A DNA stretch of 64,000 nt, taken from the NCBI GenBank assembly GCA_964428725.1, contig CAYRYW010000011.1, positions 144 to 64,143 on the forward strand. Direction: 5' to 3'. Each line of letters starts with the position of its first letter. Within the stretch, counting starts at the first letter, position 1. The notes beneath the pieces are model-generated. The model made no database searches, was not told the origin of the DNA, and worked only from the letters and a program-made list of their open reading frames with translations. This stretch comes from an uncultured Dehalococcoidales bacterium. GTDB lineage: Bacteria > Chloroflexota > Dehalococcoidia > E44-bin15. Made by a program: the position numbers and the translations under genes. Below are positions 1 to 64,000 of the stretch, piece by piece.

Positions 1-1
1 C

Positions 2-841
2 CCCGTCACGTTATCCGGGACGGCCGATCAAGATATTGCGATGAATAGCTGGGTCGCCGAGCCCACGTTTGACATCAACAAATCGGCCGGGGTCGTCACG
101 CTTTCGGAAGGCACGATGACTTTGGGTGCCAACTCCGATCACGCGGGATTAGTTATCGACGGTGCGTCGTCAACACTTGACTGCGATACGTACAATCTGG
201 CCGGTGCCGATGGAGCGGATATTATCGGCGCGAATTCAGGCAATATTGACTTCGGAAGTGGGCTTCTGACTCTCAATAACGGTGATCTTGACATAGCGTC
301 TGCGACAGTTACACGCGGGACGGCATCGTTTCTTGCGACTGGCGACGGCGACCACGCATTCGACACGGCCAATACTGCGTTGGGCGATCTTACGATTAAC
401 AAATCGGCAGGCACATTGACATTTGCCACCGCATTTACGTTTGATTCATTCCTGCGAACCGCTGGGGCGGTGAATTTCGGTGGTGGGTTAACACACACGA
501 CTATTGGCGATTTCACGATCTCCAGTACGGATGCCATCGATTCCACGGGGCTCGACACGAACACATTCACCGTGGGCGGTAATGCCCTGATTCGTGGGGT
601 GTCCGACTCGCAGAAATTGGCATTTGAGGCGGATACCCTAGTAACAATAGACGCGACGGGTACGTGCACTGCCAGGTACGTGGAGCTAAAGAACTGCACT
701 GCTGGAGTTACTGAGGGCATCGCGCACGACAGCATTGACAACACGGGAAATATCAATTGGTCCTTCGTCTTCACGCCTGTTGCTGGCATGGGACTAGGGC
801 TAGATTTAACGAGAGCATTTGATGGGTTCTCGGGGAGATAA
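2..841 (+). CDS. Fibre/adhesin-like beta-strand repeat protein, probably truncated at the window edge
   Basis: Frame is open from base 2 (first ATG at 41). Degenerate Gly/Thr/Asp/Ala-rich repeats (TINKSAGTLTF, GLLTLNNGDL) resemble beta-helical adhesin repeats. Lies in a fibre/tailspike block. Confidence 0.45.
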   Translation, partial: PVTLSGTADQDIAMNSWVAEPTFDINKSAGVVTLSEGTMTLGANSDHAGLVIDGASSTLDCDTYNLAGADGADIIGANSGNIDFGSGLLTLNNGDLDIASATVTRGTASFLATGDGDHAFDTANTALGDLTINKSAGTLTFATAFTFDSFLRTAGAVNFGGGLTHTTIGDFTISSTDAIDSTGLDTNTFTVGGNALIRGVSDSQKLAFEADTLVTIDATGTCTARYVELKNCTAGVTEGIAHDSIDNTGNINWSFVFTPVAGMGLGLDLTRAFDGFSGR

Positions 842-843
842 GC

Positions 844-1176
844 ATGGCAGATCAAGCTTTACACCAGCATGAAAGCAGATTGTGGACGAGCCACGAACCG
901 GCTGCTAACACGGCGGCAGTGGTAACAATTGCCGCTGCGACGAACAAATATCATCACATTTCCCAGGTGGTCTACAGTTACGACGCCGATCCTACCGGAG
1001 GCAGCCTAACTATCACGGATGGAACGTACACGGTGGTTGTCGACATCACGACAACAGGGCCTGGCTCTCTGTATTTCCCAAGGGAATTCGCCAGCTCCCT
1101 GGGTAGTGCGATTACGGTAACGCTTGCGGCTGGCGGTGCGGGCGTAACTGGCAAGCTGAATGTGCAGAGCGACTGA
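844..1176 (+). CDS. Hypothetical virion-associated protein
   Basis: 110-aa ORF starting 3 nt after the upstream stop, in the same operon as the fibre genes. Confidence 0.45.
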   Translation: MADQALHQHESRLWTSHEPAANTAAVVTIAAATNKYHHISQVVYSYDADPTGGSLTITDGTYTVVVDITTTGPGSLYFPREFASSLGSAITVTLAAGGAGVTGKLNVQSD

Positions 1177-1193
1177 TTAGTAGGTAGATTATC

Positions 1194-3578
1194 ATGCCTT
1201 CAGGGATTCCTATTCCAGAGCGAATGGACGTAGTCAACGTCAAGACCTACGGCGCCGTAGGGGATGGCGTGACGGACGATACCAGTGCATTCCAAGCGGC
1301 GCTGGATATCCTGAACGACTATTCGGACTTCACTGGGGTGTATACAACCTCCGGCGGAACGCTCTATATTCCTGCTGGCAAATATCTAATTACGTCCACC
1401 CTGGAAATCTTGGGCAACAACATCCAGATCAAGGGCGATTCTGGCCCTGACAACCTTGGACGGAACACATGGCTATATTACACGGGGTCTGGACACCTGT
1501 TTGAATTTCCGTCCTGCCAACAAGCACAGACAGCGGCCGGATTTTCGGCGTCGGGATTTGTTATTGTTGGTGGCGGACCTAATGCAGGCGGAACGGCGTT
1601 TTACATAAACACAGGGGTACTTGGGAATACTACTTTTCGCAGGGACCTGCATTTCTACAATCTTGGCGTTTTCGAGTTCGCGAAGGTTATAGATGTTGTC
1701 CAGGGTGCTGGCGACCATTATCAGATTGGCAAATTGACAATCGATACATGTTCCTTGAAGTGGAACAATCAGGTTGTCGATTTCAGCGGGCAGACATCGT
1801 GTAATCGCCTGCTAATAACTAATAACGATGCCACCAAGAATCACGAGGGTACAGACGACAATGGGCCGGTATTTCGGCTATGTGCGTTCAGCGCCACGAT
1901 CACGGACAACATCCTTGAGGGACAAGACGATACGCTCTACATCGCGCCGACATCACGCGATGTAACCATCCGGGATAATTTCTTCGAGGCCAACACTGGA
2001 TACGCCATACGTGCGTATACGATGACTAGACTGTGGCTCGGAATGAATTATTACTACGAGAGTAACCCCGGGGTGTCCGGTGAATCGGACAACATGTATG
2101 AAATCCAGGCATGTGATGATGTCTACATCCAAGAGCCGGAAAGCAGAATCGAGGACCTGGGCGGAAATACCAATGTACATTGGTTGGCCAATGCCCTGGA
2201 GAACATTGTCGAGGATACGACGCCGCAGCTTGGGGGCGACCTGGACCTCAACAGCAATTCGATTGTTACTACGTCGAACGGTAATATACCGCTACTGCCT
2301 GACGGGTCTGGCAAGGTTGGTGTGAATACCGCTAGTCCGCAATCCATACTGGATGTGCAGGGAGATGCTAGTTCGGCAGGAATCCTTACGCTGGCAACGC
2401 AGAAGACAGAGATTGTCGATGGGGATGAATTAGGGCGAATCAATTTCAACGCACCTTTGGAATCCTCTGGAAGCGATGCCATCCTTCCCGGAGCGTCGAT
2501 TTGGGCAGAAGCAAACGCAAGCTTTTTGTCGACCACGAACACTACGGATATCGTGTTCGGGACGAACAACACAGGGGCGGCAATAGAGAGAATGCGGCTG
2601 GATTCTCTCGGCAGATTGGCATTGGGAGACAGCAATCCACTGGTGCCGGTGCACCGGGCACACATTGTTGATGCGGACGTCTCTGACACGACGCTGAAAA
2701 TACAGAACACTGCAGGCCGCGATGTCCAGATCATCATGGGCACTAGCTCTACGCCTTCCGTCGACAATGTTGGTGTAACCATTGTGGCGGACAGGACCAA
2801 TGCGGATATCGCTGGAGATACCGACCTATTATTTAAGACCAGTTCTGGGACTACGATGGACACGCGCATGGTCGTCATGCACGATGGCCTGGTTGGGATC
2901 GGCGTTACTGATCCAGATGCGACACTGGAAGTATTTGACGCAACGACCCAGCTAAAATTGTCATACGACGCGGATACGGCAGCAACCGCCACGGTAGATT
3001 CTGGTGGTGACATTACTCTTGGGTGCGAAACTGACAAAACGCTAGTATTAGGTGAGCCGGTCTACAGAGACATCAACTTGGCCGGGTCTATTTTGAGTCT
3101 GCCGACATCAAGCCTCCCTGACGTTGATGAACTGAAAGACAGCACTGGCACAGACACTGGCATTTCTACATATGCATTCGCACCAGGCGAAGGGGTCAGC
3201 GGTGTATTCGAGCTTCAGCATGATTACAAAGAGGGGACGGACCTGTCCTTCCATATACACTGGCAAGGTATTGCGGCACCGACCGGCACGGACAAGGTGA
3301 AATGGCAGCTAATCTACACTGTTGCAAGGGCCAATGAAGTACTAGGCGCCGCAACGACCATAACGGTGGAAACAGACTTTGATACGCAATACGAAAGCAC
3401 GATAAGCGTGTTTGAGGCAATTACAGGAACCACGTTTAAGATTGGTGACCAATTCGCGTTTGACATAAGCCGTGTGTCAGCAACAGCCGACGAGTACGGA
3501 GGGGACGCATTGACACATACCCTGGGAATTCACTATCAGGTGGACACACTTGGCAGCAGGCAAATAGGCACGAAATAG
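1194..3578 (+). CDS. Tailspike/depolymerase with N-terminal pectate-lyase-type right-handed beta-helix
   Basis: N-terminus 'VNVKTYGAVGDGVTDDTSAFQAALD...GGTLYIPAGKYLITSTL' is the hallmark of the pectate_lyase_3/tailspike family. 794 aa. AGGTAG-type RBS upstream. Confidence 0.75.
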   Translation: MPSGIPIPERMDVVNVKTYGAVGDGVTDDTSAFQAALDILNDYSDFTGVYTTSGGTLYIPAGKYLITSTLEILGNNIQIKGDSGPDNLGRNTWLYYTGSGHLFEFPSCQQAQTAAGFSASGFVIVGGGPNAGGTAFYINTGVLGNTTFRRDLHFYNLGVFEFAKVIDVVQGAGDHYQIGKLTIDTCSLKWNNQVVDFSGQTSCNRLLITNNDATKNHEGTDDNGPVFRLCAFSATITDNILEGQDDTLYIAPTSRDVTIRDNFFEANTGYAIRAYTMTRLWLGMNYYYESNPGVSGESDNMYEIQACDDVYIQEPESRIEDLGGNTNVHWLANALENIVEDTTPQLGGDLDLNSNSIVTTSNGNIPLLPDGSGKVGVNTASPQSILDVQGDASSAGILTLATQKTEIVDGDELGRINFNAPLESSGSDAILPGASIWAEANASFLSTTNTTDIVFGTNNTGAAIERMRLDSLGRLALGDSNPLVPVHRAHIVDADVSDTTLKIQNTAGRDVQIIMGTSSTPSVDNVGVTIVADRTNADIAGDTDLLFKTSSGTTMDTRMVVMHDGLVGIGVTDPDATLEVFDATTQLKLSYDADTAATATVDSGGDITLGCETDKTLVLGEPVYRDINLAGSILSLPTSSLPDVDELKDSTGTDTGISTYAFAPGEGVSGVFELQHDYKEGTDLSFHIHWQGIAAPTGTDKVKWQLIYTVARANEVLGAATTITVETDFDTQYESTISVFEAITGTTFKIGDQFAFDISRVSATADEYGGDALTHTLGIHYQVDTLGSRQIGTK

Positions 3579-3595
3579 AACACTGAGGCATTGGC

Positions 3596-5491
3596 ATGTC
3601 CGGGGAACTGAATATCCATCTGGCAACAGGGCTGACTATCAAGGCGATAGTGTGGGGCGAGGACCGCACGACGCGATGGAATGGTTCGGCCATGGTTGCC
3701 GCCTCAGCTATTAGTGATGCTAATTGGGCCACTGGTATGATTACCTGCACGGAACAGCAAACATCCGACGCGAGCGGTACGGGTACATACGTTGGGGATT
3801 TCCCGGCAGGGATTACGACCGCTGGAGAGTATGCTATCGAGTATTACACCGGTGCCTCGCCGACACCAGGCCAAAACACGATGGGCGTCCAAACGGTCCA
3901 TTGGTCTGGCGCAGCAGTCGTCAATACAGACATCGACGCCAAAGCTGTGTGGGATCGTGTAATTACTAAGGCGAATCACAATATCGCTAATTCGGCTGGT
4001 AAGAAAGTAAGGGAGACAGCGGACTCCATTGTTATCTATGCCGGAGATGTAGTCTCGTCCACTGCGAATACAATTGTCCTTGATTCTGGCGCGAGCAGTC
4101 TTGACGGTGCCTATGATCCAGCCGCAATAGTGATTGTGTCAGGACTTGGAAGCGGGCAAGTGCGACACAGTCTTGAGTATTTCGGCAGTTCGCGCACGGC
4201 AATTGTAGATCGCGACTGGAAGGTGCAGCCAGATGCTACAAGCGAATTCGTGTTGCAGGCGGTGAACGGCGCGGCGACTACCAACGAAGGCCGGCTGCGA
4301 GCAGCAACAGGGACAACGGCGCAACTGAATGCGCTCGCAAGCACGGTAGACGACATATACAACGGGGAAACATTGCAGCTGGTAAGCGGTACGGGGCAGG
4401 ATCAATCGCGATCTATATTGGACTACGATGGCGCCACCCAAACGGTTACCGTGGATGCGTTCACTGTCACGCCGGATGCAACGACCGGTTACAAAATGCT
4501 CCCGATCATTACGGACAAATCCACTCTAGCGACTGAAGCGAAACAAGACACACTCCTTGCCAGAATCGGCGCATTCACGGGCACAGGTGTAAATACCGTC
4601 CTTGGATTCCTAAAAGCTATGGCGAGTAAGGCGGCTACGCTGCCTAGCGACATTGGTGGAACGTATGACGTGACGACAGACAGTCTTGAGGCACTTCGTG
4701 AATCACAAGACACACTGAGCACTGACATTGGTGATGTGCAGACAGATCAGACAACGCTGCTTAATAGAGTTGGAGCATTCACTGGAACTGGCGTCAATAC
4801 AATCCTCGGCTTCCTGAAGGCGATGACTAGCAAGGTTGCAACGCTACCCAGCGACATTGGCGGGACCTATGATGTGGCGGCAGATAGCCTGGAAGCCATT
4901 CGAGACAGGGGAGATGCCGCTTGGACATCGTCGGATACTGGTAGTGGAGCGTGGACCGTAACGATAACCGTCAACGATGGTACCGACCCGCTCGAAAATG
5001 CAACAGTTCGCATGACCAATGGAGGCGAGAGCTACACCGCGACAACGAACGTTAGCGGGCAATGCTCATTCTCGTTGGATTCCGCTACATGGAATGTCGC
5101 AATCACCAAGGCGACGTATTCCTTCACCCCAACTACACTTGCCGTATCGGCAGACACAAGCCAAACGTATTCGATGACAGCAGTGAGCATTCCAGCAAGT
5201 AATCCGGGCTTTGTTACGGGGTATTTCTACTGTTACGATGAGGATGGAATAGTTGAAGAAGGCGCATCGGTCTCCGTGAAAATACACGACTTGCCGGGCA
5301 CGGGGATTAGTGCGGATACCAAGGTGCGCACGGAAACGAGCGATGCAACCGGATTGGTATCATTTACCAACATGTTCATCGGAGCCCAATACAAGATACG
5401 ACGAGGCGACGAGCGACCGTGGAAGACGGTGGAGATTCCAGCGAGTGCAACCGATCCTTACGCGATTCCGAACGTGTTGGGGCTCGAATAA
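3596..5491 (+). CDS. Tail fibre protein with internally duplicated module and C-terminal Ig/carboxypeptidase-regulatory-like domains
   Basis: 631-aa ORF with a duplicated ~65-aa block (GAFTGTGVNT(V/I)LGFLKAM.SK.ATLPSDIGGTYDV). The C-terminal 'TVTITVNDGTDPLENATVRMTNGGESYTATTNVSGQCSF' is typical of a CarboxypepD_reg-like beta-sandwich. Confidence 0.6.
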   Translation: MSGELNIHLATGLTIKAIVWGEDRTTRWNGSAMVAASAISDANWATGMITCTEQQTSDASGTGTYVGDFPAGITTAGEYAIEYYTGASPTPGQNTMGVQTVHWSGAAVVNTDIDAKAVWDRVITKANHNIANSAGKKVRETADSIVIYAGDVVSSTANTIVLDSGASSLDGAYDPAAIVIVSGLGSGQVRHSLEYFGSSRTAIVDRDWKVQPDATSEFVLQAVNGAATTNEGRLRAATGTTAQLNALASTVDDIYNGETLQLVSGTGQDQSRSILDYDGATQTVTVDAFTVTPDATTGYKMLPIITDKSTLATEAKQDTLLARIGAFTGTGVNTVLGFLKAMASKAATLPSDIGGTYDVTTDSLEALRESQDTLSTDIGDVQTDQTTLLNRVGAFTGTGVNTILGFLKAMTSKVATLPSDIGGTYDVAADSLEAIRDRGDAAWTSSDTGSGAWTVTITVNDGTDPLENATVRMTNGGESYTATTNVSGQCSFSLDSATWNVAITKATYSFTPTTLAVSADTSQTYSMTAVSIPASNPGFVTGYFYCYDEDGIVEEGASVSVKIHDLPGTGISADTKVRTETSDATGLVSFTNMFIGAQYKIRRGDERPWKTVEIPASATDPYAIPNVLGLE

Positions 5492-5847
5492 TGGCCGAAA
5501 TACAGAATCTGCGAGCATTGGAGGACAAGCTGCGGAAGTTGTCCAGAGCCTATGGTAATAGCCCCAAGGAAGCCGTCAGGGTCGGCTACACGGCGAATTA
5601 CGCGGTGTATGTCCATGAGAATATGGAGGCTCGGCACACGGTAGGGCAGGCAAAGTATTTGGAAAAGCCAGCCAGGGAAATGAAGCCAGAATTCCGCAGG
5701 ATAATCGAGGATAGCATGCGAAAGGGCGCAACCTTACTGAAGGCTCTGCTTCTCACGGGACTTCGGTTACAGCGAGAGAGCCAGGATTTGGTGCCAATCG
5801 ACACGGGAAACCTTCGGGCTAGTGCATTCACGGAAGAGGATAGATGA
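5491..5847 (+). CDS. HK97 gp10-like tail/head-tail joining protein
   Basis: ATG overlaps the upstream TAA (TAATG). C-terminal 'LVPIDTGNLRASAF' matches the gp10-family motif (vP.dTG.Lr.S). Confidence 0.55.
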   Translation: MAEIQNLRALEDKLRKLSRAYGNSPKEAVRVGYTANYAVYVHENMEARHTVGQAKYLEKPAREMKPEFRRIIEDSMRKGATLLKALLLTGLRLQRESQDLVPIDTGNLRASAFTEEDR

Positions 5848-6293
5848 GCGGTTCCCTCAATCACTCGCCGGCAGATATCATGCGCCATACTCTGGTGGAG
5901 TTGGGTTTGGGGACATTGCCTACGTCGCGAGAAGACTGGCCGATAAGCTATTCGCAAGAGCCGGACAGCCCGGACGATGCAATTACGCTGTACGATACGA
6001 CCAGCAGGATTGATGGACGGTCACATTTGAGCGGAGAAACGTGGCTGCATTATGGAATCCAGGTCAGGATTCGTAGTTACGCAGTCAGCCCTGGAAGGAC
6101 CAAGGCGAACGCGATAACCGAGGCATTGGATAAGGACATTCAATATCGCCCAATAACGATTGCTGGCACAACGTACATCGTATACACCGTGACGCGCACT
6201 ACTGATATTGTGTCTCTCGGGAAAGAAGTGAGGGACACGAAGCGGAATCTATTCACCATCAACGCTGTTGTAGCATTGAGACAAACGTCTTGA
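5844..6293 (+). CDS. Tail completion/terminator-like protein
   Basis: 149-aa ORF with ATGA start-stop overlap, positioned between the gp10-like and tail tube genes. Confidence 0.45.
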   Translation: MSGSLNHSPADIMRHTLVELGLGTLPTSREDWPISYSQEPDSPDDAITLYDTTSRIDGRSHLSGETWLHYGIQVRIRSYAVSPGRTKANAITEALDKDIQYRPITIAGTTYIVYTVTRTTDIVSLGKEVRDTKRNLFTINAVVALRQTS

Positions 6294-6311
6294 CAATATT
6301 AGGAGATAACC

Positions 6312-6809
6312 ATGGCTGCTCCAACTGCAACCACTAGACTCGACCCTTCTGATGCGCCGACTAATGGCATCAAATTGGAAGACGGGCACCCAACAAAAGT
6401 TACAATTGGTAGCCGTCCGTCGCTGCTGATTTGGGAGAAGACTGCCTCGCCACCGCCAGTGGAAGGCGGGGATGCAATCGACACGACCACGTTTTTCAAC
6501 ACCACGTGGAGAACGTCTGCGCCAAGGGCACTGAAGACCCTAGATGAATTCACCTACACTGGTGCATATGAACCAGGTATCTATGGCACTGATGAGATCA
6601 TGGCGGCCGTTAACCGGCGCGACACGATCACGGTGGAATTCCCGGACGGGTCGACGTTGGCATTCTATGGCTATTTGCGACGGTTCGAGCCGGGGGAACA
6701 CGTCGAGGGCGAGATGCCTATGGCGACGATCACTATTGTGCCGACGAATTGGGACCCGACGAACAGAACCGAAGAGGCGCCTGTATTGACAAATGTGGCA
6801 GGCACATGA
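6312..6809 (+). CDS. Major tail (tube) protein candidate
   Basis: 165 aa with a strong RBS (TAGGAGATAACC ATG), immediately upstream of the chaperone/tape-measure genes. Confidence 0.5.
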   Translation: MAAPTATTRLDPSDAPTNGIKLEDGHPTKVTIGSRPSLLIWEKTASPPPVEGGDAIDTTTFFNTTWRTSAPRALKTLDEFTYTGAYEPGIYGTDEIMAAVNRRDTITVEFPDGSTLAFYGYLRRFEPGEHVEGEMPMATITIVPTNWDPTNRTEEAPVLTNVAGT

Positions 6810-6893
6810 TAATTGCGCAAACGTCCCCGGGGAGTGATTGGCAGTGCTCCCCGGGGACTTGGGAAGGCCTGCCAGTTTAGGAGCGAAATAGAC

Positions 6894-7253
6894 ATGACTA
6901 GGGAAATCACCAATCTTGGTACCACGACGCTTGATTGTGCGGACTTCGAGATCGACGGGAATCGATACACACTGTACGAGCCGACCGGAGAGGTAGTGAG
7001 GCAGTACCGCAATTCCGTCCTGAATGGCGCGACCATCGGCCCTGACGGCAAACCGCAAAAGCTTGAAGGCGCGGCCGATGCCGATTCGTTGCTCGTTGCG
7101 TTGTGCTTGCGCGACAGCGACGGGAAAAACGTATCGCTGGCAACCGTTCGTGGGTGGCCCAATCGGATTCAGACGCCTCTTGCGGACAAGGCACGCGAAC
7201 TCGGTGGCTTGGACCTAACCGAGGATGAGGTAACCGAGACGGCAAAAAACTAG
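6894..7253 (+). CDS. Tail assembly chaperone candidate
   Basis: Start chosen at the ATG after an AGGAG RBS. Acidic C-terminus. Canonical position upstream of the tape measure. Confidence 0.45.
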   Translation: MTREITNLGTTTLDCADFEIDGNRYTLYEPTGEVVRQYRNSVLNGATIGPDGKPQKLEGAADADSLLVALCLRDSDGKNVSLATVRGWPNRIQTPLADKARELGGLDLTEDEVTETAKN

Positions 7254-7273
7254 CCAAGGAGTACCAATCGTGG

Positions 7274-7615
7274 ATGTATTTGGCACTCCGCCTGAAAATG
7301 ACGCTTGCCGAATGCCTAGCGAAAGTATCATATAACGAGTACCTAGCATGGCAAGCGTATTTTCAGCTTGAGATGGACGAGCCGAGCAGGACCGATTGGT
7401 ACCTGATGAGAGTTGCCCAAGAGGTGCGAAGCCAGACACATGCGTTATGTAATTCCAATGCGGCTGTTCCTGGCATTGAATCATTCAAGGTGCCCTTCGA
7501 GGTGAAACGACCACGCAAGGCTCCGGCGGCTCAGACCAAAAAGCAGGTGTCAGATATACTGAAAAAGCGGTGGATGGCTATTGTTGGAGGGGTAAAGCAT
7601 GGCAAGCGAAGTTGA
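7274..7615 (+). CDS. Second tail assembly chaperone-like protein
   Basis: 113-aa ORF directly preceding and overlapping the tape measure start. Confidence 0.4.
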   Translation: MYLALRLKMTLAECLAKVSYNEYLAWQAYFQLEMDEPSRTDWYLMRVAQEVRSQTHALCNSNAAVPGIESFKVPFEVKRPRKAPAAQTKKQVSDILKKRWMAIVGGVKHGKRS

Positions 7616-9749
7616 GCTAGAACGGCTTGTAGTCCGACTTCTCGGGGACCAAAAGTCCTATCAGGCCATGCTGAAGACTGCGCAAAGCAGCACTCGCTCG
7701 GCGACACGATCGATTGTATCGACATTAAATACGGTCGAGAGAAAAGCAGTGGAAACCGGCAAGGTGCTTACTGCTGCCATAACGCTACCACTGGTTGGCC
7801 TCGGCACCGCTGCTACGAAGATGTCTACCGATCTGAATGCCGCCATGGCGAACGTTGGGGCTCTCGGACTAGCGCCGGAACGAGTGCGCGAGCTGAAAAC
7901 GGGAGTCCAAGCTCTTGGCGTGGAAGTCGGCAAAACAACAGGCGATATTGCTGGTGGTTTGTTCCAGGTGGTCTCTGCATTTGGCGATACGGCAGATACC
8001 ATGGAGGTATTGCGGATCAACGCAAAAGCTGCCACTGCCGGGCTGGCGACTACGACAGATGCTATCAATCTCACTAGCGCAGTCACGAAGGGCTACGGCG
8101 ACACGTCAGCGAAAGCTGTCCAGAAAGTGGCCGACCTGGCGTTTGTCACGAACAAATTGGGCCAAACGACATTCCCGGAGTTGGCCTCAAGTATTGGCAG
8201 GGTCATCCCGCTAGCTGCGGAATTACAGGTTACGCAGGAAGAAGTCTTTGCGGTCATGGCTACGGGGACAGGCGTTACGGGGAATGCGGCAGAAGTGACT
8301 ACGCAATTACGCGGAGCCCTTCAGGCGTTGTCGTCTCCTTCGGCGGACATGATAAAGCTGCTGAAAAAGACTGGCTTCGAGAGCGGAAAGGCAGTTATTG
8401 AGCAGAAGGGCCTGCAGGGTGCTATAGAATTTGTCACCAGAGAGGCGACGAAGAGCAAACTGCCACTCCAGCGATACATCGGCAGCATTGAGGGGCAAAC
8501 ACTTGCACTTGCACTCACTGGCAGCCAAACAGATGTCTACAAGGAGAAACTGAAGGCGATGCAAGACGCTAGTGGTGCAGCGGAAGGGGCATTTGCAACC
8601 CAAACGGACACCATAAACAAGCTAGGTTTTGCTTACAAGAAAATGGTGGTAAGAGTTCAAGTTCTTGCGCAAAACATTGGAGACGTTCTAACACCTGCCG
8701 TGTTAGAATTGACAAAGCTTGTAGATCCTTTACTCACTTCTGTAGAAAAGTTGTCTCTAAGGTTCTCTCGTCTTGATCCAAAAATCCAAGCAACTACGCT
8801 TGCTGTCATTGCCTTAGTTAGTGCTGTTGGTCCGGCATTGTTCATATCTGCAAAACTTCTAGGTGTCCTTATAGCTACAGTAAAGGTATTGGCAGCAATC
8901 GTAGGGCTCATGAATCCTTGGGTAGTTGGGCTAGTTGCTGTAGGTGCTGCGATAGCCGGAATAGTGTTGTGGTTAGAAGGTTCGGACGGGTTGATTGCCG
9001 CTTGGAACAACGCAAAACAAGCAGTCATGAGCTTTGTAGATCGGTCGATAGGGTTTTTCCAGAACTTCCAGGAAAATATGGCAATAATCAACAAGTGGCT
9101 GAGAAACAATTGGAAGGTATTGCTATCAGACCTTGGAAAAAACTTCATGAATCTGATTCAAGCAATGGTCAACAACGCAAGTACTGGCGTTGGTCTTCTG
9201 GCGCGCCTGTTTGCATTGGGGGCAGGGTTCATTGCTAATAAACTTCGCGAGGTGTTCACTGTTCGGTTTATTCGTTCAGTTATGCAGGGCTTAAATACTG
9301 CACTTAAGCTTGTTATAGGTTTTGCCAAAGCTGCTGGAACAGCCATTGCCAAAGGTCTTTTGGGAGAAGAAGTTCTTTTCGCTCCTCCCCCAGAATTTGA
9401 AAGAGCCCTCATTCAAGGCTTTAAGGCAGACACCTTAGAAGAATTCAGCGAAGAGGTAGGAAACATTGTTAAAGGTGCTGTTCAGAATCTACAACTACCT
9501 AAAGTAGAGTTTACAGCATTGCCCGAAGTAAACCTGAAACGGACTGGTCCATTGCTTCCAGCGTTTCCTGATGTGCCGAGTTTATTGCAGGCATCGCCAG
9601 TGCAAAAAGAGACACAATCCGCACTGATAAACAGACTCGGACAAGATACGAGTATCACAAGGCTGCTGGAAGAGCAATTGCTAGAGCAGCAAGAGCTGAG
9701 AGGCGCAATCGAGACGTTGCCTGTCATCGAAACAGCGGAAATACCATAA
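7599..9749 (+). CDS. Tail tape measure protein
   Basis: 716 aa, Ala/Leu/Gly-rich and helical. TP901-type core ('TTDAINLTSAVTKGYGD', 'FVTNKLGQTTFPELASSIG') plus hydrophobic glycine-zipper segments. Confidence 0.85.
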   Translation: MASEVELERLVVRLLGDQKSYQAMLKTAQSSTRSATRSIVSTLNTVERKAVETGKVLTAAITLPLVGLGTAATKMSTDLNAAMANVGALGLAPERVRELKTGVQALGVEVGKTTGDIAGGLFQVVSAFGDTADTMEVLRINAKAATAGLATTTDAINLTSAVTKGYGDTSAKAVQKVADLAFVTNKLGQTTFPELASSIGRVIPLAAELQVTQEEVFAVMATGTGVTGNAAEVTTQLRGALQALSSPSADMIKLLKKTGFESGKAVIEQKGLQGAIEFVTREATKSKLPLQRYIGSIEGQTLALALTGSQTDVYKEKLKAMQDASGAAEGAFATQTDTINKLGFAYKKMVVRVQVLAQNIGDVLTPAVLELTKLVDPLLTSVEKLSLRFSRLDPKIQATTLAVIALVSAVGPALFISAKLLGVLIATVKVLAAIVGLMNPWVVGLVAVGAAIAGIVLWLEGSDGLIAAWNNAKQAVMSFVDRSIGFFQNFQENMAIINKWLRNNWKVLLSDLGKNFMNLIQAMVNNASTGVGLLARLFALGAGFIANKLREVFTVRFIRSVMQGLNTALKLVIGFAKAAGTAIAKGLLGEEVLFAPPPEFERALIQGFKADTLEEFSEEVGNIVKGAVQNLQLPKVEFTALPEVNLKRTGPLLPAFPDVPSLLQASPVQKETQSALINRLGQDTSITRLLEEQLLEQQELRGAIETLPVIETAEIP

Positions 9750-9762
9750 CGGAGCAAACACA

Positions 9763-10677
9763 GTGTCAGCCATTTACGTAGACCTGCTCGACTGGAGCCT
9801 TGACCGTGACGGTGAGGGGCACAGAACCTACACCTCGCTGCATAAGGTCGAGACGACGGATTATGGCGACGGGCCAGGAACCGTGATGGAAACCGCCGGG
9901 CTACCCGCGATAGGCTCGTTTTGGAATTTCGGCAACGAGGTGGATTTTTGGGCGATTTGTCGCCCCAATATGCGCGTGCGCAGGTACAAGGCACGCAAGG
10001 GCGAGAATCACGTACACTGGTCCGTGGAGCTTACGCACAGCACGATTCCTTGGGAACGGTGCCAAGACACCACAGTAGAAGACCCGCTATTAGAGCCACA
10101 GAGAGTAAGCGGGAGCTACGTGCGAGAGAAAACCGTTGCTGAAGTCGACAGAAACGGCGACCGGATCGAGGCGAGTAGCTTTGATCTGTATCCAGAGAAC
10201 CAGAGGCAGAAAGATGAAGTGCGGCCTGTAGTGCGGATTCAACAGAACGTGGCCGACTTGCAATTGGACCTATTTTCCGAGCAAGTCAACACAGTCAATG
10301 ACGATGTATTGTGGGGCATGCCAGCACGCACCATCAAGCTCTCGGAATTGTCATGGGAACGCAGGGTATTAGGTGTTTGCACCTACTACTATACGCGGAC
10401 GTTTGACTTTGAAATCAACTCGAATACGTTTGATTTGCATTTGCGGGACGAGGGATTCCGTGAAGTCAACGCTCTGAAGGTTGGTGCGAACCCTAACAAT
10501 GTCAAGGATTTCATAAACATCCTAGACAACGTAGACAACATGCCGACGTCGCCGGTACCGTTCCCTCTCGATGGCAATGGTATCTTCTTAAATCCAGGGC
10601 TGCCTGAGGTATTCAACGATTTCGAGCATTACGACGAATCGGACTTCACGTTGCTCGGGATTCCAACGACACTGTGA
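9763..10677 (+). CDS. Distal tail/baseplate protein candidate
   Basis: 304-aa ORF (GTG start) immediately after the tape measure. Confidence 0.45.
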   Translation: MSAIYVDLLDWSLDRDGEGHRTYTSLHKVETTDYGDGPGTVMETAGLPAIGSFWNFGNEVDFWAICRPNMRVRRYKARKGENHVHWSVELTHSTIPWERCQDTTVEDPLLEPQRVSGSYVREKTVAEVDRNGDRIEASSFDLYPENQRQKDEVRPVVRIQQNVADLQLDLFSEQVNTVNDDVLWGMPARTIKLSELSWERRVLGVCTYYYTRTFDFEINSNTFDLHLRDEGFREVNALKVGANPNNVKDFINILDNVDNMPTSPVPFPLDGNGIFLNPGLPEVFNDFEHYDESDFTLLGIPTTL

Positions 10678-10698
10678 CGACAAGGCAAGGCGAACGCC

Positions 10699-11106
10699 AT
10701 GGCGAATGAAATCAAAGTTACGACAAGCCTCAATATCAATAACGGCAATCAACAGTTTCGCAATACGCCGACGTCCTTTTCTGCGGATATGACCGGCACC
10801 AAGGGACCGTCACCAGGCGCGGTGGAGGTGTCTACTAGCGGCACCGATATTGACCTGTCAGAGATAGATACATTGGGGTTCTGCCAACTCCAGAACCTTG
10901 ACGCAACGAACTACGTCACCTATGGTATCTACAGTCCGGACAGCTTGGATTTTTATCCGTTAGGGGAATTGCTGGCTGGAGAGGTTGCTGTATTTAGGCT
11001 GTCGAGAATTCTCGATGATCCGCCTGGAACATCCGGGGCACGGTCATTGCGATTCGTTGCGGATACCGCTGCATGTGACGTAATCGTTAATGCGTTTGAA
11101 AGATGA
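10699..11106 (+). CDS. Hypothetical tail-tip protein
   Basis: 135-aa ORF in the tail operon. Confidence 0.45.
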   Translation: MANEIKVTTSLNINNGNQQFRNTPTSFSADMTGTKGPSPGAVEVSTSGTDIDLSEIDTLGFCQLQNLDATNYVTYGIYSPDSLDFYPLGELLAGEVAVFRLSRILDDPPGTSGARSLRFVADTAACDVIVNAFER

Positions 11107-11130
11107 AGTCTAACCAATTGAGGAGCGACA

Positions 11131-11616
11131 ATGGGTGAAGACGTAACAACGTCCGAAGAGGCGGAAGTGGTGTACGATGGAATACCGCCTGCGGCGTGCC
11201 AAGACGCAGACACACTAGGCCGTGTGACCGTCGTGGAATCGGTCTACTACCGGGAGCCCGGGGAAACACCACTTCAGTACGATTCACGCTATAGCGTGCC
11301 CGTAAATACAGAAGAATCGTGCTATGAGCGGCGATTGAAAGTGTCGGAATCGCCACAACGCCTAGGTCTTGGCGACTTGACCTCTATCTCGCAAATTTTG
11401 ATACGTAGTATCATTCCTCGTGCGCAACGGAACCTCTCTGAAGAAGAGAAAGAGGAGCAGGCGGCGAGTGTCCTTGAGCTTAGCTGCGAGAGTATTCCGC
11501 TGATGGAAATCCACCCGGGCGAATCCGTGAGGTTCACGCCAGTGGAAGATGCGGAATATTGGATTCGGTGTCGGAGTGGGTCAACGCGATTTCACCTGGT
11601 AGTGTTGCCGAGGTGA
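11131..11616 (+). CDS. Hypothetical tail-tip protein
   Basis: 161-aa ORF in the tail operon with a GAGGAG RBS. Confidence 0.45.
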   Translation: MGEDVTTSEEAEVVYDGIPPAACQDADTLGRVTVVESVYYREPGETPLQYDSRYSVPVNTEESCYERRLKVSESPQRLGLGDLTSISQILIRSIIPRAQRNLSEEEKEEQAASVLELSCESIPLMEIHPGESVRFTPVEDAEYWIRCRSGSTRFHLVVLPR

Positions 11617-11620
11617 CGCG

Positions 11621-12991
11621 ATGGGGAAAATCCCGGTCCTAAGCGCAAACGACATAAAACGCCTGCAGCAAGTGTTGCGAGAGCAGAAGGACAAGGCGAG
11701 GACGCCATTCCCCGTCAATACCATCAATCCGCCTGCTTCGGTCGGCACGTATATCGGGTGGCCAACGTCATCGGCGGGCATTCCAGCGTTGACCTCGCAT
11801 GGAGCTGGGCCGGACGACGATGAACCTGGCTCAGGCGATTGCGACATCTACCGGGTCTACAAAGACCTGACGGGCACTGCCGTTGTTGAGGCAATCGACA
11901 TCGAAGACAAGGAGGTCTTCAATTTCTCGACCAGTGTGATTCCGCAAGAGTGGATTATCATTTTCAAGCAGCCCAATGGACGATGGGTTGTGCCTCCTCC
12001 ATCAACGAACACAAATACCGATCTGATTTGGTGCGTGGCTACCGCTGATTGGCAAGAGGGAACCGGCACGACGTGCGACGATCCCTACGTGATGGTGCGG
12101 CATGCGTCCAGGTGTGGCGTTGTCGAAGACCCTGGAGAAACACCATTTGCGGTCTATCTGCCAAGGAAGCGGGCCGAAGGAATCGGACTGGACCCATCGG
12201 TATACGAAGATGATATCATTTCGTACAAGGTGGATGCCGAGGGGAACAAGATATGCCAGACTCCATATCTATGGTCATTCATAGGCCAGATTATGGAATA
12301 TGGGTCTGTAAGTTACCCAGGGAAAATCCCCACTGGATGGGAAGTATATTCGGCCGGTACTGGCAGGACAACGATACAGCTTGATGCAGCAGGAGAAACC
12401 AACGAGCAGACGGTTGGGAATATTGATGGGTTTACCTGGCATGGCGCAAGCGAAAATGGACACCCAGCACACACGGCGCAACCAGCCCACACGGTAACTG
12501 CTCATGGCACACACACGCTAGATACGCACGACGCACACACTATAGCAGATCATGATGACCATCCAGACCACGACCATCATCCACTTAGCGTGGAATCGGC
12601 AATCGATGCCGTTGGAGGGGCGTCTGGTGTTGCTGGTGATACTACTGGATACACATCCTACGAGGACCCGGACAATCATAGGCACAGCATACAGCTAGGG
12701 GCAAGCGAGGTTTGGCCGGCGCCCGATGAATCGAGCGGCGCAACAGCTATTGGCGCAGGTACAAGCGATGCCGGGTTGTTTTCGCATTCCACGCACGTAG
12801 ACGGGCCTGGCACAGGCGTTGGGCTCGGGCATGCTGCGCACGCAGGGACCGCATTGACAGACACATTTGAGCACACTGGAAGCTTGGGCCACGGAGAAAG
12901 CAGTCCACACTTGGGGCTGTACAATGGTGGCTTTGATTCCGACAATCGCCAGAAATTCATTGTTGTGAACAGAATCATCCGAATCAAATAG
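11621..12991 (+). CDS. Tail fibre/baseplate protein with His-rich segment
   Basis: 456-aa ORF containing 'HGASENGHPAHTAQPAHTVTAHGTHTLDTHDAHTIADHDDHPDHDHHP'. Last large gene of the tail module. Confidence 0.45.
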   Translation: MGKIPVLSANDIKRLQQVLREQKDKARTPFPVNTINPPASVGTYIGWPTSSAGIPALTSHGAGPDDDEPGSGDCDIYRVYKDLTGTAVVEAIDIEDKEVFNFSTSVIPQEWIIIFKQPNGRWVVPPPSTNTNTDLIWCVATADWQEGTGTTCDDPYVMVRHASRCGVVEDPGETPFAVYLPRKRAEGIGLDPSVYEDDIISYKVDAEGNKICQTPYLWSFIGQIMEYGSVSYPGKIPTGWEVYSAGTGRTTIQLDAAGETNEQTVGNIDGFTWHGASENGHPAHTAQPAHTVTAHGTHTLDTHDAHTIADHDDHPDHDHHPLSVESAIDAVGGASGVAGDTTGYTSYEDPDNHRHSIQLGASEVWPAPDESSGATAIGAGTSDAGLFSHSTHVDGPGTGVGLGHAAHAGTALTDTFEHTGSLGHGESSPHLGLYNGGFDSDNRQKFIVVNRIIRIK

Positions 12992-12992
12992 C

Positions 12993-13268
12993 ATGGCTGG
13001 CACGGGGACAGAACTGAAAACCCTATTGCGTCGGTTTGGTATTCGTGCAACGGGTAGCTGTCAGTGCGAGAAATACGCCAAGCTAATGGACCAGCGAGGC
13101 CCGGAGTGGTGTAGCAAGAACATCGAATTCCTTATTGATGTACTGGAAGAATCAGCGGAGCAACGAGGATTGCCGTTTGCCAGGTTTGTGGGCAAAAAGC
13201 TGATACAAATAGCAATTATCAAGGCGCGTAAGAGGAGCGACACCTTATGCGATGGAGCTACGGAATAG
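12993..13268 (+). CDS. Hypothetical protein
   Basis: 91-aa ORF; its ATG overlaps the upstream stop. Confidence 0.4.
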   Translation: MAGTGTELKTLLRRFGIRATGSCQCEKYAKLMDQRGPEWCSKNIEFLIDVLEESAEQRGLPFARFVGKKLIQIAIIKARKRSDTLCDGATE

Positions 13269-13948
13269 CTACGGTGGATGAGCGGCTAGAGACTCTATTA
13301 CCTCCGACAATTGCATCATTAGCCAGGGCGGGATTCCATAAGCCTACGCTATTTGTCGATGGCTGCGAGGACCCAAGCAAGTACGATCATTTTCAGCTGC
13401 CGGTTGCCGCAAGGCGATATAAGGTGAAAACGAATGGACACTGGATGCTGTCCATCCAGGAATTGTACTATCGTAACCCGTGGTGTGATCGGTATGCGAT
13501 GTTCCAGGATGACATTCTCTGTTGCCAGAATCTTCGGGAATATCTGGAGCAATGGTATCCAGACAAGGGCTATTTGAATCTCTGCACGTATCCGGAGAAC
13601 GCCGACCGGATAGATGGCGGCAGTGGCTGGCATCCAGCGCCTAGAAATGGCAAAGGTGCGCAAGCCCTGGTGTTCGATCAACATTCACTTAAGGCGTTAA
13701 TGTCGGCGACCTATTTCTTTGATTGGGCCAAAAACAGGCGTACTGGTTTCAAAAACAATGATGGGGCTGTGTATTGCTCCCTCAAGCCTCAGGGCTACAT
13801 AGAGCATGTTCACATGCCGAGCCTAGTCGATCATACTGGCGCCGAAGGCAAGGGCGTCATGGGAACGCGCCACCAACCGGTCATCACGGCGTTTCCTGGA
13901 GAAGAGTACGACCCACTCAACAAGGACCAAGAAGGAGAGCACGTGTGA
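13247..13948 (+). CDS. Putative glycosyltransferase (GT-A-like)
   Basis: 233 aa with a 'MFQDDILC' DxD-like motif. First gene of a translationally coupled sugar-modification operon. Confidence 0.45.
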   Translation: MRWSYGIATVDERLETLLPPTIASLARAGFHKPTLFVDGCEDPSKYDHFQLPVAARRYKVKTNGHWMLSIQELYYRNPWCDRYAMFQDDILCCQNLREYLEQWYPDKGYLNLCTYPENADRIDGGSGWHPAPRNGKGAQALVFDQHSLKALMSATYFFDWAKNRRTGFKNNDGAVYCSLKPQGYIEHVHMPSLVDHTGAEGKGVMGTRHQPVITAFPGEEYDPLNKDQEGEHV

Positions 13949-14604
13949 AACGCTACAACCACGAACTGTCAGCGATAGACATCTTGGACTTGGTAGGTGA
14001 AGCACCTATCATGCTTGAGATAGGGTGTCACGAAGGCGCCGACACCATTCGGTTCTTGGAATACATGCCAGGAATACGGCTGTTCTGTTTTGATCCAGAA
14101 CAACGAGCAACCAAGCGATTCAAGCAAGCGGTGCTACCCGATGAGCGAGTAACTCTCTACGAGGAAGCGGTGGCGGACGTCGACGGCCCAAGAGACTTCC
14201 ATGCGTCGACGGGAAAGGCGGGTCGGCGGGATGATTGGGATTTCTCTGGCAGTCTGCGCGAACCAACAGGGCACCTTGCGAGATCGCCAGAAATAACATT
14301 CAAAGAGCCAGTGTCTGTGCCATGTATGCGGCTCGACACATGGTTTGCGGACCATCCGGAAATCGATAACATTGATTTCATTTGGGCGGATATCCAAGGT
14401 TCACAGCGGCTATTTATTGCTGGTGCGCAACACATCCTCAGTAAGACACGTTATCTGTACATTGAATCGCATGACCCGCCTCTTTATGCTGGTGAACCTA
14501 CCCAAGACGAACTGATTGATGAGTTGTATAGCATGTTTAGTCCTGTCGCCATATACAGGGAAAACATTTTGTTTGAGTCAATGACGGCGGCAAGTGTATG
14601 TTAA
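13945..14604 (+). CDS. FkbM-family SAM-dependent methyltransferase
   Basis: GTG start overlapping the upstream stop (GTGTGA). 'MLEIGCHEGADT' (motif I) and 'IDFIWADIQGSQRLFIAGA...YLYIE' are typical of the FkbM family. Confidence 0.6.
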   Translation: MKRYNHELSAIDILDLVGEAPIMLEIGCHEGADTIRFLEYMPGIRLFCFDPEQRATKRFKQAVLPDERVTLYEEAVADVDGPRDFHASTGKAGRRDDWDFSGSLREPTGHLARSPEITFKEPVSVPCMRLDTWFADHPEIDNIDFIWADIQGSQRLFIAGAQHILSKTRYLYIESHDPPLYAGEPTQDELIDELYSMFSPVAIYRENILFESMTAASVC

Positions 14605-14647
14605 GCGACCATTGTATTTGCGGAGTGGAAGAAGTAGGAGATATACT

Positions 14648-15391
14648 ATGCGTCTTGCCAAAGAGCTAATCGATTGGTATTACATCAATCTATCGCACAG
14701 AACGGACAGGCTTACGCATATCCGTGGGGAACTGGACAAGGCGGGGATTGCTGCGACACGTTTCGAGGCGTACAGGAAAGAGGACTACACGGGCAGCATG
14801 GATAATGTCAAAGCCATGCAGCATACTCCGGATACTATAGGTAATTGGCTGTCCCATACTGCGGTAATAGGGAAGGCGAGAGAGGGTCGAATTGTCGGGG
14901 TGTTGGAAGATGACGCGCTGATCTGTAGCGACTTTCAGGCACGGCTAGATTATATATGCAACGTCTTTAATAAGCCGTGGGACATATTTTTTCTTGGGGC
15001 AACGTTTCACGACGATCGTGGACAGTGGCATCCAGAACTAGGCTTTGACCATGAGTTGACAGATGTGCGTCACATAATCCGACTCTATGGGGCGTTTTCA
15101 AACCAAGGATATCTTGTTAATGGATACAGTGCCAACACAATCCTGGAAATGATGAACGACGTGATGCCGCATTCTACGGGGAGCGATCACGCGCTAATAC
15201 AGATACAGCCAAGGCTCAGGTGTTATGGCTTTGTGCCAGGGATGGTCTTTCAAATTGATAACCAATCAGATATCAGTAAAGGGATCACTCGTTTTTCTGC
15301 TTTCCTCAGGGGCCTTGGTCCGTATGCATGGACTGATACTCTAGGAGAATTTGATTATGAGTCCTGGGAGCGTGAACAATGCAAATCTTAG
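14648..15391 (+). CDS. Glycosyltransferase family 25-like (LPS/LOS-type)
   Basis: 'YYINLSHRTDRLTHIRGELDKAGI...FEA' is the N-terminal GT25 signature, with 'LEDDA' as the DxD-type motif. AGGAG RBS. Confidence 0.65.
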   Translation: MRLAKELIDWYYINLSHRTDRLTHIRGELDKAGIAATRFEAYRKEDYTGSMDNVKAMQHTPDTIGNWLSHTAVIGKAREGRIVGVLEDDALICSDFQARLDYICNVFNKPWDIFFLGATFHDDRGQWHPELGFDHELTDVRHIIRLYGAFSNQGYLVNGYSANTILEMMNDVMPHSTGSDHALIQIQPRLRCYGFVPGMVFQIDNQSDISKGITRFSAFLRGLGPYAWTDTLGEFDYESWEREQCKS

Positions 15392-16284
15392 TAACCGGTG
15401 TATCTGGTTTTATTGCGAGGGCGATTGCAGATGCACTGTCGGACGAGCATGAGGTATTCGGGCTCGCCCGTCGTGAGGTGTCGCCAGCAGGCTGGACATT
15501 CGTGCGAGGAGACGTGACGGAATATGGTAGAGTGCTCGAAGTGTTAGCGGATTATGAGATCGAGCAAATATACCATTGTGCCGCGAAATCGATAGTCAGA
15601 AACTGCATGAGAGACCCTATCGGATGTTTTCGCACTAATGCCATTGGCACATTGAATATCCTTGAAGCAGCGAGGCAGATAGGGCGAATAAAGGGTGTAT
15701 TATGCATTGAGAGCGACAAGGCCTATGGAGCCGGCGCGACACCATACACGGAAACGCAGCCACTCATGCCTACCAGCATTTACGAAGCGTCAAAGGCATG
15801 CGCCAGTCACTTAGTCCAGACATATCACAAAAGTTATGTAGTGCCAGCATTTAGTGTGCGGCCAGTGAATGTGTATGGGCCAGGCGACAGGAACAGCAGT
15901 AGAATCGTCCCGCGAACTATAAACAAACTAGCTAGTGGATTGCAACCAACTATCACCGATGGCGCGGCGCATTTCGTCCGGGAATTTATCTACATTGACG
16001 ATCTAGTGGAAACGTTGGTGGCATTGATGGGCAGAAGCCCATGGGGTGAAGTGTTCAATGTAGGAACTGGGCAGGTGTTATCGGTGCAGGACATGATATG
16101 GACGATCTGTAAACTAATGGGAAAGTCGGCAGAAGTAGAAGTGCAGAAGAAGCCACGTCTTCTGCGCGAAATTCCGAGACAGTCTCTATGTATAGACAAA
16201 CTAACACAATGGCTGCCACATCGACAACAGCCAGTGGCGCTGGAAGACGGCCTGAATAAAACGATTGAATGGTGGGCGCCATGA
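15379..16284 (+). CDS. NAD-dependent sugar epimerase/dehydratase (SDR family)
   Basis: 'ILVTGVSGFIARAI' Rossmann motif and 'YEASK' catalytic YxxxK; 301 aa. Confidence 0.85.
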   Translation: MQILVTGVSGFIARAIADALSDEHEVFGLARREVSPAGWTFVRGDVTEYGRVLEVLADYEIEQIYHCAAKSIVRNCMRDPIGCFRTNAIGTLNILEAARQIGRIKGVLCIESDKAYGAGATPYTETQPLMPTSIYEASKACASHLVQTYHKSYVVPAFSVRPVNVYGPGDRNSSRIVPRTINKLASGLQPTITDGAAHFVREFIYIDDLVETLVALMGRSPWGEVFNVGTGQVLSVQDMIWTICKLMGKSAEVEVQKKPRLLREIPRQSLCIDKLTQWLPHRQQPVALEDGLNKTIEWWAP

Positions 16285-17390
16285 ATGTTCTGTTAATGCA
16301 GCCATACTTCCAGAATGAGCCGAGGTCGCCGATAGCCATTTTGGATCTCGCTGCCTATGGGCGACAATTCGGCCATGTGGTGGAAGTGGAGTATCTGTCG
16401 GCGCATGCTAACTACGATGGTTTCGACGTTGTGGGAATCTCGGCTATTGCATTCAACAATGAGGTGCGTGAACAGTTGCGGCATATCAGGGAACACTATA
16501 AAGGCCGGATAGTCTTAGGGGGAAAATGTTGCGACACACTAGCGACAGAAGAGATAGTTCAACTACAGGCGATTGGGATAGAAGTGTTTACTTCACCAGG
16601 GGAATATTTATTTGCGAGAGAAGAGATAGATTATCAACACTATCCAGCGTGGAACGCATCGGACTTTGCTAGGCTTGATCCCAATAATTCGCACAATGAA
16701 GTAATGACAACCAGGGGATGTCCATATCGATGTAATTTCTGTCATAACACAGAACCGCGAATCAGGCATTTTGCACCAAGTAGGACTGTAGATATTTGCG
16801 AAATGTTGCTTAGCAAGTATCGTAAGCAATCGCTATTTTTCGTAGATGACGTGTTTGCGTTGGATGTGTCGCATATGGCGGCTATTCTAGATGAGGCTGA
16901 TCGCAGGGGGGTTGTGCTATCAGGGAAAACGACGTTTTTCTCGCACATCAGCCAGCTCGATGAAGAGCGGATAGAGGCTATTTCACGATACGATCCAATG
17001 CATGTGCAACTTGGCATTGAGAGTGGAAATGCGGACATGCTCCGTGCCATGGGGAAGACATTTTCGCCAGAGGAGGCAAGTAGGAAGCTCAGGATGCTAT
17101 GGGAACGGGGGATTCCTGTTGTCTGTTTGTTCTTGCTGGGCTTCCCAGGTGAAACCAAAGAGAGCTTGAATGATACAGTGGACTTTATCAGGCAACATGT
17201 ACAATATACGCTAGCATGTTGCGCGGGGTATTATCAGCCAGTGCGTGGCACGGTCGGATGGGGCTTGGCGGAGGCGAGAGTAGGTGAGATAGAGCCTAAA
17301 GGCTGGAACCGGGAGATATCGTATGTGGACCCAAACATTACTGGCGACGACCTAGAGGCGGCGCATAAAGCAATAGAGGAGTTGAATTGA
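16281..17390 (+). CDS. B12-binding-domain radical SAM enzyme
   Basis: 'TTRGCPYRCNFCHN' CxxxCxxC cluster after an N-terminal Rossmann-like (B12-binding) region. ATGA overlap with the upstream gene. Confidence 0.8.
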   Translation: MNVLLMQPYFQNEPRSPIAILDLAAYGRQFGHVVEVEYLSAHANYDGFDVVGISAIAFNNEVREQLRHIREHYKGRIVLGGKCCDTLATEEIVQLQAIGIEVFTSPGEYLFAREEIDYQHYPAWNASDFARLDPNNSHNEVMTTRGCPYRCNFCHNTEPRIRHFAPSRTVDICEMLLSKYRKQSLFFVDDVFALDVSHMAAILDEADRRGVVLSGKTTFFSHISQLDEERIEAISRYDPMHVQLGIESGNADMLRAMGKTFSPEEASRKLRMLWERGIPVVCLFLLGFPGETKESLNDTVDFIRQHVQYTLACCAGYYQPVRGTVGWGLAEARVGEIEPKGWNREISYVDPNITGDDLEAAHKAIEELN

Positions 17391-18253
17391 GAATGCAACG
17401 AACATCAGATAATGTGGTTATATTCGCGGCATCGCCAAGCTATTTCGATCACGCAAAAGCCGCAATGGTCAATTGTCGAATCGAGGGTGAATGGTGCGGA
17501 GATATCGCGTTAATAGTTCCGCAAGGAACAGATACTACCGAGTTTAGTGGTCGGCAGATACACATACTGGAAGGAACATCAGCAGACGGCTATTACCAGA
17601 AGTTCGATGTATTCTCGCAGTTCTTCAGGCAATGGGATAAGGCATTATATCTTGATTGTGATATTCTTATCCAGGGAAATATTGCATCAGTATTTGACAC
17701 ATTGCACAAGCGACGACAGCCAACCATCATTGCTGATCGCGAAGAAAATACTCTAGAGCATTGCTTCACCTTTTGGATCGACGAATGTAACAGAACACTC
17801 AAAGAGGAGGGTAAACCATTCAGGTCATCAAATACACAGTTGCATGAGTGGGTGTGGCGCACGCATGGACAACAGTGGCGGCAATACAATACGGCCATGT
17901 TGTTGTTTAGGCCTGATGACATCCCGTCGGACGCGATAGATCAACTGCATGAAATGTGTACCCGCATTCAGCCAATCAATACGCATTGCGTCCGTGGTAC
18001 TGACCAGCCTGTTATAAATCTTGTTTTTTACAACATGCTGTCCGATGTGATCAACAAGGAGGTATCGTGTTGGAGTTGCCCGAATGACAACACGAAAATC
18101 ATACACTATTGTTCCGGGTATGCACCATGGATAGATAAGCCAGACGCTGGGATGGATGCTTACGCTAACCCACAATTGGGTGAATCATGCCACGCAGTGT
18201 ATACTCGCAATCTTCAGCAATTTGATTCCATATTGCCAAAGGAGGACTTGTAA
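17387..18253 (+). CDS. Nucleotide-diphospho-sugar transferase (GT8-like)
   Basis: 'ALYLDCDILIQGN' DxD motif; 288 aa; start-stop overlap. Confidence 0.5.
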   Translation: MRMQRTSDNVVIFAASPSYFDHAKAAMVNCRIEGEWCGDIALIVPQGTDTTEFSGRQIHILEGTSADGYYQKFDVFSQFFRQWDKALYLDCDILIQGNIASVFDTLHKRRQPTIIADREENTLEHCFTFWIDECNRTLKEEGKPFRSSNTQLHEWVWRTHGQQWRQYNTAMLLFRPDDIPSDAIDQLHEMCTRIQPINTHCVRGTDQPVINLVFYNMLSDVINKEVSCWSCPNDNTKIIHYCSGYAPWIDKPDAGMDAYANPQLGESCHAVYTRNLQQFDSILPKEDL

Positions 18254-18802
18254 ATGCTGGACATGACGGACAGAGGCACAATGGCGGCCACTCTTCCTAA
18301 TGGCGGCGTGGTGGCGGAAGTTGGCGTGCAGCATGGCGATTTCGCCGACATGATCGTGCGATTTAACAAGCCACGAAAACTCTATCTGATCGATTGTTGG
18401 GAAACGCAATCCGTGGCGGATTATGGACATGATCCAGCAAACGTCGCACAAACACAGCAGGACGAAAACGAAAGAACGACTAGGGAACGGTTCAAAGACC
18501 ATGCGAATGTGGAAATAATCAAGGGGTACTCCGTTGAAGTAGCCGAGACATTCCAGGACGAAAGCTTAGACTGGGTCTATCTAGATGCCAATCATTTGCG
18601 GATTCGTTCTGACTTAGAGGCATGGATTCCTAAAGTGAAACCTGGCGGTTGGGTCACTGGCCATGATTATTGCATCTTTGATGATTTTATTATGGTGCAG
18701 CCTGTATTGGATAGGTTCGTTGAGGAATACGGCGCACAATTGCACGTTGTGACGAATGAAGACTTCCCTAGCTGGGCATTCAGGAAGCATGGACACAAAT
18801 GA
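18254..18802 (+). CDS. Class I SAM-dependent methyltransferase (TylF/Methyltransf_24-like)
   Basis: 'VAEVGVQHGDFA' motif I-like and 'WVYLDANH' motif. Confidence 0.65.
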   Translation: MLDMTDRGTMAATLPNGGVVAEVGVQHGDFADMIVRFNKPRKLYLIDCWETQSVADYGHDPANVAQTQQDENERTTRERFKDHANVEIIKGYSVEVAETFQDESLDWVYLDANHLRIRSDLEAWIPKVKPGGWVTGHDYCIFDDFIMVQPVLDRFVEEYGAQLHVVTNEDFPSWAFRKHGHK

Positions 18803-19608
18803 GTACGAGTTTTGCGATTACTGCATACAATGAAATGTCGCCACAGCGCGGCTCTGGCGCGAAAATACTTAGATGCCTGAAAGCAGCGCAAAATCATCCT
18901 GGTATTGATGAGATTGTGGTTGTGGATGACTGCTCAGAGGATTGTGATGGGTTGGAACACTTACTGCGAGGACAGGCAAAAGTATCTCTTTTCCGAAATC
19001 CGCACAATTACGGAGTCTTCGGGAATAAACTGGAAGCCATCGCCAGGGCAACTGGCGATTGGGTAATTACGTGCGACTCAGACAACAGCATGGATAGTAC
19101 CTTTATCGACAAGGTGCTATCATTAGCCACCGATCAATCTGTATGGTTATGTGCCAGTTTTGCGAGGCCGCGATTCAATTATCGGCCACTTGCGTCAGAT
19201 ACTCCGTATACATTGACTAGTATATCACAAATCGTGCCACACCCGATTTTCTGTTGCTTCTTCAACACTGGAAATCAGACAGTAGCTAGACGATCATTCC
19301 TGAATGTCTTTGGGCAATATCGTGGCATCAGGGCAGATAGGCAACTGCCGAATTGGCTGGAGTTGTCAGAACAGGACTTGCAATCAACATACTATGAGCA
19401 AGTCTTCGATGCTAATGATTCGTTTGTCTACAACTTGCTCTGGTTGCTTGCTGGAAATAAGTTGCGCATAGTGCCTGGCCTGGAATACGATCATTATTAT
19501 GCAGCTGGCGAAGAGGGCAACTATTTGCGGTCGCCACCTGAAAAGGTGGCACTTGGGCAGCGACTCTTGCAGGCACTGAAAACAGAAATAAAGAAACAGC
19601 ATGTATAA
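18799..19608 (+). CDS. Glycosyltransferase family 2
   Basis: 'FAITAYNE...', 'IVVVDDCSED' and 'ITCDSDN' are classic GT2 motifs. Confidence 0.75.
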   Translation: MSTSFAITAYNEMSPQRGSGAKILRCLKAAQNHPGIDEIVVVDDCSEDCDGLEHLLRGQAKVSLFRNPHNYGVFGNKLEAIARATGDWVITCDSDNSMDSTFIDKVLSLATDQSVWLCASFARPRFNYRPLASDTPYTLTSISQIVPHPIFCCFFNTGNQTVARRSFLNVFGQYRGIRADRQLPNWLELSEQDLQSTYYEQVFDANDSFVYNLLWLLAGNKLRIVPGLEYDHYYAAGEEGNYLRSPPEKVALGQRLLQALKTEIKKQHV

Positions 19609-20422
19609 TTCAGACTGGCTTATTGGCGAACATACCTATCGGCAATTTATTGAGGATTGTAGGCTTGCAGTGTCCGATCCTGTGTATTTCCCGGTCTTTC
19701 GCCAAATGCCAGGGATCGCCTGTGTCACAGAAAACAAGGACGTTGAGCACAAGGTATTGAAGCCGATCTTATCTGAACTGTGGAGGCATTCCCACACGAC
19801 ACTTGAGGATGCGGCATTCTTGCATGCATTAGACGATGTCGGAACACCAAGACGGCATCACATAACGCGCACGCTGCACGTATCACATACTCTCATACAC
19901 ACACTCGAAGACGTATGTGTCATTCGCGAATTTATGGGTGGCACTCTACACGGGAAGCACGTAGTGGAAATAGGAGGTGGATATGGGCTACTTGCTGCCA
20001 TGGTAGTGCATTTTCTTGAGCCAGCTAGCTACACTATCTACGACCTGCCGGAAGTGTGCGATCTTCAGAAGAAATATCTGCATCATGTAGGAATAGATTC
20101 AGTCAAGTTGTGTACGGATGCAACTATCTCTAATGTGTCTGATCTCGCAATAAGCCTTGATTCTATTTCGGAGTTGCCACTGGTACTACGCCAGACGTAC
20201 GTTGATTCTGTGCTCGACAATGCAGAAAGAGGATTTATCAGGTGGAATTGCACTAGAGCGGCAACTACCAATGTCCTTGCCGCTATGTATTGGCTGAGAA
20301 ATGCGTCATGCATTAAAGAGATCGGGCTCGACTTTTCCACAGAACAGGCCGCAGCGAAGTTTCACCATTCCAGGCGCACGAGTCATATATTTTGGGGCGG
20401 GAATACAACATGTCACGAATAA
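19601..20422 (+). CDS. Putative sugar O-methyltransferase
   Basis: 'VVEIGGGYGLLA' SAM-binding glycine motif; operon context. Confidence 0.5.
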   Translation: MYNSDWLIGEHTYRQFIEDCRLAVSDPVYFPVFRQMPGIACVTENKDVEHKVLKPILSELWRHSHTTLEDAAFLHALDDVGTPRRHHITRTLHVSHTLIHTLEDVCVIREFMGGTLHGKHVVEIGGGYGLLAAMVVHFLEPASYTIYDLPEVCDLQKKYLHHVGIDSVKLCTDATISNVSDLAISLDSISELPLVLRQTYVDSVLDNAERGFIRWNCTRAATTNVLAAMYWLRNASCIKEIGLDFSTEQAAAKFHHSRRTSHIFWGGNTTCHE

Positions 20423-21321
20423 TAACCATGTCGCAATTTGGCACCATGGGTAGAGCAGCAAATCAGTTTTTGCAATACGCATTTCTGAAGACATGGGCTG
20501 CCAAATATTCCATGGACTTGGAAATCCCGCCGTGGATAGGGAATACATTATTCGGCACTGTCGACACGCCTATAGGACGAACGCTTCCGCCATACCACGA
20601 GACTCCGGGTAACAGCCTGCTGCAGCCAACCTTGCCTAACGAGAATGATATCGACAATCGCGATTATCGCGGGTATGGACAATATCACACAAGTTTTTAC
20701 GGCGGTTATGAACTCTATCTGTCCGGTTTGTTCAGGCCGACATTGGATACAGAAAGTCGCCTGGTTGATGCACGCAAGCGATTGTTGCATGATTGTGACA
20801 TTACCATAGGCTTGCATGTCCGTCGAGGAGATTATGGCAGGCGTATCTTTCCACTAACGCCGATCAGTTGGTACGTCAACTGGCTGGAAACACATCTGCC
20901 ACGATTGACGGGATACAAGCTATTTGTAGCCAGTGAAGATCCAACCGTTGCGTCAGAACTGACAGGATACCACGTAGAGACAGCAGAATCATTGGGTGTG
21001 CAATACACATCGGAGCAATATGCACACTACAACTATCTTCGAGAGGACCTCAAGAGCGGAAATCCTGGAGATATAGATTGGTATCCGGATTTCTACTTGC
21101 TGTCGCAATGCGACATTATCGTAGGTGGAGCATCCACATTTTCGTTTGTTGCCGCAATGCTCAATCCGTTTTTGCAAGAGTACTGGCGCGCCACGCTTGC
21201 GGATAGGCAATTCGTACTGACCGACCCGTGGGACGCCTATCCATTTATCCGAGAGCATGTGAGAGATTACTCCCACATTCCTGGCATCACTGCTTCACCA
21301 GACAACCCGTACTGGAAATAG
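20410..21321 (+). CDS. GT11-like (alpha-1,2-fucosyltransferase-type) glycosyltransferase
   Basis: The 'GLHVRRGDY' motif is characteristic of GT11 fucosyltransferases. The N-terminal 'GRAANQFLQYAFLK' fits (GN.mFqya). Start chosen at ATG 20410. Confidence 0.55.
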   Translation: MSRIITMSQFGTMGRAANQFLQYAFLKTWAAKYSMDLEIPPWIGNTLFGTVDTPIGRTLPPYHETPGNSLLQPTLPNENDIDNRDYRGYGQYHTSFYGGYELYLSGLFRPTLDTESRLVDARKRLLHDCDITIGLHVRRGDYGRRIFPLTPISWYVNWLETHLPRLTGYKLFVASEDPTVASELTGYHVETAESLGVQYTSEQYAHYNYLREDLKSGNPGDIDWYPDFYLLSQCDIIVGGASTFSFVAAMLNPFLQEYWRATLADRQFVLTDPWDAYPFIREHVRDYSHIPGITASPDNPYWK

Positions 21322-21381
21322 CCCTAGCCCACTCGTCGCATGGTGCATTCGCTCCCGCCATGCTGTAGAGTTGGGCTAGGG
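21322..21381. terminator. Nested-hairpin bidirectional terminator between convergent genes
   Basis: CCCTAGCCCA (21322-21331) pairs with TGGGCTAGGG (21372-21381). An inner GCATGG/CCATGC stem sits at 21338-21343/21358-21363. Confidence 0.4.
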
Positions 21382-21394
21382 CAGTGATTCGGCG

Positions 21395-21955
21395 TTAGAT
21401 CAATAGTCGCCGTCGTGTGAAGAACACAAGCCCAGCAATCCCCGCTAGGCCAGCAAGAAACGTGCTCGGCTCCGGTGCAGACACAGCCTCTCTGACAAGC
21501 GCATGCCCGCCAAAGCGATCGCCTTGCACCCAATCGGAATGTACGGAAGTGACGCTCCAGCCCGTATGAGCGTGGCCAAGTAATGGGTCTATCTGGCCTA
21601 GTGAGAACATCTGAATGTGTGCCCTAGGCCCATCGATAATCAGGACCACGGCTTCCTCTTCGGGTGTTCCCATCAGGTCAAACACAGTCGCCGCAAGAGC
21701 ACGATCTTCCTCATTGACGAGTCCTCCGATTCGCTCGAAATGGAACTTCTCCAGGAATTCCTGGAATTCCGATACCGTGGCATATCTCCATTCCGACAAC
21801 TCCACTTCGGGAGGTGTCAACCCTGCTGTCTCGCTCCAGTCGAGCCAATCAAGTCCCGCGTCCGTGTCTGTAGTGTATGTGCCATGGTCGATCATTTCAG
21901 CGGACGCATGGCTAACCGATAGCAGTAGTCCGACGAACACAAGTAGGCGTGTCAT
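21395..21955 (-). CDS. Secreted PEP-CTERM (exosortase-sorted) protein
   Basis: Signal peptide 'MTRLLVFVGLLLSVSHASA'. C-terminal 'PEPSTFLAGLAGIAGLVFFTRRRL' is a PEP motif plus TM helix plus basic tail. Start set at the ATG ending at 21955. Confidence 0.8.
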   Translation of the reverse strand: MTRLLVFVGLLLSVSHASAEMIDHGTYTTDTDAGLDWLDWSETAGLTPPEVELSEWRYATVSEFQEFLEKFHFERIGGLVNEEDRALAATVFDLMGTPEEEAVVLIIDGPRAHIQMFSLGQIDPLLGHAHTGWSVTSVHSDWVQGDRFGGHALVREAVSAPEPSTFLAGLAGIAGLVFFTRRRLLI

Positions 21956-22045
21956 GGTAACCTCCTTAGGGTGTCTGCTTACCACACCAGGCATGCAAAA
22001 AGTGTGCAGGCGACAACAGCCAACGCCAAACACAACACAACAAGA

Positions 22046-22312
22046 TCAAGTAGACATCTCATTGTCAGGCTCCTTTCTTGGTTGGCCACGAGGCCAGCCG
22101 CCACGTTGCGGCGTGGCAGCATACCTCGTGACATCGGATTGCAGGATCTGGTAGTGCCAGATTCCCAAATATTTTTTCCGTCGTGCCCGCAGCTTGCGCG
22201 ATCGTATCAGTGATCGCACGTGGCTTGGGCTGCAACCGATCTGTTCGGCTGCCTCTACTGGCGTGCAATATCTATTCAATTGGTTCCTCCTCTGCGGCGT
22301 AAATGTAGACAA
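22046..22312 (-). CDS. Excisionase/MerR-type helix-turn-helix DNA-binding protein
   Basis: 'YCTPVEAAEQIGCSPSHVRSLIRSRKL' matches the HTH_17 excisionase-family pattern. Confidence 0.6.
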   Translation of the reverse strand: MSTFTPQRRNQLNRYCTPVEAAEQIGCSPSHVRSLIRSRKLRARRKKYLGIWHYQILQSDVTRYAATPQRGGWPRGQPRKEPDNEMST

Positions 22313-22466
22313 AATAGTCTACAGTCTGTCCGACGGCTAGAGCCTGCTGGATGATTTTGCGTCGCGCCTGGTGCTCCGTGTCCGCAGTAACATTGCATCG
22401 CTCTCGGCGGTAATCATCTACAGAGTCGCGAGAGCGAGTGACGATCGTGGATCGATATCTAGGCAT
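22272..22466 (-). CDS. Hypothetical protein
   Basis: 64-aa ORF coupled with its neighbours on the minus strand. Confidence 0.35.
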   Translation of the reverse strand: MPRYRSTIVTRSRDSVDDYRRERCNVTADTEHQARRKIIQQALAVGQTVDYFVYIYAAEEEPIE

Positions 22467-22830
22467 GGCGTGTTTCCTCGTTCATGGTGAAAAAATTATA
22501 AGCAAATGCGTCCTCGTCGCTCGAATCCAGGCCAATGAGGAGCGGCTCGCCATCGCAGGCACAGAGCCACAGGTCGAGGCCGAATTCGCGATCAAGGCCA
22601 TGCGTATCAACCGACGCATTATAGGCGCCAGTGTATACACATGAGTCACGATTCCATCGGTAGATTGTGCCGCATTTGCGGCACCGTACCTGGTCGATTT
22701 CTGGCAATAATCCCATGTCAATCCTCTGTAATTCCCGTACTGTCATGATGGCCTCCATGGTGGCTAGGAGTGTACTGTACAATCTGACTCTAGCAGGATC
22801 ATCGGCAGAATGCAATAGCCATCCACGCAT
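22459..22830 (-). CDS. Hypothetical protein (possible Zn-ribbon)
   Basis: 123-aa ORF containing 'CRKCGTIY'. First gene of the leftward operon from the divergent control region. Confidence 0.45.
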   Translation of the reverse strand: MRGWLLHSADDPARVRLYSTLLATMEAIMTVRELQRIDMGLLPEIDQVRCRKCGTIYRWNRDSCVYTGAYNASVDTHGLDREFGLDLWLCACDGEPLLIGLDSSDEDAFAYNFFTMNEETRHA

Positions 22831-23034
22831 ATTCCGGAATATACCATGGCGAGTATTAGGAATCGCCGAATTCCTCAGGATTCGCGGTGATGTGGTACGG
22901 CAGAGTGCCTATTTCTGTCGATTTTCACCGATTCTGGAAAATAATTGCCGTCCAATTTGTGCCGTACGTATAGGCGTTTTTTGCTTGTTTGCTCGCCATC
23001 TGGAAAAAATATCGGGAAATGGCGTTATTCGCCG

Positions 23035-23062
23035 TTGACAAAGAGCGGGATATCCCGATAAT
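23035..23062 (+). promoter_or_regulatory. Sigma70-like rightward promoter with embedded 12-bp palindrome
   Basis: TTGACA (23035-23040), 16-nt spacer, GATAAT (23057-23062). The perfect palindrome CGGGATATCCCG (23046-23057) lies in the spacer. Confidence 0.45.
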
Positions 23063-23108
23063 GGTAATTAGCGATTGGGAGTTGACCGCGAAACAAGGAG
23101 ACGAAACG

Positions 23109-23654
23109 ATGAACGCCGACATCACAAAGCTGGCTGACGAGGTGTCACGGGGCAAGCGGAGTCGCGTGTCGATTCGGCGCGAGCACGGCGACGACGTATA
23201 TCGTGCGGTGCAGGCCGAATTACGACAGCGCGACGAAGCATCTCGAAGGCTCGCCATGGCGGAGCCTCGCGAGGAAGAGGAGCCAGCGCCGTCGGTGGAG
23301 TGGTGCGTTGACTGCGAGACGGAACTTGACACGGAATACGATGCCGATCGAGAGCGGTGCGACGAGTGCCAGGCCAAGCATGATGCGTTCGCGTGGATCG
23401 AAAACACCGAGGCCCACGCGAAGGCGCTCGCGGAGCAGCACGGCTGGCACTTCGGCGATGCGGGCGGAGGATTCAACACGCGCAGCCGGTATTATGAGGT
23501 ATGGCGCGAAGTGGGCGACGATACCGAATCGTTCAAGCTGCGGATCAGCGACCACGGGTCCGCACATTGCACCGAGGACATCTCGCTCGCCATGCAACCC
23601 AGCGGCGATGACCACACTATGGAGACATTGGCGGCGCGACTGGCTGGCAAATAA
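23109..23654 (+). CDS. Hypothetical early protein with CxxC...CxxC zinc ribbon
   Basis: Start follows the AAGGAGAC leader; contains 'CVDCE...CDEC'. Confidence 0.5.
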   Translation: MNADITKLADEVSRGKRSRVSIRREHGDDVYRAVQAELRQRDEASRRLAMAEPREEEEPAPSVEWCVDCETELDTEYDADRERCDECQAKHDAFAWIENTEAHAKALAEQHGWHFGDAGGGFNTRSRYYEVWREVGDDTESFKLRISDHGSAHCTEDISLAMQPSGDDHTMETLAARLAGK

Positions 23655-23694
23655 GCGCCACGAAAAGGAAACCGCGAAACAAGGAGACGAAACG

Positions 23695-23868
23695 ATGAAT
23701 GCCACTATCGTAATCGATCACGACGACATTGCCTCTGCAGTCCCCCGCCGCGCCCACTGGCAAATGGCCCCCGTGCCGCCAGTGGGCCGGGCGGGTCGAC
23801 GTCCTGCCGCCGATGATAATCTCGACGCGGCCCGCGAACTTTGTGGCGAAAAGGAGCCCAGCGCATGA
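23695..23868 (+). CDS. Hypothetical small protein
   Basis: Preceded by an identical 29-nt copy of the leader/RBS of the upstream gene. ATGA overlap with the XRE gene. Confidence 0.4.
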   Translation: MNATIVIDHDDIASAVPRRAHWQMAPVPPVGRAGRRPAADDNLDAARELCGEKEPSA

Positions 23869-24086
23869 CACAAAAGCAAAAACCCCAAACGCCGGGCGGC
23901 CGAATCAGGGCAGCTCGGCTGCGCGCCAAAATGACCCAGCAGCAATTGGCCGATGCGATGGGCTGCGGCCAATCGCGGATTGCCGATTGGGAAAATGATC
24001 GGTACATGGAGCCGATCATGGCGAGTCTGCGGAAATTGGCCAAGGCGCTCGGTTGTAGCGTGAGCGAATTGGCCAATCTGGACTAA
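23865..24086 (+). CDS. XRE-family helix-turn-helix transcriptional regulator
   Basis: 'IRAARLRAKMTQQQLADAMGCGQSRIADWENDR...LRKLAKALGCSVSEL' is a canonical HTH_3 domain. Confidence 0.8.
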   Translation: MTQKQKPQTPGGRIRAARLRAKMTQQQLADAMGCGQSRIADWENDRYMEPIMASLRKLAKALGCSVSELANLD

Positions 24087-24120
24087 GATGGATTATTTTC
24101 GGAAAATCCATGGATCACTA

Positions 24121-24148
24121 TTGACAAATGCTTTCCGTCTGGTAGATT
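24121..24148 (+). promoter_or_regulatory. Sigma70-like promoter
   Basis: TTGACA (24121-24126), 16-nt spacer, TAGATT (24143-24148). Preceded by the hairpin ATGGATTATTTTCGGAAAATCCAT just after the XRE stop. Confidence 0.4.
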
Positions 24149-24368
24149 TGCTCGCACTGTGAAACCCGCGTGTGCCGTAGCGAATCGGCACGCAAAACAG
24201 AACCGCAAACGCAGGAAGGGCCGCCATGCTCTGCCACACGACATGCGCACAACTAGGAACGCGCAACGTCTACGCTATTATGCACCTCATGGTGGCCGGC
24301 CGTCGAGGGAGTGCGGGCTCCCTCGGCGGCCATCTTCATGCGATTGTACTCTAACGGAGCCTAGAGGC

Positions 24369-24515
24369 ATGAATTCCTACTGGCAGCTCATTGAATCAAA
24401 TCCTATATGGTATGCCGCGTTGGTCGGCGCACTGATCTATTGTTGTGCCGAATTACGCGATCGCCGCAAGTCGAATCGCGCTCACGAAAAACACAAGGTG
24501 AAACATGATGTATAG
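24369..24515 (+). CDS. Small membrane protein candidate
   Basis: 48 aa with the hydrophobic helix 'IWYAALVGALIYCCA'. The longer upstream extension is Arg-rich and unconvincing. Confidence 0.3.
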   Translation: MNSYWQLIESNPIWYAALVGALIYCCAELRDRRKSNRAHEKHKVKHDV

Positions 24516-24804
24516 CAAGGAATCGATGCATGGCATGTCTTGCGACATGTCAGCACTGGATAGGCTGCTTCGCGACGCATTCTGGTTATTGTTTGCGCCG
24601 GCAGAGGAGAAGCCAACAGAAACAACAGCGTCGGTTATCATGCGAATCGAGGGCGTTGTCGGTGCAGCGTGGCTGCTCCATGGTCTCGCCGATCGGGTCG
24701 GGCAGTCGCAACTGCGCGACATGGCGGAAGCGATTGCGGACGATCTAAATGCGATCATTTGCGACATGGAGCACGCCGAGGGCCAGAAAGGTGAGAAGAA
24801 ATGA
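24505..24804 (+). CDS. Hypothetical protein
   Basis: 99-aa ORF coupled to the downstream annealase gene. Confidence 0.45.
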   Translation: MMYSKESMHGMSCDMSALDRLLRDAFWLLFAPAEEKPTETTASVIMRIEGVVGAAWLLHGLADRVGQSQLRDMAEAIADDLNAIICDMEHAEGQKGEKK

Positions 24805-25586
24805 CTAATAGTAGCATCGCCCTAGACAGGCTGGCGGAGCCGTTCGCACCAGAAGACATTGAGTGGCGAATCTCGCGGAGTGGAAGGAATACAAATGGTG
24901 TATTCGCCTTAGTCCTGGCTTACATTACAGCCAGGGCGATACAGAAGCGGCTGGATGATGTGTGCGGCCCAGCGAATTGGCGCAACGAGGAGCCGATAAC
25001 CATTGATATACATGGCAAGACAGCCATGGTAGGTGGTATTTCCATCAGGATCAATGGCGAGTGGATTACAAAATGGGACGTGGCGGAGCCAACAAACATC
25101 GAGCCAGCAAAGGGTGGATTCAGCGGCGCGATGAAACGAGCAGGCGCACAATGGGGGATCGGCCGATATCTCTATTACCTCGATGAAACATTTGCGGAGG
25201 TATCGGACGCACGGCCAGCAGGATCGAGACAGTGGCAGTACGGCAAGCTGCCACAGAAGCAGGGAGGTGGTGGATTCTACTGGAAATCGCCTGGGTTGCC
25301 AGCATGGGCCATGCCGAAAGAGCCGGAGCACGAAGTCAGTGTAGCAGAACTGAATAACCTGAAACTTGCGTGGCAAAGTAAATTTGCGGCGGGATGCAAA
25401 GACCCAAAGGAATTGCGCGAAGGATTTTCTAGGTTCGTGGTGGCGGTCGTTGGCCATTTCCCGGTGAGCGATCACACATGCTGGACCGTGGCCGCGTTGG
25501 AGGAGTGTGTCGCCCGTATTGCAGCCACTGAAGATCCGCACGGCGTATCAAGCGACGTGCCATTCGATGTAGAGGAAACGTCATGA
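24801..25586 (+). CDS. Rad52/Sak-family single-strand annealing protein
   Basis: 'PFAPEDIEWRISR...AYITARAIQKRLDDVCGP.NW' and 'GGFSGAMKRAGAQWGIGRYLY' match the phage Rad52-like pattern. Confidence 0.7.
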   Translation: MTNSSIALDRLAEPFAPEDIEWRISRSGRNTNGVFALVLAYITARAIQKRLDDVCGPANWRNEEPITIDIHGKTAMVGGISIRINGEWITKWDVAEPTNIEPAKGGFSGAMKRAGAQWGIGRYLYYLDETFAEVSDARPAGSRQWQYGKLPQKQGGGGFYWKSPGLPAWAMPKEPEHEVSVAELNNLKLAWQSKFAAGCKDPKELREGFSRFVVAVVGHFPVSDHTCWTVAALEECVARIAATEDPHGVSSDVPFDVEETS

Positions 25587-26764
25587 CATCGCGCCTGCGT
25601 CCACAATTCCTTGACTGCTCCGGCATGACGCTCGAAGAAGCGGAGTCATTCGGGCATGGGCTGGCAGAACAGCAGCGGGATTGCCTCTGGCAGATTGGCG
25701 ACCTAGTGCGGCATTTCGAGGCGACAAATCCGGATGTATTCCATCAGATATTTCCCGAGTGGACCAGCCCGGACCTGATATCGCGATGCAAGGCAGTAGC
25801 GCAAGCGTACCCAACGGAGGACGATCGCAACACGCTAGCAACCTGGACAACACACATGCGACACGCTAATCGGCCTGATCGGGTTAAGCTGGTGCAGGCT
25901 CATGTCGACGCGGGCCACACGTCAGACGAGGCCAGAAAAGCAGACGCTAGCGAACGCCAGGAGAAGGAGCGAACGCGATGGTTGCTGGCAGTGGACGCGA
26001 ACTATTATCTCCATAAAAACTGGTTTTCCGGGGCCGGGGTGGAGGCAGCGTCCCGGGTGGCAGCATGGGTGGAACGCACTACTGCGAGACTGAAGGACAA
26101 GGGATTGACGGATGTGCTGTGTTGTTTCGATTCCAAGAATAATTTCCGGAAGGAGTTAACCGAGGAATGGGAAGACAAGTACAAGCCACGGCCACCAAAA
26201 GAGCCGGAACTGATCCAGCAGTTAGTATTGGTGCGAGAGCTACTTGACAGGCAAGGGTGTGCGTGTGTATCCGTGGATGGATTTGAGGCCGATGACGTCA
26301 TGGCGAGTGCGGCTGCAAAATTCCCGGGACGTGTCACGCTCCTCACGCAAGACAAGGACTTGCGCCAGTGTTTGACGGAGACATGTAATATGTTGCTTGG
26401 CGTCGAATGGTCGGAAGACGAAACGACCGGCGAACTCACGCCAGAATACGAGTGGGTCAGTGCGAAGACACACATGGACGACACAGGCATTCGCCCCAGT
26501 GAGTGGGCGGAATACCAGGCAATCTGCGGAGATAACGTAGACGGAATCAAGGGCGTGTGCGGCATCGGCGTCAAGGGGGCAAAGGACCTGATTAGTGAGT
26601 TCGGCACGGTCGGCGCAACCATTCAAGCGGCGAAGGATGAGGACGAACGCATAAAGCCCAAGCAACGTGAAGCACTTATTGCGTTCGAGCCGAAAGCAGA
26701 CATTACGCTGCAGTTGGTGACACTGCGGACGGATTTGCCGGTGCGGGTGCACACGAGACTATAA
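25583..26764 (+). CDS. 5'-3' exonuclease / flap endonuclease (PIN-like plus H3TH) with N-terminal extension
   Basis: 'VLCCFDSKNNFRKEL', 'VDGFEADDVMAS' and the H3TH motif 'GDNVDGIKGVCGIGVKGAKDLISEFG'. Confidence 0.8.
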   Translation: MTSRLRPQFLDCSGMTLEEAESFGHGLAEQQRDCLWQIGDLVRHFEATNPDVFHQIFPEWTSPDLISRCKAVAQAYPTEDDRNTLATWTTHMRHANRPDRVKLVQAHVDAGHTSDEARKADASERQEKERTRWLLAVDANYYLHKNWFSGAGVEAASRVAAWVERTTARLKDKGLTDVLCCFDSKNNFRKELTEEWEDKYKPRPPKEPELIQQLVLVRELLDRQGCACVSVDGFEADDVMASAAAKFPGRVTLLTQDKDLRQCLTETCNMLLGVEWSEDETTGELTPEYEWVSAKTHMDDTGIRPSEWAEYQAICGDNVDGIKGVCGIGVKGAKDLISEFGTVGATIQAAKDEDERIKPKQREALIAFEPKADITLQLVTLRTDLPVRVHTRL

Positions 26765-26865
26765 GGGTAGTAACGCGGATTGTGTACATCGAGCCGGAAG
26801 ACAATGGCGTTGTCGCATATTGCGCGTTATTGAGGCTGTGCGATAATGCACAAGCAGGAGTACAT

Positions 26866-27060
26866 ATGATAGTATCAAAACCTCGACTGGCGGTAGTCAA
26901 GCAAACTCGCACGGTCACAGAGATCGCGCTAGTCCTCCTGGATCGAGATGGTGATGTTGAGGCAGTGAAGGAAATCCGCGAGGAGCTATCGCTTGACGAC
27001 GATATTCAGGTGCATGCTGTGATAGAGGTCTTGTCAGTGCAGCGCGTTCGTGACGCCTGA
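26866..27060 (+). CDS. Hypothetical small protein
   Basis: Start chosen at the ATG after an AGGAG RBS; 64 aa. Confidence 0.35.
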   Translation: MIVSKPRLAVVKQTRTVTEIALVLLDRDGDVEAVKEIREELSLDDDIQVHAVIEVLSVQRVRDA

Positions 27061-27093
27061 ATGCAACCACACAGGAAGGTGGTGTGAATACTG

Positions 27094-27636
27094 ATGGCAC
27101 AGACACTAACCGAAGAAGAAAAGGCCGAGCGAGCACGGCAACGGATGCTAGCGAAGGCGGCGGAATACCAATTATCAACCTATGCAAATAGGTTTGTGGC
27201 ACAGGTATTTCAGAGGATGATTCGGGCGGAGGCAGCCGCAAAGCCAGCTGGGACAGTAACTGCAGTCGTCAAGGGAGAGTTGGCGCAAGTGCCGCGCAGG
27301 GTAGGGGAATGTGTATGTGTGACATGTGGCAAGGTCAGGCAGTGGAGAGACAGCCGAGGAAGCATGCAGACTGGGCACTTTTTGGCATCGCGATGTTTCT
27401 CGATACTGTTTAATGAAGAGAATGTCGCACCGCAATGCGTAAGGTGCAATAACTACAGGAGCGGCGCAGTGGAGGATTACCATATCTGGATGGTGGCCGA
27501 GCGTGGCAGGTCGGCGATGGAGAGACTGAAACGATTGAAAGCGACCACGCGACATTTTACGCGGGAAGAACTAGTTGATATGCGGATCGGATTTGACGCG
27601 CGATTGAGCGAGGCTATCACCAGGATGACGCGGTAA
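27094..27636 (+). CDS. ninG: NinG/Rap-like recombination endonuclease
   Basis: 'CVTCGKV...QTGHFLASR...NVAPQCVRCN' matches the lambda NinG family Cys/His pattern. Confidence 0.65.
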   Translation: MAQTLTEEEKAERARQRMLAKAAEYQLSTYANRFVAQVFQRMIRAEAAAKPAGTVTAVVKGELAQVPRRVGECVCVTCGKVRQWRDSRGSMQTGHFLASRCFSILFNEENVAPQCVRCNNYRSGAVEDYHIWMVAERGRSAMERLKRLKATTRHFTREELVDMRIGFDARLSEAITRMTR

Positions 27637-27681
27637 CATGAAGCGTAAGCTGGCTGTGGCTGACAGGCGAGAGGATGAGGA

Positions 27682-28080
27682 ATGAAAAAGGGAATCTGCA
27701 AGCATTTTCGTGGCACGATCAACAAACGTTGCGGCCGTGGCGTTGTCATTCGCGAATTGGTTGGCGGGCCCGACCGTGGATGGGTCACGCGGCTACCCTG
27801 TCACCAAGCGAACACGACGGCCATCGGCTGCGAGCAGTACGCGGAGCCGACCGACGACGAGGTAGCCGAGTACGACGCCGAGGTAGCAAAGGACGCCGCG
27901 CGCATGAAGGTACTCGCGCCGGCAATATCGCGCATCAAGGAAGAGAACCAAGGCAAGAACACCAAGGGGACCATGGAATGCCCGATCTGCGGCGGTGATC
28001 TGCATTGGACGCATGCCGCGTACAACGGCCACGTCTGGGGGCGCTGCGAAACGAAAGATTGCGTGTCGTGGATGGAGTGA
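27682..28080 (+). CDS. Cys-rich zinc-finger protein
   Basis: 132 aa containing 'CPICGGDLHW...GRCETKDC'. GAGGATGAGG RBS region. Confidence 0.5.
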   Translation: MKKGICKHFRGTINKRCGRGVVIRELVGGPDRGWVTRLPCHQANTTAIGCEQYAEPTDDEVAEYDAEVAKDAARMKVLAPAISRIKEENQGKNTKGTMECPICGGDLHWTHAAYNGHVWGRCETKDCVSWME

Positions 28081-28104
28081 TGGGATAACCACGGAGACAC
28101 GAAT

Positions 28105-28345
28105 AGCGAGCAGGAAATAACCCGCTGCATGGTGCATGCCTTAGGGATGGATTACCCGGGCAAGCCGGTTCGAGTCCGGCGGCGGGGCTTACAGGGAGAC
28201 ATGCCAGTAGGGCATGGGAGGCGTCCTGCACGCCTCATGGCGAGAATAGCTACGGACGCAACGAGCCGTGTAGCACTCGCCAGAGTTACTCTCCGCCGGT
28301 CGGGTCGTTCACAAGGCGGCCCGGCCGGCATCCCCTTCAGTAACG
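28105..28345 (+). ncRNA. Highly structured non-coding leader upstream of the Cas12-like gene (tracrRNA-like or attP/tRNA-3'-fragment candidate)
   Basis: About 270 nt with no convincing ORF. It carries at least 6 consecutive stem-loops: GCATG-GTG-CATGC, GCCGG-TTCGAGT-CCGGC (tRNA T-arm-like), CATGCC-AGTAG-GGCATG, AGGCGT-CCTGC-ACGCCT, a long GGCGAG...CTCGCC stem and CCGCC...GGCGG. Strand is assumed. Confidence 0.3.
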
Positions 28346-28352
28346 AAAGATA

Positions 28353-29945
28353 ATGATGGCCAAGAAGAAACCGAAGCACGAAGAGAAAGAGTATGTCGGC
28401 GCGATCCGCGTGCAACCGGTCGGCATCCAGGCGGTAGATGGTGAAAGCCCGAAGGCGTTTCGCGAGGCGATGGAACCGATTGCCGTGGCCGTGCAGCAGC
28501 TTAAGAACGTGGCCATGTTCGCCTGGTATAGCTGGCACCGCAAAGTGGGCAACGTGCAGTTGGTGATGGACTGGGTCGACGAGATACTGGCGTGGGATCG
28601 CGAGGTTAAGCCGGTCGCGCAGAAGTTCGTGGCCGACACGCGGCAATACGAAAAAGACGCTGCGGCCTGGAAGAAATCGCCCAAGGGAACCCGTGGCAAG
28701 CGACCAACGAAACCGAAAAAACTCCATGCCGACCGGCCAAAGTGCCCGGTCCTTCCGTACCCGAAAGCATGTAGCAACGCGATCTATCACGAGGTCAGTG
28801 GGGCAATACCGCTACTCAACAAACGAGTGGTGGTGTTGGCGCTGAATCGGATGTTCAGCAACCTGAAAACACATCAAGTCGCCTTCCGGCCTGGGCAATG
28901 GAACCAGTGGACTGGATTCAGGGAATGGCACGTGATGCTGGCGGGGTATGGGCTATTCTCTCAATGCCACAAGCCGCAACCGATCCCGATCGATCGCGAT
29001 AATTGCACGCTGATCCCACCGGACGCGGAAGAATCACGTTGGCGGGCCTTGATTCGTGTCGATCGCGTACCGACGACGACCAAGGCAGGCAAGGAGGTAT
29101 TTCGTTCCACGCCATGGGTAGTGACGCTCAAGACTGGCGGACGGCATGACGCGAAGATTCGCAACATGCTCGAAAAATGCCACTCGGGCGAGTGGAAATT
29201 CTGCGGGTCGAATCTCGTCTGGCGCAACGGCATGTTCGACGTGGAGGTATCCTACAAGCAAGAGAAACTCGAACCGATCAAGGCCGACCCGAACAAGGTG
29301 GCCGTCTTGGTACCAGGGCGGAAACGGGGGTGGCGATTGCGGATCAACGGCCGGTCCTGGTGGCTGGGCGGCAAGGGTAGCGACCGGCTGGTGGGTGTCT
29401 TTCGTCGGCAGACGGCCGAGCGGAAGGCAACCTTCCACGCCTCGTACCGGCACGGGGGCACGGCCCGGCAAGGGCACGGGCGTCAGACGGCAATGAGGGG
29501 TTTTTACAGCAAGAAAAACATTCTGGCTAGGTACCAGCAGCAATACAACGGTCGGATTGTTCGCGAGGTAATTCAGCAGATGGAGCGGCACGGCGTGGGG
29601 ACACTCGTCTTTCGTTCGCCGTCGGGAAGCGTGGAGAAGACACGGTTGCTCTGTACGGCGGGGGCTGGTCGCAAGGGCGGATCGTGGCCGTGGCACCAGG
29701 TGGACACGCGATTGAAGGCGGTCTGTCATCGGCACGAATTAGTGTACGAATCGCCGCGTCGGAAGCGGCGCAAACGCGAGGGGTCCGGTGGCGCGAAAAA
29801 CCCCGGGACCGCTCGCAAAGTCGCAACGGCTGACGGCAACAAGGATTGGGGCGATCGGAGCAAAGCGAATGGGCGAAAGAAACGCGCAAACGGGGCGGCT
29901 CGACGCGACCTCTCGAAAACGGCCACGCAAAAGGCCGTGGGGTAA
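28353..29945 (+). CDS. Compact Cas12/TnpB-like CRISPR-associated protein, apparently RuvC-inactive and C-terminally truncated
   Basis: 530-aa ORF ending 18 nt before the first CRISPR repeat. WED-like and RuvC-like sequence patterns are present (KVAVLVPGRKRGW; GVGTLVFRSPSG; SWPWHQVDTRLKAVCHRHELVYESP), but the expected catalytic Asp and Glu are absent and there is no Zn-finger or RuvC-III. Lys/Arg-rich tail. The ORF itself is near certain; the family assignment is by eye. Confidence 0.5.
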   Translation: MMAKKKPKHEEKEYVGAIRVQPVGIQAVDGESPKAFREAMEPIAVAVQQLKNVAMFAWYSWHRKVGNVQLVMDWVDEILAWDREVKPVAQKFVADTRQYEKDAAAWKKSPKGTRGKRPTKPKKLHADRPKCPVLPYPKACSNAIYHEVSGAIPLLNKRVVVLALNRMFSNLKTHQVAFRPGQWNQWTGFREWHVMLAGYGLFSQCHKPQPIPIDRDNCTLIPPDAEESRWRALIRVDRVPTTTKAGKEVFRSTPWVVTLKTGGRHDAKIRNMLEKCHSGEWKFCGSNLVWRNGMFDVEVSYKQEKLEPIKADPNKVAVLVPGRKRGWRLRINGRSWWLGGKGSDRLVGVFRRQTAERKATFHASYRHGGTARQGHGRQTAMRGFYSKKNILARYQQQYNGRIVREVIQQMERHGVGTLVFRSPSGSVEKTRLLCTAGAGRKGGSWPWHQVDTRLKAVCHRHELVYESPRRKRRKREGSGGAKNPGTARKVATADGNKDWGDRSKANGRKKRANGAARRDLSKTATQKAVG

Positions 29946-29963
29946 GGGGTTGCGAGGGCTGCT

Positions 29964-31014
29964 GTGAAAACGTGTGGGGAGAGGGAGAGGGATTGCAGGC
30001 TGGAAAGAATCCTGCCTTCGAGTAAAGGATGCGATGTGTGAAAACGTGTGGGGAGAGGGAGAGGGATTGCAGGGTGAGTACGATCGTCCGGAAGACGGCA
30101 CACAAGGACGTGAAAACGCGTGGGGAGAGGGAGAGGGATTGCAGGCCCGGAAAAACTCCACTGGGGAGAACACGCTTTCGGGTGAAAACGTGTTGTGAGA
30201 GGGAGAGTGATTGCAGGCAAAGTGGTCGAACATCGGACAGACCTACTAATGGCAAGTGAAAACGTCTGGGGAGACGGAGAGAAATTGCAGGAGTCCTTTC
30301 CGAAAAACGTGGAAACGTCTGGGGAGACGGAGAGGGATTGCAGGGGCAGTCGTCTTGACTCGCTGCTCATTGCAGCTTCGGTGAAAAAACGTCTGGGGAG
30401 ACGGAGAGGAATTGCAGGTCGGCTTGCTTGCGATCGTTGGCGCTTCGTCGCACTTGTGAAAACGTCTGGGGAGACGGAGAGGAATTGCAGGTCCTGCTGG
30501 TCGCACCTACACACGAGAAAGCGTGCGTGAAAACGTCTGGGGAGACGGAGAGTGATTGCAGGGGGGGCTGCTGATGCCGTGTCGGTGGCGTGAAACCTTT
30601 GGGTAAAGTGAGAGGAATTGCAGGACCGAGTTAGGCGACGTGAAAACGTCTGGGGAGACGGAGAGTGATTGCAGGCCAGAGGCGGTTGTGTACAAGGCGG
30701 ATTCTGCCGGAGTGAAAACGTGTTGGGAGAGGGAGAGTGATTGCAGGCAGGAATGCGTCCGTCAATGGCTGCTGGTGGGCCGGAGAGTGAAAACGTGTGG
30801 GGAGACGGAGAGGAATTGCAGGGGGGGCTGCTGATGCCGTGTCGGTGGCGTGAAACCTTTGGGTAAGGTGAGAGTGATTGCAGGAAAAGCTACGTGTACT
30901 TGGCGAGTGTTGCGCTAGAAAGTGAAAACGTGTGGGGAGAGGGAGAGGGATTGCAGGGTTGTGTTGGTCGTGCGGCAAGTGGAAACGTCTGGGGAGACGG
31001 AGAGGAATTGCAGG
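29964..31014 (+). CRISPR. CRISPR array, 16 repeats (35-38 nt) and 15 spacers (15-39 nt)
   Basis: Repeat consensus is GTGAAAACGT(C/G)TGGGGAGA(C/G)GGAGAG(G/T)(A/G)ATTGCAGG. Repeat starts: 29964, 30038, 30110, 30182, 30256, 30309, 30381, 30456, 30527, 30590, 30640, 30712, 30787, 30850, 30922, 30979. All spacers are unique except S9, which equals S13. Confidence 0.85.
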
Positions 31015-31060
31015 GCATCAAATCCGCGTAGATCAGTTGCGGCCCCGGGAGCCGCGCAAC

Positions 31061-31294
31061 ATGAAAAGAGCTAGAAAACAAATCAACCGCCGTTGTCCGT
31101 GTGGGAATCGTGTCCCACGCCCGACGGCAACATACTGTTGTGCCGCGTGTTCTCGCGCGGCGGATATTTTTGAATCGCTCAACGAAACAAAGGAGCCAAG
31201 TCATGGCAAAGAAGACAAGCAAACAGAAGCCCTACGCGAGACAATGGCAACGATTACAAGACCTCAAGCAACAAGCGGGCGCGAGCCGGTTTGA
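31061..31294 (+). CDS. Small zinc-ribbon protein candidate
   Basis: ATG 47 nt after the last repeat. 'RCPCGNRVPRPTATYCCAACSRA' follows the CxCG...YC..C ribbon pattern. Its 3' part overlaps the next gene out of frame, so the extent is uncertain. Confidence 0.3.
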   Translation: MKRARKQINRRCPCGNRVPRPTATYCCAACSRAADIFESLNETKEPSHGKEDKQTEALRETMATITRPQATSGREPV

Positions 31295-31784
31295 GCGGGC
31301 TACGCTCGCCGTAGGTCTATTCGATGATGTCGAGTGGCGTGAACACATGGGCCTGGCTGACGATCATCAGGCGGCGGACATATTGACCAAGGCGTTGGAT
31401 GATCTGGGGATTCCGTTCTTCGACCTCCGACAAATGCTTGAGGCGTTTCCGGCGGAACAAGACTGGCTAGAGATGACGCCCTTCGACATGCTCGTGGCGG
31501 CACAAGCACAAGAGGCCAAGCCCGAGCAAAACGCACCACCGAAGCCACCTACCGTTGTTGGGATCACCAAATATGAGGAAGTGTGCAATGAGCGAGACAG
31601 GCTGCAACGACGTGTAGAGCAGCTAGAATCGCATGACACACCTGCCTGTGTCGGGCCGTGTGACGTGTTGGATGCATTCATGCGCATAGCTGACGCGAAC
31701 CGGGACAGAGGCAACGATCCGCTGTTGCGCCCAATCTACGCGATCATCGATAGCGTGGCAGAGACGGCAAACACACCGGTATAA
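31203..31784 (+). CDS. Hypothetical protein
   Basis: Start after an AAAGGAG RBS; 193 aa. Confidence 0.55.
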   Translation: MAKKTSKQKPYARQWQRLQDLKQQAGASRFERATLAVGLFDDVEWREHMGLADDHQAADILTKALDDLGIPFFDLRQMLEAFPAEQDWLEMTPFDMLVAAQAQEAKPEQNAPPKPPTVVGITKYEEVCNERDRLQRRVEQLESHDTPACVGPCDVLDAFMRIADANRDRGNDPLLRPIYAIIDSVAETANTPV

Positions 31785-31814
31785 TATCTAACAGAATGCC
31801 AAGGAGCGATAGAC

Positions 31815-33296
31815 ATGACAAGTATTGATATTACCAACCCCGGGCCCATCGAGGGCGTGTTTTCAGTGGACCTATCCAAGGGGCCGGGAGCGTATGAGTT
31901 TCGCGGCGCTCGCGGCACTGGCAAGACCACCTGTATTTCCTCTATCGATTGGCTGGCGGGCCACAAGGTCGACGTGACCTTGCACGACGGGGCGGCCAGC
32001 GGAAAGGTCGAGGGGTTCGGCGTCGTGGCACCGATCGGGAGCCGGAAGCGGCGCAAGGGGGAATTCGAGATCGACACGATCGACGCGGAGAAATTCAGCC
32101 TGACCGACCTGATCGACCCGCCGGGCAAGACGGCGGAAGTTCGGGACGCGCATGCGATCAAGGCGCTGGCGGTATTGTCGGAGGCGAAGGCGGACGCGGC
32201 GGTCTATTACGATCTGGCCGGTGGCCAAGCGGCCTTCGACGCGCTGGGCATACAGGAAACGAGCGACCCGGTTCTTCTTGCCACGCGGGTCAAGCGGGCC
32301 TATGACAAGCTCGCGGGTGAGCGAGAGAACACGGCGAAATCGGAGGCGGCCCACGCGGCACCGCTGGAACACATCCCCGACGGCCTGGATATGACCCAGT
32401 CGGCCGACCTTGCCGAACTGGGAAGCGTCCGCGACGAAGCACGCGACACGTTGCAGCGGCTGACGACCGAGCGGGAAAACGGCATCGCCAAGGAGGCGGA
32501 AGCGGGCGAAGCCATGGAACGGCTGGAGACGTTACGCACCGAATACAGCGGGCCGACCGTCGAGGACGCCGACGCGGCAAGGCAAAAGGCGGCCGACGCG
32601 TGCACGGCCGCAAGGGAACTGGTGGACGCACTCCAAAAAGAATTGGACAAGGCCATGGCGGCCGTCGAGGCGTGCAGGACCGAATACCGGGCAGCCGCAT
32701 CCACCTACGACGCCGCGAAGTCGCACCGGGCGGCCCTGGTCGAGGTGACCGCCATTGCCAACCAGACGGTTGCCTACCCCGAAGAATCCGCCATCGAGCG
32801 AGCCGGGGCGGACGTCGAGGAAGCAACGGAAGCCTACAACCGGGGCGTGCAACTGCGCGACGTACACCACAACCAGGCGAAAGCGAAGGCCCATCGCGAG
32901 GCCGAAGACAACGCGGCGAAGGAAGCGGCCATCGCCCGCAAGAAAGCGGGGCAGGTCTTCGACATCCTCGCGCAGTCGCTGCACACAAAGCACCTGAAAA
33001 TTCAGAGCGTCGACGACAATCCTCGCTTGTTCGTCGAGCACCCGAGACGCGGCAAGACGCTATTCGATCGGGTCAATGGGCTCAGTGACGGCGAGCGGGT
33101 CGACTTCACGCTTCGCGAATTGTTGCCGCACATCAAGTCACCGGGACTGCTGCCGATTCCCCAACGAGTCTGGCAAGACCTCCAGCCGACCGACCGGAAG
33201 GACCTGCACGCACTGGCCGTCGACAAGGGGCTTTACCTATTCGGCGCGCAAGTGGACGACGGCGAGTTGCGGGTGAGTTTTCTTGGGGACAAATAA
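31815..33296 (+). CDS. P-loop ATPase with long coiled-coil (SMC/RecN/SbcC-like)
   Basis: Walker A 'GARGTGKT' near the N-terminus, a long Ala/Glu/Arg-rich helical middle, and 'LSDGERV' (signature/Walker B-like) near the C-terminus. Confidence 0.6.
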   Translation: MTSIDITNPGPIEGVFSVDLSKGPGAYEFRGARGTGKTTCISSIDWLAGHKVDVTLHDGAASGKVEGFGVVAPIGSRKRRKGEFEIDTIDAEKFSLTDLIDPPGKTAEVRDAHAIKALAVLSEAKADAAVYYDLAGGQAAFDALGIQETSDPVLLATRVKRAYDKLAGERENTAKSEAAHAAPLEHIPDGLDMTQSADLAELGSVRDEARDTLQRLTTERENGIAKEAEAGEAMERLETLRTEYSGPTVEDADAARQKAADACTAARELVDALQKELDKAMAAVEACRTEYRAAASTYDAAKSHRAALVEVTAIANQTVAYPEESAIERAGADVEEATEAYNRGVQLRDVHHNQAKAKAHREAEDNAAKEAAIARKKAGQVFDILAQSLHTKHLKIQSVDDNPRLFVEHPRRGKTLFDRVNGLSDGERVDFTLRELLPHIKSPGLLPIPQRVWQDLQPTDRKDLHALAVDKGLYLFGAQVDDGELRVSFLGDK

Positions 33297-33332
33297 CGGG
33301 CACTTACTGAAACTAGCAAAGGATTGGAAACC

Positions 33333-33533
33333 ATGATCCTCAAATGCGAATGCGTCAATTCGTCGGCCGACATGCTCTACGGCAAGGGCTACCGGCCGCA
33401 CTCGGCACTCATGACGTTTCGTGACCGGCCGGGGCGGCAAGTCGCCACGCCACAACAAGAGGAATACTGCTGCGACTATTGCAGCTATGTGCGAACCAAG
33501 GCAAGAGGCCTAAGAACTGGTGAGAAAGAATGA
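33333..33533 (+). CDS. Small Cys-rich protein
   Basis: Contains 'CEC...CCDYC'. ATG start preferred over the upstream TTG. Confidence 0.35.
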   Translation: MILKCECVNSSADMLYGKGYRPHSALMTFRDRPGRQVATPQQEEYCCDYCSYVRTKARGLRTGEKE

Positions 33534-33745
33534 GTAAACATCAAGCGTGCAGCGAGTGCGGCATGGACTTTGTCGGGCCAGACAGCAACATCGGCGACAA
33601 TCGGTGTGATGACTGCGAGCCTACCTGTGAGGATTGGGCCTGCGCATGGGACAACCTGCGGAGAAACATCCAGGCGGAACGCGGCCTTACGCCGGGTAAT
33701 ATTCATTTGGTATTGGAGTGGCTGGACGCATTTGACCCACGATAA
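33530..33745 (+). CDS. Small Cys-rich protein
   Basis: 71 aa containing 'CSECG...CDDCEPTCEDWAC'; ATGA overlap. Confidence 0.4.
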   Translation: MSKHQACSECGMDFVGPDSNIGDNRCDDCEPTCEDWACAWDNLRRNIQAERGLTPGNIHLVLEWLDAFDPR

Positions 33746-33765
33746 CATGAACGGAATCACCACTA

Positions 33766-34554
33766 ATGGCAAAGAGCACGAAAACGAAACAGCTATCCGT
33801 CGACCTGCCAAGGATCGACGGAAACACCCAAAGCCGACTGGCAGTCAACGACGACGTGGTCGACGAATACGCCGACATCATCAAGGCGGCTGGGACCGAA
33901 TGGCCGTTTCCCCCAATCGATGTATTCCATGACGGGACCGATTACTACGTCGCCGATGGATTCCATCGATTCCTCGCGGCCCAACGATCGAAACGGGGGT
34001 CAATTCCCTGTCGCATCCACCAGGGTACGGCGAAGGACGCGCGGATATTCGGCATGACGGCGAACGACCGGCACGGATTGCGAATGTCCCGAGCGGACAA
34101 GCGGGCGTGTGTCGAGTGGCTGCTAGATAATGGCGGCAAGATGACGCAGCAGGCCATTGCCGAGGCGGCCGGGGTGAGCAAGCGGCTAGTGCAAGCCGTG
34201 GTTGCGGATCGAAAGCAGGATTCACTCGCGGGAAAGGCTACACCCCCCAAACGGGATGGTAAGGCGCAATTTGCGCCTCCCACCCCAAGTCGAGGGGGTT
34301 CCGCGACGGTCGACGAGCCCGACGAAGAAATTCCGTTTGACGCACCCGAGCCACGGAAACGGAAGGGGCAACCGACGAAGCGATTTGACGGCTCCTATTG
34401 GTTCAGGCAATGGGAGCGGGCAATTGCCCCGGTGGTCCGGCTCGTCGATAAGATCGCGCATGACGTGGGCGAATCGGGCTGTGAGTCGCAGAAGCTCGTC
34501 CAGGACCATTTGGAGGTCGCGACCGAGGAAATGCATGAATGGATGGGGCAATGA
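33766..34554 (+). CDS. ParB-like nuclease domain protein
   Basis: 'IDVFHDGTDYYVADGFHRFLAA' is the ParB/Srx N-terminal domain motif. An HTH-like 'MTQQAIAEAAGVSKRLV' follows. Confidence 0.75.
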   Translation: MAKSTKTKQLSVDLPRIDGNTQSRLAVNDDVVDEYADIIKAAGTEWPFPPIDVFHDGTDYYVADGFHRFLAAQRSKRGSIPCRIHQGTAKDARIFGMTANDRHGLRMSRADKRACVEWLLDNGGKMTQQAIAEAAGVSKRLVQAVVADRKQDSLAGKATPPKRDGKAQFAPPTPSRGGSATVDEPDEEIPFDAPEPRKRKGQPTKRFDGSYWFRQWERAIAPVVRLVDKIAHDVGESGCESQKLVQDHLEVATEEMHEWMGQ

Positions 34555-36194
34555 TCGATCACCTGTTTCCCCGATCGCCCTGGCCGCACCAACGTGATGG
34601 CGTGGCGAAGACGATTGCCGCATTGGATGGCGGGGCTAAATCGGTATGCCTGACATCTCCGACTGGTAGCGGCAAGACGAATATGCAAATCGCATTGGCG
34701 AATTGGGGCATCGAAAAAGGTTGGCGCGTGCTCTGCCTGACAAATCGGATTCTATTGACGGAACAGACGCGGAGCGTATTCCAGAGGGCGGATATGCAGG
34801 TTGGGGTAATTTCCTCAAGCATGAAACAGCTGGAATACGAAGATGCACAGGTGCAAATCGCGACCATCCAGACCATTCTATCACGTAGACGGACGCAACA
34901 CGGCTATTGGGTTGATGCAGACCTAGTGCTAGCTGATGAGGTGCATCAAATAGCGACCGGGGAATCGGCCGAATTACTCAATGATTACAAGGATCGCGGC
35001 GCTAAAGTCGTCGGTGTAACGGCAACGCCATTAGGTGTGTGTGGTGTGTGTGATGAATTGATTGTGTCCGCGAGAACTCGGGACTTGCAAGAGCAAGGGG
35101 TCCTCTGTGTCGCTTCGTGGTTCGCTCCAAGCGAGCTAGATACGCGCAAATTGGTCAAGGGAAAGGTTGACTTATCGCTATCGGAAAAGGACGCACGACG
35201 CACATGGGGACCACTGAGAGGTGACGATCAGGTGCGGACTCGGATAGTTGGCAACATCATCGACCACTATCAACGATTGCATCCAGAGCAAATCCATACG
35301 CTCGCGTTTGCGCCGGGTGTCAAGGAATCGATATGGGCTGCAAGATTCTGCAAGTCAAGAGGTATTCGTTCGCTACACGTTGACGGACAGGACTTCTGGG
35401 TAGACGGCGAAACGCTCGACAGAAAACAGGACGAGCAACGATTCCAGGCGGCCATGCAGGAATGGCGGGATGGCGCGATACCGATTCTGTGGAATCGATT
35501 TGTGCTGCGAGAAGGCATAGATGAGCCGCAAGTCCGGTGTGTCATGCTGGCCACGCCGATCGGTTCCTACCGGGCGTTTTTGCAAATGGTTGGGCGTGGA
35601 TTGCGGACCCATGAAGCAAAGGATCGGTGCCTAGTAATCGATTATGGCGGCGCATGGTGGCGGCATGGATCGGTTAACATTAACGTCGATTGGGAATCGG
35701 TGTTTGAGTGTTCCGACCCCGACGTAATCAGTAAAAACCGCATAGCAGAGACACGGGAAACAGGCGAATCGCTAGGGCGTGTCTGCCCTAAATGCGGGAT
35801 GGTACACAAGAAGGTAGGTCGCATGGTGGTCTGCCAGTATTGTGGACACAAATTGACGCTCGGCAAGGCGTCAAGGCCAATTGTGCAGGCTGACGGGACA
35901 CTGACGCAAGTAACGGGCGAGCCAGTAAAACAATGGAAGATCAAGGACACACCAGAAGCGGAGCGGCTCTGGGCAGGTGTCTATTGGAACGCCATGAAGA
36001 AACACAATGGAGAAGTGAAATTTAATGAATTGTACCAGCGGTTCTATTATAAGACAGCGGTAATGGCAGGGTCGGCACGTCGGCCTGCATTTTGGAAAGC
36101 GTATTATCCGCCTAGGGATATTCCGCTATGCCCGAAGCGACGAAACGACTGGCACAGGGATATCAAGGACATTGATCGGGAGCAATTACACTAA
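34539..36194 (+). CDS. SF2 DEAD/DEAH-box helicase (ResIII-type)
   Basis: 'LTSPTGSGKT' (motif I), 'LVLADEVH' (motif II), 'GVTATP' (motif III), 'QMVGRGLR' (motif VI), and a C-terminal CxxC...CxxC. Confidence 0.8.
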   Translation: MDGAMIDHLFPRSPWPHQRDGVAKTIAALDGGAKSVCLTSPTGSGKTNMQIALANWGIEKGWRVLCLTNRILLTEQTRSVFQRADMQVGVISSSMKQLEYEDAQVQIATIQTILSRRRTQHGYWVDADLVLADEVHQIATGESAELLNDYKDRGAKVVGVTATPLGVCGVCDELIVSARTRDLQEQGVLCVASWFAPSELDTRKLVKGKVDLSLSEKDARRTWGPLRGDDQVRTRIVGNIIDHYQRLHPEQIHTLAFAPGVKESIWAARFCKSRGIRSLHVDGQDFWVDGETLDRKQDEQRFQAAMQEWRDGAIPILWNRFVLREGIDEPQVRCVMLATPIGSYRAFLQMVGRGLRTHEAKDRCLVIDYGGAWWRHGSVNINVDWESVFECSDPDVISKNRIAETRETGESLGRVCPKCGMVHKKVGRMVVCQYCGHKLTLGKASRPIVQADGTLTQVTGEPVKQWKIKDTPEAERLWAGVYWNAMKKHNGEVKFNELYQRFYYKTAVMAGSARRPAFWKAYYPPRDIPLCPKRRNDWHRDIKDIDREQLH

Positions 36195-36229
36195 TCGGCA
36201 GCAGGGCGGCGACTACGGAGGCAAGGCAG

Positions 36230-36460
36230 ATGACGGAATATGGCATATTGCATGGCTGCGGCCATGGCCATGGCGAGTGCGATGGGGTGGGCATTGGCGA
36301 TGGTTACGGCGAGGGCCTTGGCTCTGGCGAGGGCTGGGGCTGTGGATGGGATTATTTCCATTGCGGTGGCAATGGCGTTGGTGATGGCGAACAGTGTGGT
36401 ACGGTCGATGGTGGTGGCTACGGCTGTGGCCGGGGATATGGCCGGGATAACGGTGCCTAG
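36230..36460 (+). CDS. Gly/Asp/Tyr/Cys-rich low-complexity peptide (paralogue 1)
   Basis: 76 aa ending GYGRDNGA; G-x-G periodicity. All six frames are open here, so the frame choice rests on conserved termini and the RBS. Confidence 0.4.
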   Translation: MTEYGILHGCGHGHGECDGVGIGDGYGEGLGSGEGWGCGWDYFHCGGNGVGDGEQCGTVDGGGYGCGRGYGRDNGA

Positions 36461-36474
36461 GAGCAATACACGTC

Positions 36475-36717
36475 ATGCACGATACACGGATAACTGAGTT
36501 TCTAAAGGGAGGCTATGGGGACTGCTATGGCAATGTCAGAGGCTGTGGCTATGGCTTGGGAAATGGCTTGTGCTATGGCGATGGCTATGGCAAGGGCAGG
36601 GGCTATGGCAGTGGCAATGGCGATGGCTATGGCGATGGCGATGGCAATGGCGATGGCTACGGAAGTGGCCATGGCGATGGCAGGTGCTGGGGCTATGGCC
36701 GTGATAACGGTGCGTAG
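36475..36717 (+). CDS. Gly/Asp/Tyr-rich low-complexity peptide (paralogue 2)
   Basis: N-terminus MHDTRITEFLKGGYG after an AGGAG RBS; ends GYGRDNGA. Confidence 0.45.
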   Translation: MHDTRITEFLKGGYGDCYGNVRGCGYGLGNGLCYGDGYGKGRGYGSGNGDGYGDGDGNGDGYGSGHGDGRCWGYGRDNGA

Positions 36718-36731
36718 GAGCAATACATGTC

Positions 36732-37049
36732 ATGCACGATACACGGATAACTGAGTTTCTAAAGGGAGGCTATGGAAATGGCTATGGCAATGGCTGGGGC
36801 TGTGGCTATGGCTTGGGAAATGGCTTGTGCTATGGCGATGGCTATGGCAAGGGCAGGGGCTACGGCATTGGCAATGGCGATGGCTATGGCCATGGAGATG
36901 GCGATGGCTGGGGCGACAGCTATGGCAGTGGCGACGGCTGGGGCTATGGCGATGGCGATGGCCATGGCGATGGCGATGGCATGGGCTGTGGCGATGGCTG
37001 GGGCGACGGCGGAGGTAGTGGCCATGGCGATTGCTTGGTCCATTGCTGA
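36732..37049 (+). CDS. Gly/Asp/Tyr-rich low-complexity peptide (paralogue 3)
   Basis: Same N-terminus (MHDTRITEFLKGGYG) and the same 73-nt upstream junction as paralogue 2. Confidence 0.45.
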   Translation: MHDTRITEFLKGGYGNGYGNGWGCGYGLGNGLCYGDGYGKGRGYGIGNGDGYGHGDGDGWGDSYGSGDGWGYGDGDGHGDGDGMGCGDGWGDGGGSGHGDCLVHC

Positions 37050-37110
37050 GGCAATGGCGTTGATCGCGATAACGTGACATTAGACGTAACATGTAACAAG
37101 GAGAAAAGCT

Positions 37111-37383
37111 ATGGAAACCAAACAGGTACTTAGTGGATTTGCAGTGGTCGTTCTGGACCGGGGATTTGTGTACGTTGGAAACGCCACATGCGATGATGAT
37201 TGGTGTGTCATTTCCGACGCACGAAACATTCGCGTGTGGGGGACCACGGCGGGGCTTGGTGAATTGGTGCAGAACGGGCCAACGCCCAAGACGGAGCTCG
37301 ACGTGGTCGGAACCGTGCGTGCCCCGATGCGAGCGGTTATTTCTGTGATCGACACGGAGCGGGGCAAATGGCCAATAAGCTGA
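37111..37383 (+). CDS. Hypothetical protein
   Basis: 90-aa ORF with an AAGGAGAAAAGCT ATG RBS. Confidence 0.55.
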   Translation: METKQVLSGFAVVVLDRGFVYVGNATCDDDWCVISDARNIRVWGTTAGLGELVQNGPTPKTELDVVGTVRAPMRAVISVIDTERGKWPIS

Positions 37384-37486
37384 TACTAGAAATGGCGAAC
37401 ACCGGAAGCGGCGACGGCTATGGGTGGGGAAGTGTGGCTATGGCGTCGTGAATCCAGTAATTCTAACAATGGGAAGGGATGGATGA

Positions 37487-37834
37487 ATGGGTCTTGACAT
37501 TACCCTATTAGCCGAAGTCGACACTGGCGGGGAAAAGCCCCACGTGGTGAAATTATTCGATGCCTACGTCACACACAACCTCACCGCCATGGCCGCAGAG
37601 GCGGGAATCTATGAACACATCTGGCAACCGTATGAAGTGGGCATCAAGACGGCCGGCGAGTTGATCGAGCCGCTGACCAAGGGCCTGCAAGCTATGCGAG
37701 ACGATCCGGTCCGGTTCGAGAAGCATAACCCACCGAATGGGTTCGGCAGTTACGAAAGATTCGTGCCGTGGCTCGAAAAATACATTGACGCCTGCAAGGA
37801 GCATCCAAAGGCACAAATCGATGCGTGTCGATAG
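37487..37834 (+). CDS. Hypothetical protein
   Basis: 115-aa ORF with globular-looking composition. Confidence 0.55.
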   Translation: MGLDITLLAEVDTGGEKPHVVKLFDAYVTHNLTAMAAEAGIYEHIWQPYEVGIKTAGELIEPLTKGLQAMRDDPVRFEKHNPPNGFGSYERFVPWLEKYIDACKEHPKAQIDACR

Positions 37835-37871
37835 TGATCGTAGAAATCTTGACGGAATATCTGTATTGGTA

Positions 37872-37900
37872 TTGACATTGATTCGTGATGGGAGTAGATT
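37872..37900 (+). promoter_or_regulatory. Sigma70-like promoter
   Basis: TTGACA (37872-37877), 17-nt spacer, TAGATT (37895-37900). Same -10 hexamer as the promoter at 24121. Confidence 0.4.
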
Positions 37901-37906
37901 TCTGAA

Positions 37907-37993
37907 ATGAGATTCGCCTATCAAAGCAACTTCAGCCCCCAACACCGCGCCTCTGGCTTTGGCGAGTCTCTCATCGCGGTCGCGGGGGTTTTT
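37907..37993 (+). ncRNA. Short promoter-to-terminator transcript (sRNA or attenuator leader) candidate
   Basis: The predicted TSS lies about 7 nt after the -10. A GC-rich interrupted stem (37936-37949 with 37975-37988) is followed by TTTTT (37989-37993). Confidence 0.3.
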
Positions 37994-38236
37994 CTTATGC
38001 TTAGCCACAGTTTCCTTGGGAAAATATGGGAACCATGAACTACCACTATTTCGCCGACCCGTGCGAGTTAATCGAACGCCGTGGACAACGGCCGACAATG
38101 TGTTATGTTGCGATGACAACTTCGGCGACGACGCGAGATCCCTATTCATTCGTCGTGTCATAGACCGATTGCAAGACCACTTGGACGCATAGCAGGCCAG
38201 TAGGTACTCACTGACAAAGACCTAAATGGAGCATGA

Positions 38237-38572
38237 GTGATGATACGCGACGATGTAGTAGACGTGATTGCGGAAGACGCGGCTCGCAACTGCGACATTG
38301 CCATGATTACTCTGTGCCGGAGCTATCGCCAGCTGCGGAATATCGTCGACAAGTTACCGGAGACAGCCGACGGGGTGCCGATTGTGCCGGGGATGCGAGT
38401 GTTTTATTGCGGGCAGTGCGGCATAACCGACACATGTGCGGTGGCAGTCGAAGAAACTCGGATTCGTGGAACAGGCTACGGGGAGCGGTACCTAGGCCAC
38501 ATCATATCGGCGGATCAGTGCTATTCGACGCGCGAAGCCGAGTCACGTGGGCGAAGTGCGAAGACGAACTAA
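38237..38572 (+). CDS. Hypothetical protein (paralogue of 48786..49139)
   Basis: Shares 'IVDKLP(E/K)TADGVPI(V/T)PGM' and a C-terminal 'QCY.T.EA' with the other copy. Confidence 0.55.
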   Translation: MMIRDDVVDVIAEDAARNCDIAMITLCRSYRQLRNIVDKLPETADGVPIVPGMRVFYCGQCGITDTCAVAVEETRIRGTGYGERYLGHIISADQCYSTREAESRGRSAKTN

Positions 38573-38581
38573 AGGAGAGCC

Positions 38582-38929
38582 ATGGAACCGGACAATGAGA
38601 CCCATTTGAAGTTACAAATCAACAACTTCCTCTGGATGTACGCGCCAGGGCATGTGTGCCTGAGGCATGCGGAGACATTGGCATGTAGCATCCTGATGCT
38701 ACTGCAGGATGTGGCCGGCCGACATTCCCAAGAGGAGTGGGAGCCGCTCGACAACCCGCCGCATACGAGATTCCAAGTGCGGAACGCGAGAACTGCCGAC
38801 ATGGCCACGAAGCGGGGGATTTGCTATGCATTCCGGACACACTTTGACATCCACTGGGACGACGGCACGCATGCATTGGATGTGAATGAGTTGAGCGAGC
38901 GAGGTGTGCATAAGGACGATTCCGAATAG
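38582..38929 (+). CDS. Hypothetical protein
   Basis: 115-aa ORF with an AAGGAG RBS. Confidence 0.5.
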   Translation: MEPDNETHLKLQINNFLWMYAPGHVCLRHAETLACSILMLLQDVAGRHSQEEWEPLDNPPHTRFQVRNARTADMATKRGICYAFRTHFDIHWDDGTHALDVNELSERGVHKDDSE

Positions 38930-38953
38930 CGGCAAGACAAAAGGACTCATGCA

Positions 38954-39226
38954 ATGAGCAGAGGTGAAAAAGGGCCATATTGCTACTGCTATGATTGCCT
39001 GCGCAAAGTCCACCGGCGGGAAAACCTGTCAGAAGAGGACGACTGCCCTGTATGCGGCGGGGATGTTCACAAGGACAAGCATCCCGGCAAGCCGAGAAAA
39101 CGCCGACGTGCGCGGAAGGCGACGAAAGAGCAGCAGGAGAATCGCAAAGCGCGGACACAACCAGAGAAGACCATTGCAGACATGAAGAGGGACCGCCAGT
39201 ATCACGCACGGATGTGCGGTGGATAG
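38954..39226 (+). CDS. Zinc-ribbon protein with basic tail
   Basis: 'CYCYDCLRKV...CPVCGG' followed by a Lys/Arg-rich C-terminus. Confidence 0.5.
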   Translation: MSRGEKGPYCYCYDCLRKVHRRENLSEEDDCPVCGGDVHKDKHPGKPRKRRRARKATKEQQENRKARTQPEKTIADMKRDRQYHARMCGG

Positions 39227-39468
39227 GTGCGTCCGGGTGTCCCCCGTCGAGACGCCTTACAGCCCCTGATGGCGAATAATTCGACGGTGCAACAGCAAGC
39301 CGGATGTACGCGTTGAGTTGCCTGGCACTCGTTATAGTGCTGGCTCGATTCCGGCGCCTTGTTAGGCGGAAATGGCTACCCCAAAGAGCATGCCGCTTGC
39401 TGCCAAGACAGTATCTCTAGGGGGTTGTTGCGCGCGGAAGGATACTAGGCGACGGTGGGCTAACACGG

Positions 39469-39939
39469 ATGGACTATTTACCACGGACACAGGCAGCGGT
39501 TCGGGCCTGGTTGAATGGCTCGACTGAAGGGCGCTCCTTACTGGCTGCGTTGACGCGGGAAGCCCTGGAAGACGTGATGCTGGCGAAGTGCGAAGCGTGT
39601 CAGGCGATGTGGCCTCATCCGAAGACCCTGCTGAAACGTGGACAGTTTTCCAAAGTCCTGGTCGTCTTGCGGCGGTTGGGGCGTTTCCCTGGTGCCGAGG
39701 TTTACAGTGAAGATGGCGTTGTGGTCCGGATGCTCGAACTTCCTGAGATGTCGGCTTGTGTGGAGGCGAGAGCGGAGGAATTGATTGCGATTCGGCTGCC
39801 GAGGACGTGGCGGCACATGTTAGCACTGCCAGCTAAGCGAATAACCTGCGATGTATTTCGTGGCATATCGTTAACGGAAACGTTGCGGTATCTGGAAGAG
39901 CAAAACGCACTACGGGACCTACAAGGGAAAAGCAAATGA
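39469..39939 (+). CDS. Hypothetical protein
   Basis: 156-aa ORF coupled to the downstream HTH gene. Confidence 0.5.
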   Translation: MDYLPRTQAAVRAWLNGSTEGRSLLAALTREALEDVMLAKCEACQAMWPHPKTLLKRGQFSKVLVVLRRLGRFPGAEVYSEDGVVVRMLELPEMSACVEARAEELIAIRLPRTWRHMLALPAKRITCDVFRGISLTETLRYLEEQNALRDLQGKSK

Positions 39940-40358
39940 TAGGGAAAACACTACGGAGATTCCTGTCGAAGGCGGCAAATGCGGACACCAGGTCAACGTG
40001 CCAGTTGGCACGAGATGCTGGCGTATCGCGTGATGTGGTTAGGAATGCGAGGGAAGGCAATCGCGACATGCTGTTGAAGACAGCCCAGCGGTTAGCGAAT
40101 GCAGTTGGGGTCCGCCTGCATGGCGAGCTAGGTGCTGGCGAGCTGCCGGATCGATTGGCACAAGAGCTGCTGTGCGATATGCGCAGCCTGCCAGCGATAG
40201 CGAGGGATGGTGGTGTTGACGTGCATGCACTGTATGCCCTTGTCAATGGCGGGCCTCTACCGATGCTGAGTACAGCGGAGCGGCTCATGGTCGAATTGAA
40301 GATTGCGATGCCCAAAGTTAACGGACAGCCGCTTGGAAATGGATGGCTTGAGCAATGA
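39936..40358 (+). CDS. HTH DNA-binding protein
   Basis: 'STCQLARDAGVSRDVVRNAREGN...LKTAQRLANAVGV' is HTH-like. First in a coupled helicase-methylase operon. Confidence 0.5.
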   Translation: MIGKTLRRFLSKAANADTRSTCQLARDAGVSRDVVRNAREGNRDMLLKTAQRLANAVGVRLHGELGAGELPDRLAQELLCDMRSLPAIARDGGVDVHALYALVNGGPLPMLSTAERLMVELKIAMPKVNGQPLGNGWLEQ

Positions 40359-41833
40359 AGATATACCTCGACGCACGTGATATCGAGTCCTATCGACAAT
40401 TCCTGGCGGTGAAGGAATTACCCTCGTATGCAATCAATGGGCGTATTGCGAGCTTTCCGGACGAATACGCATCACGGGTTGGGATGTCATGTGCGGACGA
40501 CACGGATCATGAATGGCGGACGCATCCCGATGCGTTTGATTATCAAGACGGGATTGTCCGGATGGCACTTAATAAGCGGAAGTTCTGCATCTTTGCCGAT
40601 TGTGGGCTTGGCAAGACGCTCATGTTTCTTGACTACGCGAGGAACGTCCTGGATGTGATGGACGCGAAGAAAAAGGCCCTGATTATTTCTCCCCTCATGG
40701 TGGTTGACCAAACTGCGGCCGAGTGCGAGCGATTCTTTGGTGAGGAATTGCCATTGGACAAGATAGCATCACGCGACCTTTCAGAATGGTTGACTAGCGG
40801 AGATGGCAGGTTTGGAATAACAAACTACGAGGCATTGAAAACAGACGTTCCCCAAGGCAAGCTTGGGTGCTTGATCTTGGATGAATCATCCCTGCTGAAA
40901 TCCCACTACGGTAAATTCGGCACGGAGTGCATACGATTAGGACGAGGGCTTGACTGGAAACTGGCGTGTACTGGCACGCCGGCACCGAACGACCGAATCG
41001 AGTACGGCAACCATGCGGTGTTCATGGACGCTTACCCAACAGTTAATAGTTTCCTTGCCCGATTCTTTGTGAATCGCGGGCAGACGCAAGAGCGGTGGGT
41101 GTTGAAACAGCATTCTCTTGGAGCCTTCTATCGTGCGTTGTCACATTGGTCAATCTTTCTCAATAATCCAGCCACTTATGGATGGACGGACAATACGGAG
41201 GAGTTGCCACCGATAAACGTCCATGTCCATGATGTTGAGATGACGCCGGAACAAATCGAGTTAACGCACAGGAAGAATGGCGAGTTATTCGCACATCGAC
41301 CTGGCGGGATTACCAACCGAGCCGCGATGAGTTCGATAGGAAAAGGCTGCTACAAAGGGAAGCGAATTCCGACGAACAAGACAGCGTATATCAGGGGATT
41401 AGTTGAACAATGGCCTGATGAATCGACCATAATATGGTGCCTGTACAACGCGGAACAGGACATCGTGTCAGAGGCCATACCGGAAGCGGTGAGCATGTAC
41501 GGGAGCACGCCGCACGCGGATAGGGTTCGGATGATCGACGACTTCAAGGCTGGCAGGGTGAAGACATTGATAAGCAAGCCGAAGATTCTCGGTTTCGGGT
41601 TGAATCTACAAATAGCAACCCGCCAGATATTCAGCGGGCTGGTGGATAGTTACGAGAGCTATTATCAAGCTGTGAAACGGTCGAATCGATTCGGGTCACG
41701 GTATCCATTGAACGTCCATATTCCTGTGACCGATATTGAGATGCCCATGGTGGAAACGGTTATCCAAAAGGCGGGCCGTGTCCAGCTGGACACAGAAGAA
41801 CAGGAACGAGTATTCCGAAAGGCTATGCAATGA
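40355..41833 (+). CDS. SNF2/DEAD-like SF2 helicase
   Basis: 'DCGLGKTLMFL' (motif I), 'LILDESSLLK' (motif II), 'ACTGTPAPN' (motif III), and a C-terminal helicase lobe ('LISKPKILGFGLNLQ'). Confidence 0.75.
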   Translation: MKIYLDARDIESYRQFLAVKELPSYAINGRIASFPDEYASRVGMSCADDTDHEWRTHPDAFDYQDGIVRMALNKRKFCIFADCGLGKTLMFLDYARNVLDVMDAKKKALIISPLMVVDQTAAECERFFGEELPLDKIASRDLSEWLTSGDGRFGITNYEALKTDVPQGKLGCLILDESSLLKSHYGKFGTECIRLGRGLDWKLACTGTPAPNDRIEYGNHAVFMDAYPTVNSFLARFFVNRGQTQERWVLKQHSLGAFYRALSHWSIFLNNPATYGWTDNTEELPPINVHVHDVEMTPEQIELTHRKNGELFAHRPGGITNRAAMSSIGKGCYKGKRIPTNKTAYIRGLVEQWPDESTIIWCLYNAEQDIVSEAIPEAVSMYGSTPHADRVRMIDDFKAGRVKTLISKPKILGFGLNLQIATRQIFSGLVDSYESYYQAVKRSNRFGSRYPLNVHIPVTDIEMPMVETVIQKAGRVQLDTEEQERVFRKAMQ

Positions 41834-42699
41834 GCGATATACTAGACGGCAAGCGATGGGATATCCATCATGGCGATTGCGTGGAACACATGGCCACCAT
41901 GCCGGACCGATCAATTGATTTTTCGGTATTTTCGCCCCCCTTCCCGAGCTTGTATGCCTATACGTCATTCGCCGAGGACATCGGTAACAGTGAGGATTTG
42001 AGGGGTGAGGCCAAAATACATTTGTCGTTCTTTTATCATCAATTTGCACGAGTGCTAAAGCCTGGCCGTGTGGTGATGGTGCATGTCGCCCAGATACCAA
42101 GGATGAAACGCAGCGGAGGAGTCGGGCTGTTTGACTTCCGTGGGTTGAACATCCGATTGGGTGAACGTGCGGGGCTGGTATTCGAGTACGATTGGATGGT
42201 CAGGAAGGGGCCGCAAGCTCAGGCTATTAGGACACGCAGTACTGAATTACAGTTCCAGGGGCTTGAGCGTGATCGCGCGAAGTGCCGAGGCGCGTTGCCG
42301 GATTACTTGCTGAAATTCCGGGCAGCAGGTGATAATGCAACGCCGGTAGTCTCCAAGGGTGACGTGTCGCGCAATGACTGGATTCAATGGGCGGAGGCAT
42401 GCTGGGACGACATCCGAGAAACGGACACGCTTAATGTGAAGGAGGGTCGTGGCGACGATGATACGAAGCACATTTGCCCATTGCAACTTGGTGTTATCAG
42501 GCGTTTAATCAAGCTATACACTAATCCTGAGGAGATTGTGTTTTCTCCGTTTGCTGGAATCGGAAGTGAAGGATACGAGGCTATTCGTCTTGGGCGTCGA
42601 TTCTTCGGTTGCGAGATCAAGGACGAATACATCGCGGCGGCTAGAAGGAATTTGGAATCAGCGGTCAGGAGCCAAGACACAGAGAGGATGTTATTTTAA
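41830..42699 (+). CDS. DNA methyltransferase (beta-class N6-adenine/N4-cytosine)
   Basis: 'SIDFSVFSPPFPSLYAY' ((S/D)PP(F/Y) motif IV) and C-terminal 'FSPFAGIGSEGYEA' (FxGxG motif I). Confidence 0.85.
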   Translation: MSDILDGKRWDIHHGDCVEHMATMPDRSIDFSVFSPPFPSLYAYTSFAEDIGNSEDLRGEAKIHLSFFYHQFARVLKPGRVVMVHVAQIPRMKRSGGVGLFDFRGLNIRLGERAGLVFEYDWMVRKGPQAQAIRTRSTELQFQGLERDRAKCRGALPDYLLKFRAAGDNATPVVSKGDVSRNDWIQWAEACWDDIRETDTLNVKEGRGDDDTKHICPLQLGVIRRLIKLYTNPEEIVFSPFAGIGSEGYEAIRLGRRFFGCEIKDEYIAAARRNLESAVRSQDTERMLF

Positions 42700-42789
42700 G
42701 GTCACTGCTGGAACGCTGGGGTGCGTCAGCGCATAAACGCACCTGGTCGTTAACGGTAAAAAGGCAAAAACACGACAAGGAAACAAACC

Positions 42790-43584
42790 ATGGAAAGGCT
42801 GAAGGAACTACACGAGTTATGGAAAAGGCTGGATAAGAAACGGGATCTCCAGAGCGCCGAAGCATTAGTCGCCGTGCGGAAACATGGCTACGCGCTGCGG
42901 TTCGTTGATTCGTCGCGACGGACGCCTGAGGTTATCTTAGCCGCCGTGCAGCAAGATGGAGAGGCGCTGCAGTTCGTTGATTCGTCGCAACAGACGCCTG
43001 AGGTTATCTTAGCCGCCGTGCAGCAAACTGGCGAGGCGCTGCAATACGTTGATTCGTCGCGACGGACGCCTGAGGTTATCCTAGCCGCCGTGCAGCAAAC
43101 TGGCCACGCGCTGCAATACGTCGATTCGTCGCGACGGACGCCTGAGGTTATTCTAGCCGCCGTGCAGCGAAATGGCTCCGCGCTGCGACACGTCGATTCG
43201 TCGCGACGGACGCCTGAGGTTATCCTAGCCGCCGTGCGGCAAAACGGCTACGCGTTGCAATTCGTTGATTCGTCGCGACGGACGCCTGAGGTTATTCTAG
43301 CCGCCGTGCAGCAATATGGCGAGGCGCTGCAATTCGTTGATTCGTCGCGACAGACGCCGGAGGTTATCCTAGCCGCCCAGTGGCAAAGTGGCGAGGCGTT
43401 GCAATACGTCGATGCCGAGGCGTGGAGACGGATACTGTCCGAGGAGGAGGCGGTCATCGAAATCACGGCACCCAAGTGGGCGGACATCGACTCTATCAAG
43501 GAGGCAGATGGCGGGTGTTGTGAGATCCGGCTTCGGCTAGGGCGTTGCTCCTCTATGAGGCAATTCACGCGACCCAAACAATGA
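42790..43584 (+). CDS. DUF4116-type tandem-repeat protein
   Basis: Eight 23-aa repeats with consensus 'TPEVILAAVQQ.G.ALQ(F/Y)VDSSRR', the pattern of DUF4116 repeats. Confidence 0.7.
   Translation: MERLKELHELWKRLDKKRDLQSAEALVAVRKHGYALRFVDSSRRTPEVILAAVQQDGEALQFVDSSQQTPEVILAAVQQTGEALQYVDSSRRTPEVILAAVQQTGHALQYVDSSRRTPEVILAAVQRNGSALRHVDSSRRTPEVILAAVRQNGYALQFVDSSRRTPEVILAAVQQYGEALQFVDSSRQTPEVILAAQWQSGEALQYVDAEAWRRILSEEEAVIEITAPKWADIDSIKEADGGCCEIRLRLGRCSSMRQFTRPKQ
42856..43413 (+). repeat. 69-bp tandem repeat, about 8 copies (coding)
   Basis: Near-identical units ...GATTCGTCGCGACGGACGCCTGAGGTTATC(C/T)TAGCCGCCGTGCAGCAA... Confidence 0.9.
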
Positions 43585-43611
43585 TTCTAGAACCACGAAG
43601 GACACGAAGCT

Positions 43612-43941
43612 ATGAGTGAGGAAAAAAACAAGCCGGACAACCGGCAGCATGATTTCGGGTGGGCCACGGAGAAGATGCAAGAAGGGTTGTGCGTGGAACG
43701 CGAGGTCTGGTGTGGTCGGAAGATCGTATTCCTTCGCGAAGGGCGGACCATCGACCACGTGGACGGTCCCTTACGCAATCTCGGCGTCACCACGCTCACA
43801 AGCATGGATCATTTCTGCATGTTAGTGCCAGACGAGCCGTCGTTGACCGGCAACACGATGGTCGTCGGCTGGCAACCACTGCCGTGGGATGTACTCGGCA
43901 TTGATTGGCGGGTGTCCAATGCAGTGGGGCGTAAACAGTAA
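43612..43941 (+). CDS. DUF2829 / Tad2-like protein
   Basis: '[19 protein letters not shown]' (fg.A...l..G..v.R..W) and the C-terminal '[16 protein letters not shown]' (W....DlLa.DW) resemble the DUF2829 family, which includes Thoeris anti-defence Tad2. Confidence 0.5.
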
Positions 43942-43949
43942 GGAAACAA

Positions 43950-44393
43950 ATGGCAGGTTACAACGCGGTAATCCTGGTCGGCAATCTCACGCGGGACCCG
44001 GAACTGAAGTACATCCCGTCGGGGACGGCGGTGTGCGACCTGGGGCTGGCGATCAACGACAAGCGGAAGAACGCCAAGGGCGAATACGTCGAAGAGACCG
44101 TCTTCGTCGACGTGACTGTCTGGGCCCGCACGGCAGAGGTGGCGTGTGAATACCTCAAGAAGGGCTCGCAGGTCCTGATCGAGGGGCGGCTGAAGCTCGA
44201 CACCTGGGAGAAGGACGGCCAGAAGCGGTCGAAACTGAAGGTGATCGGCGAACGGATGCAGATGCTCGGCAGCAAGGGGGGCGGCCATGCGGGACCGCAG
44301 CAGCGACCGGCCGCCTCGCCGGGGACCGACCCGGACGGGTTCGGGCCGCAACCGCAACGGGCAGGCGAGGGAGGAGAGGATATTCCGTTTTGA
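43950..44393 (+). CDS. ssb: Single-stranded DNA-binding protein
   Basis: '[32 protein letters not shown]' OB-fold, a Gly/Pro-rich linker and an acidic tip '...EDIPF'. Confidence 0.9.
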
Positions 44394-44456
44394 AAGATGG
44401 CGAGGGACGAGGAGTTCTGCTTTCTGAATCGCAATGCGAAAACGAAAGGAGAGATC

Positions 44457-44741
44457 ATGCCGCTTGTAGGGTTACCTGTGCGGGGATGTTGCATCCTAGC
44501 CGTGCAGCCCGGCTCGACTCCGGGAAGCGGCTTTTTTGGAGGTGCTTACGCACTATGGCAAGAGGAAGAGAGGTCGCCCGCCGCGTGCGGGCGTGGATTG
44601 AAACGCGCGTTGGACGAAACCGGACACGGATTGCCGGATCGCATACGGCAGGCGTTCTTGGTTGGCGCGACGTTACGCACCGGGGAGATTCTGCTGCCGG
44701 AGGCGGAACTGTGCGAATGGAATTTTGCCGATGAGGCGTGA
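44457..44741 (+). CDS. Hypothetical protein
   Basis: ATG after an AAAGGAGAG RBS. A competing overlapping frame exists. Confidence 0.3.
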   Translation: MPLVGLPVRGCCILAVQPGSTPGSGFFGGAYALWQEEERSPAACGRGLKRALDETGHGLPDRIRQAFLVGATLRTGEILLPEAELCEWNFADEA

Positions 44742-44758
44742 ACCCCAAGGAGAAGACC

Positions 44759-45502
44759 ATGTGTTATTTCAAATCTGCGGTGTGTGCCTACAACAGCACG
44801 ACCCGGGACGTCGCGGTGTACCTGTCGAACGAGACCGATTCGCACCACGCGATCCGGGAGGAGTATGGCTTGCAAACCCGGGATACCGACGGAATGGGGC
44901 GGTATCAGACGCCGGTGGAGTACAAGCCGGTGAGGAGCCTGATGGACGAAGCGGGCTGGGAGTTCCAGTTCGACGCGGGACGGCCGAACTGGTGGGAGGA
45001 CTGGATGACGCCGCGCGTGAAGAACCAGATGTTCCGCGCCGCGATGCGGCACTTCGACGGCAATACGCTCGAAGTCGATGGCGACCTGAACCTCGGATCG
45101 TTGACTACTTTACCGGAGGGTGTAACGCTCAATGCTGATGGCTACCTGGACCTCAGATCGTTGACGACGATCCCCGAGGGTGTAACGCTCAAGACCGATA
45201 GCTACCTGAACCTCGGATCGTTGACGACGATCTCCGGGGGTGTAACGCTCACGGCCGATAGCTACCTGGACCTCGGATCGTTGACGACGATCCCCGGGGG
45301 TGTAACGCTCAAGACCGATAGCTACCTGGACCTCAGATCGTTGACGACGATCTCCGAGGGTGTAACGCTCACGGCCGATAGCTACCTGGACCTCAGATCG
45401 TTGACGACGATCCCCGAGGGTGTAACGCTCAAGGCCCGTTCCATACGGAATGGCCGACGGTGGCTGTCGACTGCCGAGTACTTGGCAAGTATGAAGGATT
45501 GA
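44759..45502 (+). CDS. Protein with six ~20-aa LRR-like tandem repeats
   Basis: AAGGAGAAG RBS. Repeats have the consensus 'L(R/G)SLTTIPEGVTL(K/T).DSYLD'. Confidence 0.55.
   Translation: MCYFKSAVCAYNSTTRDVAVYLSNETDSHHAIREEYGLQTRDTDGMGRYQTPVEYKPVRSLMDEAGWEFQFDAGRPNWWEDWMTPRVKNQMFRAAMRHFDGNTLEVDGDLNLGSLTTLPEGVTLNADGYLDLRSLTTIPEGVTLKTDSYLNLGSLTTISGGVTLTADSYLDLGSLTTIPGGVTLKTDSYLDLRSLTTISEGVTLTADSYLDLRSLTTIPEGVTLKARSIRNGRRWLSTAEYLASMKD
45083..45433 (+). repeat. 60-bp tandem repeat, about 6 copies (coding)
   Basis: Units GACCT(C/G)(A/G)GATCGTTGACGACGATC(C/T)CCG(A/G)GGGTGTAACGCTCA... Confidence 0.9.
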
Positions 45503-45529
45503 CCTAGTACTGGGTTCAGGAGATTTGAA

Positions 45530-46651
45530 ATGCCATCACGAATCGATAGATTGACCGACGCGCAGTTGGACCGGATACCAGAGTGGGTCGCCAAGTGGAC
45601 CGCAATCGGTCTGTCGACGGAGCCCGCCGATTTCGACGCGGCGGCAGTAGGCGTGCGGAGATGCTATCGCGCGGCCGAACTACCCGAGCCCGGAATTGTC
45701 TTGCGGCTCGGTTCGCCACTTGGCGCGGCGATTGCCTGGATCATGCTGGCTACTCGCGATTCGCAAGTCGCGTCGCAAGTCGGGACGCAAGTCGGGTCGC
45801 AAGTCGATTCGCAAGTCGGGTCGCAAGTCCGGAAGCAAGTCTATTCGCAAGTCGGGTCGCAAGTCGAGTCGCAAGTCGAGTCGCAAGTCGGGTCGCAAGT
45901 CGAGTCGCAAGTCGAGTCGCAAGTCGGGGGTCAAGTCTATTCGCAAGTCCGGAAGCAAGTCCATTCGCAAGTCGGGGGTCAAGTCTATTCGCAAGTCCGG
46001 AAGCAAGTCCATTCGCAAGTCGGGGGTCAAGTCCTACGTTCCTATCGTGGCGGCAACCTATGGGCATCTTGGTATGCATACGTCTCGTTTTTCCGCGATG
46101 TGTGCCACTGGGATGACCGATTGCTGGAAGCATTCGCCGCCGACGAGCAGCACGCGCTCAATGCGTCCTGGTGCATCTACGGAGACCGATTCGCCGCGCT
46201 GGCCGATCGCCCGGCGGAGCTGCACCTGCAAGAGGGCCGGTTGCACAACGAAGCCGGGCCGTCGATCACTTGGCGCGATGGATGGCAGTTGTGGCACATC
46301 GACGGCGTCGCGGTCGACGAGCAAATCGTCATACGGCCCGAGACACAGACCCTCGATCAGATACACGGCGAGGAGAATGCGGAGGTGCAACGCCTTCGGA
46401 TCGACCGCTACGGCTGGCCGCGCTACCTGGCCGAGACGGGAGCTACGGTCGTCGATAAGCAACGCAACGATGTCGACGGTACGCGCGAGGCCCTGATGGA
46501 GGCACGCGACGGGCAACGGAGACTCGTCTGCTCGTGTCCGTCGACCGCCAAAGTCTTCGCCATGCACGTACCACGCGAAATCACTAGTTGTGAACAGGCC
46601 CAACAGTGGCTGGGTGGAAACCGAAACGTCAGCATTATAGGAGCTTCGTAA
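45530..46651 (+). CDS. Protein with (S-Q-V-x)n microrepeat tract and conserved C-terminal domain
   Basis: 373 aa. About 90 aa of '[12 protein letters not shown]...' followed by a globular C-terminus ('[14 protein letters not shown]', '[17 protein letters not shown]'). Confidence 0.55.
45761..46033 (+). repeat. 12-nt microsatellite-like tandem repeat (TCGCAAGTCGRG)n, about 22 units
   Basis: Direct reading; higher-order 24/48-nt units are visible. Confidence 0.9.
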
Positions 46652-47070
46652 TGAGCGCGACCGCACAAGAACTTCAAATGATTCAGGAAACGGCCGAGGC
46701 AATCCGTAACGACCAACCGCAGCGGTTCCCCGAGGCGGCGACGCCGGGCGACTGCTGGAGACAGGGCGACGTCTACATCACCCTGCTGGGCGACGTGCCG
46801 ACCGGCGCGACGGCCGAGGACACGCCGTCGCTGCAACTCGTCCCCGGCAGTACGCAGGGCAGTCGGCATTGCCTCGACGCCCTAGATGGCGTGCTCGTGT
46901 ACCGTGTCGCCGACGCGGGGCCGCTCGATGGTCCGGTGCTGCACTGCACGCAAGAGCGCACGATCACCCACCCGGAGCACGGCAACGTCGTTTTGCCGCC
47001 GGGCGTCTACCGCATCCACTATCAACGCGACCTCGACGCGGAAGAACGGGAGCGGCGCGTGTTGGATTGA
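46651..47070 (+). CDS. Hypothetical protein
   Basis: The ATG overlaps the upstream TAA (TAATG); 139 aa. Confidence 0.5.
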   Translation: MSATAQELQMIQETAEAIRNDQPQRFPEAATPGDCWRQGDVYITLLGDVPTGATAEDTPSLQLVPGSTQGSRHCLDALDGVLVYRVADAGPLDGPVLHCTQERTITHPEHGNVVLPPGVYRIHYQRDLDAEERERRVLD

Positions 47071-47106
47071 GGTAAGTAACCACGGAGACACGGAGGAGAC
47101 GGAGTG

Positions 47107-47322
47107 ATGTTGTCGCTAGCCCACGGGCACAAATGCCAGACACGGAAAGTCGCCGAGCTACAGAAGGCCATCGATGGCAAGATGTGTCGGGTTGGCGGGG
47201 ACGTACATCTACCACGTCGGCCCGGAATGGATCAGGACGGGCGGCGGGCTCGCCTTCACGCTGCGGATGGTGTTATGCATGCTGGTTGCCGGAGCGGTGA
47301 CTTGCTTTGTCTGCGTGGCTAA
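47107..47322 (+). CDS. Hypothetical small protein (frame uncertain)
   Basis: The ATG is placed exactly as in the other genes that follow the conserved GGAGACACGGAGGAGA leader. The Arg-rich product is unconvincing, and an alternative 54-aa TM ORF lies at 47174-47338. Confidence 0.3.
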   Translation: MLSLAHGHKCQTRKVAELQKAIDGKMCRVGGDVHLPRRPGMDQDGRRARLHAADGVMHAGCRSGDLLCLRG

Positions 47323-47375
47323 CCACCGGGACGAGTAAGGAATCCAGCAAACCGAAATCAGGAAGCCGGAGGATA

Positions 47376-47660
47376 ATGACTGTGAAGCCACTGTGGAACA
47401 GCGATGTCAGGAGTCGCGAATCGCGACTCGCGGGGCGGTGTGCGTATCATAACGGCGATGGGCCCGAGTGTCCGTACCCTAGGCACGGAAGCATGGATAC
47501 ATTGCGAGTAGCTTGGTGCATCGGCTATCACGAGGCGCGGCTGGCGGATCGACTACCAAAACACTTCAGCTTGCCGTCGCTGGGTGATGCCGGGGAAGAC
47601 TGCCACGGAGACACGGAGGAAGATAATAATGGGCGAGAAGACGACAATCGCATGGTGTGA
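47376..47660 (+). CDS. Hypothetical protein
   Basis: ATG after a GGAGG RBS; 94 aa. Its 3' end carries the leader motif of the next gene. Confidence 0.4.
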   Translation: MTVKPLWNSDVRSRESRLAGRCAYHNGDGPECPYPRHGSMDTLRVAWCIGYHEARLADRLPKHFSLPSLGDAGEDCHGDTEEDNNGREDDNRMV

Positions 47661-48483
47661 CCACACGTTTAATCCGTGGAGAGGATGCGCGAAGGTCTCG
47701 ACTGGGTGCGAGCACTGTTATGCGGAGCTGCAAGCGAGGCGGAATCCGGCCGTATTTGGGACGTGGGGGCCAGACGGCGTTCGCGTGCCCGCAAGCGAGA
47801 GAGCGTGGAAACAACTCGAATCGTGGGACCGCAGGGCGGCGATCAACGACGACACCGAGTCGGTCTTCGTCGGGTCGATGTGCGATGTCTTCGAGGAGCG
47901 GGATGACCTCGATCCGCTGCGGGTGCGGCTGTGCGATACGATCGCCCGGACCGACGCCCTGCAATACTTGCTGCTGACGAAGCGACCGGAACATGTTACG
48001 CCGACAGTGCGGCGAGCCTGTGACACGCTGTGCAAGCTATTCTTCGAGGACCCAGAACACTGGGCCGATCCGCTCAAGTTGCCGAATGTCTGGATCGGAA
48101 CGTCGGTCGAGGACCAGCGGTCGGCCGACTCGCGTGGCCCGGACAGCTATCACCTCGGAGACATGGGGATGAAAACCTTCCTGTCCGTCGAGCCGCTCGT
48201 CGGCCGGATATCGTTAAGCATGCCACCCGTCGCTTGTGCCGGTGCGCGGTGCGTCATCATCGGCGGCGAGTCTGGGCCTAGGGCGAGGCCGTGCCATGTC
48301 GAATGGATCGAACGGATCGTCCAGCAATGCGACGCGGCCGACGCGGACGTCTTCGTCAAGCAGTTCGGGCGACGGCCATTATGGAACGGCAAGCCACTGA
48401 GACTCAAGGACAAAAAGGGAGGCGATTGGGACGAGTGGCCCGACGAACTGGAACATCTGCGGCGGCGGGAATTGCCGTGGTAG
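47629..48483 (+). CDS. Phage Gp37/Gp68 family protein (DUF5131)
   Basis: 'TTIAWCDHTFNPWRGCAKVSTGCEHCYAE' is the diagnostic N-terminus of the family; a later 'VIIGGESG' also fits. Confidence 0.8.
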   Translation: MGEKTTIAWCDHTFNPWRGCAKVSTGCEHCYAELQARRNPAVFGTWGPDGVRVPASERAWKQLESWDRRAAINDDTESVFVGSMCDVFEERDDLDPLRVRLCDTIARTDALQYLLLTKRPEHVTPTVRRACDTLCKLFFEDPEHWADPLKLPNVWIGTSVEDQRSADSRGPDSYHLGDMGMKTFLSVEPLVGRISLSMPPVACAGARCVIIGGESGPRARPCHVEWIERIVQQCDAADADVFVKQFGRRPLWNGKPLRLKDKKGGDWDEWPDELEHLRRRELPW

Positions 48484-48525
48484 ATGAACGGAAAGCCAAC
48501 CAAGGAGACACGAGGATACGAAGTG

Positions 48526-48789
48526 ATGAGTGAAAACCAAACGAGCGACCTACCTCCGACCTGCCAGGAGATTCTGGAGTCGTACCTGCGAGAGAATGGA
48601 TACGACGGACTCTATCGCACCGACGCCTATGGCGATCCAGATTGTGGGTGCCGGATAGAGAGACTGTGGCTGTGTTACGGAGATCCGTGCGAGTGCCGGC
48701 CAGGCTATGAATGGCGGGACGAGGACGGCGGATGGGGAATTGGGCGGGTTAAAACAACCAACCAAGACACGGAGGAGACGGAGGGATGA
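48526..48789 (+). CDS. Hypothetical Cys-rich protein
   Basis: The ATG follows the conserved leader motif; 87 aa. Confidence 0.45.
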   Translation: MSENQTSDLPPTCQEILESYLRENGYDGLYRTDAYGDPDCGCRIERLWLCYGDPCECRPGYEWRDEDGGWGIGRVKTTNQDTEETEG

Positions 48790-49139
48790 CACTGACGCAA
48801 CGGATAGCCGACGCCGTCGAGGTGCTGGACCATCTCACGGACAGCGAGCCGCTGACCAATTCGGAGGCGGACGATATAACCAGCGTACTCGACAAGGCGG
48901 CCAAGGAAATCAAGCGGCTGCAAGCCATCGTCGACAAGCTACCGAAGACGGCCGATGGAGTACCGATTACGCCAGGGATGAATCTATACACCACAGAGGC
49001 TGGTCGTGGATTCGTGTGCTGTGCCATTGATGACAACGACGAAGGTACGGTACGATGTCGCGATGTGAGAGGTTTTGAGTTCGACCTGCTGGCTGAGCAA
49101 TGCTACGCAACGCCAGAGGCTGCGATGAAGCGAAAATAA
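48786..49139 (+). CDS. Hypothetical protein (paralogue of 38237..38572)
   Basis: Follows the leader motif and shares 'IVDKLPKTADGVPITPGM' with the other copy. Confidence 0.55.
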   Translation: MTLTQRIADAVEVLDHLTDSEPLTNSEADDITSVLDKAAKEIKRLQAIVDKLPKTADGVPITPGMNLYTTEAGRGFVCCAIDDNDEGTVRCRDVRGFEFDLLAEQCYATPEAAMKRK

Positions 49140-49222
49140 TAAGCAGCACGGATAAAGCCGTATTAGGAGACAATTCTGTCCACCTATTTGTCCCCCGGTG
49201 TCTCATAAGGACAGGAAATGCA

Positions 49223-49450
49223 ATGAGCAAGCCACGACGGGCCGTAGTGTGGTCGCCTTGCAACGGCCACGTCTTTTGTGTTAATTTGAACACGCGAAGC
49301 ATGGAGGAATTCTATCCCATGATCCAGATTCTGGAGCAATGGGCCAGTAATCCGGATACGGATTGCTCCCATGACATGGTGACGGAATTATGCCGAGAAG
49401 TAATAAAGGTACAGACACTACAAAGGCAATGTAGTACAGATATTCCATGA
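49223..49450 (+). CDS. Hypothetical small protein
   Basis: ATG after an AAGGACAGGAAA region; 75 aa. Confidence 0.4.
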   Translation: MSKPRRAVVWSPCNGHVFCVNLNTRSMEEFYPMIQILEQWASNPDTDCSHDMVTELCREVIKVQTLQRQCSTDIP

Positions 49451-49495
49451 TATAAGGCACAATACGGTTAATGGAGGGCATGGGGGTAATAGGCA

Positions 49496-50080
49496 ATGGC
49501 TAGTACTGAATTATTAGACAGGGGTACTGACCTGAAGAAGCTTACTGATAGGCAACGGCGATTTGTGCAGGAATATTTGATCTGCATGGACGGGGCTAAA
49601 GCTGCTATTGCTGCTGGGTATTCGCCGAAATGTGCTGCTGCGCAGGCAGGTAAGCTGATGCGGAAGCGGAGCATCAAGCGGGCCCTTGGCAAGGCTCTGA
49701 AGGAAATTGACTTCGGCAAGCAGCTTACCGTGGAAAACGTCTTGCAGGAATTGGCCTATTGCGTATTCCGCGACCCGGTCGATTTCTGTGACGAGAATGG
49801 CAGGATCAGCATTGACGACTTGCGCAAGTTGCCTCCGCAGGTTAGGCGGTGTATTGATGGGATCAAGTGCCGGAACACGCTGGACGATGAGGGGAAGGTG
49901 GTTGGCCAGGAAGTTGAGTTGAAATTTGTGCAGAAGGGTGCGATGATCCGGTTGGCGATGGACTACTTCAATCTGCTGCAACCCACGATTAACACGCAGG
50001 TATTCATCGATTGGGACAAGCGATTAGCGGAGACTATGCCTCAGGGGCAGGGTAGAGACGATGTATCTGGCAGCCGGTGA
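49496..50080 (+). CDS. terS: Terminase small subunit
   Basis: 'LTDRQRRFVQEYLICMDGAKAAIAAGYSPKCAAAQAGKLM' is the Terminase_2 N-terminal HTH signature. Confidence 0.8.
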   Translation: MASTELLDRGTDLKKLTDRQRRFVQEYLICMDGAKAAIAAGYSPKCAAAQAGKLMRKRSIKRALGKALKEIDFGKQLTVENVLQELAYCVFRDPVDFCDENGRISIDDLRKLPPQVRRCIDGIKCRNTLDDEGKVVGQEVELKFVQKGAMIRLAMDYFNLLQPTINTQVFIDWDKRLAETMPQGQGRDDVSGSR

Positions 50081-50166
50081 GATGGCGGATTGCACTTGAC
50101 AGCGGTGTCTGTGGACTGGTAGAGATAGTAATAGATACTGTGTCTCAGTCTCATCGTGGATAGCGT

Positions 50167-51783
50167 ATGTCGTTCATTGATCCGTATGATTTCCAACGTA
50201 TGTGTTGGCCTGATATGGTGTTGGCCAGCTACCAGCGGGAAATCATAGACAGCGTTGTGGCCAACTATGAGACAGTTGTCCCGGCTGGCAACGCTTTGGG
50301 TAAGGATTACATTGCCGCATTCATTGCGTTGTGGTGGCAATGCTCTCGGAGGCCTGCCCGCACGGTTACCACTAGTGCGAGTGGCAATCAGCTTAATGAT
50401 GTGCTATGGGGGGAAATTCGGCAGCTGATAAACACCAGTCGGCATCCGCTCCCCCTGCAATACAACCACATGCACATTCGCCAGGTCGACAATCAAGGGG
50501 AATTTGTCGACAAATCCGAGCTTATCGGCCAGACGGTCACCAAGGGTGAAGCCCTCCTAGGTAGGCACCTGCCACAATTCCTGAATATACCACGCACGCT
50601 CGTGGTATTAGATGAGTCGTCTGGCATCAAAAACACGGTCTACGAGTCGTGCAAGACGTGGGCTCACTGTATTCTCATCATCGGCAATCCGTTTCCATGC
50701 GCCAATTTCTTCCAGGAGAAGGCAGAGGCAGGAAACGTCAAGTCCATTACTGGTGATGGATTACGGACGAATGTCATCCACGTCCGCGCTGAAGACAGCC
50801 CGAACGTCAAGGCCGGACTCCAGGAGATAAGGGAAGGCAAGCGTAAGCCGGAGCCCTGCCTGGTCAAGAGTGACAAATACCCCAGGGGCGTATTGTCGGG
50901 CAAGGAATACAAGCGGTTGGCTCTATCGTGGAAGCTGAAGAACAAGCAGAATCCCCCAGAGCCGATGGTGGTACCTGGGCTAATCGGCATCAATGAGTAC
51001 ATCGAGCGTCGGACCAATTGGGACCCGATGATGCAGTCGATTAGCCTTGATGGCGAATTCTATCGTGGCAAGGAGGTCTTGCTGTATCCTCCGGAATGGC
51101 TCGCCATGTCTGCTGAATTTGCTCGCACGGCATACAACAAGGTTGGATGGACCATGGGTGTTGACCCTGCCGAGGGAGGCGACAGTACGGCGTATTGCAT
51201 ATGCTCCCGGGAAGGTATTGTTGAGTTGGTATCAGTGAAGACCCCTGACACTTCAGACATTCCCAAGCATACAATGGCGTATATGGCGAAGCACAAGCTA
51301 TCTGCCAAGGATGTGTATTTTGATGCTGGTGGCGGCGGGAAGCAGCACGTGGATTTATTGCGGGACCAATACGGGCATCACGTAAACGCTATACGGTTCG
51401 GTGCGGCCGCGACCGCCAAGCGTACTCGTGCGAGGAAGACGCTTAAGCAGCGAGAGGGCGAAGACGAGACAAAATACGCATTCAAGAACAAGCGATGCGA
51501 GATGTACTGGGCTATTCGCGAGCGATTGGACCCGGCGATGAACAAGCCATTCGCTATTCCAGTGACTGAAACGGAGTTACGTAGGCAGTTGGCGCCATTG
51601 CCATTACAATACGACGAGTCTGGCAGGATGTGGTTACCGCCTAAGCGTGCGAAGAATCCGGACAGTGCGGAGATCACCCTAGAGAAGATGTTGGGCTGCA
51701 GTCCCGACGAATCAGACGCATTTGCGTTGGCCATGTACGGGCAGGTTGCCAAGACGCTCCGTGGCCGTGTGGGCGCGTTTTGA
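50167..51783 (+). CDS. terL: Terminase large subunit
   Basis: 538 aa directly after terS. 'VVPAGNALGKD' is Walker A-like and 'LVVLDESSGI' Walker B-like, with a C-terminal nuclease-like half. Confidence 0.75.
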   Translation: MSFIDPYDFQRMCWPDMVLASYQREIIDSVVANYETVVPAGNALGKDYIAAFIALWWQCSRRPARTVTTSASGNQLNDVLWGEIRQLINTSRHPLPLQYNHMHIRQVDNQGEFVDKSELIGQTVTKGEALLGRHLPQFLNIPRTLVVLDESSGIKNTVYESCKTWAHCILIIGNPFPCANFFQEKAEAGNVKSITGDGLRTNVIHVRAEDSPNVKAGLQEIREGKRKPEPCLVKSDKYPRGVLSGKEYKRLALSWKLKNKQNPPEPMVVPGLIGINEYIERRTNWDPMMQSISLDGEFYRGKEVLLYPPEWLAMSAEFARTAYNKVGWTMGVDPAEGGDSTAYCICSREGIVELVSVKTPDTSDIPKHTMAYMAKHKLSAKDVYFDAGGGGKQHVDLLRDQYGHHVNAIRFGAAATAKRTRARKTLKQREGEDETKYAFKNKRCEMYWAIRERLDPAMNKPFAIPVTETELRRQLAPLPLQYDESGRMWLPPKRAKNPDSAEITLEKMLGCSPDESDAFALAMYGQVAKTLRGRVGAF

Positions 51784-51806
51784 AAACCATTTACGAGGGC
51801 AGAAGG

Positions 51807-53315
51807 ATGGCAAAGAAGTCAGCGAAGAAGAAGGCTGTGCGGCGCACGAAGAAGGCTGAACCGCAGCCAACGGAGAATACTGGTAGGCGAAGAATGCTGG
51901 CCAATGCAGTACGCTCGATTAGTCGCTATTACAACGATAGCGACGACATCGACCCTCGCCGCAGCATCAATGATGAGTGTGGCTACCCTGCGACTGACTC
52001 AATCACGTTGCAGAATTACCGGGACATGTATTTGCGCGAGGGTGTGGCTTCGCGTGTCGTGGAGATATTCCCTTCGGAATCATGGCTATTGACGCCGACG
52101 GTTACCGAGGACGCGAACCCGCAAACCAGCACGGAATTCGAGCGTGATTGGGAGGGGCTCAATCGGGAGATCGCTGGATCAAGCTGGTACCAGGGTGAAA
52201 CCGGCGGGATAGTGTGGGATTACCTTCAGCGTGTTGATGTATTGAGCGGCATCGGGTCGTATGGCGTCATTTTGATCGGGATTGATGATGGATTGCCATT
52301 GCATGAGCCCGTGAAGGGATTCGAGCGTGACATGCCGACGTCGCCGGTGGGCGAGTACAATGTCCTGTTCTTCCGGGCGTTTTCTGAGGACTTGGCCCAG
52401 ATTACTGCGTATGAAACCGACCCATCAAATTCCAGGTATGGGCAGCCCACGCAATATGCTCTTACCGTAGGGACTGGTGACGGCACGCTGGATTCTTCTG
52501 GCGGTTCTGCGTCACCTACGCAATCTACAGTCAATGTGCATTGGTCGCGCATCATCCACATTGCGGACAATCTGCGTAGCAGTGAGCTATTTGGGCTACC
52601 GAGGCAATTGCAGGTATTCAATTACCTGTTGAATATCCGGAAGCTGTTGGGTGCTTCGCCTGAGATGTATTACAAGGGGGCATTTCCTGGAATCAGCTTT
52701 GAAACGCATCCGGAGCTCGGCGGCGATGTGGATATCGACAACGACGACATGCGCACGATGATCGAGAACTACGCAAACGGTCTTCAGCGATACATCATGC
52801 TTTTGGGGATGTCGGCGAACAGCTTACGTACACAGGTGGAGGACCCGTCGGACCACTTGCAGGTGCAGATAGATGCGATCTGTATTCGATTGGGTGTTCC
52901 GAAGCGGATATTCATGGGCTCGGAGCGTGGGGAATTGGCTTCCGGCCAGGATGAGCGGGCATGGAATCGACGATTATCGAAGCGACAGAACGATTACCTG
53001 AGTCCTCGGGTGATTTCACCAACGATAGACAGGCTGATATTGTTTGGTGTATTATCGGAGCCGGGTGACGGCTACACGATTCTGTGGCCGAGCATGGATA
53101 ATCTGACTGACGAGCAACGGGCGGTCATAGCGGCGAAGCGCACGGAATCGATGGTGAAATATCTGCAGGGCGGTGGCGAGAATTTGCTCCATCCGAAGGA
53201 TTTCCTCACTGGCGTGCTTGAGATAGAGGACGATGTCGCGGAGGGCTACTTGGAGAACGTCATGCCGGCCGAAGACGAGGGCGAGTTTGATGTTGATACC
53301 GAAGGCGATACGTGA
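51807..53315 (+). CDS. Portal protein
   Basis: About 500 aa immediately after terL, with a basic N-terminus and acidic C-terminus. Followed by the MuF-like gene. Confidence 0.75.
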   Translation: MAKKSAKKKAVRRTKKAEPQPTENTGRRRMLANAVRSISRYYNDSDDIDPRRSINDECGYPATDSITLQNYRDMYLREGVASRVVEIFPSESWLLTPTVTEDANPQTSTEFERDWEGLNREIAGSSWYQGETGGIVWDYLQRVDVLSGIGSYGVILIGIDDGLPLHEPVKGFERDMPTSPVGEYNVLFFRAFSEDLAQITAYETDPSNSRYGQPTQYALTVGTGDGTLDSSGGSASPTQSTVNVHWSRIIHIADNLRSSELFGLPRQLQVFNYLLNIRKLLGASPEMYYKGAFPGISFETHPELGGDVDIDNDDMRTMIENYANGLQRYIMLLGMSANSLRTQVEDPSDHLQVQIDAICIRLGVPKRIFMGSERGELASGQDERAWNRRLSKRQNDYLSPRVISPTIDRLILFGVLSEPGDGYTILWPSMDNLTDEQRAVIAAKRTESMVKYLQGGGENLLHPKDFLTGVLEIEDDVAEGYLENVMPAEDEGEFDVDTEGDT

Positions 53316-53634
53316 TCGAAGAGAGGAATTCTGCGAGCTATACAGGCAGGGTAGCACGTTGAAGGAGATATCGCGACTAATGCGTTGCGGTACGTCCCGT
53401 GCGAGAGAGAGGCTAGTGTTCTGGGGTGTGGTGATTCGTTCCAATCAAGAAATTGGGGACGCTAGGGCGTACATGCCTACGCCTGAGGAAATACGTCAGA
53501 AGACGGCAGAAATCCAGGCCCGGTGGACCGAGAAGGATCGCGAGGAGCGAGGCGAAGTGCATGAGGAGTTGCATTTACCTATGGCAATTCCATCAAGGGG
53601 CAGGCACAACGGCGATCCGATATATCCCGAGTGA
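53290..53634 (+). CDS. Small HTH protein
   Basis: 'FCELYRQGSTLKEISRLMRCGTSRARERL' resembles a sigma-70 region 4/LuxR-type HTH. Confidence 0.4.
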   Translation: MLIPKAIRDRREEFCELYRQGSTLKEISRLMRCGTSRARERLVFWGVVIRSNQEIGDARAYMPTPEEIRQKTAEIQARWTEKDREERGEVHEELHLPMAIPSRGRHNGDPIYPE

Positions 53635-53646
53635 AGGCAGCGTGTC

Positions 53647-55914
53647 ATGGCAGCTAGAAATCCAGTGAAGATGGACCCAACACGTTCGCAGACATTGCGT
53701 CGGGTTGCGCAGGCGGATATTCGTAGGCGATACCGGAAGGTGAAGGCGGCTCTATTTGACTTGGTCGTCAGGGAGGATGCGTTTGGTCTGGCAGGTCCGA
53801 AATCTATATTGCTGGCAGGAAACCAGCGGTTCCGATTCCAGTCGACCCCGGAGCAATTGGCGGGATTCCGCCAGTGGCTGGAGGACCAACTCAACACGCA
53901 GATGCGTGGGATCAAGATCGAGGATTTAGACGAAGCATTCCTCGAAAAGTACATTGAGGAAGGCTATAGGAAGGGGGCTGGTCGTGCATTTGATGATACA
54001 CGCAAGGCGGCTTTACAAACGGGCGAAGACGTATCTGGCTTCTATCAGGGTACCCGGGAGGAATTCCTTCGTTCTAGCTTTGCTCAGCCTGTGCAACAGG
54101 AGAAGGTGAAGACCCTGGCCGCCAGGACGATGACGGACCTGAAGGGTGCTACGAGTGATTTGGCGACCAAATTAAGCAGAGCATTGACTGACGGATTAGT
54201 GCAAGGTGACAACCCACGCAAGATCGCGAGGGACATGGCAGCGATTGTGAACGGGAATAGGCGGCGAGCTGAACTGATTGCCAGGACCGAGATTATTCGG
54301 GCGCACGCGGAAGGCCAGCTAGACGCCATGGAGAGGCTAGGCGTCGAAGAGGTGGGCGTGCAGGTTGAGTGGAGTACTGCTGGAGACGATAGGGTATGTT
54401 TCCCGGCGTTTACGATGGTGACGACGCTGGACGGCGACATTCCCATTCAGGCTGTCCGTCCTGGAATGATGGTACTAACGCGCAAAGGATACAAGAGGGT
54501 CACTGCAGCTACGAAGAGAGACTATAGCGGAAAGATGGTTAGCATTGCGGCCGGGAAGCATCACGTAACGGCGACGTCAGATCATCCATTCTGGGATCGC
54601 GTGAAACAGGGCTGGATTCCGGCCGATGCACTATCCGTGGGCGACACGTTGGAGTCGTTCAAAGACGAGGGCGTCAAGATCGACAGCGTTTTTGATTTCA
54701 GACTCTCTTATTCGCACAACAGTCCACCCATTGCTGGTGAGGTAGGCATCTTTTCTTGCGTCTTTGGATGGGTCCCTGTGCCAGTAGTCACCGTCGACTT
54801 CGAGGGCTATCCTTGGGGACTCCAAGAGAAAGTCAATCGCGTATCTACCAAGGGCAGCTTCCTTGATATATTCAATGCCGAGGTTATCAAGAGAAAGTCG
54901 CACATCACGCTCTATCGTTGTTTCCGAAGTGGAACGTCTATAGCACGCCAGGCTGCAAAACCGCTTGTCTGTCTGGGAAGGGCATCTGCGAAAGCGTTTC
55001 CCACAAGTGTCGCACTTAATGTAGTCAGGAGGTCTTCTGCATTCCTCGGAGCAATGCTTCCTGTCAAGTCCACGCGCAATGTCGGAGCCTTTGTGCCAAA
55101 AGCGAGTGCCGCATGTTTGGCACGCGCGCCATTCGCCGGCCATATGCTCCCTCTTGCACGCGATAGAGCAGTAGTTGTATCTGTGTTGAACACTCTTGTT
55201 GATGGTGAAGTTGGAGCCACAGCCGACACAAGTCTTGGTGACGACGACCTTTTGCCTGCTGGCGTCGTAGCATTCCCTGCAGCAGAATTGGCGAGTGTTT
55301 CGTTTACTCCTGTGGACAAGCTTTCCGCATGTTGGGCAAGCACGGTCTCCGCCATTTTTTCGGCTCTCAAAGTAGCACGCTCTAGAGCAAAATACATTTG
55401 TGCAGCCGTCTTTGAGCGACTGCGTGTGTCTGGCGAACGATTGGTTGCATATGCTGCAAGCAAACTGAAATGGCATGGGCGACCGCTCCTGAGTGATATA
55501 ACCGTACTATATCATCGGCTGGCCAGAAAGGCAATAGCGGTGTATGACATACAGGTTGAGGACGAGCCGGAATTCTTCGCGAATGGCCTATTGGTGCATA
55601 ACTGCACTCTATGCAAACCTCTTGATGGAATAGTGGTCACACTGAAGGAAGCGAGGGGCAAGATACCGCGCCACCCAAACTGTCGGTGTGCGTGGACCCC
55701 AGCCAACGTGGGTGAAAACCAGTCTGGCCAGAAACGCAGTAAGTCCTCGATAGCCAAGTCTATTAGTGCCTCCTTGGCGGCAGAAATACCGCAACGCAGC
55801 AAGCGAACGATTGCCCAGCAGAAACGCCGGACGAGTTGGGCTGGTGTTGATACGCCAATAGCGGCGAAGCGGCCCAGGAAATTTGTCTCTCCGGCACGGG
55901 GGCGGAAGAAATGA
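53647..55914 (+). CDS. Head morphogenesis protein (Mu F / SPP1 gp7 family) interrupted by an intein
   Basis: 'ARTEIIRAHAEGQLDAM...VEWSTAGDDRV|C' continues after 402 aa with 'CTLCKPLDGIVV...IPRHPNCRCAWTP', restoring the family motif D.RVC..C..LDG...HPNCRC. Confidence 0.85.
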   Translation: MAARNPVKMDPTRSQTLRRVAQADIRRRYRKVKAALFDLVVREDAFGLAGPKSILLAGNQRFRFQSTPEQLAGFRQWLEDQLNTQMRGIKIEDLDEAFLEKYIEEGYRKGAGRAFDDTRKAALQTGEDVSGFYQGTREEFLRSSFAQPVQQEKVKTLAARTMTDLKGATSDLATKLSRALTDGLVQGDNPRKIARDMAAIVNGNRRRAELIARTEIIRAHAEGQLDAMERLGVEEVGVQVEWSTAGDDRVCFPAFTMVTTLDGDIPIQAVRPGMMVLTRKGYKRVTAATKRDYSGKMVSIAAGKHHVTATSDHPFWDRVKQGWIPADALSVGDTLESFKDEGVKIDSVFDFRLSYSHNSPPIAGEVGIFSCVFGWVPVPVVTVDFEGYPWGLQEKVNRVSTKGSFLDIFNAEVIKRKSHITLYRCFRSGTSIARQAAKPLVCLGRASAKAFPTSVALNVVRRSSAFLGAMLPVKSTRNVGAFVPKASAACLARAPFAGHMLPLARDRAVVVSVLNTLVDGEVGATADTSLGDDDLLPAGVVAFPAAELASVSFTPVDKLSACWASTVSAIFSALKVARSRAKYICAAVFERLRVSGERLVAYAASKLKWHGRPLLSDITVLYHRLARKAIAVYDIQVEDEPEFFANGLLVHNCTLCKPLDGIVVTLKEARGKIPRHPNCRCAWTPANVGENQSGQKRSKSSIAKSISASLAAEIPQRSKRTIAQQKRRTSWAGVDTPIAAKRPRKFVSPARGRKK
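54397..55602 (+). mobile_element. Intein (Hint domain), 402 aa
   Basis: Block A 'CFPAFTMVTTLDGDIPIQAVRPGMMV', block B 'VTATSDHPF' (TxxH) and blocks F/G 'VYDIQVEDEPEFFANGLLVHN' followed by the +1 Cys. Confidence 0.75.
54631..55476 (-). CDS. Five-fold zinc-ribbon plus DUF559/Vsr-like (PD-(D/E)xK) endonuclease, nested antisense inside the intein
   Basis: Five 'CxxCG...(F/Y/H)C(S/C)xxC' modules, then 'GRYAIDFLLESPRIALEVDGDYWHRD...LTSNGWTVVRI'. It has its own AGGAG RBS 9 nt upstream of the ATG on the minus strand. Confidence 0.75.
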   Translation of the reverse strand: MPFQFACSICNQSFARHTQSLKDGCTNVFCSRACYFESRKNGGDRACPTCGKLVHRSKRNTRQFCCRECYDASRQKVVVTKTCVGCGSNFTINKSVQHRYNYCSIACKREHMAGEWRACQTCGTRFWHKGSDIARGLDRKHCSEECRRPPDYIKCDTCGKRFRRCPSQTDKRFCSLACYRRSTSETTIERDVRLSLDNLGIEYIKEAALGRYAIDFLLESPRIALEVDGDYWHRDPSKDARKDAYLTSNGWTVVRIRESEIKNAVDLDALVFERLQRVAHG

Positions 55915-56150
55915 CCAATCTATCAGTACCTCAACAAATAGTCCTAGAGCTATTATCGGATGGGCTGCCTCACACGAAGGACGAAATTCGCGAGGCCCTC
56001 GAAAAGCCGGACATGTCAAACGTCACGTTACGTAGCGTGATCTACAGGGCGAGGCGTAATCTTGCTGGGACCGGACAGACGATTGTCTGTGAGTATTTCC
56101 ATCGGAAAACGCACTACCGATGGGTCCGGTTGCTATCTAGTGGGGAGTAG
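55911..56150 (+). CDS. Small winged-helix-like DNA-binding protein
   Basis: 'QQIVLELLSDGLPHTKDEIREAL' is wHTH-like; ATGA overlap. Confidence 0.4.
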   Translation: MTNLSVPQQIVLELLSDGLPHTKDEIREALEKPDMSNVTLRSVIYRARRNLAGTGQTIVCEYFHRKTHYRWVRLLSSGE

Positions 56151-56218
56151 CCACCCCAGGGGTGAGAAACCATGCACTCTGCTTGCCTGAAGATAACTGA
56201 CACGTTTATCTTCGGCGC

Positions 56219-57733
56219 ATGGAAAACCTCACACTCAACTTTGTGGGCAAGGCCGAATTCCGCAGTGACAACGGCACGGAATATCTAGTTGCCCCTCTAA
56301 CGCTGATTGTACCGGGCGTGCTCAATGGTAGTGCTGGTCCGCTGTATTACCCGGCGGACGAAATAGCCAAGAGCCGCGAATCGTGGAACGGCGTGCCTCT
56401 CGTCGTCAATCATCCGACTGTTAACGGTGAGTCGGTCTCTGTTAAGACGGATGGCGTCCTGGATGAATTCGGGATAGGTCACATTCGCAACGCCTCGATC
56501 GATGGTCGCGGTCACCTCAAGGCTGAAGGGTGGTTTGCGGTCGACCAGACTTCCAAAGTCGACAAGCGAATTCTTACATCGCTTCAAGACCGCCGTCCAA
56601 TCGAATTATCTACTGGGCTCATGACCGAGAATGAGCACGCTCCAGGCGCGACACCAACAGGGGATGTCTACACGTACATAGCGCGGAATTACGAGCCGGA
56701 TCACCTGGCGATTCTGCCGGACCAAGTAGGAGCATGTTCCATTAAGGACGGATGCGGGGTACTGATGAATGAACAAGCGGAGGATGGCAGTGGTGCAAGT
56801 GCGGGGCCCACGAAAACCACAGTAGGGAACGAGTTATCGATAGACACGATCAAGGATGTGCTGAGGCAGCAGCTTCGGGATCGGTTTAGTACTGGCGCCG
56901 GATTGGACACGGTGTACCTGGAGGACTTATTCCAGAACCGCGTGGTCTTCCTTCGCAAGGAGCGATACTTCTCTTTGCCCTACACGCGAACTCGCGAAAA
57001 GGTCGTGCTGTCTGGCGATTTGCCAACGGAAGTAATCAAGGTAGTCAGGTGGAAGCCTGTAAACGGAAAAATGCTGAATTCGGAGGGTGACACTATGTCC
57101 CTGAGTGATGAGAAACGTCTTGAGATGGTCGACAGCTTGATTGAAAACTCTTGCTGCTACGACGAGACGAATCGTTCTGATCTGATGGATTTGAATGATG
57201 CGATGCTTACCAACGCTGTCAAGGCAGTCGAGAAAGTCGCGGAAGAGTCCTTGGTTGCGAACGCCGCAAAGGAAGGATTCGAGGACGCGGATGGAAATCG
57301 GCACACGTATGACGCCGACAAGAAAACATGGGCTACCGTGCCGAAGGAGCCGGTGGAGAACGCGACAAACACAGAGGAAGAGATGGACGAGAAGAAAGCA
57401 AGCAAGCCAATGACCGAAAACGAATGGCTTGAATCGGCTCCGGAAAGCGTGCAGAACACATTCCGCCATGCTCAGGTTCTTGAGCAGCGAGAGAAAGATG
57501 CCATTGTCGAGAAGCTGATTGGAAACGTCGGCGACGACAAGAAAGAATCGGTGGCGAAGGTGCTCAATTCCAAGAGCCTCGACGAATTGACTGTATTGGC
57601 ATCGCTTGCGCCGAAGGAAGAACCGCCGCAACAGCACTTTATTGGGGCGTCAGCAGTGGACAACATGGGCCGACCTGGCATGGATCAGGCGTCGGAGGAC
57701 CACTTGCTGTTGCCTGGTGAAGCAGGCGAGTAG
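56219..57733 (+). CDS. Scaffolding / prohead maturation protein candidate (DUF2213-like N-terminus)
   Basis: 504 aa between the MuF-like and capsid genes. N-terminal 'YLVAPLTLIVPGVLNGSAGPLYYPADEI...WNGVPLVVNHP' and an acidic, helical C-terminal half. Confidence 0.5.
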   Translation: MENLTLNFVGKAEFRSDNGTEYLVAPLTLIVPGVLNGSAGPLYYPADEIAKSRESWNGVPLVVNHPTVNGESVSVKTDGVLDEFGIGHIRNASIDGRGHLKAEGWFAVDQTSKVDKRILTSLQDRRPIELSTGLMTENEHAPGATPTGDVYTYIARNYEPDHLAILPDQVGACSIKDGCGVLMNEQAEDGSGASAGPTKTTVGNELSIDTIKDVLRQQLRDRFSTGAGLDTVYLEDLFQNRVVFLRKERYFSLPYTRTREKVVLSGDLPTEVIKVVRWKPVNGKMLNSEGDTMSLSDEKRLEMVDSLIENSCCYDETNRSDLMDLNDAMLTNAVKAVEKVAEESLVANAAKEGFEDADGNRHTYDADKKTWATVPKEPVENATNTEEEMDEKKASKPMTENEWLESAPESVQNTFRHAQVLEQREKDAIVEKLIGNVGDDKKESVAKVLNSKSLDELTVLASLAPKEEPPQQHFIGASAVDNMGRPGMDQASEDHLLLPGEAGE

Positions 57734-57789
57734 TCAACACACGCAAGCAAGCCAGTGCGTATAAGGCATTGGAATAAGGAGAACACACT

Positions 57790-58269
57790 ATGACAGGCAC
57801 GAAGATCATTGCTTCGGCAGAGCCCAAGGGGGTATTTAAGGAAGGCTTTCTGGCTTCCGGGCAGACCCCGAAGCCGGGTGTCGTGATGATGAAGTCCGCT
57901 GCCACGGAGCCGGTGAACGGACGGTACGAGTGGACTGTTTACGCACCGGGCACTGACGGGAACCGTCGGCTTGTTGCGGTGCTACTCGAAGACGAATTGC
58001 AAGGCAGGACTTATGACGACGCCTACGAGGCTGGGTCTACGTGCTACCTTTATGTTCCCGTCATGGGCGAGAAACTGAACATGCGATATCAGGACGTTGC
58101 AGGTACCGGCGACAGCAAGGCGATCGGTGATATGCAGATTGTCGACTCGGGGACTGGCAAGTTGATTGCTACGACTGGAACGCCGGAATCCGAGCCGTTC
58201 GAGTGCATCGAAACATCAACCAATCCAGTAGCGGACACGCTGCTACTGTCGGAATACACTGGATACTAA
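57790..58269 (+). CDS. Head decoration-like protein (paralogue A)
   Basis: 159 aa, immediately upstream of the capsid gene. Strongly similar to the next ORF. Confidence 0.45.
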   Translation: MTGTKIIASAEPKGVFKEGFLASGQTPKPGVVMMKSAATEPVNGRYEWTVYAPGTDGNRRLVAVLLEDELQGRTYDDAYEAGSTCYLYVPVMGEKLNMRYQDVAGTGDSKAIGDMQIVDSGTGKLIATTGTPESEPFECIETSTNPVADTLLLSEYTGY

Positions 58270-58287
58270 TCCGGAAGGGATTGAGAT

Positions 58288-58779
58288 ATGACTGGCGACA
58301 AAATCATTGCCACGGCTTACCCCAAGGGGGTGTTCATTGAGGGGATTGTGGATTCCTCGATCACGCCGAAGCCTGGCACCCTAATGGTGCGAAAAGGCAG
58401 CACGGAAATGGTGAATGGCAAATTCACTTACACCGACGTATTGGATCGCCTGAACGAGGGCGATGACGGAATCCGGGTTACTATTGCCATTCTGATCGAA
58501 GACGAATTGCAAGGGAAGAACTACGACGATGCCTATTCTGGAGGCGAGACGTGCTTCCTGTATTGCCCGGCACCAGGCGAGCAATTCAACATGCGGGTGG
58601 CCGATGTGTCCGGTACTGGTGACGATCACGCAATCGGCGATTTGTTCATAGCGCAAACGACCACGGGCAAGTTGATTGCTACGACGGGCTCACCTGAGGC
58701 CGAGCCGTTCGAGTGCCTGGAGACATCAACCAATCCGACGTCGGAGCAGCTGCTGCTCTGTGAATACACGGGATACTAA
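58288..58779 (+). CDS. Head decoration-like protein (paralogue B)
   Basis: 163 aa sharing 'KGVF.EG...TPKPG', 'LLEDELQG..YDDAY', 'GKLIATTG.PE.EPFEC.ETSTNP' and 'EYTGY' with paralogue A. Confidence 0.45.
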   Translation: MTGDKIIATAYPKGVFIEGIVDSSITPKPGTLMVRKGSTEMVNGKFTYTDVLDRLNEGDDGIRVTIAILIEDELQGKNYDDAYSGGETCFLYCPAPGEQFNMRVADVSGTGDDHAIGDLFIAQTTTGKLIATTGSPEAEPFECLETSTNPTSEQLLLCEYTGY

Positions 58780-58823
58780 TGTCTTGCCAAGTGTGCAAGT
58801 AACTGACATACGAGGAGAAACAC

Positions 58824-59987
58824 ATGTTTACATCTGATTTCATCATCAACGGCCAGGGAGTTGGCGACGTTGGCGAGCGGTTCCATAACCAATATCGGTT
58901 CGAGCCGCGATTGCTGCGTCCATTTGTTGGTCGTGATGGAAAAGCGTACGTGACGGTAAAGACGGGCCGGCAGCTTGTCGACAACAAAACTGGCAAGAGC
59001 AAGCCGGAATACCGCACGGTAACGGTGAACGATGCACGGCATCATGGATTTGACATTCCCATGGACGTGACGAATGCAACGTCCTTGCGTAAGGATGAGT
59101 GGATCAAATTCGATGAAGCGGTTGTCATGGCTACCCGTCAGCGATTGCGAGCGTGGACGGATTTGGCCAGTGCAAATTCCTATGGCGGATTCGATGGCAT
59201 GTCCAAGACGATCCTGGAACACGAAACGCAAAGTGATCCGGGTGAGGCGATGGTCGACATGCACGGCACGACCGAGGGTCGCAACGATGCACCGTTGTAC
59301 AAGCTGGAGGGAATGCCGCTGCCGATTACGCATGCGGATTTCTTCATCAAGCATCGTACCTTGATGCAGTCGAGAAACATGGGCTCGCCATTGGACACAA
59401 CCACGGCCGAGGCCGCTGGGCGGCGTGTGGCTGAGCAGATCGAAAAGTCGGTCATTGGCACGGTGACGCCGTATGCGTATGGCGTGAGCACTGCGTACAG
59501 CCAAACGTCGAAGGTCTATGGGTACACGACCCATCCGGCGCGTAACACGAAGACTGACGTAACGACACCTACGGGAGTCAGCACGAACGCCACGACCGTG
59601 TCCGAAGTCTTGGGCATGATTAAGACGCTGAACGACGACGGATTCTATGGTCCGTTCATGATGTACCATTCGACGGATTGGGCTCCATTCATGGACGCCG
59701 ATTATTCGGCGAACAAGGGCGACAATACGCTTCGGGACCGGCTGAAGAAGATCGACTCTATCAGCGACGTGCGACAACTGGATTTCCTGACTAGTACGTT
59801 TACCCTGATTCTCGTCCAGATGACGGCCGACGTGGCACGAGCCATCAATGGCATGGACATAACCACGTTGCGTTGGGAGACTCGCGGCGGAATGCAGATC
59901 AACTATAAGGTCATGGCAATCCAAGTGCCGCAAATTCGCGACGACTACAACAACAACTGCGGCATCATGCACGCGACTACTGCGTAG
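58824..59987 (+). CDS. Major capsid protein (HK97-fold, encapsulin-like family)
   Basis: 387 aa with a GAGGAGAAACAC RBS. 'PLPITHADFFIKHRTL...GSPLDTTTAEAAGRRVAEQIEKSVIG' resembles the encapsulin/linocin-like MCP pattern. A terminator hairpin follows. Confidence 0.75.
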   Translation: MFTSDFIINGQGVGDVGERFHNQYRFEPRLLRPFVGRDGKAYVTVKTGRQLVDNKTGKSKPEYRTVTVNDARHHGFDIPMDVTNATSLRKDEWIKFDEAVVMATRQRLRAWTDLASANSYGGFDGMSKTILEHETQSDPGEAMVDMHGTTEGRNDAPLYKLEGMPLPITHADFFIKHRTLMQSRNMGSPLDTTTAEAAGRRVAEQIEKSVIGTVTPYAYGVSTAYSQTSKVYGYTTHPARNTKTDVTTPTGVSTNATTVSEVLGMIKTLNDDGFYGPFMMYHSTDWAPFMDADYSANKGDNTLRDRLKKIDSISDVRQLDFLTSTFTLILVQMTADVARAINGMDITTLRWETRGGMQINYKVMAIQVPQIRDDYNNNCGIMHATTA

Positions 59988-59998
59988 TCTTCTTGGGC

Positions 59999-60046
59999 TC
60001 CTCCCGGCGGTGTGTGCCCCTGTTGCGCATCGCCGGGGGGCTTATT
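59999..60046 (+). terminator. Intrinsic-terminator-like hairpin after the capsid gene
   Basis: CCTCCCGGCG (59999-60008) pairs with CGCCGGGGGG (60030-60039), followed by CTTATTT. Confidence 0.4.
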
Positions 60047-60077
60047 TCGTGTGACAACAGGGCCCAAGGAGTAAGCA

Positions 60078-60443
60078 ATGGCTAAGTTGCGACAGTACCG
60101 CATTCTGAGCGGCAAGTACGAAGAGGGCGATGGCGAAAACAAGACCGTCTACGGCGCGAGAGATGGACATGGAAAGCTGCGTCCTGGGCTGAAAGATATC
60201 ATTGTCACCGAGAAGCCGCTTGACCGGTTATTCGGGAGTGACAAATTCCGGCTGATTAGCAGCGAAGAGGCTGAGCTGGGCGAAGCAACCAATTCCTTTT
60301 CGGATGAATTCCTGGCAGAGTTTGGGGAATTCACCGTAGCTGAATTAAAGACATTTGCCGCTGACGAAGGCATTCTCATTGATGGATGCACTCGGAAGCC
60401 AGAGATTCTTCAGGCCATCCAGGAAGCCCTAGCGGAGGCATGA
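60078..60443 (+). CDS. Hypothetical protein with Rho_N/SAP-like HeH motif
   Basis: The C-terminal 'FTVAELKTFAADEGILIDGCTRKPEILQAIQEAL' is HeH-like. Confidence 0.45.
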   Translation: MAKLRQYRILSGKYEEGDGENKTVYGARDGHGKLRPGLKDIIVTEKPLDRLFGSDKFRLISSEEAELGEATNSFSDEFLAEFGEFTVAELKTFAADEGILIDGCTRKPEILQAIQEALAEA

Positions 60444-60447
60444 TGCG

Positions 60448-60861
60448 ATGGCGTGGAGAACTTCACAATCTGAAGTCAGAGCGATTATCAGTACCGATCC
60501 GGATTTGAGCGTGGACCCGTTTATTGACACGGCGAACGCCCTGACGGACTATGTGGTATCGCAAGATTCCGGGAGTGTATTAACGGACGCTCTGACAAAG
60601 AAGATTGAGGAGAATCTCGCGGCGCATTTCTACGCCCATCGCGACTTGCAATACCACTCCAAGAGAACGGACGGGGCAAGCGCGGTATTCCAGGGCAAGA
60701 CGGACATGGGCCTTGATTCGACTCTGTGGGGACAGACCGCAAAACGACTAGACGTTACAGGCACGCTGACCCAACTCGATTCGACTCCAAGGCCCAAAGC
60801 TAGTGGGGTGTGGCTCGGACGGCCTCCCAGTGAGCAAACTGACTACAAGGACAGAGACTGA
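60448..60861 (+). CDS. Head-tail connector/adaptor candidate
   Basis: 137 aa at the usual position after the capsid gene. Confidence 0.45.
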   Translation: MAWRTSQSEVRAIISTDPDLSVDPFIDTANALTDYVVSQDSGSVLTDALTKKIEENLAAHFYAHRDLQYHSKRTDGASAVFQGKTDMGLDSTLWGQTAKRLDVTGTLTQLDSTPRPKASGVWLGRPPSEQTDYKDRD

Positions 60862-61232
60862 TGCCGGCAGTAGAGACTGATTGTTTGCACCAGAAGGCTG
60901 TTCTCTGGGAGGCTACGGGCTATTACGACAATGAGGGCGTTGCCACTGTTTCTGGAACGCCCGTGGAAATAAGCGTCCGCCACATCAACACCAGGGACGA
61001 GACGGTGAATAACCGGGGCGTTACGGTCGCGATTGATACGACGCTCATCGTAGACAGGGACATAACCGACGGAAGCATTCTCTGGCTTGGAAAAATGATA
61101 GATTTGCCTAGCCCATTGTCCAACCTGAAGCAGGTGGTTACGGTGCGGACTACTCCGGACATCAAGGGCAGAGAGATGCGTCGCGTGGTCCAAACGATTC
61201 GGGCAAGTGACACATTGCCGACTACGGAATAG
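60861..61232 (+). CDS. Head closure/adaptor candidate
   Basis: 123 aa; the ATG overlaps the upstream TGA. Confidence 0.4.
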   Translation: MPAVETDCLHQKAVLWEATGYYDNEGVATVSGTPVEISVRHINTRDETVNNRGVTVAIDTTLIVDRDITDGSILWLGKMIDLPSPLSNLKQVVTVRTTPDIKGREMRRVVQTIRASDTLPTTE

Positions 61233-61237
61233 CAGCA

Positions 61238-61444
61238 GTGGACAAGACAGAGTTTATCGACAAGGCTAGCGAGCAGTACGATGCGAGAGTCGCATTGGAA
61301 AACGCGGTGGTCGCAATGCGTGAGGCGTTGTCTATTGCTGAAAATGCCGAGCTGCGCGTATTTGTGAGAATCGGCATTAGTGAAATTAGGCTACCACCAG
61401 CGTTGCCGATAAGAATAGAAGACGGGCAAAAGGTGACATTATGA
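61238..61444 (+). CDS. Hypothetical small protein
   Basis: 68 aa with a GTG start; overlaps the next gene's start. Confidence 0.3.
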   Translation: MDKTEFIDKASEQYDARVALENAVVAMREALSIAENAELRVFVRIGISEIRLPPALPIRIEDGQKVTL

Positions 61445-62871
61445 GATTGACACGCAAGCATATCGTCACGACGCTATTGACAATTGGCATTGTGGTAACG
61501 GTCATGTTCGTGAGTGCTGCAATAGCCAGGGCGGCATTGCCGGAAGTGCTGAGACATCAGCAGCCAAATATATGCAGGGTGGAAGCATCGGACGGAAGCA
61601 GGGGTTCAGGGTGCTATCTCGGTGGCTGCCTGATTCTGACGGCGGACCATGTTACAAATGATTCACAGACTGGCACGGTCGATTTCTTCGGCGGTGGTGA
61701 GTACAAATATCGAGTTGTTGGCAGATCGAAGGAGTTTGATGCGTCCTATCTGCGGATCGAGCGGCCTGTTGAGGCGAGTATTCGCGGTGTGCGAATTGGC
61801 GTCACGCCGAAAAAGGGCGAGTATGTTTGGAAGGCTGGATACGGCAAATCCCCAGCGAAGCTGTATTGGCACCGTGGGAAAGTAGTCAGCGTGACGACGA
61901 ACGGGCGAATAGGGGTAACCCCATATTCTATCAGTGGTGATTCCGGTGGGCCTGTGTTTACGCTTGACGGAAGACTGATAGGGTGTTTGCAAACGACCAA
62001 CATCGGCAGCAATCGCACCTATGCGAACACGGTAGAGACAACTGTGAGGAGTCTCGGGGCATTCACGAAGGACCTGATTGATGTCGAGTTATCCCTAGTT
62101 GCTGATGCGTGTCCAGGTAATGGCCAGCTTGGTGGAGGGTTACTTGGAGGTCGATTCGGCTTGCTGGGCGGAAGCGAGAATGACCCGAATGCAGCACCCA
62201 GGGCACCAGGTGGTGTACCGGCAGAAACAACCCCGAATGCTGACAGTACGCTTGTTTCGACGCAGTTTGCGATTTTGCAGGAGGAGGCAGCCAAAGCAGT
62301 GCAGGCCGCGCAAGAGGAGGCAGCTAAGGCAAGGGAAGCGGCGGAAGGTGCTGCGGCCAAGCTGGACGAACAGAGGAAGCAAGCGGAGGAAGAGGCATCA
62401 GAGAGGGAGAAACAGGCCATCGAGGAGAAACTTGTTTCAATCGAGCAGAACGCAATAACCAACGAGGCGAACACGGCGACTCATTGGACGACAGCCCTGG
62501 AGCGGTGGCTGCCATGGATCATTCTGCTGATAATCGTTATTTATCTATTGTGGAAAAACTACCAGCAGACCGGGGCAGTTACCGCAGAGGACGTTGAGAA
62601 GGCTGTCGAGAAAGCCAGGCCGATTGCCGAGCCGCTTGCACAGGACATCATGGCAGCAATCAAGCCACCGCCAATGCCTGCTGTGGCAGACCCAAAGCCG
62701 CCCATGCCGCATAGCGTGGCGGCTCGTGCGGCGGCATCGAAAGTGCGGGAAGCAAAGGCTGTGGCCGCCGAAGAGGAAGCGAGGGCGAAGACAGAGATAG
62801 CAAGAGCCAGCGAAGACGCACAGCGAGACGTAGACGCCATTGCAGAGGCAGCGAAGGAACTGGACGACTAG
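61441..62871 (+). CDS. Membrane-anchored trypsin-like (S1) serine protease with coiled-coil and second TM segment
   Basis: N-terminal TM 'IVTTLLTIGIVVTVMFVSAAIA'. Catalytic motifs 'LTADHV' (His), 'FDASYL' (Asp) and 'GDSGGPVF' (Ser). An Ala/Glu/Lys coiled-coil, then TM 'WLPWIILLIIVIYLLW'. Confidence 0.8.
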   Translation: MRLTRKHIVTTLLTIGIVVTVMFVSAAIARAALPEVLRHQQPNICRVEASDGSRGSGCYLGGCLILTADHVTNDSQTGTVDFFGGGEYKYRVVGRSKEFDASYLRIERPVEASIRGVRIGVTPKKGEYVWKAGYGKSPAKLYWHRGKVVSVTTNGRIGVTPYSISGDSGGPVFTLDGRLIGCLQTTNIGSNRTYANTVETTVRSLGAFTKDLIDVELSLVADACPGNGQLGGGLLGGRFGLLGGSENDPNAAPRAPGGVPAETTPNADSTLVSTQFAILQEEAAKAVQAAQEEAAKAREAAEGAAAKLDEQRKQAEEEASEREKQAIEEKLVSIEQNAITNEANTATHWTTALERWLPWIILLIIVIYLLWKNYQQTGAVTAEDVEKAVEKARPIAEPLAQDIMAAIKPPPMPAVADPKPPMPHSVAARAAASKVREAKAVAAEEEARAKTEIARASEDAQRDVDAIAEAAKELDD

Positions 62872-62911
62872 GCGTGATTGGTTAGACTCAGCAGCTATCG
62901 AGGAAATTGGC

Positions 62912-63232
62912 ATGGGTGATGTCACTAGGGGCGATTTTGATGTTTTGCACGCACGAATTACGGAGCAGGTGGAGAAGACTGCCACACTGACTGCAGCAAC
63001 AAACACGAACAACAAGCGACTTGACGAGGTGATTGTGTTGTTGCGAGGAAACGGCCAGCCTGGGCTAATCAAGACAGTGGCCGTGCATGATACGAAGATT
63101 GACAACGTGGAAACGGATTTGAAAAAGCGAACTAATTCAACATGGCAGCTGATCGGAGTCCTGATTGCGTCGGCTGCTTGTGTAGCAACGACAGTGGCTG
63201 CTATCGCGACAGTCGTTGCGATATCTAACTAG
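62912..63232 (+). CDS. C-terminally membrane-anchored coiled-coil protein
   Basis: 106 aa ending in the TM helix 'WQLIGVLIASAACVATTVAAIATVVAI'. Confidence 0.4.
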   Translation: MGDVTRGDFDVLHARITEQVEKTATLTAATNTNNKRLDEVIVLLRGNGQPGLIKTVAVHDTKIDNVETDLKKRTNSTWQLIGVLIASAACVATTVAAIATVVAISN

Positions 63233-63240
63233 GAGATGCG

Positions 63241-63552
63241 ATGAAAACCATCACGATTCCGACCGCCGACGAGCAACTATTCCAGGCGATCAACAAGGGG
63301 GCGAGGAAGACCTCGCAAATTGACGTGGTCGCCGATCAGAAGTTGGCTTGTGTCCTGCTGACACTTGCCCCGGCGGTGACGCGAGGCGATTACCAGACGC
63401 TCAAGGCAAATATCGAGGCGATCGCCGGCATTCAGGCGGCGGAGTTGGCCGTCGATGGGCAGGTGCCGTCCGTCTTGCCGGCCGATTGCACGACTAAAGT
63501 GCTCGTCTCGGCCGATTTGCGGTGTTACAGCAACCCAGCCACGCCGACATAA
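63241..63552 (+). CDS. Hypothetical protein
   Basis: 103-aa ORF with a TAGGAGATGCG ATG RBS. Confidence 0.45.
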   Translation: MKTITIPTADEQLFQAINKGARKTSQIDVVADQKLACVLLTLAPAVTRGDYQTLKANIEAIAGIQAAELAVDGQVPSVLPADCTTKVLVSADLRCYSNPATPT

Positions 63553-63561
63553 GGTGAGTCC

Positions 63562-63957
63562 ATGAAACGACGATCTTTTCTGGCTGGCATCGCGGCGGTG
63601 GTGTTAACGCCCGTCTCCGCGATCAAAGCAGCGATAACGCCGAAGCCGTACACGCACCGGTGGATTGGTCCGTCGGTGCCGTATCCGCACCCAAATAAGA
63701 GTATGTGGGACGTTCCGTTGCCCGGAAACGAGTGGGACGACCCGACGAATTGGGACTGTGGGACTGTGCCAACAGACGGCGCGGACGTGCTGATATCGCC
63801 GGGCAAAGACCGGTATACCAGGCTCTGCCTTCCGTCGGAAGGTACCGCCTACTTGAAAAGCGTTACGATAGTTACAGGTTGTATAGCGTTTAGGTCCGGG
63901 CCGTTACGGATGCTGAATTTCACCACCACGGACGATGACGGTTTGTTTAAGTCGTGA
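63562..63957 (+). CDS. Secreted protein with twin-arginine (Tat) signal
   Basis: 'MKRRSFLAGIAAVVLTPVSA' carries an RRxFL Tat motif, a hydrophobic core and an A-x-A-like site. Confidence 0.5.
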   Translation: MKRRSFLAGIAAVVLTPVSAIKAAITPKPYTHRWIGPSVPYPHPNKSMWDVPLPGNEWDDPTNWDCGTVPTDGADVLISPGKDRYTRLCLPSEGTAYLKSVTIVTGCIAFRSGPLRMLNFTTTDDDGLFKS

Positions 63958-64000
63958 GGAGTCTACACGCCAGCTAGGCTTAGCGGCCGAAGGGCAACTG

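Follow-up and report, generated by a model that had tools for sequence, protein, structure and literature searches.

An uncultured, siphovirus-like tailed phage of ~65 kb closes its late operon with an 11-gene glycan island, comprising five glycosyltransferases, three methyltransferases, an SDR enzyme, a radical SAM enzyme, and the small protein s91. We read the island as phage-encoded glycosylation of the virion, probably of the distal tail protein, and hold this to be slightly likelier true than false. A methylated glycan coating the phage's own tail protein is the most likely outcome, because the same slot carries a variable glycan island in >100 related phages.

The window analyzed was a stretch of 64,000 nucleotides (GCA_964428725.1 CAYRYW010000011.1:144-64143). 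The cluster is preceded by a tape measure gene and tail genes, and Erf, exonuclease, helicase, terminase, and portal genes are located elsewhere in the genome. An earlier note on this DNA had allowed that host genes might flank the cluster and the window be chimeric; phage genes were found on both sides, so the window is a phage genome. The same note had put the cluster at about 8 kb, one-eighth of the genome, which was accurate (8075 nt, 12.5% of the 64.8-kb contig). GC content was 48.5% in the island and 55.2% elsewhere. No integrase or CI-type repressor, and thus no lysogeny module, was found among the open reading frames (ORFs) scanned (Pfam, PHROGs). The phage also encodes a DNA methyltransferase, a pectate-lyase-like spike, and a PEP-CTERM surface-protein gene, which adjoins the island and is absent in all relatives. 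The host is probably Gram negative. The module and its borders are as follows.

11621..12991, + strand: t456, last large tail protein, candidate glycan acceptor or docking partner (N-terminal-domain HMM, position)
12993..13268, + strand: s91, small Cys-motif protein accompanying the first glycosyltransferase (motif G-x2-L-x7-G-I-x3-10-C-x-C)
13247..13948, + strand: g1, GT-A-fold glycosyltransferase of an unnamed phage-only family, conserved first island gene (AlphaFold model, Foldseek)
13945..14604, + strand: g2, FkbM-family SAM methyltransferase (PF05050, Methyltransf_21, 1.8e-12, 48.1 bits; TIGR01444, 8.6e-16)
14648..15391, + strand: g3, GT25-family glycosyltransferase (PF01755, 28.6 bits, cut-off 24)
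15379..16284, + strand: g4, extended-SDR NDP-sugar 4,6-dehydratase or epimerase (PF01370, 6.9e-51, 173 bits)
16281..17390, + strand: g5, two-domain radical SAM enzyme of predicted class-B (B12-binding-domain) architecture (PF04055, 5.7e-23, 82 bits)
17393..18253, + strand: g6, GT8-family glycosyltransferase (PF01501, 41.5 bits, cut-off 24.3; DCD motif)
18254..18802, + strand: g7, Methyltransf_24 (TylF-like) SAM methyltransferase (PF13578, 2.1e-14, 54.7 bits)
18799..19608, + strand: g8, GT2-family glycosyltransferase (PF00535, 8.6e-18, 65.3 bits, cut-off 23.3; DSD motif)
19601..20422, + strand: g9, class I SAM methyltransferase of the NanM sugar O-methyltransferase type (TIGR04371, 7.6e-11)
20410..21321, + strand: g10, GT11-like (alpha-1,2-fucosyltransferase-like) glycosyltransferase (HVRRGDY motif, homologues)
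21321..21381, unstranded: hairpin between convergent operons, probable bidirectional terminator of the late operon (MFE -40.4 kcal/mol, z = -4.5)

Ten co-oriented, tightly packed ORFs fill 13247-21321, where the earlier note had placed a ten-gene cluster, but the module begins one gene earlier, at 12993, since s91 belongs to it as an eleventh gene. Likely starts were revised for g2 (13945), g3 (14648), g5 (16281), g6 (17393), and g10 (20410). The proposal that nearly every junction is an ATGA/GTGA overlap failed: true 4-nt overlaps of this kind occur at three of nine internal junctions, the others being three 8- to 13-nt overlaps, two 0- to 2-nt gaps, and one 43-nt gap with its own AGGAG. The genes are thus tightly coupled, though only in part via ATGA. 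The tail operon runs into the island (t456 stops 1 nt short of s91, whose 3' end shares 22 nt with g1), which agrees with the position directly after the tail genes reported previously and makes the island the last part of the late operon. Promoter-like sites in the region were no more numerous than expected by chance, and none of 200 shuffled sequences folded as well as the terminal hairpin. Judged by gene layout, the island is probably co-expressed with the tail genes at a late stage. None of the 11 island proteins has a transmembrane segment.

The enzyme classes named in the earlier note were backed by profile or fold searches. For the GT25, GT8, and GT2 enzymes, the scores exceeded the Pfam gathering score, and each carries a DxD-type motif; that of g3 is EDD, and this protein also matches phrog_2835 (annotated glucosyltransferase) and is 60% identical to its homologue in one related locus (L004). 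The GT-A-like assignment of g1 holds on fold (AlphaFold model pLDDT, 92.8), with no match to g1 in Pfam, NCBIfam, or PHROG. Foldseek matched it to GfsA, POMGnT1, mimivirus R655/R699, and COLGALT1, and to Mycobacterium phage Ardmore gp87, a GT-A protein, at a TM of 0.58, a generic GT-A fold likeness only. Residues D38, D88-D89, E186, H189, and H196 of the family are invariant, as is the QDD motif, and IMG/VR contains 91 relatives of g1. This is a new GT-A family, unnamed and phage-only, and g1 is a candidate initiating enzyme. The GT11-like call for g10 stands in part: the HVRRGDY motif is present and >40 of 72 homologues carry PF01531 (GT11), with named alpha-1,2-fucosyltransferases matching at 34 to 36% identity, but its own PF01531 score (19.9 bits) is under the cut-off of 23.9. 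Neither g1 nor g10 had a match in 50,697 deposited phage genomes (tblastn).

Among the modifying enzymes, the FkbM-type methyltransferase g2 exceeds the curated Pfam cut-off and is 56 to 60% identical to its counterparts in two related loci (L001, L003). The TylF-type label for g7 is borne out by PF13578, above cut-off, together with a weak PF05711 (TylF) match, and the GGGYG-type label for g9 by its EIGGGYG motif and a NanM-like profile match of 42 bits, just under the cut-off of 44. The SDR sugar epimerase/dehydratase g4 passes the Epimerase cut-off and has SDK and YEASK motifs; its top NCBIfam match is dTDP-glucose 4,6-dehydratase, under the equivalog cut-off, and among PDB entries, 6vlo (Mimivirus R141, a UDP-glucose 4,6-dehydratase) matches it best. 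For g5, described previously as a B12-binding radical SAM enzyme, the radical SAM core is clear (CPYRCNFC, a CxxxCxxC cluster motif), whereas cobalamin binding is suggested by fold: the predicted model (pLDDT, 92.6) gave full-length Foldseek matches to MgmA, AprD4, TsrM, OxsB, and CysS, and PF02310 is recorded in some homologues, with no Pfam match to it in g5 itself. The fold fits AprD4 equally, and AprD4 is a radical SAM sugar 1,2-diol dehydratase, not a methylase, and is not known to use cobalamin. Cellular homologues of g5, ~40% identical, are found in bacterial polysaccharide loci that also encode GT4 enzymes, methyltransferases, and MBOAT.

A glycan island occupies the same slot in at least 100 uncultured phage contigs. 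In a survey of 31 IMG/VR relatives, found through tail protein t304 and each with at least 7.8 kb of downstream sequence, g1 follows the tail genes in 28 and a GT2-type enzyme takes its place in 3. Beyond the conserved first glycosyltransferase, island content is hypervariable (median, 8 genes). Across 418 ORFs of 53 related islands, we found no polytopic membrane protein and no flippase, polymerase, Gtr-type or Oac-type component, or priming phosphoglycosyl transferase. In 21 loci, the small protein s91, which has no Pfam match, adjoins g1, and 6 loci have an in-frame fusion of the two; in one locus (L115), the s91 domain is fused to the C terminus of the GT2-type enzyme that replaces g1 (E, 2.7e-23). 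The s91 domain and the first glycosyltransferase remain beside a single tail-protein family also where another glycosyltransferase family has taken over.

That tail protein, t456, has a conserved N-terminal domain of ~130 amino acids, whose HMM matches 62 of 89 related loci, and a hypervariable C terminus, 165 to 1058 amino acids long across the family and His/Thr/Gly-rich in this phage. In at least 10 relatives, the C terminus carries mucin-like S/T tracts between Cys-rich modules, with a longest run of 43 consecutive S/T residues, and every tract with at least 19 S/T in 30 residues (1930 ORFs scanned) fell in the t456 family. The upstream tail protein thus looks like an acceptor in the relatives, to judge by its sequence. 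The argument for an acceptor rests on those relatives, because mucin-like tracts are absent from the tail protein and major capsid protein of this phage itself, whose virion proteins yielded no acceptor motif.

We infer from this arrangement a possible acceptor, order of steps, and biological role. The system would be fully cytoplasmic, made alongside the tail genes, and would decorate a virion protein, most likely the distal tail protein at 11621-12991 directly upstream. In the proposed order, g4 would convert a host NDP-hexose to an NDP-4-keto-6-deoxyhexose, g5 would modify the sugar by C-methylation or AprD4-like deoxygenation, and g1 with its partner s91 would place the first sugar on the acceptor. 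The GT25, GT8, GT2, and GT11-like enzymes would then extend the chain and the three SAM methyltransferases O-methylate it, giving a methylated, partly deoxygenated or C-modified oligosaccharide. If so, candidate roles are fiber shielding or stabilizing, or altered adhesion.

The island might instead remodel the host envelope, extending and methylating lipid A-core (LOS-type) or Und-PP-linked intermediates at the cytoplasmic face for export by the host. Infected cells would then carry altered LPS or EPS, with superinfection exclusion, or progeny not trapped on debris, as a possible gain. GT25, GT8, GT2, and GT11 are classic LPS/LOS/O-antigen families, which without transmembrane segments use lipid-linked acceptors at the membrane inner face; the polysaccharide loci of the cellular radical SAM homologues point the same way, and cyanomyovirus glycosyltransferase clusters have been read in this manner (PMC12801897). 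The low-GC island appears captured, which fits an origin in a host polysaccharide locus, and the PEP-CTERM gene and pectate-lyase-like spike suggest that host surface glycans matter to the phage, but the former is missing from all relatives. Together with the tract-free virion proteins of this phage, the enzyme families, the cellular homologues, and the low GC content count against virion glycosylation, and conserved synteny could reflect shared descent in one phage lineage without a functional link. Even so, of these two readings, both left open in the earlier note, the evidence favors virion glycosylation over host-surface remodeling, because the island is continuous with the late operon, the 53 related islands lack membrane components, tail protein and first glycosyltransferase are neighbors throughout in a conserved arrangement, and mucin-like tracts occur in the relatives' tail protein. 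Remodeling of the host is rather unlikely: the island sits at the late-operon end and has no evident promoter of its own; none of the 53 islands has a ligase or any of the other membrane proteins listed above; the first glycosyltransferase and s91 domain keep to one tail-protein family despite the swap; and, as no integrase was found among the ORFs scanned, a lysogenic state that would make seroconversion worthwhile is not evident.

We give a slim chance to a free or loosely attached product, be it a glycosylated small molecule, a shift in the nucleotide-sugar pool, a non-covalent polysaccharide coat on the particles, or a glycosylated host cytoplasmic protein. Radical SAM enzymes, methyltransferases, and glycosyltransferases also meet in natural-product pathways, the nearest characterized relatives are AprD4, TylF-like, and FkbM-like enzymes, and the missing acceptor motif would be accounted for; against this, the island has no scaffold-forming enzyme (PKS, NRPS, RiPP precursor), having five glycosyltransferases implies that an oligosaccharide is assembled on an acceptor, and the fixed place after one tail-protein family is left unexplained. 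Glycosylation of phage DNA, as a hypermodification for restriction evasion, is barely tenable, even with a DNA methyltransferase in the phage and with hydroxymethylated bases among the known targets of phage glycosyltransferases (cited in PMC12619734). Among the ORFs scanned (Pfam, PHROGs; small ORFs in part), there was no hydroxymethylase (thymidylate-synthase-like), base-modifying kinase, or comparable enzyme to create the acceptor base, and the island belongs to the late tail operon rather than to the replication genes. With five glycosyltransferases and three O-methyltransferase-like enzymes, it also exceeds any known DNA glycan system.

Serotype-conversion cassettes (Gtr clusters, Oac, D3-type Wzy/Iap) are also phage genes that alter a glycan; they comprise 1 to 3 genes around integral membrane proteins and are expressed from a prophage, usually beside the integrase. 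Such a cassette was rejected for this island, which is without membrane proteins and lies in a late operon, in a phage where no integrase was found among the ORFs scanned.

Virus-encoded glycosylation is already known from mycobacteriophages, chloroviruses, and mimivirus. In mycobacteriophages (Che8, cluster O Corndog-type, and Myrna; Freeman et al. 2023, via PMC11600133 and PMC12619734), capsid and tail tube proteins are the substrates of phage-encoded glycosyltransferases and O-methyltransferases. Common to both are soluble phage glycosyltransferases and an O-methyltransferase beside, and co-oriented with, structural genes. The present module is larger (11 genes versus ~3-4), also contains an SDR dehydratase and a class-B-type radical SAM enzyme, varies strongly in content among relatives, and belongs to a phage whose host is probably Gram negative; its candidate acceptor is a distal tail protein rather than the C termini of capsid and tail tube. 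Glycans on virion proteins have been proposed or shown there and are predicted from genes here; neither g1 nor g10 has a sequence match in Che8, Corndog, or Myrna, g1 sharing only the generic GT-A fold.

Giant viruses also encode glycosyltransferases, sugar O-methyltransferases, and an NDP-sugar 4,6-dehydratase (PBCV-1 A064R, A061L, and A111-114R; the Mimivirus fibril glycan genes, with R141), which in the cytoplasm furnish virion proteins with glycans of methylated deoxy-sugars (PMC9614988). Sequence homology is detectable for the SDR only (g4 and R141, 6vlo); their hosts are eukaryotic, and a radical SAM enzyme is not described for them in the sections of PMC9614988 covered. The lytic cyanomyoviruses P-SSM2, S-SCSM1, and S-SCSM2R carry cell-wall/LPS-like gene clusters with many GT2, GT11, and GT25 enzymes and nucleotide-sugar epimerases, as here, their roles being predicted (PMC12801897). 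Those genes are scattered or in hyperplastic regions of >200-kb genomes (PMC12801897), whereas here they form a compact module, in a fixed slot, with which a siphovirus-like phage of 65 kb closes its tail operon.

The ten-gene glycan cluster described in the earlier note was recovered as ten co-oriented open reading frames (ORFs; g1 to g10) occupying 13247-21321 of the window, and its gene-family assignments are upheld by profile, homologue, and fold evidence. Curated Pfam thresholds were passed by 7 of the 10 genes (FkbM methyltransferase, GT25, SDR epimerase/dehydratase, radical SAM, GT8, Methyltransf_24, and GT2). The ninth, g9, scored 42 bits against a NanM-type sugar O-methyltransferase model (cut-off, 44) and carries a class I SAM motif. 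The last, g10, has an HVRRGDY motif, a GT11 score under threshold, and no match in a PDB sequence search; most of its homologues (n = 72) contain PF01531, and those with names are alpha-1,2-fucosyltransferases. The first gene, g1, matched no profile and nothing in the PDB by sequence, so a fold search was needed. Its predicted structure (modeled from 34 homologues; pLDDT, 92.8) has a GT-A fold closest to GfsA, POMGnT1, mimivirus R655/R699, and COLGALT1; a QDD motif and, toward the C terminus, two His residues are invariant. The best solved relative of the SDR protein (g4) is 6vlo, described in PMC9614988 as the Mimivirus R141 UDP-glucose 4,6-dehydratase.

The radical SAM enzyme (g5; CPYRCNFC motif) gave a model (pLDDT, 92.6) that superposes full-length on the two-domain class-B-type enzymes MgmA, TsrM, OxsB, and CysS; the fit to AprD4, which is a sugar 1,2-diol dehydratase, is just as good. 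Although it shares this fold, AprD4 is not known to use cobalamin. The earlier description of g5 as B12 binding is thus best read as a label for a class-B-type architecture, as judged by fold match, and any cobalamin use is putative. Streptomyces phage SF3 was rejected as a comparable system because its radical SAM gene lies outside a glycan context.

Gene junctions are tight, as had been noted, but strict ATGA/GTGA overlaps, described earlier as near universal, occur at only three. The nine g1-g10 junctions comprise six overlaps of 4 to 13 nt, two gaps of 0 to 2 nt, and a single gap of 43 nt that has an AGGAG of its own. Upstream, 1 nt separates a tail gene (11621-12991) from a 91-amino-acid (aa) ORF (s91; 12993-13268), which overlaps g1 by 22 nt. 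A hairpin after g10 (-40.4 kcal/mol; z = -4.5) faces a convergent leftward operon. Promoter-like matches within the region did not exceed their frequency in shuffled sequence, and the two best sigma-70-like sites (23035 and 24121) lie where the early genes begin. Given the tight tail-gene junctions, the terminal hairpin, and the lack of promoter excess, the island reads as the 3' end of a late operon. Its GC content (48.5%, versus 55.2% for the rest; every other 8-kb window, at least 52.1%) points to an acquired, mosaic module.

The leftward operon (22046-22312 and 22459-22830, both minus strand) and the early genes are divergently oriented. The operon includes an HTH_17 gene, and its last member is the following:

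21395-21955, minus strand, PEP-CTERM protein gene; strong Shine-Dalgarno site; product with Sec signal peptide (MTRLLVFVGLLLSVSHASA) and PEP-CTERM sorting tail (PEPSTFLAGLAGIAGLVFFTRRR)

Small leftward HTH_17 genes likewise follow the islands of two related loci (L001 and L003), and the operon possibly represents a regulatory or lysogeny-like module that lacks an integrase. A phage-borne PEP-CTERM gene implies a Gram-negative host with an exosortase. The gene was present in none of about 90 related loci, and its product was therefore rejected as glycan acceptor or obligate island partner.

Nearly all genes of the window lie on the plus strand. PHROG/Pfam searches identified the following:

7599-9749, tape measure protein
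49496, small terminase
50167, large terminase
51780-53315, portal
58824, major-capsid-like protein
SPP1-gp7-like head morphogenesis protein
Head-tail connectors
Early region, Erf, exonuclease, NinG, ParB-like protein, two helicases, and DNA methyltransferase

With these proteins on a 64.8-kb contig, the window represents a nearly complete phage genome. The flanks of the cluster were checked for host genes, and phage genes were found on both sides; the window is not chimeric, a possibility the earlier note had raised. The head and tail modules are separated by fibre/spike genes (2-5491). Their products are a beta-helix-like protein (cut by the window start), a spike of 794 aa whose N-domain is pectate-lyase/rhamnogalacturonase-like, and a protein of 631 aa in which a segment of about 50 aa is duplicated. 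Two adjacent paralogues (159 and 163 aa; 57790-58779), both ending in EYTGY, are candidate decoration or scaffold proteins directly upstream of the major capsid gene. Between head-completion and fibre genes lies the gene for a trypsin-like serine peptidase (476 aa; 61441-62871), which may function in lysis or act on the envelope; its features are a signal or anchor at the N terminus, a coiled region rich in Ala/Glu, and another hydrophobic segment. The structural region also encodes a 131-aa protein (63562-63957) bearing a twin-arginine-like signal (MKRRSFLAGIAAVVLTPVSA).

The window sequence is present in sediment and seawater metagenomes. Megablast of the island found no DNA-level relatives among deposited phages, and IMG/VR scans using the portal or the radical SAM enzyme as a single-protein query returned no close relatives. 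The best named relatives of the portal are the haloarchaeal tailed viruses HJTV-4, Hardycor1, and HATV-3 (28 to 30% identity, above any bacterial phage). A haloarchaeal host was rejected, as cytoplasmic enzymes have pI values of 5 to 7 and the proteome is not halophile-acidic; sigma-70-like promoters, strong Shine-Dalgarno sites, and the PEP-CTERM gene also indicate a bacterium. Three phage-sized contigs of the lineage (L012, L013, and L014; 65, 74, and 37 kb) sit inside metagenome-assembled genomes labeled Opitutaceae, Dehalococcoidia, and Caulobacter, respectively. These labels are mutually contradictory and were rejected as host assignments; the placement is probably a binning artefact. Hosts of the lineage are probably Gram negative.

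Homologues of the radical SAM enzyme (44 to 49% identity) occur on phage-sized metagenomic contigs in the same position, downstream of the tape measure and tail genes. These contigs share seven genes with the window at 36 to 60% identity (FkbM, GT25, radical SAM, GT8, Methyltransf_24, GT2, and GT11-like). For the g1 family, the protein collection contains 119 homologues and IMG/VR contains 91, nearly all without a name; deposited phage genomes contain none. In L010 to L013 and in most IMG/VR loci, g1 is the first gene after the tail genes, and the content downstream is highly diverse (UDP-glucose dehydrogenase, sulfotransferases, other radical SAM enzymes, GT2, GT47, and SDRs). Related islands have a median of 8 genes and 7.1 kb. 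An independent search with another tail protein (9763-10677) as query, unbiased for g1, yielded 31 loci with enough downstream sequence: g1 was present in 28, and in the other 3 a GT2-type enzyme (631 to 650 aa) took its place. The lineage as a whole thus carries a glycan island where the tail operon ends, with its first enzyme conserved and the remainder fast-changing.

The small s91 Cys-motif domain (G-x2-L-x7-G-I-x3-10-C-x-C; in longer form G-x2-L-x7-G-I...C-x-C...GP-x-WC) belongs to no Pfam family and was searched by regular expression and an HMM. Adjacency to g1 was seen in 21 loci and in-frame fusion to it in 6; in L115 (11332-13269), it forms the C terminus of the replacement GT2 enzyme (HMM E value, 2.7e-23). 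Since it accompanies the first glycosyltransferase of either family, s91 belongs to the module. It thus occurs free, as an N-terminal fusion to the g1 family, and as a C-terminal fusion to the GT2 enzyme.

The tail protein directly upstream (11621-12991) shares a 130-aa N-terminal domain with 62 of 89 loci, and its C terminus ranges from 165 to 1,058 aa, an arrangement typical of fibre or receptor-binding proteins. Mucin-like tracts of up to 43 consecutive Ser/Thr residues split the Cys-rich modules that make up the C terminus in at least 10 distinct relatives (L027, L036, L063, L078, L080, L095, L115, L116, L119, and L127). In a first set of 1,930 ORFs, all tracts with at least 19 Ser/Thr per 30 residues fell within this family. 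The first glycosyltransferase directly follows the mucin-like protein in L115, L116, and L127; in L119, two smaller ORFs intervene. In L027, L036, L078, L080, L095, L115, L116, L119, and L127, the tail proteins are 700 to 1,058 aa long and consist of repeated Cys-/Trp-containing modules (C-x-G-x-C-x-W-x-W...) with poly-Thr/Ser linkers, at most 43 residues long, between them (e.g., L119:11358-13469 and L080:2838-5273), an extracellular mucin-like architecture that is unusual among phage tails. The window's own tail protein has no mucin tract and carries a His/Thr/Gly-rich region; it is a candidate acceptor in this phage.

Of the two readings put forward earlier, we lean toward glycosylation of the phage's own virion, probably of the distal tail protein. 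A fuller version is offered tentatively: a hypervariable, O-antigen-like locus in a large uncultured siphovirus-like lineage (at least 100 contigs), in which s91 would dock the first enzyme (the new GT-A family or the replacement GT2), this enzyme would initiate O-glycosylation of the distal tail fibre, and rapidly exchanged glycosyltransferases, methyltransferases, sulfotransferases, and radical SAM enzymes would diversify the glycan. Remodeling of host glycans through extension of lipid-linked intermediates at the inner membrane face is the less likely reading, although such extension is the typical job of GT25, GT8, and GT11 enzymes and polysaccharide loci house cellular relatives of the radical SAM enzyme. 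Against remodeling as periplasmic seroconversion, none of the 11 island proteins has a transmembrane segment, none of 418 ORFs across 53 related islands is polytopic, and no integrase or CI-like repressor was detected among the phage ORFs scanned; soluble enzymes and a missing integrase are nonetheless compatible with extension at the inner face.

If the fuller version is correct, these phages would vary the sugars coating their receptor-binding organelle much as bacteria vary O-antigens. No such system would have preceded it outside actinobacteriophages, and none with radical SAM sugar chemistry. Virion glycosylation would become a general phage strategy, given a widespread environmental lineage with probable Gram-negative hosts, and a conserved yet variable island would add a new axis to phage-host and phage-environment variation. 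Testable targets are the unnamed GT-A family, the small companion domain of the initial glycosyltransferase, and a compact radical SAM enzyme of class-B type in sugar pathways. Viromics calls for caution, as such clusters are often scored as auxiliary metabolic genes for host LPS/EPS.

Experimental proof of phage virion glycosylation was found in the literature for mycobacteriophages only, in which tandem glycosyltransferases and an O-methyltransferase are described as modifying capsid and tail tube proteins (PMC11600133, PMC12619734). PBCV-1 is described as building its own virion glycans with A064R (two glycosyltransferase domains and a methyltransferase domain) and A061L, and R141 as serving those of Mimivirus (PMC9614988). 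Cyanomyovirus genomes encode numerous enzymes of the GT2, GT11, and GT25 families, along with epimerases, whose role is unknown (PMC12801897). On the best reading only, the island would resemble the mycobacteriophage and PBCV-1/Mimivirus systems in mode of action; at the sequence level, g1 and g10 searches of deposited phages place it outside the mycobacteriophage set. It is set apart from known systems by its size, its dehydratase and radical SAM enzyme, its new first glycosyltransferase with an accessory domain, its tail-end position, and its hypervariability.

Follow-up and report, generated by a model that had tools for sequence, protein, structure and literature searches.

The window analysed here, a 64,000-nt stretch of DNA, contains on its + strand a gene (28353-29945) whose 530-aa product is identified by sequence, profile and fold matches as a nuclease-dead, C-terminally truncated Cas12f-like protein. 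The gene is preceded by a candidate tracrRNA, a conserved structured non-coding RNA (28211-28324, + strand) recognised by a covariance model and by covariation, and is followed by a CRISPR array (29964-31014, + strand) with 16 repeats of 35-36 nt and 15 spacers of 15-39 nt. The TAA stop codon ends at position 29945 and the first repeat starts at position 29964, in agreement with the 18-nt gap and the 16-repeat array described in the initial annotation. A small zinc-ribbon ORF (31061-31294, + strand; CPCG...YCCAAC) comes next, as it does between the array and the following gene in most loci of the family. Its product matches no protein family and no PDB entry, and profile comparison gave no sequence support to the idea that it is a detached Cas12f TNB domain; it is possibly an accessory gene, or it may simply belong to a conserved phage gene order. 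The last of these genes (31203-31784, + strand), conserved after the array in 10 of 14 loci, encodes a protein of 193 aa that starts with an unknown domain. Its database matches are limited to generic coiled coils, its relatives carry a leucine-zipper-like coiled coil, and it too is possibly an accessory gene.

The window, which the initial annotation had assigned to a phage, belongs to a tailed phage: it carries tape measure, terminase, portal and head genes, and the ~4.5 kb upstream of the Cas12f-like gene include Rad52-like, 5'-3' exonuclease and NinG genes together with an HTH regulator. There were no Cas matches among the ~30 window ORFs that we scanned with Pfam, PHROGs or PADLOC. The earlier statement that cas1, cas2 and cas4 are absent from the 64 kb holds for these ORFs, with small ORFs scanned non-exhaustively.

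Searches of Pfam, NCBIfam and PHROGs with the 530-aa protein returned zero matches, and its homology became visible only in PADLOC and profile searches. PADLOC profiles for Cas12u3 (6e-11) and Cas12f (2e-9) matched the protein, and a profile of its family matched the nuclease AsCas12f with an E-value of 2.5e-39 (138 bits), as well as SpCas12f1 (1.3e-32) and OsCas12f (9e-31). Given these scores, the resemblance to Cas12 and TnpB proteins reflects homology rather than chance. We obtained an AlphaFold2 model with a pLDDT of 87.2 and a pTM of 0.78 from an input of 100 sequences; with three sequences, the pLDDT was 50. The best Foldseek matches of this model in the PDB are Cas12f structures (9e-18 to 2e-13; AsCas12f 8j12, 8.9e-18), and the nuclease-dead dCas12f structure 9n9c matches at 1.5e-12. 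Cas12k (~1e-5), Cas12m (~1.6e-5) and ISDra2 TnpB are more distant, such that the protein is nearer to Cas12f than to TnpB (9e-18 versus 5e-4). Judged by profile scores and the predicted structure, the product of 28353-29945 is a Cas12f homologue with a Cas12f fold. The initial annotation had described a compact Cas12/TnpB-like layout, quoting peptide motifs that we found at the positions given, and had suggested profile searches and AlphaFold/Foldseek comparison as checks; both checks narrow the layout to Cas12f specifically.

The domain order of the protein is WED, REC, WED and a RuvC core that extends through strand β5. In RuvC-I, residue D225 of AsCas12f aligns to Val320, and in RuvC-II, E324 aligns to Arg421, such that mapping the triad positions revealed no intact DED triad; the initial annotation had named Pro/Gly and Phe/Arg, which are the immediate neighbours of these residues, and was essentially right that both acidic residues are replaced. 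The alignment to the 422-aa AsCas12f ends at about residue 365-375, which leaves the protein without a zinc-finger (TNB) domain and without a counterpart of the RuvC-III Asp (D401), as had also been noted. Indeed, the protein contains no CxxC...CxxC motif, and its chain terminates after RuvC strand β5 with a basic tail (residues ~470-530), of which residues 482-530 are predicted to be disordered.

These losses are a property of the family as a whole. An exhaustive search identified related proteins that form 588 clusters at 50% identity, of which 194 have E<=1e-30; word-indexed protein searches found only three close relatives, even with a 100-sequence alignment as the query. The 150 aligned representatives drawn from the 588 clusters all lack every one of the three RuvC acidic residues as well as the TNB domain. 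The column aligned to D225 of AsCas12f is occupied mostly by R (50), V (15), S (14) and H (10), and that aligned to E324 by L (29), F (20), V (18), Y (18) and R (15); we found no conserved acidic column in the family alignment. Family members end between a few and ~60 residues beyond strand β5, and their median length is ~440 aa, compared with 530 aa for the window protein. Relatives come from contigs of uncultured viruses and from genomes of Planctomycetota and Lentisphaerales, one of them from a Thermoguttaceae chromosome, and the window phage probably infects Planctomycetota-type bacteria. Relatives in IMG/VR came from scans with a sub-alignment of the wider family; scans of the same resource with the close-family alignment (A1) found nothing. 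CRISPR arrays adjoin the dead Cas12f-like gene in 11 related loci.

The RNA upstream of the gene, which the initial annotation had missed, is ~115 nt long and consists of two 5' helices, a single-stranded tail that includes an anti-repeat, and a G+C-rich 3' hairpin (28295-28329). Covariance model R1 scores 100.9 bits at 28211-28324, and detects complete copies of the RNA on the + strand, shortly upstream of the homologous gene, in eight related loci (L005, L006, L007, L010, L012, L013, L014 and L015). In the RNA alignment, both partners have changed at 20 of 30 base pairs; paired cells make up 91%, as opposed to 34-43% when the partners are slid. An Rfam search with this RNA yielded no family, and a search for a sigma-70-type promoter found none. 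In L010, an array is placed between the RNA and the gene, and L013 and L015 carry additional copies of the RNA, indicating that it is more than a 5' UTR.

The anti-repeat in the tail, AGTTACTCTCCG (28284-28295, + strand), is complementary to repeat positions CGGAGAGGGATT. In the window, the resulting duplex would have one mismatch and two G-U pairs, leaving the repeat tail GCAGG unpaired. The anti-repeat segment varies along with the local repeat in nine loci: the mean predicted duplex energy is -14.0 kcal/mol for cognate pairs and -6.4 kcal/mol for non-cognate pairs, and in seven of the nine the most favourable energy is that of the cognate repeat, for duplexes that are short (7-12 bp). Since the tail complements each locus's own repeat, we conclude from these comparisons that the upstream RNA is a candidate tracrRNA. 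A fused tracrRNA-repeat form was seen only in L015 (11446-11561).

The 36-nt repeat consensus, GTGAAAACGT[C/G]TGGGGAGA[C/G]GGAGAG..ATTGCAGG, is matched by 14 of the 16 repeats, the two degenerate repeats being those at 30589-30624 and 30849-30884. We read the array on the + strand, with the guide 3' of the repeat end ...ATTGCAGG, because the repeats are complementary to the + strand anti-repeat and because repeat 3' ends are conserved in related loci. The repeats are unusually heterogeneous and a number of the spacers are only 15-27 nt long, features that could indicate a decaying array; in addition, one unit of spacer and repeat is present in duplicate. The spacers gave no self-targets in the window and no targets in the related loci. 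Searches of 50,697 GenBank phages with all long spacers, and exact scans of IMG/VR with four spacers, returned zero targets. Two matches of spacer S1 in one metagenome scan were rejected as chance-level, since they break off at 20-21 nt and the flanks are not shared.

The nearest sequences and structures to the window protein are those of the V-F1 nucleases AsCas12f, SpCas12f1, OsCas12f and Un1Cas12f1. The window locus shares with these systems the miniature size of the protein, a tracrRNA in addition to the crRNA, and a guide located 3' of the repeat. The repeat 3' end in the window, GGAATTGCAGG, is similar to that of Un1Cas12f1, GGAATGCAAC. The V-F1 nucleases, however, have catalytic D, E and D residues and a zinc-finger TNB domain, and the window protein has neither. 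With respect to type V-F, then, the protein has the fold and homology of Cas12f, and the locus has, on computational evidence, an anti-repeat tracrRNA with an adjoining array; what the protein lacks is an intact RuvC triad (D, E, D) and a TNB domain between RuvC-II and RuvC-III. In the broad sense of the term, it is a dCas12f, having a Cas12f-like fold, RuvC substitutions and a lost RuvC-III part.

Nuclease-dead, truncated Cas12f proteins are already known; the large phage-borne family is uncharacterised. A CRISPR-associated cluster of nuclease-dead Cas12f has been described (Hoffmann/Wiegand et al., Nature 2026, Extended Data Fig. 1a,b; PMC13472631), as have inactivated Cas12f / V-U43-44 branches (Altae-Tran et al., PNAS 2023; PMC10691335). 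Common to these groups and the window locus are a Cas12f-like fold, RuvC mutations, a C-terminal truncation that removes RuvC-III, an adjoining array, a covarying upstream non-coding RNA, and predicted binding without cutting; for the CRISPR-associated cluster of PMC13472631, the comparison covers architecture. The published example of that cluster is on a Chitinophagaceae (Bacteroidota) chromosome and has a guide that matches an efflux-pump promoter (PMC13472631), whereas the window family is found on tailed phages and prophages of Planctomycetota and Lentisphaerales, with long arrays, a separate tracrRNA and two conserved downstream genes. The dCas12f-sigmaE protein of Flagellimonas taeanensis (PDB 9n9c) has the same truncation just after RuvC β5, a dead RuvC and a Cas12f-like fold. 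Its end point coincides with that of the window protein family, with residues 172-363 of its 365-residue chain aligned, and like some relatives of the window protein it is encoded beside an ECF sigma factor gene. By contrast, the dCas12f-sigmaE operon includes rpoE, which encodes an ECF sigma factor extended at its C-terminus, and usually an HTH gene, and uses a chimeric single guide with no tracrRNA or array; in the window there is no sigma or HTH partner, and the anti-repeat RNA is encoded apart from an array of 16 repeats. Moreover, the profile of the window family scores 64 bits against 9n9c, far below its 138 bits against the AsCas12f nuclease.

The initial annotation had placed the protein conceptually near Cas12k, Cas12m or the TldR repressors; we find instead that the closest named proteins are dCas12f (PMC10691335; PMC13472631). 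Cas12m, Cas12k and TldR resemble the window protein as natural non-cutting RNA-guided DNA binders of the TnpB/Cas12 lineage, and TldR, like the window protein, is phage-encoded and C-terminally truncated. Cas12m (V-M, ~600 aa) has kept its TNB domain and part of the RuvC site, relies only on a crRNA that it processes itself, and is mostly found on plasmids, whereas the window protein has no TNB domain and is accompanied by a tracrRNA. Cas12k (V-K) works with Tn7-like tnsB, tnsC and tniQ, whereas the genes next to the window effector serve phage recombination and replication. TldR is a direct descendant of TnpB and uses one guide RNA that overlaps the 3' end of its gene, with no array, in contrast to the array and tracrRNA of the window.

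In line with the RNA-guided binding or silencing suggested in the initial annotation, the locus most likely serves to bind DNA under the guidance of tracrRNA and crRNA, silencing the target or recruiting a partner to it instead of cutting. We propose, with a probability of roughly 0.7, that it is a phage-borne, adaptation-less derivative of type V-F whose non-cutting effector most likely forms a roadblock to transcription or replication at its targets. In the locus order of tracrRNA gene, dead Cas12f-like gene, 16-repeat array, zinc-ribbon ORF and coiled-coil ORF, the array would be co-transcribed with the gene, given that the gap between them is only 18 nt. The tracrRNA would then pair with the 3' part of each repeat, and the protein, probably as a Cas12f-like dimer, would take up the tracrRNA:crRNA duplex. 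The complex is expected to bind DNA that matches the ~20 nt after the repeat tail GCAGG, beside a PAM, and to hold an R-loop without cleaving it. By analogy with Cas12m, TldR and engineered dCas12f, the outcome would most likely be a roadblock to transcription or replication of the target. Likely targets are rival phages, other mobile elements or host genes, since there are 15 different spacers on a phage; action would be early in infection, because the gene lies within an early recombination/replication module, or from a prophage. Counting against this reading are the spacer searches described above, which yielded no target, the heterogeneous repeats with several short spacers, and the shortness of the anti-repeat duplex.

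Repression may not be the sole outcome, because ECF sigma factor genes are located beside some relatives. A dead Cas12f that brings a partner to its target, be it a sigma factor or the zinc-ribbon and coiled-coil proteins, could switch genes on or load some other activity, for which the dCas12f-sigmaE systems of Bacteroidota provide a precedent (PMC13472631). In support of such a role, an ECF sigma factor gene (Sigma70_r2/r4) immediately precedes the RNA and the gene in both L005 and L007, and another lies ~3 kb upstream in L012; furthermore, the two downstream genes are kept in 9-10 of 14 loci, in contrast to the upstream genes. However, none of the 318 ORFs in the window encodes a sigma factor homologue, the downstream proteins have no recognisable function and may be conserved through shared phage gene order, and long, diverse arrays are better suited to interference than to control of a few promoters. 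We therefore consider recruitment rather unlikely as the main role of the locus, and favour the roadblock.

Three further explanations compete with the roadblock reading. A phage-encoded dead protein that keeps its RNA-binding parts might serve as an anti-CRISPR decoy, soaking up the crRNA or tracrRNA of a host type V-F system or occupying its targets, as has been proposed for phage-encoded RuvC-dead Cas9 (PMC11656645; PMC12669027); Planctomycetota are comparatively rich in type V systems (PMC12669027). Nonetheless, a pure decoy would have no need of the tracrRNA that co-evolves with the repeats of these loci, nor of the arrays, which reach 16 or more repeats, and a host V-F system with a matching repeat was not seen, which makes this explanation improbable. 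We regard it as still less probable that the protein is a nuclease with an unrecognised active site, or one completed in trans by a separate C-terminal part, such as the zinc-ribbon ORF if this were a detached TNB domain. TnpB relatives with rearranged RuvC sites do exist (PMC10691335), and the small zinc-ribbon ORF comes after the array in nearly every locus, but the three acidic positions are lost with no alternative conserved acidic residues in the family, and the zinc-ribbon profile is unlike Cas12f TNB domains and has no Asp motif. Least probable of all is that the locus is a decaying, functionless Cas12f relic. Although heterogeneous repeats, some truncated spacers, one duplicate and the lack of adaptation genes in the scanned ORFs would fit with decay, the hundreds of diverged full-length relatives with the same architecture, the high-confidence predicted fold, and the compensatory changes in the RNA helices and the anti-repeat:repeat pairing all argue against it.

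Natural non-cutting RNA-guided DNA binders are few (Cas12k, Cas12m, Cas12c, TldR and dCas12f-sigmaE), and every one of them brought to light another way of using CRISPR-type targeting. The family described here is large and compact (~440 aa is typical), is carried by phages of poorly studied bacteria, and has kept both an array and a tracrRNA. It offers a direct test of how phages use programmable binding, whether for exclusion of rival phages, for host reprogramming or for activation. It also appears to record steps of the published scenario that leads from a Cas12f nuclease to a sigma-coupled transcription factor, namely loss of RuvC-III, reduction of the array to one repeat, and fusion of tracrRNA and repeat. 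As a miniature and naturally dead scaffold, it is a candidate for CRISPR interference and activation tools. More tentatively, and we think this doubtful though possible, a self-contained cassette for programmable regulation may be widespread among phages of Planctomycetota and Lentisphaerales, with the zinc-ribbon and coiled-coil proteins acting as novel effector partners. Since fused single guides or neighbouring ECF sigma factor genes are found in some family members, the family could then be a living intermediate between Cas12f nucleases and sigma-coupled dCas12f, and its arrays would provide multiplexed RNA-guided control of host or rival-phage genes that goes beyond a roadblock.

The 530-aa product of the plus-strand gene at 28353-29945, which ends in a TAA stop, matches nothing in Pfam, NCBIfam or PHROGs; by alignment and predicted structure it is a dead, truncated Cas12f derivative. 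PADLOC relates it to Cas12u3 (6e-11) and Cas12f (2e-9), and as a single sequence it gives weak matches to PDB chains of Cas12f (5e-5 to 5e-3). A profile built from the three closest relatives, searched exhaustively, yielded a family of 588 clusters at 50% identity (E<=1e-3), 194 of them with E<=1e-30, nearly all aligned over their full length and with a median of 440 aa. The profile of a 100-member family alignment matches AsCas12f (2.5e-39), SpCas12f1 (1.3e-32), OsCas12f (9e-31) and the solved sigmaE-type dCas12f (PDB 9n9c; 9e-17). With the same alignment, AlphaFold2 gave a model with a pLDDT of 87.2 and a pTM of 0.78 (pLDDT 50 with three sequences), for which the top Foldseek matches in the PDB are Cas12f-type structures only (AsCas12f 8j12, 8.9e-18; dCas12f 9n9c, 1.5e-12), with TnpB, Cas12k, Cas12m and Cas12g at lower ranks (1e-4 to 1e-6). 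The initial annotation had placed a 530-aa ORF at these coordinates, read it as Cas12/TnpB-like and suggested profile and structure searches as checks; both kinds of search find Cas12f-type similarity.

In the family-profile alignment, AsCas12f D225 (GIDLG) and E324 (IQMEDL) correspond to Val320 and Arg421 of the window protein, and the RuvC-I Asp and RuvC-II Glu are thus both replaced, as the initial annotation had claimed. The residues found among 150 family representatives are R, V, S, H, W and F at the RuvC-I column and L, F, V, Y, R and C at the RuvC-II column; no column anywhere in the family alignment is conserved as acidic. The alignment to AsCas12f (422 aa) stops at about residue 365-375, short of the RuvC-III Asp (D401), so that neither the zinc-finger TNB domain nor this Asp has a counterpart in the window protein. 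The C-terminal truncation proposed earlier therefore stands, and proper alignment reveals no intact DED triad. Every family member terminates 10-60 residues past the strand next after the W(D/P)W helix, the same end point as in the 365-aa dCas12f 9n9c; in the window protein the last ~60 residues are rich in Lys, Arg and Gly, and residues 482-530 are predicted to be disordered. The dead, truncated state is conserved throughout this large family and did not come about by a recent accident.

The window and the related loci L001 and L002 share a conserved DNA sequence in the 200 nt that precede the gene, despite proteins that are only ~30% identical. A covariance model of this RNA, a candidate tracrRNA at 28211-28324 (+ strand), finds full-length plus-strand copies just 5' of the gene in L005, L006, L007, L010, L012, L013, L014 and L015, and Rfam contains no family that matches it. 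In an alignment of 16 copies, which was itself fitted to the covariance model, two-sided changes occur at 20 of the 30 pairs and 91% of cells are paired, versus 34-43% with slid partners; none of 500 shuffles reached the observed values. The single-stranded stretch right after the second helix (CTCGCC) varies by locus and in each case complements the 3' portion of the local repeat: the window anti-repeat AGTTACTCTCCG pairs with repeat CGGAGAGGGATT, and the corresponding sequences are AATTCCTTTCCA in L002, ACTTGCCTTT in L014, GTTTCATTTCAA in L012, AGTCACCT in L013 and L015, CTGCCCA in L010, TACCTGA in L006 and GTTACCC in L001. Mean duplex energy is -14.0 kcal/mol for cognate and -6.4 kcal/mol for non-cognate combinations, the best partner is the cognate repeat in seven of nine loci, and a conserved repeat tail (GCAGG, ACAGG or CAAG) is left unpaired before the spacer. 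Polymorphisms at two positions of the window repeat (GAGAG[G/T/A][G/A]ATT) lie opposite a duplex mismatch and one G-U pair. Since a four-repeat array separates the RNA from the gene in L010, and L013 and L015 have additional RNA copies, we infer that the RNA acts in trans and is not merely a leader. The layout is that of type V-F systems, with a tracrRNA and a crRNA carrying a 3' guide, and the pairing implies that the array is transcribed on the + strand.

The CRISPR-like array itself (29964-31014) has 16 repeats and begins just past the stop codon that ends at 29945, as initially annotated. All 16 repeats share the 3' end GAGAG..ATTGCAGG; a 36-nt consensus fits 14 of them, the other two being degenerate (30589-30624 and 30849-30884), and spacer lengths range from 15 to 39 nt. 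One spacer together with its degenerate repeat occurs twice (30527-30625 and 30787-30885, 94% identical). The arrays of the family seem to evolve through duplication and decay, not through active acquisition. Repeat positions 11 and 20 define two subtypes, G,G in repeats 1-4, 12 and 15 and C,C in repeats 5-9, 11 and 16, with repeat 13 mixed (G,C); a 5-bp hairpin (CGTCT/AGACG) is possible in C,C repeats only, and changes at the two positions are coupled, not compensatory. We found no protospacers in the window or the related loci, in 50,697 GenBank phages or, for four spacers, in IMG/VR. In one metagenome scan, the initial 20 nt of spacer 1 gave exact matches to two unrelated JGI metagenome contigs (L017:152-171 and L018:916-935); we do not consider these to be targets, since the matches end at 20-21 nt, the flanks differ and such matches are at about chance level for a collection of this size.

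In the two closest relatives (P0002 and P0003, ~30% identity), arrays begin directly after the stop codons. L001 has at least three repeats, L002 two (2115-2226) and L003, which encodes the same 455-aa protein as L002, one (1676-1711); array size therefore differs between near-identical phages and reaches a single repeat. Further members, located in scans that used part of the wider-family alignment, come from a Thermoguttaceae chromosome (L005), one MAG each of Lentisphaerales (L006) and Planctomycetaceae (L007), and nine IMG/VR viral contigs (L008-L016), with none in GenBank phages and only distant TnpB-like proteins in BFVD. Arrays of up to at least 16 repeats adjoin the gene in L006, L008, L009, L010 and L012-L016. 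The L005 gene has no flanking array; its last codons (CATGAC-GATAGG, L005:9320-9390) are the complement of the L005 anti-repeat plus a repeat-like tail, and this 6-nt match may, weakly, mark a solitary repeat remnant. Two viral contigs of 364 and 123 kb (L013:9190-13200 and L015:9240-13610) each carry two tandem dead-Cas12f paralogues with three or four tracrRNA-like copies and several short arrays. One RNA copy (L015:11446-11561) runs directly into the repeat tail GACTACAGG and guide-like sequence, and looks like a natural single-guide fusion.

The window belongs to a tailed phage, with genes for tail fibre, tape measure, small and large terminase subunits, portal, head morphogenesis and capsid-like proteins. 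The dead-Cas12f gene lies in its early region, downstream of an HTH regulator (23841), a Rad52-like annealase (24801), a 5'-3' exonuclease (25583) and NinG (27094), and upstream of a helicase (34539). An apparent auxiliary-gene block (13247-21321, and 21395-22033 on the minus strand) separates the tail genes from the early region. A radical SAM protein is encoded at 16269-17390, a weak glycosyltransferase-like match lies at 20392-21321, and the minus-strand ORF has a borderline PEP-CTERM motif match slightly below the Pfam cut-off. Coding tandem repeats occur at 36511-37011, 42866-43413, 45065-45436 and 45757-46033, as GGCTAT hexamers, 72-nt units that encode DUF4116 repeats (ORF 42790-43584), 60-nt units and 12/24/48-nt units. 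The first two genes after the array, both on the + strand, encode a small zinc-ribbon protein (31061-31294) and a ~190-aa protein that combines an N-terminal domain of unknown type with a leucine-zipper-like coiled coil (31203-31784). This pair is found on the same strand 3' of the array in 9-10 of 14 loci (counterparts in L002, L005, L009, L010 and L012-L016), with no conservation of upstream genes. Neither protein matches a known family or a solved structure beyond generic coiled coils, and the zinc ribbon bears no similarity to the Cas12f TNB domain. The pair may have an accessory role, or its presence may follow from a gene order that the phages have in common.

The analysis establishes that the protein has a Cas12f fold lacking the catalytic site and TNB, that tracrRNA and array co-evolve, and that the system is carried by phages and strongly conserved. 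We propose that the protein, tracrRNA and crRNA would form a complex on matching DNA and that the bound complex would stay on its target, blocking transcription or replication, much as Cas12m, TldR and engineered dCas12f act by binding and blocking. Both the observation and the reading of the initial annotation, which favoured RNA-guided DNA binding or silencing over cleavage, are supported. Less probably, the complex may serve in recruitment or activation, a mode suggested by the two conserved downstream genes and by the sigma-factor genes beside some relatives. An ECF sigma factor gene (Sigma70_r2/r4) lies directly 5' of the RNA and gene in L005 (6564-7235) and L007 (44-847), and another 3 kb upstream of the gene in L012 (6333-6938), a 129-kb viral contig; these parallel the dCas12f-sigmaE system of Bacteroidota. 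The window has no sigma factor gene. The 15 different spacers and the lack of detected adaptation genes suggest that the phage probably employs the system against rival mobile elements or for host-gene control.

Inactivated branches within Cas12f and V-U43/44 have been catalogued, with the proposal that Cas12f RuvC-III loss was followed by array shrinkage and then fusion of a half-repeat to the tracrRNA, towards sigma-associated proteins (Altae-Tran et al., 2023; PMC10691335). The study that characterised dCas12f-sigmaE also mentions a 'distinct cluster' in Bacteroidota of truncated dCas12f that adjoins CRISPR arrays and is accompanied upstream by covarying RNAs (Hoffmann/Wiegand et al., 2026; PMC13472631). 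The window locus, likened to this cluster by architecture alone, shares its arrangement and is thus not a new kind; it represents a variant, carried by a phage, of one that was recognised recently. The literature that we searched does not describe the phage-borne Planctomycetota/Lentisphaerales family, or its separate tracrRNA, long arrays or conserved downstream genes. The finding is of interest because this family is large, uncharacterised and mechanistically tractable.

Follow-up and report, generated by a model that had tools for sequence, protein, structure and literature searches.

A phage-borne CRISPR array and a candidate tracrRNA beside the gene for a nuclease-dead Cas12f homolog

The window, by which we mean the whole stretch of 64,000 nucleotides of DNA that was analysed, contains a module (Table 1) in which a candidate tracrRNA, the gene for a nuclease-dead Cas12f homolog (dCas12f), a CRISPR array and two small conserved genes follow one another on the same strand. 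The first repeat of the array begins 19 nt 3' of the dCas12f gene, and the adjacency of gene and array is common to all related loci (identified below by L numbers); the tracrRNA sits just upstream of the gene and is conserved there in every locus with enough sequence, and in L009 a covariance-model search places the array between the tracrRNA and the gene. Every genomic context examined is that of a phage, several of the related contigs are clearly temperate, and the module occupies differing neighbourhoods in these phage genomes. It lies between the terminase and portal genes in L009, and in the early/lysogeny region, near integrase, CI/Cro-like HTH and excisionase genes, in L013, L032, L034 and L036, the integrase being upstream of it at a distance of 1-2.5 kb (L013, L032 and L036) or ~7 kb (L034). 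An ECF sigma factor is encoded 3 kb upstream in L033. The best identities in a TerL search were 34% or less.

Table 1. Positions of the module's features in the window
Feature	Position	Strand	Basis
Candidate tracrRNA scaffold	28215..28297	+	Covariation, covariance model, anti-repeat/repeat matching
GC-rich hairpin (GCCGGTCGGG ... CCCGGCCGGC), directly after the anti-repeat	28296..28330	+	Read from sequence
dCas12f gene (nuclease-dead, C-terminally truncated Cas12f homolog, 530 aa)	28353..29945	+	Profile, AF2, Foldseek
CRISPR array (reading order repeat -> spacer)	29964..31014	+	Parse and independent repeat search
Small four-cysteine zinc-ribbon ORF	31061..31294	+	Synteny
Conserved ~190-220-aa protein (helical N-terminal, coiled-coil C-terminal part)	31203..31784	+	Synteny

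Formal parsing of the window gives an array of 16 repeats and 15 spacers (14 unique), and the same 16-copy family was recovered independently by a repeat search. The repeats are 36 nt long except for R7 (38 nt) and R10 and R14 (35 nt), and the spacers S1 to S15 measure 38, 36, 36, 38, 17, 36, 37, 35, 27, 15, 36, 39, 27, 37 and 21 nt; four unique spacers, at five array positions, are thus short (15-27 nt), the others being 35-39 nt. By sequence the repeats fall into class A (R5-R9, R11 and R16), class B (R1-R3 and R15), hybrids (R4, R12 and R13) and divergent copies (R10 and R14). A 99-nt duplication (30527-30625 and 30787-30885, 94% identical) spans the unit S9+R10, repeated as S13+R14, plus the repeat before it, and the junction between S5 and the next repeat reads ...GAAAAAC/GTG. 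With the sole exception of the duplicated S9, the best local score between spacers is 13, equal to the maximum in 40 shuffles, and no spacer matches the rest of the 64-kb window above shuffled controls. Spacers that are mutually unrelated and unmatched in the window argue for a genuine repeat-spacer array as opposed to a satellite, and the locus has the generic attributes of CRISPR, i.e., at least three direct repeats of 23-55 nt, unrelated spacers and a neighbouring cas gene. An earlier note on this DNA had called a CRISPR array with these counts and lengths, with which the parse agrees exactly, and that identity is upheld by the unrelated spacers and the adjoining Cas12f homolog; the membership of its repeat classes, its duplicated unit (now found inside the longer duplication), its repeat-5' fragment at the end of S5 and the lack of a self-match in the window were all seen again, and the spacers are not, as it had asked, decayed copies of one another or of the flanks.

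Two blocks are invariant in 16/16 repeats, positions -1 to -8 (ATTGCAGG) and -11 to -15 (GAGAG). The earlier note had taken a conserved stem-loop in the repeat to be functional, but the 5'-half hairpin, at -6.6 kcal/mol in family A, is absent from family B (-0.8 kcal/mol), so it is no general requirement, provided that the family B units work, and the real constraint falls on the two invariant blocks. The variable 5' halves, by which "two families" had been distinguished earlier, are under weak constraint. Among ~99%-identical phages from sister samples there are four array alleles, between which spacers turn over by whole units: one allele has a chimeric r3/r9 repeat at a deletion junction, and a sister allele has a spacer unit, N1, that is absent from the window. 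Samples with the phage are JGI 3300017963, 3300017971, 3300017989, 3300017991, 3300018080 and 3300028840, ENA ERZ27256773, ERZ27256778, ERZ27256790 and ERZ27256796, and Logan SRR6963591. The four alleles and the chimeric repeat indicate that repeat-to-repeat recombination reshuffles the array and that it is not fixed, so that of the "fixed and reshuffled guide set" once suggested, the reshuffling is retained and the fixity is not. Many unrelated, turning-over spacers without a match in their own genome are typical of an immune-type repertoire and not of a fixed regulator.

The product of the gene before the array (529 aa in the JGI gene call, which starts one codon later) is matched by PADLOC to Cas12u3 (6e-11) and Cas12f (2e-9), and by PDB profiles to Cas12f1 (2e-11), AsCas12f (4e-9) and a 'nuclease-deactivated Cas12f', 9n9c (2.7e-6). 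Its AF2 model (pLDDT 87) retrieves with Foldseek a top set of AsCas12f, OsCas12f and SpCas12f1 (5e-18 to 6e-13, with AsCas12f at 5e-18), together with the dCas12f 9n9c (1.7e-12), TnpB 8iaz (1e-6) and Cas12m2 (~3e-6); the effector is accordingly modelled with a Cas12f fold along its full length, as looked for in a type V-F effector (WED, REC and RuvC domains, 400-700 aa), residues ~485-530 forming a basic disordered tail. The catalytic site is gone: Val320 stands in place of the RuvC-I Asp and Arg421 in place of the RuvC-II Glu, there is no third motif, and the alignment to Cas12f stops at the strand before the Zn ribbon, with the zinc ribbon (TNB) and RuvC-III missing. Neither the Asp-Glu-Asp triad nor the zinc ribbon expected of type V-F is therefore present. 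The lack of an active RuvC that might process a pre-crRNA counts against the interpretation favoured below. The protein belongs to a family of at least 194 clusters (50% identity) at E<=1e-30, whose members are full-length ORFs with the same truncation; D and E are absent among the six commonest residues listed at the Asp and Glu columns of the best 150 members, and all 150 are judged from these alignments to be nuclease-dead. A family of this size with full-length members favours selection over decay. The tail motif RRxLSxTATQ is retained between the window and L002 via synonymous codon changes.

The tracrRNA beside this phage dCas12f gene had previously gone unnoticed. Whole repeats scanned against the flanks for an anti-repeat did no better than shuffled repeats, and the anti-repeat is recognisable only once the upstream regions are aligned. 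The parts of the scaffold are, in order, hairpin 1, a long two-part stem (GGCGAG...CTCGCC around AGCTACGG...CCGTGTAGC), the linker CAGAGTT and the anti-repeat ACTCTCCG at 28289-28296, with an extended form GTTACTCTCCG at 28286-28296. In this structure 93% of cells are paired, as compared to 33-41% in slid controls; compensatory changes occur at 9/19 pairs and its score was reached by 0/500 shuffles. The covariance model gives 90.6 bits in the window and 71-74 bits in two lineages left out of model building, and an Rfam search of 26000-33000 returned no match. The anti-repeat matches the repeat of its own lineage in 9 lineages, the cognate duplexes averaging -16.4 kcal/mol versus -8.4 for non-cognate ones, with 2/5040 permutations as good; two lineages outside that comparison, counted among the nine, show anti-repeat:repeat matches of 8 and 9 bp. 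All 16 repeats of the window are computed to be able to pair with the anti-repeat (-9.0 to -19.6 kcal/mol) in a duplex that is short, 6-11 bp, and the weaker pairing of family B (-13.1 kcal/mol) and R10-type repeats (-9.0 kcal/mol) may make these poor guides. A tracrRNA with a repeat-complementary anti-repeat is thus a predicted component of the window system, and the "atypical" heterogeneity of the repeats becomes intelligible once the part that is truly constrained is known. The tracrRNA probably ends, or is terminated, at the hairpin directly after the anti-repeat, although the U-tract there is weak in the window; comparable hairpins or T-runs lie 3' of the anti-repeat in L001, L002, L033, L034, L036 and L014. 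A search for a promoter-like site found none for the module, though the host may use promoters of another type. In L032 the tracrRNA is fused to half a repeat, a form found only there among the loci compared.

Beyond the array (or beyond the gene, where the array is upstream) all family loci that reach that far encode the zinc-ribbon ORF, whose C-x(1,2)-C ... C-x(2,3)-C pattern is conserved in the window, L002, L014, L009, L032, L034 and L036, and whose sole family match is a weak one to NinF (E 0.018); synteny suggests that it is part of the system. Always 3' of this ORF is the ~190-220-aa protein, 193 aa long in the window, for which searches of Pfam, PHROG and PDB gave no family; sequences from four loci align at ~25% identity and have motifs in common, and by synteny it is a possible partner of dCas12f. 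The presence of these two conserved genes suggests that the mechanism may go beyond a simple roadblock. As had been noted earlier, adaptation genes are wanting: Cas1, Cas2 and Cas4 are not among the 25 of 77 PADLOC families listed for the 85 window ORFs. Their absence from that list makes the acquisition of spacers hard to account for, another point against the interpretation that we favour. Strong Pfam matches of the same 85 ORFs include no sigma factor (Sigma70) among the 25 families listed, the neighbours being annotated otherwise, and the window's Pfam matches include no tnsB, tnsC, tniQ or Mu A/B; near the module no integrase, transposase or Tns-like gene was detected.

Protospacers were found for none of the spacers in the scans listed next, so viromes, plasmids and phages yielded no protospacer from which a shared flanking motif, as envisaged earlier, might be read. 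The array, compared by BLAST with 50,697 phage records and 72,556 plasmids, had either no match or matches at chance level; IMG/VR scans with eight spacers of the window array plus N1 (S1/S3, S9, S2/S4, S11/S14, N1) gave no matches; JGI metagenomes scanned with S7/S12 turned up the array itself once more (L039) and otherwise a single chance mixture (L038); and the spacers of ~10 related arrays, compared with ~180 kb of related phage contigs, gave only 16-17/20 matches, which is chance level. An IMG/VR scan with a 16-nt tracr motif gave 16 matches (L016-L031), which were rejected as chance, the related gene being absent. With longer tracr patterns the JGI metagenome collection, GTDB genomes and IMG/VR yielded no match, and protein-pattern scans were likewise empty, from which it appears that these phages are absent from those collections.

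The interpretation that we favour, at a probability of about 0.6, is that the array stores the guides of a CRISPR system, encoded by the phage and derived from type V-F, with an effector that binds DNA and cannot cut it. For expression, processing, binding, guide length, TAM and biological target class we infer the following course. The tracrRNA and the array would both be transcribed from the + strand; the anti-repeat ACUCUCCG would pair with each repeat at the GGAGAG(U) core within its 3' half; the dead Cas12f, which by comparison with other Cas12f enzymes is probably dimeric, would take up the duplex together with the 3' handle AUUGCAGG; and the first ~15-20 nt of the spacer would direct an R-loop on complementary DNA beside a TAM. 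Since the RuvC site and the zinc-ribbon domain are gone, the outcome would be a roadblock that silences transcription or replication, with no cleavage. Of the repeat only the 3' half would be needed, and of the spacer only the part next to the repeat, so that the distal ends of spacers and the 5' halves of repeats could drift and recombine freely, and this freedom would give rise to the apparent 'repeat families', the hybrid repeats, the truncated spacers and the duplicated units. The shortest spacers, of 15 and 17 nt, do not fall below the range of 14-16 nt measured for guides of the sigmaE-associated dCas12f (PMC13472631), and protection by binding only has precedents in Cas12c (10.1101/2021.12.06.471469) and Cas12m (PMC11013384). 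Besides the two points made above, the lack of protospacers and of a promoter-like site, the short tracr:repeat duplex, the weaker pairing of family B and R10-type repeats and the two conserved downstream genes tell against the interpretation. Guided DNA binding without cutting is the most likely activity of the dead Cas12f and is well supported; the earlier note had pointed the same way, which fits, on the ground of short guides, whereas the reason is the nuclease-dead protein. Its alternative, that the phage array hijacks a host Cas system, is unlikely, since effector and tracrRNA are both phage-encoded and the tracrRNA fits the repeats of the phage itself. The role that seems most likely is the silencing of competing phages or mobile elements, from a lysogen or during infection, with gene regulation as the main rival.

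In that rival, which we consider unlikely though it deserves the most serious attention among the alternatives, the dead Cas12f would be a programmable transcription factor for host or phage genes, as are TldR and dCas12f-sigmaE, and it might recruit the zinc-ribbon and ~200-aa proteins encoded after the array. Transcription regulation is proven for nuclease-dead relatives (PMC13472631; 10.1101/2023.11.30.569447), and phages encode TldRs; the early/lysogeny location of the module in four loci, the strict synteny of the two partner genes across very divergent phages, the operator-like palindromic spacers of related loci (L014_g1, L032_g1, L032_g3) and the sigma factor upstream in L033 all point the same way. 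Such regulators, however, usually have one to few conserved guides, while here there are 15 unrelated spacers that vary between ~99%-identical phages and are without a match in the phage's own 64 kb, and no sigma factor is among the strong window Pfam matches listed. A related and more doubtful proposal is that the dead Cas12f is a programmable recruitment platform in place of a simple roadblock, in which the tracrRNA and the polymorphic multi-spacer array would bring the two syntenic partners (four-cysteine zinc ribbon and ~200-aa coiled coil) to specified DNA, the family being a living intermediate on the way from CRISPR-Cas12f to array-less dCas12f/omega-like regulators. If true, it would amount to a new RNA-guided activity of phages (transcription control, replication blocking or recombination) directed at rivals or the host.

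A counter-defence decoy is improbable. The dead effector, tracrRNA and repeats would in that case sequester the crRNAs, tracrRNA or Cas12f subunits of a host type V-F system, by analogy with phage dCas9c or RNA anti-CRISPRs, and the spacers would have no part in it. Since Cas12f functions as a dimer, a dead subunit could poison an active one; a decoy would also tolerate heterogeneous repeats and the absence of detectable targets, and such a role has been proposed for an inactivated Cas9 that a phage encodes along with its own tracrRNA (PMC11656645). Against it, in nine lineages the anti-repeat co-varies with the repeats of the same phage, as would follow if the substrate were the crRNAs of that phage itself, the spacers are unique, of normal length and turned over as whole units, and the 3' handle of the repeat, beside the spacer, is invariant. 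There is very little to be said for a CAST-like function, in which dCas12f would steer a phage integrase or other recombination machine to sites set by the spacers: a link to phage-type tyrosine recombinases recurs among inactivated TnpB/Cas12f branches (PMC10691335), four related loci have an integrase upstream of the module, and V-K and Mu-associated V-F systems are a precedent (PMC11656645), but no integrase, transposase or Tns-like gene was detected near the window module, that of L009 sits between terminase and portal genes, and CAST arrays are very short in comparison with 15 spacers. Equally hard to credit is the view that the module is what remains, in decay and no longer functional, of a phage type V-F system that was once active, with irregular repeats and truncated spacers as erosion, for although catalytic residues and C-terminus are lost, repeats are heterogeneous, spacers shrink to 15 nt and neither adaptation genes nor targets were found, the truncation is common to full-length ORFs in at least 194 clusters, the tracrRNA has compensatory changes and tracks the repeats, two repeat blocks are invariant, synonymous changes retain the tail motif, and a like architecture is functional in dCas12f-sigmaE (PMC13472631).

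The naturally dead Cas12f proteins characterised so far, all of them recently, are array-less and linked to sigma factors; the window protein belongs to a large, uncharacterised, phage-borne family that retains CRISPR array and tracrRNA. Such retention would match the evolutionary intermediate predicted by Altae-Tran et al., and the tracr-half-repeat fusion of L032 is the intermediate that they proposed (PMC10691335). If the silencing system works as we infer, phages would have a compact 'natural CRISPRi' repertoire, altered through recombination in place of classical adaptation, with a bearing on phage competition and on the exaptation of CRISPR systems, and their predicted DNA-binding effectors of ~430-530 aa, with a defined guide architecture, could serve as miniature CRISPRi tools.

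Among known systems, Cas12k and the CRISPR-associated transposons have linked transposition genes and a very short array, unlike the window module, which has a 15-spacer array and no linked transposition genes among its Pfam matches. The TldRs of temperate phages are also phage-encoded, miniature, nuclease-dead RuvC-family proteins with a short guide for DNA binding, but they descend directly from TnpB, use a single omegaRNA-like guide, have one conserved host target (fliC, oppF) and lack the CRISPR array and tracrRNA that the window locus has; no conserved target of this type was found for the window spacers, and by Foldseek dCas12f is closer to Cas12f1 than to TnpB. Cas12m (V-M) and Cas12c would resemble the window system in a probable roadblock on target DNA without cutting, and Cas12m also in its carriage by mobile elements (plasmids and some prophages), but they are larger proteins of other Cas12 lineages, as the Foldseek value for Cas12m2 shows against that for AsCas12f, with crRNA-only guides that the effector itself processes.

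The effector of the dCas12f-sigmaE system (Hoffmann et al., Nature 2026, PMC13472631; PDB 9n9c) is likewise naturally dead, has lost part of the RuvC site by truncation at the C-terminus and has a Cas12f-like fold, and its RNA-guided DNA binding would by analogy be expected here. It has lost array and tracrRNA in favour of chimeric single guides, is operonic with rpoE, chromosomal in Bacteroidota, and activates transcription (PMC13472631), whereas the window has a 16-repeat array, a separate tracrRNA, a phage context and different partner genes, with no operonic ECF sigma factor (rpoE) among the Pfam families listed; only L033 has one, 3 kb off. Dead Cas12f beside CRISPR arrays, with a predicted repressor role and an association with phage-type integrases, is known from a CRISPR-associated dCas12f cluster (PMC13472631, Extended Data Fig. 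1a,b, Chitinophagaceae MAG) and from 'altered-catalytic-site Cas12f branches' and integrase-linked inactivated TnpB (PMC10691335). These are chromosomal loci with a guide matching an efflux-pump promoter, described bioinformatically only; compared by description only, they differ from the window in that a tracrRNA, phage residence, syntenic partners and array polymorphism are not described there.

It is the type V-F1 Cas12f enzymes (AsCas12f, OsCas12f, SpCas12f1, Un1Cas12f1) that give the best sequence and fold matches over the whole protein. Genes for cas1, cas2 and cas4 are present in many V-F1 loci; none of them is among the families listed for the window, whose system is phage-encoded. Its effector further differs in the replaced RuvC-I Asp and RuvC-II Glu, in a basic disordered tail in place of the C-terminal domain, and in the deletion of the zinc ribbon and RuvC-III, from which cleavage is not expected. 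Shared with V-F1 are the predicted dual-RNA guide, in which a tracrRNA anti-repeat pairs with the 3' part of a 36-nt repeat, the repeat-then-spacer orientation and a GHGRKRA segment of the protein.

The 530-residue ORF that precedes the array, for which Pfam and NCBIfam recognise no family, is matched by the PADLOC profiles Cas12u3 (6e-11) and Cas12f (2e-9), and when the protein was combined with its two nearest relatives into a profile, this matched Cas12f1 chains of known structure (2e-11 to 6e-9) and entry 9n9c, deposited as 'nuclease-deactivated Cas12f', at 2.7e-6. A confident AlphaFold2 model (130-sequence alignment; pLDDT 87, pTM 0.78) has as its closest structures, over ~460 columns, AsCas12f (E 5e-18), OsCas12f, SpCas12f1 and the dCas12f of a sigmaE system (1.7e-12). 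In HMMER alignments Val320 occupies the RuvC-I Asp position of Cas12f and Arg421 the RuvC-II Glu position, and the alignment ends just ahead of the zinc ribbon and RuvC-III, beyond which lies a basic, disordered tail. The protein, called dCas12f here, is thus predicted to be a Cas12f that is unable to cut. An exhaustive profile search returned 588 cluster representatives (194 at E<=1e-30), nearly all of them 410-500 aa and matching end to end; among the best 150 of the 588, the Asp column holds R, V, S, H, W or F and the Glu column L, F, V, Y, R or C. Loss of the catalytic columns across proteins that match end to end argues that nuclease loss is ancestral to a family whose proteins have been maintained, and decay is among the less likely explanations of the system. 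The window protein and that of L002, a related contig, are only 30% identical, and both end in the tail motif RR(D/N)LS(K/Q)TATQ, kept at the extreme C-terminus through synonymous codon changes. Its appearance is that of a docking peptide rather than a nucleotide signal. A0A1P8DIN8 in BFVD, an unnamed 467-aa protein of an annotated virus, resembles the dCas12f model (Foldseek E 4e-12) and may be a catalogued member or relative of the family.

Coordinates of features in the window and in related contigs (L numbers)
Feature	Sequence	Position	Strand	Remarks
Surface-polysaccharide genes and 212-aa PEP-CTERM protein	window	15379-22033	minus (212-aa protein)	NAD-dependent epimerase, radical SAM protein, glycosyltransferases
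tRNA T-arm-like sequence	window	28160-28189		GCCGGTTCGAGTCCGGC; GGTTCGAGTCC at 28167-28177
Predicted tracrRNA	window	28215-28297		90.6 bits
dCas12f ORF	window	28353-29945	+	530 aa; ends 19 nt ahead of first repeat
Tail motif	window	29900-29945		residues ~516-530
Tail motif	L002	2050-2096
Repeat-spacer array	window	29964-31014		16 repeats
Terminator-like hairpins	window	30263-30276, 30390-30403	minus	CGTCTCCCCAGACG + TTTT
99-nt duplication	window	30527-30625, 30787-30885		94% identical; identical 27-nt spacer
Four-cysteine zinc-ribbon ORF	window	31061-31294		also in L002, L009, L014, L032, L034, L036
DNA methyltransferase and candidate-defence matches (with other ORFs)	window	41830-42699
tracrRNA model matches inside ORF call	L013; L014	10001-10098; 49-146		P0151/P0011, 464 aa
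Fused anti-repeat and half-repeat	L032	1955-2260
Near-palindromic spacers	L014; L032	1480-1509; 2065-2080, 2186-2211		e.g. GGCGGACAAACTTGCGCAACTTTGTCCGTA, CTAGTTGTGCAACTAG
Second, upstream array	L006; L007	1-140; 1-170		relative P0005
ECF-type sigma factor	L033	1559-2143		Sigma70_r2 + r4_2

Upstream of the gene, long blocks of non-coding sequence are identical between the window, L001, L002 and L005, whose proteins are nonetheless only ~30-38% identical. When these four were aligned with L032, L033, L034 and L036, a hand-derived three-helix structure was 93% paired, as compared to 33-41% with the partners slid; compensatory changes occur in 9 of 19 pairs, and none of 500 shuffles reached the covariation score. 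The covariance model from these eight sequences also finds, at 71-74 bits, two lineages outside the building set (L013/14/15 and L009/L011). In the former the element falls within the called 5' end of the dCas12f ORF, a call that in L013 and L014 is probably over-extended by ~35 codons, the conserved protein starting at MRKEKPAIRI. The conserved stem is followed directly, on its 3' side, by a short stretch that varies between loci and is complementary in each to the local repeat, and the cognate duplexes average -16.4 kcal/mol versus -8.4 for non-cognate ones, a result matched by only 2 of 5040 permutations. A GC hairpin and/or T-run that follows the anti-repeat suggests a separate small transcript. 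Together these comparisons are strong evidence that the element is a tracrRNA.

Anti-repeats and the repeat segments complementary to them
Locus	Anti-repeat	Repeat segment
Window	ACTCTCCG	CGGAGAGT
L001	GTTACCC	GGGTAAC
L002	AATTCCTTTCCA	TGGAAAGGAATT
L033	CACGTCTCA	TGAGACGTG
L036	GTCACCC	GGGTGAC
L034	GTCAT + ACCCC	GGGGT..ATGAC
L032	CTCCCC	GGGGAG
L014	CTACCCTT	AAGGGTAG
L009	CCACACTGA	TCGGTGTGG

In L032 the anti-repeat is joined to the 3' half of a repeat (GGGGAAATACAGG) through a 7-nt TAAAAAC loop, with further repeat-spacer units and then the dCas12f gene behind it, an arrangement predicted to be a natural single-guide RNA. The non-conserved intergenic sequence upstream of the window tracrRNA includes a T-arm-like stretch that may be a piece of a tRNA gene, for example what is left of an attachment site; ARAGORN called no tRNA in the window.

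A formal parse of the array returned the sixteen repeats and the fifteen spacer lengths (38, 36, 36, 38, 17, 36, 37, 35, 27, 15, 36, 39, 27, 37 and 21 nt) that an earlier note had read from the sequence alone, and an independent repeat search of the window recovered the same 16-copy family together with the 99-nt duplication, which carries the repeated spacer of that note. The best score between any two spacers, 13, is also the largest value across 40 shuffles, and no spacer matches the rest of the window, as that note had observed. With spacers that resemble neither each other nor other window sequence, the locus is a repeat-spacer array; the alternative raised there, a satellite, does not hold. 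Spacer G+C is 57%, close to the 54% of the phage. Aligned from their 3' ends, all sixteen repeats are invariant at positions -1 to -8 (ATTGCAGG) and -11 to -15 (GAGAG, the core that pairs with CUCUC of the anti-repeat), and differences are confined to the 5' half or to positions -9, -10, -16 and -17. Pairing with the anti-repeat is possible for all of them, most weakly for R10 (-9.0 kcal/mol) and most strongly for R9 and R11 (-19.6). The hairpin that had been proposed as functional is stable in R10, R14 and the family A repeats (R5-R9, R11, R16; -6.6) and is essentially absent from family B (R1-R3, R15; -0.8). The simplest reading is that selection would act only on the 3' ~18 nt of the repeat and on the spacer nucleotides nearest to it, as in Cas12f crRNAs; the remainder would be linker, in which drift, truncation and recombination are tolerated. 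At two places the minus strand scores as an intrinsic terminator, made up of the family A hairpin with the complement of GTGAAAA behind it, and the repeats might stop antisense transcripts from crossing the array.

Other samples yielded the same phage when JGI metagenomes were scanned with merged spacers and when exact copies of the protein encoded downstream were looked up. Phages from sister samples are ~99% identical in flanking genes and differ in their arrays. The window allele (S1-S12, S9 again, S14, S15) recurs in L040 and, as a partial array ending at R13, in L004; a second (L041; L043, partial) has one copy of S9 and lacks S10-S12; a third (L042) lacks S3-S8 and adds a unit, N1; and a fourth (L039, partial, starting at R2) lacks S3-S11 and adds N1. 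N1 is an extra distal unit (GAATCCGCCACTATCTCGTCGGGATGCTGC) between two r16 repeats. At least one unit has been gained or lost at the distal end, and the L002 and L003 arrays also differ by one unit. The deletion junction in L042 is a chimeric repeat (r3 5' half, r9 3' half), which indicates that repeat-repeat recombination creates deletions, duplications and hybrid repeats. The guide set, described earlier as fixed and reshuffled, is therefore reshuffled but not fixed.

The related contigs examined are all phages: in L009 the dCas12f gene has terminase, portal and capsid genes beside it, and its surroundings in L013, L032, L034 and L036 include genes for integrase, CI/Cro-like HTH proteins, excisionase, RecT and ParB. 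The window encodes tape measure, tail fibre, portal and head-morphogenesis proteins and both terminase subunits, and its module sits in an early region (Rad52, 5'-3' exonuclease, NinG, ParB-like protein, helicase). Strong matches listed for the 85 window ORFs include no integrase, no sigma factor and, as had been noticed, no cas1, cas2 or cas4. In all loci with enough sequence an array lies beside the gene, usually just downstream and in some cases with an overlap at the stop codon; L032 and L009 have it between the upstream RNA element and the gene. One relative, P0005, has a second array, upstream of the gene, whose repeat (CCTGTAGCTGGCCTTCATTTTGAGGGTAGTTGCAGG) shares only its 3' 12 nt with the downstream repeat and has self-complementary ends; the TTCATTT in its middle is complementary to AAATGAA of the downstream one. 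Behind the module there are always two genes, for a small protein with a four-cysteine zinc ribbon (sole family match, a weak one to NinF) and for a ~200-aa coiled-coil protein, neither of a recognisable family; from their synteny, both are putative parts of the system. The zinc-ribbon ORF trails a dCas12f that has lost its own zinc-ribbon domain, and may be a piece split from that domain or else a partner of other origin. The polysaccharide and PEP-CTERM genes of the window are lysogenic-conversion-type cargo and hint at a Gram-negative host with an exosortase. Elsewhere the window has several DNA methyltransferase matches, and two candidate defence families, PDC-M41B and PDC-M30B, also match it strongly (E ~1e-38).

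Loaded with tracrRNA and crRNA, the dead Cas12f would bind DNA under RNA guidance without cleaving it. We favour the silencing of competing mobile elements as its probable role, given the many unrelated spacers, their quick turnover and the avoidance of the phage's own genome. The search for protospacers that had been proposed gave none for the spacers scanned: no match in related phage contigs, none beyond chance in phage and plasmid collections, none in IMG/VR for eight window spacers and N1, and for S7 and S12 only the array itself in JGI metagenomes. Scans of IMG/VR, GTDB genomes and the JGI contig set for the tracrRNA motif likewise gave no match; this phage and its relatives, and presumably their rivals and hosts, are poorly represented there. 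Type IV systems show that binding alone can protect. The same is known for Cas12c (10.1101/2021.12.06.471469) and Cas12m (PMC11013384). The main rival to silencing is regulation of host or phage genes, for which there are precedents in TldR and dCas12f-sigmaE, and to which the lysogeny genes near the module in relatives, the two conserved partner genes and the palindromic spacers of L014 and L032, which resemble operators or terminators, also point. A decoy or anti-CRISPR function and RNA-guided integration are less likely.

The window protein descends from type V-F1 Cas12f and is predicted to work like it; lacking the catalytic triad and zinc-ribbon domain, it is not an ordinary member. Its dead, truncated architecture is also that of the sigmaE-associated dCas12f (PMC13472631, PMC12259091); unlike the latter, the window system has kept an array and a tracrRNA, has no rpoE and is phage-borne. 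Even the shortest window spacers, of 15 and 17 nt, reach the length of the 14-16-nt guides that were measured for dCas12f-sigmaE (PMC13472631). Given the sigmaE systems, the ECF-type factor in L033 is of interest; it lies 3 kb upstream of dCas12f, is not operonic and is absent from the other loci seen. A separate cluster of CRISPR-associated dCas12f, in a Chitinophagaceae genome, is named by Hoffmann et al. but left uncharacterised, and may or may not overlap the present family (PMC13472631). Phage dCas9c and Cas12m, and nothing like this system, appear in a review from 2024 on the CRISPR systems of mobile elements (PMC11656645). Altae-Tran et al., who also note inactivated branches linked to phage integrases, predicted a stage at which Cas12f had lost RuvC-III and was still CRISPR-linked, before fusion of tracrRNA and half-repeat (PMC10691335). 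The present family fits that pre-fusion stage, and the fusion in L032 is the evolutionary step proposed to follow it.
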